32,000 nt of DNA, taken from assembly GCF_000020385.1 (NCBI RefSeq), contig NC_010814.1, positions 1,290,001-1,322,000 of the forward strand. Direction: 5' to 3'. Origin of the DNA: Trichlorobacter lovleyi SZ. GTDB taxonomy: Bacteria > Desulfobacterota > Desulfuromonadia > Geobacterales > Pseudopelobacteraceae. Below are positions 1 through 32,000 of this stretch, one piece after another. Each line of letters begins with the position of its first letter. Position 1 is the stretch's first letter. The translations under genes were made by a program, and so were the position numbers. The notes beneath the pieces were generated by a model that saw only the letters and a program-made list of their open reading frames with translations, was not told the DNA's origin and searched no databases.

Positions 1-220
1 TTTCCGGCGGACCGGCCAGCAGGAAACCACCGCCGGTACCGCGGAATGATTTTACAATGCCGGTTTTGCTGAACTGCTGAAATATCTTTGCCAGAAAGGT
101 CTGGGGGACATCCACGGCCACAGCGATTTCGCTGAGGAGTGAAATCTTGTTGGGTGGCTGACTTGCCAGATAAATGATGCCACGTATTGCGTAATCACCC
201 TTACGGGTCAGTTCCATCAT
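1..220 (-). CDS. Rrf2 family transcriptional regulator, N-terminal part (gene runs off the left edge)
   Basis: Not in the ORF track. The reverse complement from the ATG at 218-220 reads MMELTRKGDYAIRGIIYLASQPPNKISLLSEIAVAVDVPQTFLAKIFQQFSKTGIVKSFRGTGGGFLLAGPPE. This is a typical Rrf2/IscR/BadM winged-helix N-terminus. A GGAG lies just upstream on the minus strand. Confidence 0.8.
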   Translation of the reverse strand, partial: MMELTRKGDYAIRGIIYLASQPPNKISLLSEIAVAVDVPQTFLAKIFQQFSKTGIVKSFRGTGGGFLLAGPPE

Positions 221-251
221 AGGGGACTCCTAAAAGGACTTTGATGATCCC

Positions 252-281
252 TTTATACCGTGGTGGCAAAAGACTTGTCAA
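252..281 (-). promoter_or_regulatory. Putative sigma70 promoter for the Rrf2 gene
   Basis: The minus strand reads TTGACA (276-281), an 18-nt spacer, then TATAAA (252-257), about 30 nt upstream of the start codon. Confidence 0.4.
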
Positions 282-403
282 GTCCTGTTGCCTTCCCGGT
301 ATGATCCCCGTTGATTCCTTTATCGTGAAGAGCAGTATAGCACTCTTGTCTCACGTATGATGGCATGCAGACCCGTTTTTGAGGCAGGGCGTTGTCGTAA
401 CTG

Positions 404-1255
404 CTACGCGGCCTCCGGCTCAACGGTTTGACTCACTTTTTTCTTGCCGAAGAGCAGTGCCACCCAGACGCTGACCTCGTACATCAGATAGAGCGGGATC
501 ATGATCACAAACATGGTTACCAGGTCTGAGTGGAAGGCGGCCACAATCGAACTGGCCAGCAGGGCGTATTTACGTTTGGGAGCCAGAAACTGGTAGGAGA
601 CAATGCCGAAGCGTGCAAGCAGCAGAGTGATCACCGGCAGCTCGGCAATCAGGCCGAACAGCAGGATCAGACGCAGACAGAAATCAACATAGGCTGACAG
701 TGACAGCCAGCTGCGTAGTCCCTCGGTTTCGTAGGAAAGTGAAAAGTTGATAATGAAAGGCCAGATGGTGGTCAGAAAAAACATCGCACCGATACAGAAG
801 GCGATGGTGGCCACAGTGATAAACGGCACCACCAGCTTGCGTTCCTTGCGGGTCAGGCCGGGTGCGATGAAGGCCCAGATCTGGTGAAACACAATCGGTA
901 GCACCAGCACGAAGCCGGCAATCACCGAGATCTTGCACTGGATAAAGAATGGTTCAAGCGGAGCCGTGTAGTTGAGGGCATGCTGCTTCTTGGGCTTGTT
1001 CAGTTCTTTTTCAAGGTTTGCACGACCGTAGATGGCCGGATAGTTCTCTTTCAGGTAGAGATAGCCCTGCTGTTTGGCCGTATCCAGATAGGTGGTGCCG
1101 GTCAGCGGCTTTTCCATGAAAACCAGGATTTCGTCGGCCAGATTCCAGGCGAAACCCATGCCGATGATCACGGCCACCACGATGATGATCAGGCGTTTGC
1201 GTAACTCGACCAGATGCTCGATAAAGGGGAGAACTTTGGATGGCTCTTCAGACAT
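404..1255 (-). CDS. tatC: Twin-arginine translocase subunit TatC
   Basis: Polytopic membrane protein beginning MSEEPSKVLPFIEHLVELRKRLI, with TatC-like helices throughout. I chose the internal ATG at 1253-1255 because it has an AGGAG RBS. The longer ORF to 1312 overlaps the rnr stop region. Confidence 0.9.
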   Translation of the reverse strand: MSEEPSKVLPFIEHLVELRKRLIIIVVAVIIGMGFAWNLADEILVFMEKPLTGTTYLDTAKQQGYLYLKENYPAIYGRANLEKELNKPKKQHALNYTAPLEPFFIQCKISVIAGFVLVLPIVFHQIWAFIAPGLTRKERKLVVPFITVATIAFCIGAMFFLTTIWPFIINFSLSYETEGLRSWLSLSAYVDFCLRLILLFGLIAELPVITLLLARFGIVSYQFLAPKRKYALLASSIVAAFHSDLVTMFVIMIPLYLMYEVSVWVALLFGKKKVSQTVEPEAA

Positions 1256-1312
1256 GACTGCTCCTGTAGGTGGTAATCGGGCAAAACTAGCACAGGCGTT
1301 GCAAAGGCGCAA

Positions 1313-3583
1313 CTAACGCCGGCGATTTCCGTTGCCGGCGCCCTTCGGCACCGGACGCTTTCCCCTGATCGGAATGCGTGGATACTCCTCTGGGGCAGCC
1401 GGTTGTGCCGCAGCCACGTCCCTGCGGACTGTGCTGTGGCTTTCCAGTACAAACTCGATTCTGCGGGCCTGAGGATTGACCGCCACCACCCGTACCCGGA
1501 CAGGGTCGCCGATCCGCAAGGTGCGTCCGGAACGCCGGCCGATCAGTGCGTGGTTTTGTTCATCAAAGTTGTAGAGGTCGTCCGCCAGGGTGGAAATATG
1601 TACCAGTCCTTCCACAAAGACCTCGGACAGTTCTACGAAACAGCCGAAACCGGCCACCCCGGCGATAAAGCCGTCAAACTCCTGGCCGATCCTGCCCTGC
1701 ATGAACTGCAGTTTTTTCAGCTCGACAATATCCCGTTCTGCCTCCATGGCTACCCGTTCACGGGTGCTGGTATGCTCGGCCGCTTCGGAAAGGGTACTGC
1801 CTATCCGGTCCAGTTCGCGCTGTCCTTTTTTGCCCAGTGTCCCGGCTTTGCGCTCCAGTGCCAACCGGAGCAGACGGTGGACAATCAGGTCGGGATAGCG
1901 CCGGATCGGCGAGGTAAAGTGGGTGTAGCAGCTGGAGGCCAGGCCAAAGTGCTTCAGATTTTCAGCAGCATAGCGGGCCTGCTTCATGCAACGCAGCAGG
2001 CCGTAGTTAACCAGCCGCTCTTCCGGCTTACCCTCTGCATCGCTGATCAAGCGTTGCATGGCTGATGGCTCAACCCGATCCCCCTGCATCTCCAGAGTGA
2101 AGCCAAAGGGAAGGATAAAGTCACGGAAGGCGGTCAGCTTGGTTGGGTCAGGCGGCTCATGGACCCGGTAGATGAATGCCATCTCCTGCCCGGACACAAA
2201 GCGTGCTACGGCCTCGTTGGCAGCCAGCATGAACTCTTCAATCAGTTGGTGGGCCAGATTGCGCTCACTCTTGATGATCGCCTCGGTCTGGCCGGTCAGG
2301 CCGAGGATGATCTCCGGTTCCGGCAGGTCAAAGTCGATGCTGCCCCGTTGCCTGCGCATCGTCTGCAGAATCAGGGCCAGCTCTTTCATCTGCAACAGCA
2401 TCGGAGCCAGGCCGCGATCCTCTTCAAGTACCTTTTCATCGCCGTCGATGATGACCTGCTTGACCTTGGTATAGGTCAGGCGGGCATCGCTCTTGATCAC
2501 GCTGGAATAGAAGCTGGATTCAAGCATCCTGCCCTGTTGGTCAAAGAGCATCTCGGCGGTCATGGTCAGCCGGTCCAGGTGGGGATTCAGGGAGCAGATG
2601 CCGTTTGAGAGGCGTTCCGGCAGCATCGGGATGCAACGGTCCGGAAAGTAGACCGACGTGCCGCGCAGGTAGGCCTCGCGATCAAGCATGCTCCCCGGTT
2701 CAATGTAGTGTGAAACATCGGCAATGGATACCCAGAGCCGGAAATTATGACCTTCCTGCCGGATGGAAACGGCATCGTCAAAGTCTTTGGCCGTTTCTCC
2801 GTCAATGGTCACGGTGGGCAGCTTGCGCAGGTCAACCCGGTCCTTCAGATCGTTTTTGCCGACCTGAGAGGGGATTGCCTGGGCCTCTGCCAGCGTCTCC
2901 GGTTCAAAGGTGTGGGGCAGATCAAACTTGCGGATCACCGTCTGTACTTCAACATCAGGGTCGTCGGGCCAGCCCAGGATTTCAACCACTTTGCCTTCGG
3001 GCGGACGCCCCCCGACCGGCCAGGCGGTCACTTCAATCACCACCTGCTGCCCATCAACCGCGCCATTGACTGCATTGGCCGGTACGGTGAAGAAGGTGCC
3101 GATCCGCAACTCTTCCGGAACCACGGTTGCGCCACGCCTGCTTTGCTGCAGGCGCCCCACAATCCGGCTGTTGGCCCGTTCCAGTACGGCAACCACCCGG
3201 CCTTCCAGCTTGCCGCGCTGGGAGCGGCTCTTCTCGGCCCTGACCGATACCTTGTCACCATGCAGGGCGTTATTGATGTTCTTGCCCGGGATAAAGATGT
3301 CCTCGCCGCCGCTCTCAGGCTTGACAAAGCCGTACCCATCGCGGTGAATCGAGATGCTGCCCTGCACGGTGCCGCTGTTGTCGGCTCCCGGCAGGGTATA
3401 ACGGTTGCCCCGCAGACGCAGGATCTCGCCACTGCGTACCAGGTCATCCACAATCTGCTTGAGCTCGTTTTTGATATGGCGGCCGCCAAAGGCGCGGAGC
3501 AGTGAGGCAAAGTGCAGTGCCTCGGGTTCTTCAGCCAGCAGGTTCAGTATCTCTTTTTTGTGCAGGAGCATCGCAGAAACCAT
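1313..3583 (-). CDS. rnr: Ribonuclease R (RNB exoribonuclease with C-terminal S1 domain and basic tail)
   Basis: 756-aa ORF with the RNB catalytic region (TIDGETAKDFDDAVS, HFGLASSCYTHFTSPIRRYPDLIVHR), an S1-like domain (GFIAGVAGFGCFVEL) and a Lys/Arg-rich C-terminus. The start could be 3583 or the ATG at 3571. Confidence 0.92.
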   Translation of the reverse strand: MVSAMLLHKKEILNLLAEEPEALHFASLLRAFGGRHIKNELKQIVDDLVRSGEILRLRGNRYTLPGADNSGTVQGSISIHRDGYGFVKPESGGEDIFIPGKNINNALHGDKVSVRAEKSRSQRGKLEGRVVAVLERANSRIVGRLQQSRRGATVVPEELRIGTFFTVPANAVNGAVDGQQVVIEVTAWPVGGRPPEGKVVEILGWPDDPDVEVQTVIRKFDLPHTFEPETLAEAQAIPSQVGKNDLKDRVDLRKLPTVTIDGETAKDFDDAVSIRQEGHNFRLWVSIADVSHYIEPGSMLDREAYLRGTSVYFPDRCIPMLPERLSNGICSLNPHLDRLTMTAEMLFDQQGRMLESSFYSSVIKSDARLTYTKVKQVIIDGDEKVLEEDRGLAPMLLQMKELALILQTMRRQRGSIDFDLPEPEIILGLTGQTEAIIKSERNLAHQLIEEFMLAANEAVARFVSGQEMAFIYRVHEPPDPTKLTAFRDFILPFGFTLEMQGDRVEPSAMQRLISDAEGKPEERLVNYGLLRCMKQARYAAENLKHFGLASSCYTHFTSPIRRYPDLIVHRLLRLALERKAGTLGKKGQRELDRIGSTLSEAAEHTSTRERVAMEAERDIVELKKLQFMQGRIGQEFDGFIAGVAGFGCFVELSEVFVEGLVHISTLADDLYNFDEQNHALIGRRSGRTLRIGDPVRVRVVAVNPQARRIEFVLESHSTVRRDVAAAQPAAPEEYPRIPIRGKRPVPKGAGNGNRRR

Positions 3584-3620
3584 TTCCTTTAGGGTGAATC
3601 TATGGTTGATTGAACAGGAA

Positions 3621-3649
3621 AAGGGGTTAGCTGTATGAGCTAACCCCTT
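3621..3649 (-). terminator. Stem-loop between tRNA-Cys and rnr (possible bidirectional intrinsic terminator)
   Basis: An 11-bp perfect stem, AAGGGGTTAGC / GCTAACCCCTT, with a 7-nt loop. T-rich sequence flanks it on both strands. Confidence 0.5.
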
Positions 3650-3655
3650 TTATAT

Positions 3656-3730
<75 letters not shown>

Positions 3731-3784
3731 GATTCAACTTTGAAGAATTGACTTTATACATAATATCCTGCGTGACTGTCAAGG

Positions 3785-4159
3785 TTATTTGAATTTAATC
3801 GCTACACCGGCAGCCCGGTACTCTGTAGCAGGAAAAGCAGGGAACATGACAATGGTTATTTGACGGCTGTCAATCTCAGGCAGGATCAGTGCGTCTGCTC
3901 CCATCTTCCGGGCCTCTTCCCGTAGCGCTGCGAGCCCCCATTCCTGCAAGCTGGGACTGAGGCTGTAATCAGTAAAATAGACCTCGCGGATGATCTGGAT
4001 TCTGCCCATTTTTTCGTACGGGCGCAGGAGTTCATCCTGGGCCAGCACTGGCGGCAGATCCTGATTGGATGGTCCGGTTGTAGGGATGGCTGAGCAACCG
4101 GTGAATAGTGCCAGCAGGAGTATCATACTACAGGTTCGCAGAAAGCTGACGGTTGTCAT
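3785..4159 (-). CDS. Small lipoprotein, function unknown
   Basis: The start at 4157-4159 is preceded by GGAGG. The signal peptide has a lipobox (LLLALFTGC|S). The ORF-track N-terminal extension to 4228 lacks an RBS. Confidence 0.6.
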   Translation of the reverse strand: MTTVSFLRTCSMILLLALFTGCSAIPTTGPSNQDLPPVLAQDELLRPYEKMGRIQIIREVYFTDYSLSPSLQEWGLAALREEARKMGADALILPEIDSRQITIVMFPAFPATEYRAAGVAIKFK

Positions 4160-4328
4160 GACCCGGTTCCTCCGTTGTCTGGATTGCTGGTTGAGAGTAG
4201 CAGGATGCTTGCGGACTGTCCAGTACACAGCAGCAGCATTTTCACTCTGGACAGGTAGTATTCACCATGTTAAAAAAACGGATTCTGTCGTGGTGCAGAT
4301 ATAGATTTCATGGTGAAGGAGTAGGGAC

Positions 4329-5072
4329 ATGTCGGGCCATAATAAATGGAGTACCATCAAGCACAAAAAAGGGGCCGCTGATGCCAAGCGCGGCAAGATC
4401 TTTACCAAGATCATCAAGGAAATCTCCGTTGCGGCCAAGCTCGGCGGCGGCGACCCGGCTGCAAACCCTCGCCTGAGAACGGCTATTGATAAGGCCAAGG
4501 GCGAAAATATGCCCAAGGACAATATTGAACGTGCCATTAAAAAAGGTACCGGTGGTATGGAAGGGGTTGTCTACGAGGAGATCGTGTATGAGGGCTACGG
4601 TCCCGGCGGCGTGGCGGTGCTGGTTGAGGTGATGACTGATAACCGTAACCGTACGGTTTCTGAAGTGCGCAGTATCTTTACCAAGTGCAACGGTAACATG
4701 GGTGAAGCCGGCTGTGTAGCCTGGATGTTTGATAAGAAAGGTGTGATCAGCTACGACACCTCTCTGGATTTTGATCAGCTGTTCGAGGCGGCCCTTGAGG
4801 CTGGTGCCGAGGATGTGGTTGAAGAGGATGAGCAGATTGAGGTGTACACGGAACCGTCCAGCTTCATTGAGGTGCGCGATGCGCTTGAGGCAAAAGGCTT
4901 CAAGTTCCAGAGTGCGGAGATCACCATGATCCCTCAGACTCAGGTGGCCCTTGAGGGCAAGCAGGCTGAAAGCATGTTGAAGATGATGGACCGGCTTGAA
5001 GATTGCGATGATGTCCAGAATGTGTATGCAAACTTTGATATCTCGGCGGATGAGATGGAAAAGATGATGTAA
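4329..5072 (+). CDS. yebC: YebC/PmpR family DNA-binding transcriptional regulator
   Basis: The N-terminus [32 protein letters not shown] is the hallmark of the family. GAAGGAG RBS. Confidence 0.92.
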
Positions 5073-5078
5073 CCGAAA

Positions 5079-5101
5079 GGGGGCCCGAGGCTCCCTTTTT
5101 T
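5079..5101 (+). terminator. Putative intrinsic terminator after yebC
   Basis: GGGGGCC-CGA-GGCTCCC stem (one G-U pair) followed by TTTTTT. Confidence 0.5.
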
Positions 5102-5115
5102 GCATGGAGGCGGGC

Positions 5116-5583
5116 ATGGAAAAGGCAACCTTTGCAGCAGGCTGTTTCTGGGGTGTTGAAGAGGCGTTTTACGATGAAGCGGGTGTTGTTGCCACCAGGG
5201 TGGGCTATACCGGCGGCACGCTTGAGAATCCGACCTACCAGCAGGTATGCAGCGGTACCAGCGGTCATGCCGAGGCGGTTGAGGTGAGTTTCGATCCTGC
5301 CAAAATCAGTTATGACCGGCTGCTGAAGATCTTCTGGCAGGCCCACGATCCAACCCAGCTGAACCGGCAGGGGCCGGATGTCGGTAGTCAGTACCGTTCA
5401 GCCATTTTCTACCATTCGGAAGAACAACGCCTTCAGGCTGAATCATCCCGTGAGGCTGTCGATCATTCCGGTCGCTATCAACGTTCAGTTGTCACCGAGG
5501 TTGTACCGGCAGGTACCTTTTGGCAGGCTGAAGAGTATCACCAGCAGTATCACCGGAAAAACGGCGGAGGCTGCGGTTTTTAG
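5116..5583 (+). CDS. msrA: Peptide-methionine (S)-S-oxide reductase MsrA
   Basis: GCFWGVEE catalytic motif, then [22 protein letters not shown] and YHQQY. The ATG at 5116 lies 5 nt after GGAGG. The upstream ATG at 5104 is possible. Confidence 0.9.
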
Positions 5584-6119
5584 TGCGTGTCCTTGGAATC
5601 GACCCAGGTTCACGCATCACCGGTTACGGTTTGGTGGAACAGCATGGTAGCCGCCTTGTGCACCTTGACAACGGAGCCGTCTTTACCGATAAGGCGAAGG
5701 ATTTTCCTGATCGTCTGCGTCTGATCTTTGAAGGGCTGAGCAGGGTCATTGCAGAATACGCACCCGATGCGGTGGCGGTTGAGGATGTCTATGTCTCTGA
5801 AAACGTCCGTGCGGCCCTGAAGCTGGGACAGGCCCGGGGCGCTGCCATCGCTGCAGCGGTTCACGCCGGGCTGCCGGTTTTTGAGTACACGGCCTCACAG
5901 GTGAAGCAGGCGGTGGTGGGGCAGGGCAGGGCAGGTAAGGAGCAGGTCCAGAAGATGGTTAAAGCACTTTTAGGCCTGCCTGAGATTGCCCAGGCTGATG
6001 CATCCGATGCCGTTGCCGTTGCAATCTGTCATATCAATTCATATCAGTTGCGTCTGCAGGCCGGCCCTGCGGTGGCAACATCCCGTCGTGCCAGTTCCTG
6101 GAGGAACTACCGTCCATGA
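5583..6119 (+). CDS. ruvC: Crossover junction endodeoxyribonuclease RuvC
   Basis: (GTG)[16 protein letters not shown] and [11 protein letters not shown] motifs. The GTG start overlaps the msrA stop codon. Confidence 0.92.
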
Positions 6120-6718
6120 TTGCTCTTTTAACCGGTCAGATAGCCCACAAGTCACCGGACCATGTCATCCTTGATGTTCACGGGGTCGGCTACCGGGTCA
6201 TGATCCCTTTCTCCACCTACTATGAGCTGCCTGAAGAGGGGCAGGCCACCCTGCATATCCACACCAGTGTGCGGGAGGATGCCATCCTGCTTTACGGCTT
6301 TCGTACCCGCACGGAAAAGTCTTTTTTCCAGTTGCTGATCTCGGTCTCCGGCATCGGTCCCAAGCTGGCTCGGGACATCCTTTCAAATATCCAGCCACCT
6401 CAGCTGGCTGCTGCCTTGCAACAGGGTGATCTGCACAAACTGTCCGCCATTCCCGGCATCGGCAAGAAGACTGCTGAACGTCTGGTGCTGGAGTTGAAGG
6501 ACAAGGCAGGCAAGCTGGATAGCGGCAGCATCCCGGCGGGTGACGCGGTGGGACGGTCACTGCCTGCAGGCAGTGTCCTGGACGATGTTTCTTCTGCGCT
6601 GGTAAATTTGGGGTACAAGGATCCGCAGGTCAGGAAGGTGCTGGCCGAGCTTGATTGTGCAGGATCGGCTTCTGTTGAAGAGGTTCTGAAACAGGCGTTG
6701 AAGATTCTGATGAAATAG
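6116..6718 (+). CDS. ruvA: Holliday junction branch migration complex subunit RuvA
   Basis: [21 protein letters not shown], a helix-hairpin-helix region ([19 protein letters not shown]) and a C-terminal domain III. ATGA overlap with ruvC. Confidence 0.92.
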
Positions 6719-6848
6719 TTCCCGGTATCATTTCAAGGAGCAATCTACGGCGGTTCGTCTCCGGCCGCTCAGCGTACTGCCACAGTATTCCGGTGTTGCC
6801 GAATTCCTTGAGATCCTGCTGTCTATACTGAACCGGAATCAAAACAAA

Positions 6849-6874
6849 ACGGAGAGGCATACCTGCCTCTCCGT
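6849..6874. terminator. Bidirectional intrinsic terminator between convergent ruvA and the 6908-7744 gene
   Basis: ACGGAGAGGCA-TACC-TGCCTCTCCGT stem-loop flanked by A-runs and T-runs on both sides. Confidence 0.65.
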
Positions 6875-6907
6875 TTTGTGCGTAATACTGACTGCAGCCG
6901 ATGACAG

Positions 6908-7744
6908 CTACTCCAGCAGCATTGCGTTGACCCGGGCCCTGACCTTCATTCCCTCCTTAACGGAAGCGCCGCCTTTTTCAAAATAGCGGCCTGAGATACT
7001 GCCATCCTCAATCTGCAATTCCCCCAGGCTGGCCAGCACCTGATTGTTGTCATCAATTACTTCAATGGCCTGCTGTTTTTTGGGTACCTTGCGCAGTTTT
7101 GAGGTGTTGATCTGCACGTAGGCGATCCTGCCGTTAATCCGGCTGACACTGCCTATCTCGTAGCTGGGATTGAAGCCCATGCCCAGACGGTCTGCAGCAG
7201 CCCTGAAGCCAATGGTGACGGCGCGTTTGAAGAACTCCTGCTTCTTCTCGGCCACCATGACCTCACGCTTGGGAATCTTGCTTTCCAGCTTGCGGTCATC
7301 GCTGTACGACTTGACCAGTTCAATCTGTCCCTTGGCATTCATCAGCTTGACATCAAGTCTGACCCGGGCCTTGAAGGTAACCAGCTTGCGGGTCGGGTCC
7401 ATATTCATGGGAGACTCAAAGGAGTTGAGGCTCTCGATCCGTGGTTCAATGATGTAGGTCTCCTGATCGGAGGCGTTCATCAGCACCTTGGTGAAACGCT
7501 TGGTATTGGCCAGCTGGGCCTGGATGTCGTTCATCAGTTCGTCGGTCATCTCAGGCGGGAGTTGATGGGTAAACTTTGCACCAAGATCCTGTCTCAGGCC
7601 GATTGCATCAAGGTTAACCGGTTCCAGAGCCTGGGTCGTTACCTGCTGCGCCTCAGTAACATAGACAGTCTGGGGGGCCGTCGCACAACCAAAGGCAAGC
7701 AGGCTGAGCAGGCAGAACCCCGTATAACGTAGATAGCGATTCAT
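6908..7744 (-). CDS. Lipoprotein, last gene of the envelope cluster. Weak resemblance to the TolB-N/CsgG/FlgT-middle module plus a C-terminal small beta domain.
   Basis: AAGGAG RBS and a lipobox (LLAFGC|A). The motif MTDELMNDIQAQLANTKRFTKVL resembles the helix-strand signature of the CsgG/LpoB/FlgT_M fold. Family assignment is by eye only. Confidence 0.7.
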   Translation of the reverse strand: MNRYLRYTGFCLLSLLAFGCATAPQTVYVTEAQQVTTQALEPVNLDAIGLRQDLGAKFTHQLPPEMTDELMNDIQAQLANTKRFTKVLMNASDQETYIIEPRIESLNSFESPMNMDPTRKLVTFKARVRLDVKLMNAKGQIELVKSYSDDRKLESKIPKREVMVAEKKQEFFKRAVTIGFRAAADRLGMGFNPSYEIGSVSRINGRIAYVQINTSKLRKVPKKQQAIEVIDDNNQVLASLGELQIEDGSISGRYFEKGGASVKEGMKVRARVNAMLLE

Positions 7745-7777
7745 GGCATACTCCTTGATTGAAAGTTCTCCGGCCCC

Positions 7778-9049
7778 CTACTGTAGGCGGTCGAGGGCTG
7801 CCAGTTGGGTCATGTCGTCCGAAGCCGGGAACATGGCCGCAATCAACTCCATTTTCTTAGCTTCCTGATCACTGAACTCAACCTGCTCTCCGGCAAAAGC
7901 CAGCATCAGCTTTGGTTCCAGCTGCTGCATCGCCGCCTCTGCCAGTTCAATCCTGCGCAGGGCCTCTTTGGTTTTCTGTTCTGCAGCCGGGTCATCGTCC
8001 TTGATCTGGTACTTGCCTTTGATCTGCTGGTACATGGTCTTGTAGACCGTGTACTGCAGTCCCAGATTGTCCTTGTAGATGCCGAGCGAGCCCAGCACCA
8101 TCTTGATCCGGGGGAAGAGCATGGCTGCGTTGTAGACGCCGCGTATCCTACTGAATTCCTTGTTGATGTTGGGGAAGGCGCGGATGCCGTTCACCACGGC
8201 GCAACCGATCTTCACCATTGAAGCCATGGTAAAGTCAGCACCTGCCACGGAAGCAGAGTAGACCTTGTTGGCCAGCTTGCCGTAGTTTTTCTCCATGGTG
8301 GCCATATCTTCTGTTTTTTCCTTCAACGCAGCCGTTATGGCATCATCTTTCAGGCTGGGATCTTTACAGGCAGCCTTTTTGACCTCTTCGCCCACTTCAG
8401 CGCTTGCTTTACGCAGGAATGCATCACACTGGGTATAGCCTCGTGCATTTAAGGCAATTTCTGCCTCCAGCTGAAGCATCTCTTTCTTGTTGTTGGTGAC
8501 GACTGCATAGGCCATCAGGGGGTTGCGATAGACGTATTCGTTGACAGTATCCGGCAGTTTGCGGGGACCAAGCTCCCGGAAATAGACGTCCTGGGTCTGG
8601 TTCTTGAAGAAGGCGACATCCCCCTTATCCACATGCTTGTCCAGCAGCTTTTCTCTGTCTTTCAGAAAAATGTAGAGGGCGCTGGTGGGGCGTGGCCAGC
8701 CGGTGGCCGGGTCAATCTCGGTGGCCAGGGTGATTCCCTGGGATGAGGCAAAGGCGGAGAGCCCCATCTTGAACAGGGCGCCCCCGGAGGGGACGCCGTA
8801 GAGATCCTTGGGCCAGGTATCCTGTTCAGACAGGGGGGACTGCAACAGGACCCGGTTGGAAAGCTTGATTGAGATGGCTGCTGATTCAAAGGAGTCCAGG
8901 GCGGCCATGACGGTCGGGTTCATGGATTCTGCCCCGCATTCAATGGCAGACATGCCGGTGGCACAGCCGGACAGGTTGCCGGTCGCAAGCGCCAGCAGAC
9001 CGGACAGAACCAGGTATTTCAGATAACGCAGATGTGACGATAGCTTCAT
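7778..9049 (-). CDS. Lipoprotein of unknown family (423 aa)
   Basis: GAGGAGGG RBS and a signal peptide with lipobox (NLSGC|A). Mixed, largely helical-looking sequence. I recognise no motif. Confidence 0.7.
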   Translation of the reverse strand: MKLSSHLRYLKYLVLSGLLALATGNLSGCATGMSAIECGAESMNPTVMAALDSFESAAISIKLSNRVLLQSPLSEQDTWPKDLYGVPSGGALFKMGLSAFASSQGITLATEIDPATGWPRPTSALYIFLKDREKLLDKHVDKGDVAFFKNQTQDVYFRELGPRKLPDTVNEYVYRNPLMAYAVVTNNKKEMLQLEAEIALNARGYTQCDAFLRKASAEVGEEVKKAACKDPSLKDDAITAALKEKTEDMATMEKNYGKLANKVYSASVAGADFTMASMVKIGCAVVNGIRAFPNINKEFSRIRGVYNAAMLFPRIKMVLGSLGIYKDNLGLQYTVYKTMYQQIKGKYQIKDDDPAAEQKTKEALRRIELAEAAMQQLEPKLMLAFAGEQVEFSDQEAKKMELIAAMFPASDDMTQLAALDRLQ

Positions 9050-9085
9050 AAAACAGCACCCTCCTCAATTAAGGTTGATTCATTC

Positions 9086-10210
9086 CTATTTGAAAACCAC
9101 CTTGTTGCCCTGAATTTCAGGATTCCAGCGTTTCAGTTGCGCGTCTTTTTCAAAGTTGTCCATCAACAGGTCAACCAGATCACTGATCTTACCGGCGTAG
9201 TAGAGGTCAACCACCATGTCGCCTTTGCCGCGGTTCTTCTGACTGACATTCTTCAATCCCTTGATGTCCTCACCGAGCAGTTTGAGCAGTTTCCGCTCCA
9301 GGCGGTACTCGCCCCGTGTCGGCAGTACCAGTTCGAAACGGGCACCACGGCGTTCCTGGGTCAGGGTCTTGGTGTTAAGGGCATTAACAACCTCACTGGC
9401 AAACTTCTTGCCGCCGGCAATGGCAGCCAGGCGAATGGCAGCCTTGGCTTCATCCTTGGAGGCACGGGCAGCACCATCCGGGTTGCCTTCCCACATCAGG
9501 TCGCGGCTGGCCAGGCTGACGGTCTTGCCGGTCATCATGGCGCGGTAGACATAGGCCGAACCGCTGGGAGCAACACTGACATCCACCTTGCCCAGCACCA
9601 GCCACTCGCCTTTATCTGCCAGCTGGTCAGCAATCTTGTTGATATGCTTGACCATCTTGTTGTAGTCAGCCTCCTCGGTCAGTGCCTGGTTGACTGCTTC
9701 GTCATCGGAGTCAATCACGGTGTACTCGGCAGCGGTCAGGCTGCGGCGGACCTCGGCCCGGACGTTGTCAAGAATCATCGGGGCATCACCGGTATCCATC
9801 TTGCCGGGGATGATCATGACCACGATCCGGCGCTCTTCATTTTTGCCGGTAACCGCACCCTGGCGCTTCAGGTAGGCCCGTACCGCTTCTTCGTTGATGG
9901 TGATCCTGATCTTGGCTTTCAGCTCTTTGGAAAACATCCCTTCAACGCTGCTCTCAAGGATTTCAAGATCTTTGATGTATTTTTCGTCGCCGGTCAGGTT
10001 GAGGGTGGCGGCCCTGTCCGGATAGACATCACGCAGGTAGTGCTCAAGCGCCTGTTCACGACCGCGCTGTTCGGCCTTTTTACGAGCCGTGTATTCGTCG
10101 TCATCCACCTTGACGGTGACAATTTCGGTATAGGTGCGTACTTCGGCAGCAGCCAGAAGCGGCAGCAACACCAGTCCCAATGTGATCATGATCAGCAGAA
10201 TGCGTTTCAT
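9086..10210 (-). CDS. Exported protein, a divergent relative of the three tandem paralogs (LPP20/FlgT-N-like N-terminal module plus TolB-N-like middle module)
   Basis: AAGGAGG RBS and a signal peptide (LLPLLAAAEV). N-terminal ARKKAEQRGREQALEHYLR, and middle RRIVVMIIPG..VRAEVRRSLTAAEYTVIDSDD. Length and layout are similar to the neighbouring paralogs. Confidence 0.7.
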   Translation of the reverse strand: MKRILLIMITLGLVLLPLLAAAEVRTYTEIVTVKVDDDEYTARKKAEQRGREQALEHYLRDVYPDRAATLNLTGDEKYIKDLEILESSVEGMFSKELKAKIRITINEEAVRAYLKRQGAVTGKNEERRIVVMIIPGKMDTGDAPMILDNVRAEVRRSLTAAEYTVIDSDDEAVNQALTEEADYNKMVKHINKIADQLADKGEWLVLGKVDVSVAPSGSAYVYRAMMTGKTVSLASRDLMWEGNPDGAARASKDEAKAAIRLAAIAGGKKFASEVVNALNTKTLTQERRGARFELVLPTRGEYRLERKLLKLLGEDIKGLKNVSQKNRGKGDMVVDLYYAGKISDLVDLLMDNFEKDAQLKRWNPEIQGNKVVFK

Positions 10211-10245
10211 TGGTAAAGCCTCCTTCTCGAAAAGTTAAGAGAATA

Positions 10246-11376
10246 CTATTGACGCTTCCAGGTGCTGCGGGCACCTTCGGAGCGGATCAGTTTTAACGTC
10301 CAGCCCAGTTGCTTACCGGTCTTGTTGATGGCGCTCTTGACGGCATCAGCGCTGCTGCCGGACTTTATTTCAAAGGTGGTTTTGCCGCCGCCAGACTCCC
10401 GCTCACGGATGTTTTCCATGCCGGGAACCGTCTTCAGGGCCTCCTTAAAGCTGGACACATCGTCAATCTCGGCCACACCATCCAGAACAATAATAAAGGT
10501 GCCGGCGCCGGATTTCTCCCGTTTCCAGCTCTTCTTGATGGAGTCGATCATCACGTTTGAGATCTTGTGGCCCACATCTTTGGCAGAGCGGTAGAGTGCC
10601 TCCTGCAGGGTGCCGGCATGGGAGGATGATTCAACATCCTTGCTGGCAACCACCCGCGAGGTGCTGGGGTTGATCAGCTGGGCACGCAGGAATATTTTTG
10701 CTGCTCCGCCGGTGTACTGCCAGTAACCTTCTCGGCCGATGCCGACCGTCTGGTAGTACAGCACCAGATCGGCATGGTATTTCAGGCCGTAAAGCGCCGC
10801 CTTGTTGGTGTCCAGCTCCATCTCATGGGTTTCGGCTACCTGAACGGAAAATTTCTGGGCCGAGGCCTTGTCGATTACGTCAAAACCTTTGTCAGTCAGC
10901 ACTTCAACAATCGCCCCGTAGGAGTTGTCGAAGAACGCTTCCAGATCGGCACGGGTGCTGCCCAGTGTGGCTCCCTGGGGCAGGTTGGGGTTATAGAGCA
11001 CCATGATGCGGGGATTGCCCATGGCGTCCTGCATCAATCCCAAGGCGTTGATCTCATTTTCCAGGCTCTTCAGGTTTACTTCGGCAGTCACCTGCAGCTC
11101 GTAACCGGCCCCGGTGAATTCAGGCTCCCCTTTTTGGACAAGCCGGGCCAGTTTCCTGGTCTTGCCTTTCAGGGCAGAGGCGATCTTCTGTTTGTTCTTC
11201 TTGACGGTTTCTTCGTCAAGGATCTGCTTGACTGCCATATCAATGGCATTGTTCAGGCCGCTTGCAACCGCTGCATCTTCAGACATGCCGCGACCGGTTG
11301 CCGTAAACTGATCAGCGAGCGCAAAGCTGCAGAGGGCAAGCAGAAGCGTTACGGCAAGTATGATGATCCGTTTCAT
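10246..11376 (-). CDS. Exported FlgT/LPP20-like protein, tandem paralog 3
   Basis: Signal peptide MKRIIILAVTLLLALCSFALA. Conserved core LTDKGFDVIDKASAQKFSVQVAETHEMELDTNKAALYGLKYHAD. C-terminal ESGGGKTTFE...GWTLKLIRSEGARSTWKRQ. Confidence 0.8.
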   Translation of the reverse strand: MKRIIILAVTLLLALCSFALADQFTATGRGMSEDAAVASGLNNAIDMAVKQILDEETVKKNKQKIASALKGKTRKLARLVQKGEPEFTGAGYELQVTAEVNLKSLENEINALGLMQDAMGNPRIMVLYNPNLPQGATLGSTRADLEAFFDNSYGAIVEVLTDKGFDVIDKASAQKFSVQVAETHEMELDTNKAALYGLKYHADLVLYYQTVGIGREGYWQYTGGAAKIFLRAQLINPSTSRVVASKDVESSSHAGTLQEALYRSAKDVGHKISNVMIDSIKKSWKREKSGAGTFIIVLDGVAEIDDVSSFKEALKTVPGMENIRERESGGGKTTFEIKSGSSADAVKSAINKTGKQLGWTLKLIRSEGARSTWKRQ

Positions 11377-11385
11377 GATTTCCCC

Positions 11386-12495
11386 CTACTGTTTCTTCCA
11401 GGTACTTCTGGCACCTTCGGCACGGATCTTCTTCATGGTCCAGCCCAGTTCCTTGGCAACGCGGATCACATCACGGTCAAGCTGGTCACGCTTGCCTTTG
11501 TAGGTGGCTTCAAAGGTAGTCTTGCCGCCGCCGGACTCAACCTCTTTGGCACCGGTTGCCAGCGGAAATTTTTCAAACATTTCGGTGAACCTTGCAATCT
11601 GTTCCGGGTCATCTACACCGTCAATGATGATGGTGTACATGGCGCCGTTCTGCTGCATATCCATCCAGTGCTTTTGCAGTACATCAATCATCGGGTTGAC
11701 AATCTTCTTGCCACCTTCGCGGGCTGCCTTTTCAAGGGCCTGCTCAACGGTCTGTCCCATGCCGGCCTGTTCGACTTTCTTGCTGGTAATGACCTGGGAA
11801 CGGGTGTTGTCGATCAGTTGTGTCTTGACGTTTACCAGAACGCTCTTGCCGATGGCCCCTTCACGGACTACGCCGCTGACGTTGTAAAACAGGGTGTATT
11901 CGGCGTGGAACTTGAGGCCGTAGGCGGCTGCCTTGTTCAGGTCCACATCGATCTCGTGGGTCTCTGCCTGTTGCATGGAGAATTTTTCAGCAGAGGCCTT
12001 GTCCACAACACGGAACTGCTTGTCGGTCAGGGATTCTACAATACCGTTATAGATCTCCTCGGTGAACTCCTTGTCCTTGAAGATCTTGTCCTTGGACTTG
12101 TTGCTGAAGGCCACCAGGATGCGGGGATTGCCCACTACGGCGTTTTTGCGCAGGATGGTCAGGGCGTCAATGTCACCCTTGATCAGCTTGTTGTCAACCG
12201 TGGCAGAGATGGTGATGTTGACGCCGTCAGCGGTTTTTTCTTCTTTGATGATTTTGTAGCTGGTGACATAGCCCTTGCTGTGAGAAAGGATCTTGTCATC
12301 TATCAGTGCTGAATCGATAACGGTGGTGTCTGATTTGATAAAGGTGCCAACCCCTTGCTCTACAGCCCGGCGCATGGCCGTAGCCAGGGCCACTTCCTTG
12401 CTGGGACCTTCACCGGTGGCTGTTACGGCTGCAGCGAAGGCTGCCGTTGCACTGAGGAGCATTACCCCGACAACCAGTAGCAAAATTCGTCTCAT
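11386..12495 (-). CDS. Exported FlgT/LPP20-like protein, tandem paralog 2
   Basis: AGGAGGAAG RBS and signal peptide MRRILLLVVGVMLLSATAAFA. Core LTDKQFRVVDKASAEKFSMQQAETHEIDVDLNKAAAYGLKFHAE. C-terminal ESGGGKTTFE...GWTMKKIRAEGARSTWKKQ. Confidence 0.8.
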   Translation of the reverse strand: MRRILLLVVGVMLLSATAAFAAAVTATGEGPSKEVALATAMRRAVEQGVGTFIKSDTTVIDSALIDDKILSHSKGYVTSYKIIKEEKTADGVNITISATVDNKLIKGDIDALTILRKNAVVGNPRILVAFSNKSKDKIFKDKEFTEEIYNGIVESLTDKQFRVVDKASAEKFSMQQAETHEIDVDLNKAAAYGLKFHAEYTLFYNVSGVVREGAIGKSVLVNVKTQLIDNTRSQVITSKKVEQAGMGQTVEQALEKAAREGGKKIVNPMIDVLQKHWMDMQQNGAMYTIIIDGVDDPEQIARFTEMFEKFPLATGAKEVESGGGKTTFEATYKGKRDQLDRDVIRVAKELGWTMKKIRAEGARSTWKKQ

Positions 12496-12507
12496 GTTTT
12501 CTTCCTC

Positions 12508-13326
12508 CTATCTGATTTTCCATGTGCTGCGGTTACCTTCTGATCTGATCTTCTGCAGCTGTATCCCCTGCTGGGAGGCCAGTCTGAGCAGCTCTCGTTC
12601 AAGCTGGTCGCGCCGTGATTTACAGATGATTTCCAGCGTGGCTTTGCCACCGCCGGCCTCGACCTCCTTGACGGCAGCGACAGCCTTGTTTTTTTCCAAC
12701 AGGGACACCAGTCGTTCGGTCTGGGCCTCCCGGCCTTCAAAGACCATGGTGACGGTGCGGCCTTCATTGCCGTTCTGGGTAATATGCTGCTCCAGGCCTT
12801 TGGACAGTTGTTCGGTCAGCTTTTTGCCCGCGTTTCTGGCTGCCTTTTCAATGGCATCTTCAGTGCTGTGCCCACTTGATGATGCCTCAGCCTGTTTGGC
12901 CGAGATAATCCGTGCACCTGTGTTGTCAATGATCTTGGCACTGACTTTGACCAGAGCACCAATCCCTTTGTCCGGGTCTTTGACAATAGTAGATGTCTTG
13001 AAATGGATGGAATATTCGGCCAGAAAGGTAAGGCCATAGGAAGCAGCTTTGTTCAGGACAGGGTCAATCTCATGGGTGGCAGCAATCTGCATGGCCGCTT
13101 TTTCTGCGGCCGCACGGTCTACCACCCGGTAGCCCCGGTCAGTCAGGTATTCTACCATGCTGTCATAGACACCTGCTTGGGCTGCCAGTTCCTTCTCGGA
13201 TGCGCTGCCGCCAACGGCGCGAATCAAGAGCAGACGCTCACCGTCAGCAGGCTTTTGAGCAGCTAGGGCGGCTGCCGAGGCAAGCATGAGAGCAAGACAG
13301 CTGAGGATTAATAGGATAAAACGCAC
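12508..13326 (-). CDS. Exported paralog 1, a shorter form lacking the N-terminal LPP20-like module
   Basis: The GTG at 13324-13326 gives (M)RFILLILSCLALMLASAAALAA, matching the paralog signal peptides. Core LTDRGYRVVDRAAAEKAAMQIAATHEIDPVLNKAASYGLTFLAE. C-terminal EAGGGKATLE...IQLQKIRSEGNRSTWKIR. The track ORF extends to 13383. Confidence 0.75.
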   Translation of the reverse strand: MRFILLILSCLALMLASAAALAAQKPADGERLLLIRAVGGSASEKELAAQAGVYDSMVEYLTDRGYRVVDRAAAEKAAMQIAATHEIDPVLNKAASYGLTFLAEYSIHFKTSTIVKDPDKGIGALVKVSAKIIDNTGARIISAKQAEASSSGHSTEDAIEKAARNAGKKLTEQLSKGLEQHITQNGNEGRTVTMVFEGREAQTERLVSLLEKNKAVAAVKEVEAGGGKATLEIICKSRRDQLERELLRLASQQGIQLQKIRSEGNRSTWKIR

Positions 13327-13389
13327 TGGCTTAGTCCTTTGGCTTGGGGAATAGAGCGTCAGCATACCAGAAAAAAACGACACCGCAAG

Positions 13390-14298
13390 TTACCAGTCGT
13401 CTGAAGAACCGCCACCGTCAAAGTCTCCGCCACCTCCGGAAAAGCTATCGTCACTGGACGATGAGCCACCGCCTCCGCCACCATAGAAGATGGTCGGCCC
13501 TCCCCAACCACCACCGTAGGATCCGCCGCCACCACCACCGGCATGAAAGAGCCGCATCAGGAGACTGATCAGAAATCCGGCTGCAGCGCCCAAAAGTGCC
13601 AGTACTCCCAGCTTCCAGAGTACCGCTCCCAGGCCGATACCTGCGGCAGCCGGCAGACTCACACCACCTGCCAGAATACCGGCAGTGCGGGAGGATGAGC
13701 CGGCAACAGCAGTTATGACGATGGCCGCCAGCAGCAGGATAATGAAGAGGCCGTAGCCGCTGCCCTTTTTCTTTTTGGCCGCTTTCTTGTCAGCTGCTGT
13801 GGCCTTGAACTCCCCCTTGGTGGCACCGATAATTGCACCGAGACCGGCACTGATCCCCTGGTCTATGTTGCCGGCCCGCAGTTCCGGCGCGATCACATTG
13901 CGGATAATCTGGCCGGCGGTGATGTCCGGCAGGACCCCCTGCAGTCCGGTGCCGACCTCGATTCTGATCTTACGCTCCTTCTTGGCAAGAATCAGGATCA
14001 CCCCGTTGCTTTTGTCTTTCTGTCCAATTTTCCAGGCCTCGGCCACCCGGATGGCGTAGCTTTCGATGACGTCACCTTCAAGGGACGGAATCGTCAGCAA
14101 CACCACCTGATTGGTGGTTTCGTTTTCAAAGGCAGCCAGTTTTTGTTCCAGTGACCGGGCGGTTGCAGGAGAGAGCATCCCGGCATAATCATTGATTCTG
14201 CCCTTTAACGGCGGAGCTTCAAGCGCTGAAACATGCTGTGCCGGACAGACGAACGTTATGATGAACAGCAGAAGCAGTTTGAAGGCATTAAAACGCAT
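13390..14298 (-). CDS. TPM domain-containing protein (YgcG-like) with a TM segment and Gly-rich acidic tail
   Basis: Signal peptide, then RINDYAGMLSP..LEQKL..FE..T..QVVLLTIPSLEG..IESYA..V...W.IGQK..NGVILILAK.ERK.RIEVG.GL.G.L.D, the classic TPM/YgcG pattern. Hydrophobic stretch, then a GGGGGG...GGGSSDDW tail. Confidence 0.88.
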   Translation of the reverse strand: MRFNAFKLLLLFIITFVCPAQHVSALEAPPLKGRINDYAGMLSPATARSLEQKLAAFENETTNQVVLLTIPSLEGDVIESYAIRVAEAWKIGQKDKSNGVILILAKKERKIRIEVGTGLQGVLPDITAGQIIRNVIAPELRAGNIDQGISAGLGAIIGATKGEFKATAADKKAAKKKKGSGYGLFIILLLAAIVITAVAGSSSRTAGILAGGVSLPAAAGIGLGAVLWKLGVLALLGAAAGFLISLLMRLFHAGGGGGGSYGGGWGGPTIFYGGGGGGSSSSDDSFSGGGGDFDGGGSSDDW

Positions 14299-14319
14299 GC
14301 TGGCCTCGTGGGACTCCGG

Positions 14320-14904
14320 TTAGAATTTGACCTTGGGGGCCGTTTTGGCACCTTCCTCAGCCTTGAAAGGTTCTTTGCGTTTCAGGTGAAGCAAGAGTGA
14401 GTTGGTCATGCTGTTTGGAAATGTTCTGATACTGGTGTTGAAGGTCTGCACCGTCTTGTTGTAACGCTCCCGTGCCACGTTGATCCGGTTTTCAGTCCCC
14501 TCCAGCTGCTTCTGCAGATCAAGAAAATTCTGGTTGGCTTTCAAGTCAGGATATTTTTCTGCAACCACCATCAGCCGGGAAAGGGCGGATGACAGCTCCC
14601 CCTGATTCTGCTGGAATCTGGTCAGGGCCGCGGGATCATTGATAACCTCTTTGCTGAGCTGCATACTACCCACTTTTGCCCGTGCCTCGGTGACAGCTTT
14701 GAGGGTGTCTGCCTCATGCTTGGCATAGCCCTTGACCACCTCTACCAGGTTGGGAATCAGGTCGTTGCGCCGTTGGTAGGATGATTCAACATTGCCCCAG
14801 GCCGCGATGACCGCCTCCTCGTTGGCCTGCATGGTGTTGTAGCCGCAGCCGGACAGTGTTGAGAGTAATAACAGCCCAAGCATACTGAGTAACAGGTGTC
14901 TCAT
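14320..14904 (-). CDS. lemA: LemA family protein
   Basis: The start at 14902-14904 has a GGAGG RBS. Sequence MRHLLLSMLGLLLLSTLSGCGYNTMQ..EEAV.AAWGNVESSYQRRNDLIPNLVEVVKGYAKHE..TL..VTEARA is typical of LemA. The track ORF to 15216 is an artefactual extension that overlaps the SemiSWEET gene in another frame. Confidence 0.9.
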   Translation of the reverse strand: MRHLLLSMLGLLLLSTLSGCGYNTMQANEEAVIAAWGNVESSYQRRNDLIPNLVEVVKGYAKHEADTLKAVTEARAKVGSMQLSKEVINDPAALTRFQQNQGELSSALSRLMVVAEKYPDLKANQNFLDLQKQLEGTENRINVARERYNKTVQTFNTSIRTFPNSMTNSLLLHLKRKEPFKAEEGAKTAPKVKF

Positions 14905-15188
14905 ACAGGTGCCTCCTCGTCTTGTTCTGGGTCGTTGCCTTTGAATCTGACCTTCATGGCCGTTAACAACAGGTTGCAAATCAGTGGCGTGATGTTGGCA
15001 AGGATCAAGGGCGTATCGCCGATCAGCATACCGTAGATTAACCACAATGCAACCCCGGCGGACAAAAGAAGTGGTTGCCAGATGGAAAGATCCCGCGCAT
15101 GGCGGCTGCGCCAGGTCTTGATAACCTGCGGCAGTGCTGCGACACTGGTAAGCAGTCCGGCGATCAGGCCGATCAGGGTGGGAGTCAT
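14901..15188 (-). CDS. SemiSWEET (PQ-loop/MtN3-type) three-helix transporter
   Basis: 95 aa with three TM helices. LPQVIKTWRSRHARDLS and LWLIYGMLIGDTPLILAN closely match bacterial SemiSWEETs. There are 4-nt ATGA overlaps with both neighbours. Confidence 0.85.
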   Translation of the reverse strand: MTPTLIGLIAGLLTSVAALPQVIKTWRSRHARDLSIWQPLLLSAGVALWLIYGMLIGDTPLILANITPLICNLLLTAMKVRFKGNDPEQDEEAPV

Positions 15189-15922
15189 GTCGTTTTTTTC
15201 CGGTCGTTGAAGTCACCGGCTGCCCAGTCTATCTGGGACAGCATGCCACGCAGAATAGCAACTTCGCGGCTGTCAAGCCCGGACCTGAAAAATATGCGGC
15301 GTAGCGAACGCATGATGTGACCGGGATTTTGGGGGTTCAAATGCCCAATGCGCAGCAGGGTCTGCTCCATGTGGGTGAACAGCGGTTCAAGTTCTCCGGA
15401 TGGTGCCGGTGTCCGTCGCAGAGAGCCGGTCTCGGCGGTGGCAGCACCGAACAGCTCATAGCAGAAAATCAGGGCTGCCTGGGCGAGGTTGAGGGAACCG
15501 TACTCGGAACTCGACGGTATGGTCGCCTGCAGTGTGCAGAGGGAGAGGTCTGCCGTGGAAAGTCCGTGGTCTTCACGTCCGAAGACCAGCGCTGCAGAAC
15601 CTGGCGCTTGTAACAGTGCCTGGGCCGCTTGGGGGGGGCTGAGCAGTTCCTGGCGGTATTTGCCGCTGCGCCGTGTGGTTGCCACTGAGACGCTGATATC
15701 TGCCAGGGCGTCTGCCAGACTGTCGAACAGTTCTGCCTGCTCCAGCAAATCTCTAGCTGAGACCGCAAATTTAAATGCCTCGGGGTGGAGGTGGTCGCAG
15801 CCGGCCACCAGGCGCAGGCGTGAAAGCCCCATGTTTTTCATGGCACGGCAGACCATGCCGATATTGCCCGGAAACTGGGGTTCAACAAGGATGACGGAAA
15901 GACCGGTAAGGGATGGCGGCAT
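15185..15922 (-). CDS. trmJ: SpoU/TrmH-class RNA 2'-O-methyltransferase, TrmJ-like
   Basis: ILVEPQFPGNIGMVCRAMKNMGL, ALVFGREDHGLS and SLNLAQAALIFCYEL match the TrmJ/LasT group of SPOUT methyltransferases. Confidence 0.8.
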   Translation of the reverse strand: MPPSLTGLSVILVEPQFPGNIGMVCRAMKNMGLSRLRLVAGCDHLHPEAFKFAVSARDLLEQAELFDSLADALADISVSVATTRRSGKYRQELLSPPQAAQALLQAPGSAALVFGREDHGLSTADLSLCTLQATIPSSSEYGSLNLAQAALIFCYELFGAATAETGSLRRTPAPSGELEPLFTHMEQTLLRIGHLNPQNPGHIMRSLRRIFFRSGLDSREVAILRGMLSQIDWAAGDFNDRKKTT

Positions 15923-15927
15923 GGTGG

Positions 15928-16929
15928 CTAGACGGACAGACGTCCGGCAACTTCGGAGCGCATCAGATCAATCATCTCTTCAGTTTTTGCTTCCGGGTCA
16001 ATGTCAGGGGCCTGGGCAGACAGAGCAGCCAGAAAGGCAATCAGTTTCTGGCTGTCGAGCAGCGCGGTCTTGCCGCCCACAAGGTCGAGCAGCTCGTCTA
16101 CCAGATCTGCCCCCTGACGTCCAAGGTAGGCTTTGGCAATTTCCTGCAGGTCGTCGACAATCTCGGCCAATTGGGCCTCATTAGCGCTGTGCGGCTCTTC
16201 TGTTGTCTCGTCCGGCTCCGGCGAGATCGGGGGGGCGACAGGCGGAGTTGCTGCCGGAGCAGGTCTGGTCTGACTGGCGGTGTGGCGACTGTACGATGCC
16301 TGCCAGAGACGCTCTATGTTGAGGGTTTCAAGGAAGTTGTGGTGCAGCAGCTCTTCAGCTGGTAGTGTGCTGCGTACTTCAAGCATGGCACCGGGCAGGG
16401 CGGCGATCCGTTGCGATTCAGCAGGAGAGTTTTCAATTTCCTGTGCTGCATCGTGATAGAAGCCGATCGGTGTTCCCTCTTTGTAAAATATCATGGCGCT
16501 GCGATCCGGCGTGGAGAATAGCATGGTGCCGTTCAGTGCCTGGCTCTTCATGCGGGCCAGGACGGCCTTGAGGTCAAGGTTGCTGACCGGTTCTGGTTTG
16601 AATACCACGTCGCCATGCAATAGCGCATGGGTGCAGACCGCCAGATCAACGGTCATCCGGTAGACGTTGATAACGCCGCCTTCGGCAAGGGCGTGACTGA
16701 ACAGGCTGGTGACGGCCTCAAAGCCGCTTTTACGAGTATTCCCTTCCAGTACAAGTGTGCTGATCAAGGCACCTTTGATGAAGACAAGGTACGCTTCCGA
16801 GCTGTTTGAACCATAGCCCAGATAGCCGGTGAAACCGCCCGTCCCCATTTTTTTCATGGCTTCGGGCAGATTGATTTTTTGAACCGGGATGTTTTCGTAT
16901 AAGGGATTGGAGCGCGGCAGGATCAGCAT
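15928..16929 (-). CDS. Cytoplasmic protein of unrecognised family (paralog P1), with a two-repeat N-terminal region, a Pro-rich linker and a helical C-terminal extension
   Basis: Start chosen at 16927-16929 (MLILPRSNPLYENI) by homology with the N-terminus of the 19111-19788 product (MLRLPKGTPLFENL). Shared blocks are FTGY, NVYR, CxHALLxG and DRSAMIFYKEGxPxGFxHD. Faint resemblance to PATAN/DUF4388-type repeats, unverified. Confidence 0.7.
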   Translation of the reverse strand: MLILPRSNPLYENIPVQKINLPEAMKKMGTGGFTGYLGYGSNSSEAYLVFIKGALISTLVLEGNTRKSGFEAVTSLFSHALAEGGVINVYRMTVDLAVCTHALLHGDVVFKPEPVSNLDLKAVLARMKSQALNGTMLFSTPDRSAMIFYKEGTPIGFYHDAAQEIENSPAESQRIAALPGAMLEVRSTLPAEELLHHNFLETLNIERLWQASYSRHTASQTRPAPAATPPVAPPISPEPDETTEEPHSANEAQLAEIVDDLQEIAKAYLGRQGADLVDELLDLVGGKTALLDSQKLIAFLAALSAQAPDIDPEAKTEEMIDLMRSEVAGRLSV

Positions 16930-17058
16930 GGTACTTTCTCGCTTCAAGGTAATGTGATACTTCAGCCATCTATACCTACTGTATTTGCCGGGCTCTGTCA
17001 AAGGATTATCAGACGCTGGCGTATAGTGTAACTCTATGTAAAATTAGAGATATACGGC

Positions 17059-17087
17059 TTGACAGGGGGTGGTGATGCAGTTATGTT
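17059..17087 (+). promoter_or_regulatory. Putative sigma70 promoter of the TPR gene
   Basis: TTGACA (17059-17064), a 17-nt spacer, then TATGTT (17082-17087), about 50 nt upstream of the GTG start. Confidence 0.45.
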
Positions 17088-17138
17088 TACACAATTATGG
17101 CACGTTTGTCATGTCCCACTATCCAAGGGGTGTTTTAG

Positions 17139-18989
17139 GTGAGCAAAAAGGACAAATTACTCGCAGATGCCCAGAAACTGATGCAAAAAGGGCAGGCCGA
17201 CAAGGCTATCAACTGCTATCAGGAAGCCCTGGCAACGGACCCTGCTGACCTGAGGGTGCGTCAACGCCTTGCTGAACTGCTTGCCAAGTACCGCCGTGTC
17301 GATGAAGCACGTAAAGAGCTTGAAACCATTGGCAAAAGCCTGACCGCAAACGGTTTCTACATGAAGGCCATTGCGGTCTACAAGCAGATAGAAAAGCTGT
17401 TTCCGGAAGATATTGCCATTGCCTTGACTCTGGCAGGTTTGAATGAAAAACATGGTCTCTCCGCCAATGCGCTTTCCGAATATAAGCGGGCCTACGACCA
17501 TTATGAACGGCTGCAGAACCATGTTGAAGCCTTAAAGGCACTTGAGGCCATGCAGCGGATAGATACCCATAACCCCAATATCAAGCTGAAGTATGCTGAG
17601 GTGCTGTTTCAGCAGGGGCGGCTTGATGAAGCGCTGGAGGCGTTCAGGTCGCTTGGGCTGCTGCTGGTGGAACGACGGGATGAGGCCGCCTTTTCGCGCC
17701 TTGCGGAGCGCCTGTCTCAACTTTTTCCGGACAAAGGGGATTTTACCTGTTCGGTTATCGAGCAAAAGATCAGTGATGGCGGGGCAGAACAGGCTGCGGT
17801 CCTGCTGCAGGCACTGATCAAGGCCGATCCACAACGTCTGTCTGCCTGGCAGCTGTTGGTGAAGGCATATCGTGCGCTTGAGAATACTGCCCGTCTCAAG
17901 ACGGTCTGCCAGCATTTTATCAAATTTTTCCCATCAGAGCTGTTTCCCCGTGAGCAGTTGATCCGTGCCCTGCTGGACGAGCAGGAGACCTCTGCGGCAT
18001 TAACCCTGATGGATGAGAGCGAACAACTCTTTATTGCCGCCGGCGCTGCGGGAACACTGCGTGAATTTTACCTGGCTCTGAACGATCTGGTGCCGATCAA
18101 CGTCCGTATCCTGAAAGGCTGTGCCCGGGCATGTGAAGCTGCCGGCATGAGTGAAGAAGCCGCTTCCTTTGCCGCCAAGATCGGTTCACTGGCAGGCCTG
18201 GGGGGAGGGCAACCGGCAGTTGCAGTGCCTGCTGAAGAAGAGCTGGCTGCTGACGAGATAGAAGAACTGCTGCCGGAGGTGGAGCCTGAGATCGAACTGG
18301 AGATGCAGGCTGTCGGACAGGCTGAAGAGGGTGTTTCGCCGGCAGCAACCCATGGCACGGGCCCGCGCGAACTGGATATCAGTGACTTCAGTGTTGCCAA
18401 GGCTTCACTTGAGGCTGATTTTTATGAGATTGAAGTGGAGTTGGACGAAGATCTGGGGGCTGCAGCCGTTGCTCCGGCAGATACCTGGTTTGAAACGGTT
18501 AACGATATATTTGACAACATTCAGACCGAGACCGGCAAGGTCCGCTTTGGCGCAGGAATGGAAAATGGTGATGCCCAGTCCCAGTATGACCTGGGGTTGG
18601 CCTTCCATGAGATGGGGCTTTATGATGAGGCGATCAATGCCTTGCGTCAGGCTGCAGAAGATCCTGAACGCCGTGTCTCCTGCCTGATCCTGCAGGGTGC
18701 CTGTCTCAGGGATAAGGGGGAGCTGCAGCTGGCAGAGAATGCGCTGCGCGCATTGCTCACGTTGCCCTCACTCTCTACTGAGGATAGTTGTGCGCTTAAG
18801 TATGAGCTGGCGTTGACCCTGACTGTTGTAGGCAAAAACGATGAGGCCTGGACACTTTTGGAGGAGGTGGAGCGGATAAATCCTGCCTACCGCGATGTTT
18901 CTGCACGTCTGCATGATGCTTCAGAAGGGAAGAGTGTCGGAGGGCTTGACTTCAGTGAGGATGAGTTGCTGGACTTTGAACTGAAATAG
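17139..18989 (+). CDS. Large tetratricopeptide-repeat protein with a central acidic low-complexity region
   Basis: GTG start. N-terminal and C-terminal TPR-like helical repeats (e.g. AINCYQEALATDPADLRVRQRLAELL, YDLGLAFHEMGLYDEAINALRQA). Central Glu-rich stretch AEEELAADEIEELLPEVEPEIELEMQ. Confidence 0.8.
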   Translation: MSKKDKLLADAQKLMQKGQADKAINCYQEALATDPADLRVRQRLAELLAKYRRVDEARKELETIGKSLTANGFYMKAIAVYKQIEKLFPEDIAIALTLAGLNEKHGLSANALSEYKRAYDHYERLQNHVEALKALEAMQRIDTHNPNIKLKYAEVLFQQGRLDEALEAFRSLGLLLVERRDEAAFSRLAERLSQLFPDKGDFTCSVIEQKISDGGAEQAAVLLQALIKADPQRLSAWQLLVKAYRALENTARLKTVCQHFIKFFPSELFPREQLIRALLDEQETSAALTLMDESEQLFIAAGAAGTLREFYLALNDLVPINVRILKGCARACEAAGMSEEAASFAAKIGSLAGLGGGQPAVAVPAEEELAADEIEELLPEVEPEIELEMQAVGQAEEGVSPAATHGTGPRELDISDFSVAKASLEADFYEIEVELDEDLGAAAVAPADTWFETVNDIFDNIQTETGKVRFGAGMENGDAQSQYDLGLAFHEMGLYDEAINALRQAAEDPERRVSCLILQGACLRDKGELQLAENALRALLTLPSLSTEDSCALKYELALTLTVVGKNDEAWTLLEEVERINPAYRDVSARLHDASEGKSVGGLDFSEDELLDFELK

Positions 18990-19043
18990 TGTCCTCTTGT
19001 GTATCAAGACGCTAACTCCATTTGAATGGATTTGTCGTTACAC

Positions 19044-19077
19044 AAAAGCCCTGCCACGAAATCGTGACAGGGCTTTT
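19044..19077. terminator. Bidirectional intrinsic terminator between the convergent TPR gene and P2
   Basis: AAAAGCCCTGCCACG-AAAT-CGTGACAGGGCTTTT hairpin (one mismatch) with A-tracts and T-tracts on both sides. Confidence 0.6.
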
Positions 19078-19110
19078 CTAATGCTGCAATCCGGTCTGGT
19101 TAAAGCGGGC

Positions 19111-19788
19111 TCACGGTCCGCCTGTCTTGCTCTGGTAACGGTTGACGGCCGTCTTCCAGACATTGCTGACATTGATCATCTCCAGCAGGTCATGGCCCAT
19201 CAGCTCATTGGCACTTACCGTGGTATAGAGATCTATTTTTGCGGCAGGATCCTGAGCAAGCTGCTGAGAATCACCGGGTGAGGCTTCAATCTCGTGTGAG
19301 CCATCATGGAAGAACCCCAGCGGATTGCCTTCTTTATAGAAAATCATGGCAGAACGGTCCTGGGTGTAGATCCTGAGACAGCAGTTCATCTGTTCGTTTT
19401 TGACCCGCTCCAGCAAGACCTTGATGTCAATCAGTGCAAGTTCCTGAGCGCGGTAACGGGCCTCACCCTGCAGCAGGGCGTGAATACACATGGTGAGGTC
19501 ATCGGAAAGCCGGTAGACGTTAAGCGTGCTGCTGCTGCTTTCGAGCATCTGCTCTGCCAGTGCGGTCATGCCTTCGAAGCCATTCAGACGAACACCCTGG
19601 TTGTTCTCAAAAATGATGCTGACCAGTTTGCCTGATTCGAATACCAGGATGCCGACTGCGGTGGGAAAGGTCAGGCTGGCATAGCCGGTAAAACAACCGT
19701 GGGCAAGCTTGGTGATGATGGCGTCCAGTTGTAGTTCAGCGGCGTCAAGATTTTCAAAAAGAGGGGTGCCTTTCGGGAGACGAAGCAT
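19111..19788 (-). CDS. Cytoplasmic protein of unrecognised family (paralog P2 of the 15928-16929 product)
   Basis: AGGAGGA RBS. 225 aa, collinear with the N-terminal ~220 aa of P1 (blocks listed there). Confidence 0.75.
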   Translation of the reverse strand: MLRLPKGTPLFENLDAAELQLDAIITKLAHGCFTGYASLTFPTAVGILVFESGKLVSIIFENNQGVRLNGFEGMTALAEQMLESSSSTLNVYRLSDDLTMCIHALLQGEARYRAQELALIDIKVLLERVKNEQMNCCLRIYTQDRSAMIFYKEGNPLGFFHDGSHEIEASPGDSQQLAQDPAAKIDLYTTVSANELMGHDLLEMINVSNVWKTAVNRYQSKTGGP

Positions 19789-19839
19789 GCTTAATCCTCC
19801 TGACAGTACAATGCGGCAGAAAATGAAAATATACTGTAT

Positions 19840-19868
19840 ACGTTACGATAGGCATTGCTGAATGTCAA
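19840..19868 (-). promoter_or_regulatory. Putative sigma70 promoter of P2
   Basis: The minus strand reads TTGACA (19863-19868), a 17-nt spacer, then TAACGT (19840-19845). Confidence 0.35.
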
Positions 19869-19898
19869 AAGAATGTTTGGACATCAGGGGAATCTGCT

Positions 19899-19942
19899 GC
19901 CGGGGCAGTCCGTATGACGGACAGCCCCGGCATACGGACTGC
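19899..19942 (-). other. Two mutually exclusive stem-loops directly downstream of the maeB stop codon
   Basis: Hairpin 1 spans 19899-19931: GCCGGGGC.GTCCGT-ATG-ACGGAC.GCCCCGGC, 14 bp plus one mismatch. Hairpin 2 pairs 19905-19916 with 19931-19942 (12 bp, GCAGTCCGTATG/CATACGGACTGC). No U-tract follows either. Confidence 0.5.
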
Positions 19943-19949
19943 TGGTGTG

Positions 19950-22208
<2,259 letters not shown>

Positions 22209-22300
22209 GGTCGACATTCCTCCAGAATTAATTTAGTGATGATAAAAAAATAGTTAATAATGTCCTGATTACACTGGCTTGTGTTTATTATGACTAAAGA

Positions 22301-22329
22301 CATATATGCCCCTTGTCGGGGGCTGTCAA
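22301..22329 (-). promoter_or_regulatory. Putative sigma70 promoter of maeB
   Basis: The minus strand reads TTGACA (22324-22329), a 17-nt spacer containing a GCCCC/GGGGC hairpin, then TATATG (22301-22306). An AT-rich leader of about 85 nt follows. Confidence 0.45.
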
Positions 22330-22442
22330 GCGCTATCAGTCCTGAATAAAAAAATATTCTATTTCCATGCAGTAAGAGTTGAGATGGCTACACGAGTACC
22401 GTATTATACAACCTTAACTTTTTGCATGCTCAGGAGTTGTCA

Positions 22443-23354
22443 GTGGTTGATGGGGCATCCGGCTATATAGGCATTGATATTGGAGGAACAAACCTGCGCG
22501 GTGCGCTGGTGCGGCCAGGGGGCGAGGTGATGGCCCGCTTCAGGTCGAAGAGTGCCATTGAGGGCGGGGCAGATTCTTTCCTGATGCGCCTGACAGAGGA
22601 AATTGACCGGCTGATCGTTGAAGCCCGAGTTTCCGGTCTGCAGGTCAGTGGTGTCGGTGTCGGTGTGCCTGGTCTGATCGGAAGCGATGGTGTCATCCAT
22701 TCATCCGTAAACCTGCGGCCGCTGGAGGGGATGAATCTGTCCCGTTCACTGGAGGACCGGCTGGGAATACCGGTGATATCGGCCAATGATGCCAACCTGA
22801 TCGCCCTGGGTGAGGCCTGGGCCGGTGCCGGACAAGGCATGCGCTCGCTGATGGTGATAACCATTGGAACCGGATTGGGAAGTGGTTTGATACTTGATGG
22901 CAAACTCTGGACAGGCGCTGGTGGTTTTGCCGCTGAATTCGGACATCTGACCGTTGAGCCGGAAGGGATTCCCTGTCCCTGTGGTAACCGCGGTTGTCTG
23001 GAACAGTATGTATCGGCAGCTGCCCTTTCCCGGTATGGCCGGGGTAAGACACCGGAAGTCCTGGCCCTGCTGGCCGGGGAGGGCGACACTGATGCCTGTG
23101 CCGCATTCGAAACCCTCGGTTACTGGCTGGGGACCGCCCTTGCCGGTTTGGTCAATACTCTGAATCTCGAGGGAGTTATCATCGGCGGTGGTGTCTCGGC
23201 CAGCTTTGATCTGTTTGCCCCGGCCGTGCTGCAGACACTCAAACAGCGCGCCTTCCCCCGGATGGTGGCAGCGTTGAAGCTCTGTCAGGCAGCTCTGGGG
23301 GATGATGCCGGACTTGTGGGAGGGGCGTTGCTGGCTGCAGGAAAGAGTTTCTAG
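22443..23354 (+). CDS. glk: ROK family glucokinase
   Basis: IGIDIGGTNLRGALV ATP-binding motif, VGVGVPG, ANDANLIALGE, and the ROK zinc motif GHL..EP.G.PCPCGNRGCLEQY. The GTG at 22443 lies 6 nt after AGGAG. The track uses a TTG at 22422. Confidence 0.88.
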   Translation: MVDGASGYIGIDIGGTNLRGALVRPGGEVMARFRSKSAIEGGADSFLMRLTEEIDRLIVEARVSGLQVSGVGVGVPGLIGSDGVIHSSVNLRPLEGMNLSRSLEDRLGIPVISANDANLIALGEAWAGAGQGMRSLMVITIGTGLGSGLILDGKLWTGAGGFAAEFGHLTVEPEGIPCPCGNRGCLEQYVSAAALSRYGRGKTPEVLALLAGEGDTDACAAFETLGYWLGTALAGLVNTLNLEGVIIGGGVSASFDLFAPAVLQTLKQRAFPRMVAALKLCQAALGDDAGLVGGALLAAGKSF

Positions 23355-23463
23355 GCAGCCTGTTTTTTTTGCCGGGGAGTTTACTTTCAGCTAAATGATG
23401 GTATCCTTTTCTGGCACAAGATCTGGTCTGACGGGTTACTAAAGCATATTCAGGGGGTTACGT

Positions 23464-24672
23464 ATGAAACGAATCTGGTTGTTCCTGGTGTTGACACTGG
23501 TTGTGCTGGCAGGGGGCTGCGCCAAACAGGTTGCCCGTTGTACGGCACCGGAAGACAATCCGGCACATCATTATCTGCGTGGAATGGAGGCGCTTGAGGC
23601 CGGTAAAGTTGACTTGGCCCAGGATAAGTTTGATCGGGCGCTCTATTGTGAGGAAAACTTTTCAGCGGCCTATGGCGGCAAGGCCATTGTGGCAGCCCTG
23701 AAGGCCAAAGGGATGAATGATGCCAGCTATCGTGGCGTAGAGGTGGCCCGTGCCGAGGAATACCTTGAGAAAGCCCTGAAGCTTGCAGAAAGCGACAATG
23801 ACCGTTTTGAGTACCAGCTGGCTGTACTGAGGGCGGCATCTGCAGTAAAGGGGAAAGACTGGCTGGACCGGGCTGAAGCAGCCTACCGTGCTGTCCAGTC
23901 CATCGAGAAGCTTGATGAGCGGCGGCTTGACTACTATCAGGGCAAGGAGGCCGCTGCCTATTTCATGGGACTGGCCTATCTGGAAGGATATCAGTTCCGC
24001 AAGGCAGAGGATAAGTTCCGCGAGACCCTGGACAGCCGTAAAATGGGCAAGTGGAATGAACCAGCCGACAAGGCCTGGAAAAAGACTGCCAAGATTGTGC
24101 GGGCCATGGGTGGAATAACCGTTGGCGATGTTGGCCGCAAGGTTGCGGTAAAGGAAGCGGTATCCCGTGGCGATCTGGCTGCCCTGCTGGTGGATGAGAT
24201 GAAGATCGACAAACTGTTTGCCGGACGGATCCCGGTCAAATCGCAACTGGATGCCATGAAGGCCGAATTTACACCGGCAGATTTGCTGTCCCATCCGTTC
24301 CGTGATGAAGTCAATACCATCATGAAATGGAAGGTGCGCGGCCTTGAACCCAAGTTCGACCAGACCACCAAGGCCTATCTTTTTAAGCCGGAAGACAAGG
24401 TGATGCGGGGTGAGATGGCCTTTATTCTTGAAGATGTGTTGATCAAGCTGACCGGCGATGAAAAACTGGCCACCGCCTATTTCGGTCAGGAACGTTCCCC
24501 CTTCCCGGATGTCAAGGCGACCTCTCCCTTCTACAACGCCGTCATGAACATGACCAGCCGCGGGATTATGGAAGGCGAGCTGTCCGGCGAGTTCCGCTTT
24601 AACGAGCCGGTTGACGGCGCCGAGGCGATTCTTGCCATCCGGATGCTGCAGCAAAAAATCAATATCTATTAG
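23464..24672 (+). CDS. Lipoprotein with an N-terminal TPR-like helical region and C-terminal SLH-like repeats
   Basis: Lipobox LAGGC|A. The C-terminal FPDVKATSPFYNAVMNMTSRGIMEGELSGEFRFNEPVDGAEAILAIRML resembles an S-layer-homology repeat, as does the preceding FTPADLLSHPFRDEVNTIMKW...VMRGEMAFILEDVL. Assignment by eye. Confidence 0.7.
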   Translation: MKRIWLFLVLTLVVLAGGCAKQVARCTAPEDNPAHHYLRGMEALEAGKVDLAQDKFDRALYCEENFSAAYGGKAIVAALKAKGMNDASYRGVEVARAEEYLEKALKLAESDNDRFEYQLAVLRAASAVKGKDWLDRAEAAYRAVQSIEKLDERRLDYYQGKEAAAYFMGLAYLEGYQFRKAEDKFRETLDSRKMGKWNEPADKAWKKTAKIVRAMGGITVGDVGRKVAVKEAVSRGDLAALLVDEMKIDKLFAGRIPVKSQLDAMKAEFTPADLLSHPFRDEVNTIMKWKVRGLEPKFDQTTKAYLFKPEDKVMRGEMAFILEDVLIKLTGDEKLATAYFGQERSPFPDVKATSPFYNAVMNMTSRGIMEGELSGEFRFNEPVDGAEAILAIRMLQQKINIY

Positions 24673-24717
24673 TCTACGCCCTTACGTGGTACGCAATCTG
24701 ACAAGGAGGAAGTTTCA

Positions 24718-25626
24718 ATGAAAAAGAGCATCATACTGGCAGCAGTGGCCCTGATGGGTTTTGCAGGACTGGCCCAGGCGGATGAAGTGGACCTGAAACA
24801 CTACAAGATGGCCCGTGAGTACATCAGAAAAGAAAAGGTAACCGTCACGGTGACGGTTGAGCAGGCGTTCAAGCAGGATGCGATCCTGGTGGTGGGAGAA
24901 GGGGTGCCGAAGAAAGGCACCACCGGCGGACAGAAACGTCTGACGGCCCTCAGGGCTGCCGAAGTTGCTGCCCAGCGGGCTTTGGCAGAGCTGCTGAAAG
25001 GGGTCTCCATTACCGGCGAGACAACGGTCCGGGATGCAGAGCTTGAGTCTGATGTGATCAGGTCTTCAGTGAACACCTTTATCAAGGGCTTTCATCCGGT
25101 GGTGAAAGACTGGAATGCCGAAGAGGAGACCGCCCTGGTTATTTTGCGGGTAGGAATCAATGGTCCGGGCAGTTTTGGTGCCATGATGTATGAAAAGGTC
25201 CTGACCGAGCCCAAAATCAAGCAACAGGTTGAGAAGCCGGTCTATACACCGCCTGCTGACGTTCCTGCTCCGGCACCGGTTGCACAGGCCTTTGACGGTC
25301 TGATCATCGATGCCACCGCATACTCCTTCCGTCCGGCCCTTATCAACCGGATCTTTAACCCCAAGGGTGAGGTGCTGTATGATCCGGCCAAGATCAGCCA
25401 GAAGGTGCTGGTTGAGCAAGGCTGCGGCGAGTACACCAACAGTGTGGACAAGGCCCGTGCCGCCCTGCGCAAGCGTGGCGTCAACAACCCGCTGGTGGTG
25501 AAGGCCTCCGGTACGGTCAGCCCGTCTGACCTGCAGGTAAATAATGAAGTTGCCCTGCAGATTTTCAGTGCCAACCAGAATAACGGCTTTATGGCTGATG
25601 CCCGGGTTGCCTTTGTGCTGAAGTAG
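24718..25626 (+). CDS. Exported LPP20-like domain protein
   Basis: AAGGAGGAAG RBS and signal peptide ...GLAQA|DE. GQKRLTALRAAEVAAQRALAELLKGVSITGETTVRD..E.D.I resembles the LPP20/FlgP-type domain. The C-terminal half is unassigned. Confidence 0.7.
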   Translation: MKKSIILAAVALMGFAGLAQADEVDLKHYKMAREYIRKEKVTVTVTVEQAFKQDAILVVGEGVPKKGTTGGQKRLTALRAAEVAAQRALAELLKGVSITGETTVRDAELESDVIRSSVNTFIKGFHPVVKDWNAEEETALVILRVGINGPGSFGAMMYEKVLTEPKIKQQVEKPVYTPPADVPAPAPVAQAFDGLIIDATAYSFRPALINRIFNPKGEVLYDPAKISQKVLVEQGCGEYTNSVDKARAALRKRGVNNPLVVKASGTVSPSDLQVNNEVALQIFSANQNNGFMADARVAFVLK

Positions 25627-25657
25627 ACTGATTTTGTTTAAGTTGATTCATACTTGC

Positions 25658-25691
25658 AAAAAGCCCCGCACTATCTGTTGCGGGGCTTTTT
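25658..25691 (+). terminator. Intrinsic terminator after the LPP20-like gene
   Basis: GCCCCGCA-8 nt loop-TGCGGGGC stem followed by TTTTT. Confidence 0.7.
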
Positions 25692-25805
25692 ATTAGTTGC
25701 AAACAAATAGCAGTGCCGTACAAGTACAAAATGGAGTCTAGTAATCTGAGCAGGTCTGGATAACAGTGCAGTTTGCTCGTTTGAAAGCTGCAGGAGGTCG
25801 TGGAA

Positions 25806-27590
25806 ATGCTACTGACATCAGTTCCGCACGTGCCACCCTTGGAGGTGACCCGTCGTCGATTTGTACAGGGGCTTGCCGCGGGTGCCATGTTGTTCTGGCT
25901 TCCTTCCTGGCTCGGCGATGCCAACGGCAACTCTGGCTATCCCCCCACCATCACCGGTAGTCCACCGGAGTTGCGCGGGACAGAGTTTGATCTGCAGATC
26001 GCTGAGACAATGGTAAACTTTACCGGCTCAACGCGTCCGGCAACCACCATCAATGGCTCGCTTCCTGCTCCTACCTTGCGTTGGCGTCAGGGAGACACGG
26101 TGACCCTGCGGGTAACCAACCGGCTCTCAGTCCCTACCTCGCTTCACTGGCACGGTATTATCCTGCCCTATCAGATGGATGGTGTGCCGGGAGTCAGTTT
26201 CAACGGCATCGCCCCCGGCACGACCTTCGTCTATCGCTTCAAGGTGAACCAGTCGGGCACCTACTGGTACCACTCGCATTCCGGCATGCAGGAGCAAACC
26301 GGTATGTACGGCGCCCTTATCATTGACCCTGCAGAGCGTCCCGCTTCCCGGACTGATCGTGACTATGTACTGCTTTTATCGGATTGGACCGATGAGGACC
26401 CGATGCGAATTCTTGCCAAGTTGAAGGCCCAGTCCCATTACTACAACTACAATCAGCCCACAGTGGCCGATTTTATCAATGACCTGCGTAAACAGGGACT
26501 TGCCGGGGCATTAGACAAACGCCAGATGTGGAATCAGATGCGGATGAGCCCGACGGATCTGTCCGATGTCACCGGGGCAACCTACACCTATCTGCTGAAC
26601 GGTTCTCCACCGGCTGCCGGATGGACCGGCCTGTTCCGGCCAGGTGAAACAGTCCGACTGCGCTGTATTAACGCTTCGGCACAGACCTTTTTCGATCTGC
26701 GGATCCCTGGCCTTAAACTGACCGTGATCCAGGTGGATGGACAGGATGTGGAGCCGGTCAGCGTGGATGAACTGCGGATCGGGGTGGCTGAAACCTATGA
26801 TCTGCTGGTCACACCGGGGCAGGGGGCCTATACGGTCTTTGCCCAGGCCATGGACCGCAGCGGTTTCGCCTGTGGCACTCTGGCGGAGCGGCAGGGGCTG
26901 ACCGCAGCGGTACCCGGGATGGATCAGCCGGAGTGGCTGGAGATGGTTGACATGATGGGGGCTATGGAGCATGGCAGCCATCATGGATCTGACTCAGCTG
27001 CCGTGGCAGATCAGCACCATGCCGGGCATTCCCCGCCACCGACCGCACACCCGTTAGCCAAACCGTCGCAAACGGTCCGGCACGCCCGCAGTGAATACGG
27101 TCCCACTGTTGACATGCGGGTAGACCAGCCCAGAACCAATCTGGATGACCCCGGTATCGGTCTGCGCAGGAACGGTAGAAGGGTGCTGACCTATGCCGAT
27201 ATCCGCACGCTTGGCGGCCCGTTGGACCGGCGTTTGCCAGAACGGGAAATCGAGCTGCATCTGACCGGCAACATGCATCGCTACAGCTGGTCCTTTGACG
27301 GCGTTGAATATGGCGATTCCACACCGATCCGTTTCCGTTACGGCGAGCGTCTGCGGATCATTCTGCACAATGATACCATGATGACCCACCCGATGCATCT
27401 GCACGGCATGTGGAGCGAGCTTGAAAATGCCGATGGGCTTTTTATGGCACGCAGGCACACCATCAGTGTCCAACCGGCACAGCGGATCAGTTTTCTGGTG
27501 ACGGCCGATGCTCCGGGCAGATGGGTCTTTCACTGTCACCTGCTGTATCATATGGATGCAGGCATGTTCCGGGAGGTGGTGGTGGCATGA
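25806..27590 (+). CDS. copA: Copper-resistance multicopper oxidase CopA/PcoA type, Tat-exported
   Basis: Twin-arginine signal TRRRFVQGLAAGA. Copper-site motifs are HWHG, WYHSHSG, HPMHLHG and HCHLLYHMDAGM, plus a Met/His-rich insert MVDMMGAMEHGSHHGS. The ATG at 25806 lies 8 nt after AGGAGG. The track GTG at 25800 is too close to the RBS. Confidence 0.9.
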   Translation: MLLTSVPHVPPLEVTRRRFVQGLAAGAMLFWLPSWLGDANGNSGYPPTITGSPPELRGTEFDLQIAETMVNFTGSTRPATTINGSLPAPTLRWRQGDTVTLRVTNRLSVPTSLHWHGIILPYQMDGVPGVSFNGIAPGTTFVYRFKVNQSGTYWYHSHSGMQEQTGMYGALIIDPAERPASRTDRDYVLLLSDWTDEDPMRILAKLKAQSHYYNYNQPTVADFINDLRKQGLAGALDKRQMWNQMRMSPTDLSDVTGATYTYLLNGSPPAAGWTGLFRPGETVRLRCINASAQTFFDLRIPGLKLTVIQVDGQDVEPVSVDELRIGVAETYDLLVTPGQGAYTVFAQAMDRSGFACGTLAERQGLTAAVPGMDQPEWLEMVDMMGAMEHGSHHGSDSAAVADQHHAGHSPPPTAHPLAKPSQTVRHARSEYGPTVDMRVDQPRTNLDDPGIGLRRNGRRVLTYADIRTLGGPLDRRLPEREIELHLTGNMHRYSWSFDGVEYGDSTPIRFRYGERLRIILHNDTMMTHPMHLHGMWSELENADGLFMARRHTISVQPAQRISFLVTADAPGRWVFHCHLLYHMDAGMFREVVVA

Positions 27591-28498
27591 TTACGTACCT
27601 GCAACAGGTTATCCGGTTTGCTGTGCGGCATGGGTTGCTGGCGTGCTGCTGCAGCTTCGGTCTTGCCGGTGTCGCATGGAGCCAGCAGGGTGAGGGGACG
27701 CCCCATGACGGTCATGCCGGGCATGGGACCGAGATCGGGCAGGTGTCACCTGCTGCTGAGCCGGCTGACTCAGTGCATGATCGGCATGGTGTACAACAGC
27801 CGGAGCAGGCCCGTGATCCCGCTGCCTATTCTGACGGCTATGGCTTCGGGCCGCTGCCCAGGATGCAGATGTCGGATCAGCACGCTTTCGGAGCGCTAGT
27901 GGCCAATCGTCTGGAAGGACAATGGCACGCCAACGGACCACCGGAGCTGGTCTATGATCTGCAGGCCTGGTATGGCGGCAGCTATGACCGTCTGCTGCTT
28001 AAGGCAGAGGGTGCAGTGAAACAGGGGCGTCTGGATGAGGCGCATACAGAGGCGTATTGGTCCCATGCCGTCTCACCCTATTGGGATGCTCTGCTGGGAC
28101 TGCGGTATGACAGTGGTGAAAAGCCGGGGCAGGGCTGGCTGGCCTGTGGTCTGCAGGGACTTGCCCCCTACTGGGTCGAGTTGAAAGTGAATCTGTACCT
28201 AGGTCACACCGGGCAGCTGGCTGCCCGTCTTGAAGCGGAGTATGAGTTGCTGCTGACTCAACGGCTGATACTGCAGCCCCGTCTGGAGGCAACCCTGTAC
28301 AGTAAGCGGGACGAACAGCGCGAGACCGGTTCCGGACTGTCTGAGGTGACAGCCGGTCTGAGGCTGCGCTATGAGTTTAGCCGGGAATATGCCCCCTATC
28401 TGGGGGTTGAATGGTACCTGCCCGTTGGAGAATCCAGGCATATCAGTGGTAAAGCCGATGAAACACGGCTTGTGGCCGGTCTGCGGCTACGCTTCTGA
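27587..28498 (+). CDS. copB: Copper resistance protein B (outer-membrane CopB/PcoB family)
   Basis: ATGA overlap with copA. Signal peptide, His-rich N-terminus (HDGHAGHG), then beta-barrel-like alternating sequence ending ...LVAGLRLRF with a terminal aromatic residue. Confidence 0.85.
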   Translation: MITYLQQVIRFAVRHGLLACCCSFGLAGVAWSQQGEGTPHDGHAGHGTEIGQVSPAAEPADSVHDRHGVQQPEQARDPAAYSDGYGFGPLPRMQMSDQHAFGALVANRLEGQWHANGPPELVYDLQAWYGGSYDRLLLKAEGAVKQGRLDEAHTEAYWSHAVSPYWDALLGLRYDSGEKPGQGWLACGLQGLAPYWVELKVNLYLGHTGQLAARLEAEYELLLTQRLILQPRLEATLYSKRDEQRETGSGLSEVTAGLRLRYEFSREYAPYLGVEWYLPVGESRHISGKADETRLVAGLRLRF

Positions 28499-28567
28499 CT
28501 TCTGTTGCCCACGTGTCACCTGATGGTTCCTGTTCCAGATCTGCAGAGAATGTAATGCAGATTTTCG

Positions 28568-28595
28568 GGAACTTTTTGCTGCAGGAGATGTCTGA
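28568..28595 (+). promoter_or_regulatory. ECF (sigmaE-type) promoter, probably autoregulatory
   Basis: GGAACTT (28568-28574), a 16-nt spacer, then TCTGA (28591-28595). The extended motif GGGAACTTTTT.CTG....TGTCT.A recurs at 30203-30232. Confidence 0.6.
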
Positions 28596-28599
28596 TGAT

Positions 28600-29199
28600 A
28601 TGAGTGCTACAAACACTGAAATAGCGGATGAACAGCAACTGCTGGCTGCCTGCCGCAACGGTGATACCCATGCCTTTGAACAGTTGGTGCTGCGCTATCA
28701 GCGTGGCCTGTATAATGTCGCTTTCAGGATCAGTGGTAACGAGGCTGATGCGGCAGAGATTGTTCAGGAAACCTTTCTGGCTGCCTGGCGCAAAATCAAG
28801 GCGTTTCGAGGTGAAGCCAGACTCTCCACCTGGCTGACCAGTATCGCGGTAAACCAGGCCCGCACCCGTTGGCAGCAGAATCGACAGAAGCGTAGTCGTG
28901 AGGAATCCCTTGATGCATCTGCCGAAGAAAAGCAGGGGGCGCCTTTGCAGATCGCTTCGGAACAACCTTCGGCACTTGAACTGCTGGAACGTTCGGTATT
29001 GAGGGGGCTGCTGGAGCGCTGTATCAGGGCGCTGGACCAGGGGTTTCGAGAAGTGCTGGTGCTGCGTGATATGCGGGAGATGCCCTATGACGAAATGGGG
29101 CAGGTGCTGGGATTGCGGGAAGGAACCGTGAAGTCCCGCCTGTTTCGGGCCCGTGAGGCGGTCAGGGACTGTGTAACCAAAGGTATGGCACAACCATGA
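28600..29199 (+). CDS. ECF-family RNA polymerase sigma factor (sigma-24/RpoE-like)
   Basis: Region 2 (FEQLVLRYQRGLYNVAFRISGNEADAAEIVQETFLAAW) and region 4 (REVLVLRDMREMPYDEMGQVLGLREGTVKSRLFRAREAV). The start at 28600 is inferred from the promoter position. Upstream in-frame starts at 28513, 28555 and 28588 are possible if transcription reads through from copB. Confidence 0.85.
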   Translation: MSATNTEIADEQQLLAACRNGDTHAFEQLVLRYQRGLYNVAFRISGNEADAAEIVQETFLAAWRKIKAFRGEARLSTWLTSIAVNQARTRWQQNRQKRSREESLDASAEEKQGAPLQIASEQPSALELLERSVLRGLLERCIRALDQGFREVLVLRDMREMPYDEMGQVLGLREGTVKSRLFRAREAVRDCVTKGMAQP

Positions 29200-30191
29200 A
29201 GAGTCACGAAGAGCTACGCAGTATGCTTCCGGCCATGGCTGGAGGAGATCTGGTGAAAACAGAGCTGGCACTGCTTGAACAACACCTGGCTGAATGTCGG
29301 GAATGCCGTGCAGAGCTGGCTGAACTGCAGTTGGTGCTGCAGGCGATGCGTGAAACACCTGAGCTGGAACCTCCGCCCTGGCTGGCAACCCGCATCATGG
29401 CGCAGGTCCGGGAAGAGGCTGCCTCCCGTACAGGGTGGTTTGCCCGTCTGTTTCTGCCGCTGCAGATTAAGCTGCCTTTGGAAGCCTTGGCCTTGGTGAT
29501 GATCTGTGCCACTGTCTGGTATGTTGTGCAGGATGTTGAGCGATCGCAACAGCGGCCTCAGATTCCACCGGCAGCTGAGGCCCCGGCAGCTGCCCCTGCC
29601 AGAGAGGCTGACAGAGGGACTGAACTGCAAGCTCCCCCCACACCTGACCCTTCTATGCCGGCAGTCCCGAAGGCAGAACCCCCATCATCTGCTGCTCAGG
29701 TAAGACCGGAGGCTCAGAGGACACAAGCTGCCCCGGCCTTTGCACCGCCACCACAGAAAGTGCCTGAGCCTGTTGAGCAAATGGAACGAGCCAAGTCAGC
29801 TTCAGAGTCCGTACCTGCCCCTTCAGCTGTCAGCCGTGAACAACGTGCCGGTAGTCCGTTGCCCTCGGCAGATCGTGCCATGGCTGCCAAACGCAAGGCT
29901 GAAAGCAGCGGCAGTGCTGCTGGTGTAACCGGTATGCAACCGCAGCGGTTGCGGCTGGTGGTTGATGATCAGACCACGATTGCAGAGACACTTGAAGTCA
30001 TTGTGCCGCGTCTAGGGGGGACTATCCTGGAGCGCCGTACCGGTAGTGCCAGGGTACGGATTCCGGAGGATCGTCTGCCTGAGCTGGTGGAACAGCTTGC
30101 GCGATCAGGGCGGATAGCAGAGCGTCCTGTCATGGATACAACCGGTGATAAGATGCTGGAACTGCTGATAATCTGGCAGGTTGTAAAATAA
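29196..30191 (+). CDS. Anti-sigma factor (zf-HC2 type) with one TM helix and a Pro/Ala-rich periplasmic region
   Basis: ATGA overlap with the sigma gene. H-x3-C-x2-C motif (HLAECRECR), TM LPLEALALVMICATVWYVV, then a low-complexity Pro/Ala region and a small C-terminal domain. Confidence 0.8.
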   Translation: MKSHEELRSMLPAMAGGDLVKTELALLEQHLAECRECRAELAELQLVLQAMRETPELEPPPWLATRIMAQVREEAASRTGWFARLFLPLQIKLPLEALALVMICATVWYVVQDVERSQQRPQIPPAAEAPAAAPAREADRGTELQAPPTPDPSMPAVPKAEPPSSAAQVRPEAQRTQAAPAFAPPPQKVPEPVEQMERAKSASESVPAPSAVSREQRAGSPLPSADRAMAAKRKAESSGSAAGVTGMQPQRLRLVVDDQTTIAETLEVIVPRLGGTILERRTGSARVRIPEDRLPELVEQLARSGRIAERPVMDTTGDKMLELLIIWQVVK

Positions 30192-30203
30192 ATATTTTTT
30201 TGG

Positions 30204-30232
30204 GGAACTTTTTACTGACTGCTCCTGTCTAA
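30204..30232 (+). promoter_or_regulatory. Second ECF (sigmaE-type) promoter
   Basis: GGAACTT (30204-30210), a 17-nt spacer, then TCTAA (30228-30232), about 50 nt upstream of the 30283 start codon. Confidence 0.6.
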
Positions 30233-30282
30233 CGGTGCAAAGGCTTAACGCAAAAGCCAATCACCCACAACGGGAGGAAGTC

Positions 30283-31107
30283 ATGAAAACAATCGTAACC
30301 GTTATTCTGGCAGTCATGATCAGCACAGTTCAGGTCTGGGCAGGCAGCATCGGCGACAGTGTCGAAGTTAGAGTACTGTCGGAATCCGGTTCAGAATTGC
30401 CGTTTTATCCGGTCTCTGCACGCTATCCAGCCAAAAAGGTGTACGCAGAAGCGGTAAAGGGAGATCACTACAGGATTGTGGTCCGCAACAAGCTGAACCG
30501 CCGGGTAGGGGTGGTGATTGCGGTGGATGGCCGCAACATTGTCTCCGGCCAGAAGTCCTGGCTGAAAAACAACGAACGGATGTACATCCTGGAACCGTAC
30601 GAGCGTTATGAGTATGCCGGCTGGCGCACCGGGCAGGACCGGATCAACCGTTTCTACTTTTCCGAGGTGCCTGACTCCTACGCTGCCTCCTTTGGTGATC
30701 AAAGTGCCATGGGGGTAATCGCTGTGGCGGTTTACCCGGAAGTGCAGCGTTATGAACTGCCGGTGCAGTATCGCAGCCAACACTCCGGTTCTGGAGCACC
30801 GGCAGCAGAGGCACCAGCTCCTTCAGCAGCATCTGAGCGTAAAAGATCTGCTGCTGCCCCGGCAGCAAAGGCGGAAATGATGGAGAGATCCGCAGGTACC
30901 GGCTATGGCAGGAGTGAGTATTCACCGTCCCAGGTTGTGGCCTTTGAGCCGGAACGCCGCTCTGTGGAAAATCTGTACATCAAGTACGAATGGCGCAGCA
31001 CGCTTTGTAAACGGGGTATCATCAGTTGTGACCGGCCCTATCCCAAGGGCCAGAACCGGTTGTGGGATAACGGTGGCTATGCACCGCCGCCGTACGGGCG
31101 GGAGTAG
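30283..31107 (+). CDS. Exported protein of unknown function, predicted ECF-regulon member
   Basis: GGGAGGAAG RBS and signal peptide MKTIVTVILAVMISTVQVWA|GS. A beta-rich N-terminal domain, an Ala/Pro-rich linker and a Cys-containing C-terminal tail. Vague similarity to DUF4384-like beta domains, unverified. Confidence 0.7.
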   Translation: MKTIVTVILAVMISTVQVWAGSIGDSVEVRVLSESGSELPFYPVSARYPAKKVYAEAVKGDHYRIVVRNKLNRRVGVVIAVDGRNIVSGQKSWLKNNERMYILEPYERYEYAGWRTGQDRINRFYFSEVPDSYAASFGDQSAMGVIAVAVYPEVQRYELPVQYRSQHSGSGAPAAEAPAPSAASERKRSAAAPAAKAEMMERSAGTGYGRSEYSPSQVVAFEPERRSVENLYIKYEWRSTLCKRGIISCDRPYPKGQNRLWDNGGYAPPPYGRE

Positions 31108-31112
31108 CCCGG

Positions 31113-31964
31113 CTACCTGCCTGCCAGTTGCGGTGATGCAATTGTCCCGCTGATCGGCAGGGTGTAACTGCCCGGTGCTGTCTGATAGAGCATCATCAGC
31201 AGGAAGATGGATTTCTGCCGTTCCAGGAATTCAGCGGTCGGCATCAGTTGCAGGCTGAGGTTGAGCGGGGCGTTGGGGGCGATACTGGTGGTGCCGGTCA
31301 GGCGCAGGTAGATGCCGTCACCCTGCATTGCCAGGCTGTCAACGGTGATGCGGGGGCCGCTGGTGGTCACCAGTCCCCGCGCCTCCTGCACCGTCAGATC
31401 AGGCAGCGACATGCCGGCAACACTGGCACCCTTGAGCCCCAGAGCCGTTATCTGCAGTTTGGCGGTCCCGGCAAGGATACCGGTCTGTTGGGTGGTGAAG
31501 TCGAGATCCAGCCGTGCCGTGCCGCGCAGCTGCCCCCCCAGTTTTGAGGTAAGCAGAGGGATGCTGCCCAGTTCCAGCCCCGCAATACGGATGGTTCCCG
31601 ACCGTTTTTTAAGCGGGTAGATGCTGAATGAGCCGTGCAGCGAACCGGAACCGCTCCGGCCGCTCACGCTCAGCCTGACTCTGCCGGTCAGCAGCGGGAG
31701 CAGCTGCAGACGCAGACGGAACTGCTCAACGGTAAGCCACGCCCCGTTTCCATCGCCGATGGTCAGCCGGTCTGCCGCCAGTGCAAAGGGGAGGGCCGTT
31801 CGCAGGTTTTTGGCCTGCAGTGTGAGTCCGTGCGGTTCCAGCTGTTCGCGGAGTGCCTGATCAAGGGAGCGATCGGAAATAAACCAGACCGCCAGCATCA
31901 TGACCAGTACCAGGCCTGCCAGGGCGGCGGCAAAGCCGCCTATGAGGCGCAGGAAAAGGTTCAT
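31113..31964 (-). CDS. gspN: Type II secretion system protein N (GspN)-like
   Basis: N-terminal TM anchor (GGFAAALAGLVLVMMLAVWF), then repetitive beta-rich sequence with G.L.L...L.L patterns as in GspN. The start overlaps (ATGA) the stop of an upstream minus-strand gene. Confidence 0.45.
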   Translation of the reverse strand: MNLFLRLIGGFAAALAGLVLVMMLAVWFISDRSLDQALREQLEPHGLTLQAKNLRTALPFALAADRLTIGDGNGAWLTVEQFRLRLQLLPLLTGRVRLSVSGRSGSGSLHGSFSIYPLKKRSGTIRIAGLELGSIPLLTSKLGGQLRGTARLDLDFTTQQTGILAGTAKLQITALGLKGASVAGMSLPDLTVQEARGLVTTSGPRITVDSLAMQGDGIYLRLTGTTSIAPNAPLNLSLQLMPTAEFLERQKSIFLLMMLYQTAPGSYTLPISGTIASPQLAGR

Positions 31965-32000
31965 CGACGCTCTGCCGGTGCCGGTCGCAGCAGGCCAACG
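31961..32000 (-). CDS. C-terminal end of an upstream minus-strand gene (possibly gspM), truncated by the window edge
   Basis: The reading frame ...VGLLRPAPAERR-stop ends at TGA 31961-31963, overlapping the gspN ATG. Too short to identify. Confidence 0.3.
   Translation of the reverse strand, partial: VGLLRPAPAERR

Follow-up and report, generated by a model that had tools for sequence, protein, structure and literature searches.

Do eight successive minus-strand genes of Trichlorobacter lovleyi SZ, among them genes for a LemA protein, a TPM protein and a run of FlgT-like proteins, encode a single non-flagellar scaffold of the cell envelope? An initial annotation had proposed this for a 32,000 nt stretch of the genome (GCF_000020385.1, NC_010814.1:1,290,001-1,322,000, forward strand), the whole of which we analysed and call the window here. 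Open reading frames were found at the coordinates claimed for all eight genes, which are labeled G1 (LemA), G2 (TPM) and G3-G8 onward in minus-strand gene order, and the features of the region are as follows (positions are those of the window):

15185-15922, minus strand: SpoU-type methylase gene (Pfam SpoU_methylase, 1.1e-28), with a 4-nt overlap with the PQ-loop gene
14901-15188, minus strand: PQ-loop/SemiSWEET-like gene (Pfam PQ-loop, 6.8e-9), with a 4-nt overlap with the lemA start
14320-14904, minus strand: G1, LemA-family lipoprotein, 194 aa (Pfam PF04011, E 1.7e-58; lipobox LSGC at residues 17-20)
13390-14298, minus strand: G2, TPM-domain protein, 302 aa (Pfam PF04536 TPM_phosphatase, E 5.1e-41, residues 35-157)
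12508-13326, minus strand: G3, short paralog in the FlgT/LipL46 family, 272 aa, with a GTG start and consisting of the middle and C-terminal modules
11386-12495, minus strand: G4, periplasmic protein of three modules in the FlgT/LipL46 family, 369 aa (homologs, AF2, Foldseek, hhalign)
10246-11376, minus strand: G5, full-length G4 paralog, 376 aa (BLASTP), lineage-variable
9086-10210, minus strand: G6, divergent three-module family member, 374 aa (hhalign), part of the core
7778-9049, minus strand: G7, orphan lipoprotein of 423 aa with lipobox LSGC (profile search, AF2)
6908-7744, minus strand: G8, lipoprotein of 278 aa with lipobox FGC and no family assignment in Pfam or NCBIfam
6844-6879, minus strand: intrinsic-terminator-like hairpin with a 16-bp stem, directly past G8 and between the convergent G8 and ruvA

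The layout is operon-like, with short gaps and a single minus-strand terminator past G8, but several of its details differ from those first reported. The intergenic spacing, given as 6-35 nt, comes out from the same coordinates as 21, 63, 12, 9, 35, 36 and 33 nt; strong ribosome-binding sites, ascribed to every gene, are present on six of them, and those of TPM (ACGAGG) and G3 (AAAGGA, with its GTG start) are weaker; and the hairpin, which is the sole terminator-like minus-strand site within 6500-15500 and had been called bidirectional, has a good T-run for the minus strand but only GTTTTGT for the plus strand. The string does not start at lemA either, as the overlapping PQ-loop gene makes plain. 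The SpoU methylase and PQ-loop genes, whose synteny is kept in related loci, are probably in the same transcription unit as G1-G8, and we do not count them as members of the envelope system. The 32-kb window contains no flagellar, curli or PBP genes, in agreement with the initial annotation, and beta-barrel, pel, csg and lpt genes, riboswitches and defence systems were likewise not found in it.

The identities proposed for the first two proteins are secure, since G1 and G2 are clear Pfam members of the LemA family (PF04011, to which MamQ belongs) and of the TPM proteins (PF04536; TLP18.3/Psb32/MOLO-1), respectively. G1 reaches only 92.6 bits against the NCBIfam MamQ model, whose cut-off is 250; its orthologs are 85-98% identical, and it differs from the LemA family in being a lipoprotein. 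Judged by its sequence, G2 would carry a signal peptide, place its TPM domain in the periplasm and also contain a hydrophobic segment and a tail rich in Gly. To our knowledge neither family has an established bacterial mechanism outside magnetosomes and photosystem repair. TPM and G3-G6 carry SPase-I-type signals, and LemA, G7 and G8 carry lipoboxes; the Sec or lipoprotein signals claimed for the downstream products are thus present and are also kept in orthologs, and we propose that all proteins of the gene set act outside the cytoplasm.

G3, G4 and G5 are the three tandem paralogs they were said to be: by BLASTP G4 and G5 are 36% identical over their full length (E 1.9e-80), G3 and G4 are 44% identical over 220 aa (E 2.5e-62), and G3 and G5 are 32% identical. 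G3, whose start was set by comparison with orthologs, lacks an N-terminal module of ~150 aa. The divergent fourth relative, G6, was placed in the family by hhalign, with a probability of 89% against the G4 profile and of 99.5% against a broad family profile (E 5e-23, 331 columns), to which G4 itself aligns with a probability of 100% (E 1e-71). The G4 family comprises 7,646 clusters at 50% identity, and its best matches are mostly 365-410 aa long and aligned over most of the profile. The Pfam LpoB score of G4 is 19.6 bits, below the 22.3 cut-off, and some G4 orthologs bear precomputed PF13036 matches; distant family members lie at or near the FlgT_N cut-off, and one of them has a CsgG score above the Pfam cut-off, yet no single stretch of it is significant. 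Pfam FlgT_M and FlgT_C match no protein of the gene set, and FlgT was not found by sequence even with the broad family profile.

Are these proteins nonetheless related to FlgT in fold? The AF2 models of G4 (pLDDT 72.5) and G7, built from shallow alignments, are moderately confident (pLDDT ~72). The top PDB matches of the G4 model in Foldseek are 8z5n and 3w1e (E 4e-10 and 9e-9, ~385 columns), although its TM-scores to FlgT are only ~0.29; we take the 8z5n chain, from the Vibrio LPHT ring, to be FlgT. Together with the distant members near the FlgT_N cut-off, these matches uphold the description of G3-G6 as FlgT-like. The next matches, all to the G4 middle domain, are GNA1162, PelC and CsgG (both of which form rings) and LptE, and the family profile also reaches XCC0632 by sequence (E 0.0097). 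The N module is predicted to have the element order beta-alpha-beta-beta-alpha, and through this module the family profile matches a lipoprotein chain of 171 aa, most likely FlgP, in 9HMF, a model of the flagellar scaffold of C. jejuni (E 1.9e-6); the C-terminal domain is also modelled as beta-alpha-beta-beta-alpha. We read G4 and G6 as each built of an SHS2-like N module (FlgP/Lpp20/FlgT-N), a PelC/CsgG/LptE/GNA1162-type middle module and a small alpha/beta C domain. In the FlgP family a beta-hairpin insert correlates with ring formation (PMC12222027); this insert is not seen in the G4 model, in which residues 62-76 form two short helices where it would sit.

The lipoprotein G7 is an orphan, as first described, and is clade-restricted: its profile search gave only 144 relatives, none of which (0/144) has a Pfam domain. 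Its model is a long bundle of helices capped by a small hairpin (pLDDT 72.9, pTM 0.71), two of its cysteines (C208 and C228) are invariant, and its model has no fold match (best E 0.48 in the PDB and 0.24 in BFVD). The "similar middle module" and FlgT-C-like domain attributed to G8 were not recovered, as its hhalign probabilities against the two FlgT-like family profiles are 3% and 9%; the G8 profile has no match among PDB sequences at E<=1, and Pfam gives only LptE (E 0.028) in 2 of 17 G8 orthologs. No similarity of G7 or G8 to FlgO, FlgP or other known proteins was found.

Comparison of gene neighbourhoods across 46 related loci (43 of them assessable for LemA-TPM) separates a core from a variable remainder. 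G4 is the hub gene, found in all related loci, and the co-conserved core is G4-G6-G7-G8. G6, better conserved than any other FlgT-like gene here (ortholog identity is 92-97% inside Trichlorobacter and 50% for Syntrophales-type loci), occurs together with both G7 and G8 in 28 loci, and the latter two are never found apart. The core is also present in the Syntrophales-type loci L044 and L046, at 30-57% identity; in each of the two there is a 4-nt overlap of G7 with G8, and in L044 the flanks differ but the order G4-G6-G7-G8 is unchanged. G5 is missing from L017, L020, L034, L039, L044 and L046, the presence of G3 differs among related loci, and both genes are lineage-specific duplicates of G4, with the N terminus truncated in G3. 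LemA-TPM lies upstream of the G4-type set in 29 of the 43 assessable loci and is absent in the other 14, L044 among them; it is also missing around three distant G4-family members, and it adjoins FlgT-like genes only in Geobacterales and not in every case there. The link is therefore facultative, and LemA-TPM and the FlgT-like set do not form an obligate unit; neighbourhood conservation holds for the core, Syntrophales included, but not throughout for LemA-TPM, G3 and G5. The slot from SpoU/PQ-loop to ruvA is syntenic across Geobacterales and its contents vary: some related loci have other accessory sets in place of G6-G8, and in some relatives a DUF1425 (YcfL-type) gene adjoins the G4 ortholog. 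Most of the co-conservation is confined to one order and one syntenic chromosomal slot and is therefore partly due to vertical inheritance. No flagellar genes were seen in the inspected flanks of related or distant loci.

The explanation that we favour, tentatively, is that G4, G6, G7 and G8 form an uncharacterised, non-flagellar, hetero-oligomeric scaffold in the periplasm that is tethered to the outer membrane. The Sec-exported, three-module G4 and G6 would physically assemble with the lipoproteins G7 and G8, which would supply the tether, and the complex might adopt a ring geometry; its organisation would be like that of the Vibrio H-ring, in which periplasmic FlgT is found with the outer-membrane lipoproteins FlgO and FlgP, but outside any flagellum. 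In Vibrio, FlgT forms a C26 ring that adjoins the outer-membrane-lipidated FlgP and FlgO rings (PMC13521929). LemA, a lipoprotein, and the TPM protein, which is anchored in the membrane, would be a neighbouring module, often linked to G4 and separable from it, and we treat the pair as accessory or independent, not integral. Our literature search found no paper on such a system. Of the initial proposal, the FlgT-like family, the non-flagellar context and the lack of a description in the literature searched are supported; a scaffold or ring function is an analogy, and the tie to LemA-TPM is loose.

It is unlikely, in our estimation, that these proteins instead assist or regulate some other machine of the envelope, such as a peptidoglycan synthase or a channel that exports polysaccharide or protein, in the manner of PelC, CsgG, LptE or LpoB, with no self-standing scaffold. 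The middle-domain fold matches, the weak LpoB and precomputed PF13036 matches and the DUF1425 neighbour point this way (LpoB and YcfL are linked in E. coli gene order), as does a distant member placed between LPP20, TPR/SLH, CsgG and FecR genes; but the window has no beta-barrel, pel, csg, lpt or PBP genes, the LpoB score is under the cut-off, and G3-G6 have SPase-I signals, unlike the lipid-anchored PelC, CsgG, LptE and LpoB. We give similarly little credence to the absence of any joint system, by which separately acting outer-membrane or surface proteins (LipL46-like adhesins, structural lipoproteins) would have been co-inherited in one slot beside an unrelated LemA-TPM pair. The variable content of the syntenic slot, the facultative LemA-TPM, the variable G3 and G5, the alternative accessory sets, the translational coupling of the string to a housekeeping methylase gene and the study of LipL46 as an adhesin are consistent with this, whereas the unchanged core order between different flanks in another bacterial order (L044) and the inseparable, in L044 and L046 overlapping, G7 and G8 argue against it; divergent paralogs also appear to have been retained in tandem, which is typical for hetero-oligomeric assemblies. 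Finally, it is very improbable that G4, G6 and the two lipoproteins are Geobacterales H-ring or basal-disk equivalents acting in trans on a flagellar motor encoded elsewhere, since, although FlgT chains are the best structural matches of G4, its N module has a homolog among the lipoproteins of the C. jejuni flagellar scaffold and a FlgT-like protein with two lipoproteins parallels FlgT, FlgO and FlgP, neither the window nor the inspected flanks have flagellar genes, FlgT_M, FlgT_C and the broad profile fail to connect the set with FlgT, the C domain in the G4 model is of the alpha/beta type, most of the broad SHS2/Lpp20 family is non-flagellar (PMC12222027), and studies of LipL46, a named homolog, have treated it as a lipoprotein of the outer membrane and an adhesin.

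How does the proposed scaffold compare with known systems? With the SHS2-like FlgP/Lpp20/FlgT-N family (IPR024952) G4 shares the 9HMF match and the N-module element order, but G4 is a larger protein in which two further modules accompany this one. The G4 middle domain resembles the PelC/CsgG/LptE/GNA1162 (DUF799)/XCC0632 fold (E 2.5e-7 to 1e-4; target-normalised TM up to ~0.6-0.68), several members of which assemble as rings or plugs on the inner side of the outer membrane; sequence similarity is marginal, however, G3-G6 have no lipid anchor, and no partner barrel or secretion genes are in the cluster. The Calditrichia MAG locus L049 (LPP20 - TPR/SLH - FlgT_N protein - CsgG - FecR) also sets a distant G4-family member among envelope lipoprotein genes; its partner genes are others, without LemA, TPM, G7 or G8, but its flanks as shown are likewise free of flagellar genes and its cluster is likewise uncharacterised. 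Leptospira LipL46 (NCBIfam NF033164), studied as an outer-membrane lipoprotein and an adhesin and antigen of a pathogen, is the only named family matched consistently by the wider G4 family (29 of the 32 distant members, the best at E 5e-22). G4 itself matches it at E 1e-6, but its 27.7 bits fall short of the equivalog cut-off, which is 400, and it is therefore a distant homolog and no LipL46 proper. Unlike G3-G6, which have SPase-I signals, LipL46 is a lipoprotein, and it too is an envelope protein without a known molecular mechanism. From FlgT of the Vibrio H-ring (3W1E, 8Z5N) the locus differs in the low TM-score, the unmatched FlgT_M and FlgT_C, the beta-alpha-beta-beta-alpha C domain, its four paralogs instead of one, the lack of flagellar genes nearby and lipoproteins unrelated to FlgO and FlgP. 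Yet FlgT, the top structural match of G4, is also Sec-exported, periplasmic, of similar size and three-module, and its partners are two outer-membrane lipoproteins, just as two lipoprotein genes follow here.

The eight minus-strand genes of the initial annotation (here G1 to G8) were all recovered by an ORF scan. They lie, with the genes upstream and the terminator-like site downstream, as follows:

15928-17001, minus strand: 357-aa ORF (orf357), 5 nt upstream of the SpoU gene
15185-15922, minus strand: SpoU-type methylase gene, 4-nt overlap with the PQ-loop gene
14901-15188, minus strand: PQ-loop/SemiSWEET-like gene, 4-nt overlap with the lemA start
14320-14904, minus strand: G1, LemA
13390-14298, minus strand: G2, TPM protein
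12508-13326, minus strand: G3, FlgT-like, GTG start
11386-12495, minus strand: G4, FlgT-like
10246-11376, minus strand: G5, FlgT-like
9086-10210, minus strand: G6, FlgT-like
7778-9049, minus strand: G7, lipoprotein
6908-7744, minus strand: G8, lipoprotein
6844-6879, minus strand: terminator-like 16-bp hairpin directly after G8, the sole minus-strand terminator-like site in 6500-15500

The features of a single operon are all present: the genes are co-directional, the gaps from G1 to G8 are short (21, 63, 12, 9, 35, 36 and 33 nt), and there is no internal terminator and one at the end. Each gene had been credited with a strong ribosome binding site, which is true of six of them (GGAGG-type), those of the TPM gene and G3 being weaker; the terminator had been called bidirectional, and the hairpin has a good T-run on the minus strand and a weak one toward the convergent ruvA. 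Because the PQ-loop and SpoU genes show 4-nt overlaps, the transcription unit probably starts farther upstream than lemA, and the co-directional string therefore comprises at least 10 genes, a housekeeping-type methylase included. A promoter scan gave matches at chance level, and an Rfam scan of the whole window found one tRNA and no riboswitch or regulatory RNA.

The SpoU-PQ-loop-lemA gene order is kept in many related loci. The 357-aa ORF upstream of it has no Pfam family, and in most Geobacterales loci a second copy, 37-42% identical, lies beyond the divergent TPR gene. Long antisense ORFs that could mislead gene callers run opposite G6 (9137-10216, plus strand, 359 aa), G5/G4 (10774-12312, plus strand, 512 aa) and G4/G3 (12293-13039, plus strand, 248 aa); given the conserved orthologs of the genes on the minus strand, these are almost certainly not real genes. 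The window also encodes TatC, RNase R, YebC, MsrA, RuvC, RuvA, a TPR protein, malic enzyme-PTA, a ROK kinase, a 402-aa protein with a C-terminal S-layer-homology (SLH) domain (23464-24672, plus strand) and, after the latter, a copper-resistance set (multicopper oxidase, CopB) with an ECF sigma factor (25800-29199, plus strand). A reading of the window as a defence system was rejected, PADLOC having given only a match of LemA to PDC-S06 (E 0.0033, 14 bits).

The eight products all lie outside the cytoplasm, either exported or anchored to a membrane. When they were compared with Pfam and NCBIfam, LemA and TPM alone scored above the cut-offs, and both assignments agree with those made initially. 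G1 belongs to the LemA family (PF04011, E 1.7e-58, 197.1 bits against a cut-off of 26.2) and its lipobox, LSGC, is conserved; with 92.6 bits against a cut-off of 250 it is no MamQ equivalog. G2 carries a TPM domain (PF04536, E 5e-41, 140 bits against 22.1) between its signal peptide and a hydrophobic segment with a Gly-rich tail, and it is not a Psb32 equivalog (46.5 bits, cut-off 160).

G3, G4 and G5 are true paralogs, as had been proposed: G4 aligns with G5 at 36% over the full length (E 2e-80) and with G3, which lacks the N-terminal ~150 residues, at 44% over 220 aa. BLAST did not connect G6 to these three. Its description as a divergent fourth relative is nevertheless borne out by profile-profile alignment, in which the G6 ortholog profile was collinear with the G4 profile (prob 89%, E 2e-6) and matched the profile of the wider FlgT/LipL46-type three-module family around G4 (A6) over 331 columns (prob 99.5%, E 5e-23). 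Four of the eight products fall in one FlgT/LipL46-type family. All four have SPase-I-type signals and no lipobox. The family is large: with sequences clustered at 50% identity, an exhaustive profile search gave 7,646 clusters at E<=1e-3, of which 2,143 reach E<=1e-10. The top matches are mostly 365-410 aa long and aligned across most of the profile. No Pfam model covers the G4-type family and the matches are partial only; 17 orthologs of G6 run under Pfam gave no consistent family, and one distant member had a CsgG score above the cut-off yet no single significant stretch. The N module of the A6 profile (positions 35-118) matched residues 82-164 of 9hmf_C, a 171-aa lipoprotein in a model of the C. 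jejuni flagellar periplasmic scaffold (E 1.9e-6; E 0.0068 with the A1 profile), and from its length and description this chain is most probably FlgP.

Two stretches are invariant in the G4 alignment and also occur in G3 and G5: an ESGGGKTTFE hairpin (G4 residues 318-329) and a C-terminal tail, R-x-E-G-x-R-S-T-W-K (residues 358-366), in place of which G6 and the distant members have a GN-containing tail. The G4 tail, modelled at very low confidence, might form the final strand of the C domain or else act as a docking peptide.

The AF2 model of G4 (pLDDT 72.5) is built of three modules: residues 24-117 form the N module, 125-283 the middle module and 285-349 a beta-alpha-beta-beta-alpha C domain; this model and that of G7 were built from shallow alignments (12 and 17 sequences) and are of moderate confidence. 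The best PDB matches of the G4 model by Foldseek were a Vibrio LPHT-ring chain (8z5n, E 4.3e-10) and FlgT (3w1e, E 9.3e-9), both with prob 1.00 and over 381-387 columns, so that the model resembles solved FlgT overall, at TM values of only 0.28-0.30. The next matches, GNA1162, CT253, PelC, CsgG, XCC0632 and LptE, were to the middle domain. They would suit a protein that assists some other envelope machine in the manner of LpoB, PelC or LptE, and the window, as first reported, holds no flagellar, curli or PBP genes; we consider such a role unlikely. G4 itself was rejected as LpoB (PF13036, 19.6 bits against 22.3, E 9e-4), there being no lipobox and no PBP gene in the window, and G3-G6 were rejected as CsgG/PelC proteins, there being a match of the middle-domain fold alone, no lipobox and no csgE/F/A/B or pelA-G genes.

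The two lipoproteins stand apart from the FlgT-like proteins, to whose profiles neither the G7 nor the G8 profile is related in profile-profile comparison. G7 belongs to a small family (144 matches, none with a Pfam domain) and has invariant Cys208 and Cys228; AF2 models it as a long bundle of helices that carries a small hairpin head (pLDDT 72.9, pTM 0.71). Foldseek of this model against the PDB and BFVD gave no significant fold match, and ClyA, XaxA and Smh-type alpha-pore-forming toxins (prob <0.15) are a lead at most. G8 has no family in Pfam or NCBIfam, and 17 orthologs run under Pfam gave no consistent one; the middle-module and FlgT-C-like domains that had been seen in it find no support at the sequence level. 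PDB sequence-profile searches with G7 and G8 returned nothing meaningful. Many relatives of G7 are 510-556 aa long, against ~420 aa (L014 13472-15097, L019 13429-15015, L034 10227-11825 and L020 2439-4277, all related loci in other genomes; P0333-P0383), and in tblastn they align as two separate blocks, a pattern that suggests that ~100 residues have been inserted midway through the helical-bundle protein.

Are these genes kept together in other genomes? A scan of a genome collection with two G4 peptide patterns, which bias the set toward close relatives, gave 46 loci to which all eight proteins were mapped. The loci come from Trichlorobacter, Geobacteraceae and Desulfuromonadaceae MAGs and a few Syntrophales-type MAGs, the closest being that of T. 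thiogenes (G4 94% identical). G4 is present in all 46, and G6, G7 and G8 occur together in 28, G7 and G8 never apart; the presence of G3 and G5 varies. G4-G6-G7-G8 is a co-conserved core. Two Syntrophales-type loci, L044 and L046, retain it at 30-57% identity with a 4-nt overlap of G7 and G8, and in L044 the flanks are unrelated (an amidase upstream, AMP-ligases downstream) and LemA and TPM are missing. In Geobacterales the cluster occupies one syntenic slot, from orf357-SpoU-PQ-loop to the convergent ruvA-ruvC-msrA-yebC, so that vertical inheritance accounts for part of the co-conservation. That the products act independently of one another, as surface or outer-membrane proteins, would be compatible with this shared slot and sits less easily with the core kept in L044; we regard it as doubtful.

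LemA and/or TPM lie upstream in 29 of the 43 assessable loci and are missing in 14, counts that depend on contig ends, and in L011, L012, L014 and L020 G3 or G4 directly follows the PQ-loop gene. LemA-TPM is a frequent but dispensable neighbour of the FlgT-like set, and it might be an inner-membrane partner of a scaffold in some lineages, a link not described in the literature found.

G4 also occurs with other partners. In six loci (L025, L038, L040-L042 and L047) a 517-524-aa member of the same family follows G4 and replaces G6-G8; in the two that were examined, a 134-137-aa protein, DUF1425 (YcfL-type) in L040, precedes this member and unassigned proteins of ~680 and ~225 aa follow it:

L040 11141-15952: G4 ortholog with the alternative accessory set
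L025 11137-15919: G4 ortholog with the alternative accessory set

A third accessory set, after three FlgT-like genes (L023 12312-17287), consists of a 367-aa protein without a family, a 1,150-aa NHL/beta-propeller and Ig-like protein and a 125-aa protein. Three distant members, drawn from at least 17 proteins that match the distant-family profile, stand in non-flagellar contexts with no LemA or TPM nearby: in a Calditrichia MAG (L049) the order is LPP20, TPR/SLH protein, FlgT_N protein, CsgG and FecR, in a deltaproteobacterial MAG the member adjoins FecR, and in a Delongbacteria MAG it adjoins FapA. The parallel between the TPR/SLH gene in L049 and the SLH gene in the window may be coincidence.

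Two loci are disturbed. In L001 (~5500-8830; Trichlorobacter ammonificans) inovirus-like Zot and DUF2523 genes lie directly upstream of the G3 ortholog, with Phage_CI_repr farther upstream, in the place that SpoU-PQ-loop-LemA-TPM occupies elsewhere; a filamentous prophage may have integrated at this end of the cluster. In L039 (10019-11042 and upstream) the G4 ortholog appears to be split into two adjacent blocks, which could reflect a frameshift, decay or a MAG assembly error, and no TPM was detected between LemA and G4.

We tentatively favour the reading, on a balance that falls a little short of even, that the core proteins would together build a scaffold in the periplasm with a tether to the outer membrane. 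The analogy draws on proteins of the PelC/CsgG fold, which tend to form rings, and on the Vibrio H-ring, in which periplasmic FlgT is a C26 ring beside outer-membrane-lipidated FlgP and FlgO rings (PMC13521929). In the FlgP family, ring formation correlates with a beta-hairpin insert (PMC12222027). No such insert is predicted in the G4 model, which has two short helices there (62-68 and 70-76, pLDDT 52-61); this weakens the idea of a ring, as does the fact that G7 and G8 resemble nothing known. A more specific proposal is unlikely to hold: G4 and G6 (with G3 and G5) and the lipoproteins G7 and G8 might make up a ring or lattice that underlies the outer membrane in Geobacterales and Syntrophales and has no part in a flagellum. 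It would be a structure not seen before, a counterpart of the flagellar H-ring or basal disk that stands on its own. A flagellar accessory acting in trans is very unlikely: it would accord with the FlgT likeness of the G4 model, and neither flgO, flgP, motX, motY, flgH or flgI in the 32-kb window nor any flagellar gene in the inspected flanks of related or distant loci was found. As far as sequence can tell, nothing points to an unexpected mechanism.

If a scaffold of this kind exists, FlgT/FlgP-type assemblies would be a general module of envelope architecture, borrowed or lent by flagella, and not a flagellar speciality; if the proteins act independently, they are merely another set of hypothetical envelope proteins. 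In spite of the size of the FlgT/LipL46-type family, practically no function is assigned to its members apart from that in the Vibrio flagellar H-ring. Here two to four paralogs and two dedicated lipoproteins are conserved in a cluster that is not flagellar. Such a cluster is a tractable entry point, because cultured T. thiogenes carries it (L004), and a good candidate for experiment: it could help show the envelope role of these proteins and whether flagellar periplasmic rings came from a general scaffold. Literature searches on LemA with TPM, FlgT-like proteins and LPP20/CsgG found no paper on such a cluster.

The resemblance to FlgT is not new, public annotation labelling some relatives "FlgT N-terminal domain". 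FlgT_N (PF16548) had no match at E<=1 in G3-G6, and some orthologs carry precomputed matches to it; with the cut-off at 28.8 bits, two of 10 distant members passed it, at 30.3 and 33.2 bits, and five stayed just under. Pfam FlgT_M and FlgT_C were found neither in G3-G8 nor in these 10. G3-G6 were rejected as FlgT proper, having no FlgT_M or FlgT_C, a different C domain, no flagellar context and no FlgT sequence match. G4 was likewise rejected as a LipL46 equivalog (27.7 bits against a cut-off of 400, E 1e-6; SPase-I signals in G3-G6). At the superfamily level homology with LipL46 is supported, its model (NF033164, NCBIfam) being matched by 29 of 32 distant family members (best E 5e-22), and the cluster could suggest a structural role for this Leptospira protein. 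The 9hmf_C match places the N module by sequence homology with the FlgP/Lpp20 SHS2-like family, and G3-G6 belong to a wider superfamily, as yet without a name, in which N modules of the FlgT-N/FlgP/Lpp20 type occur.
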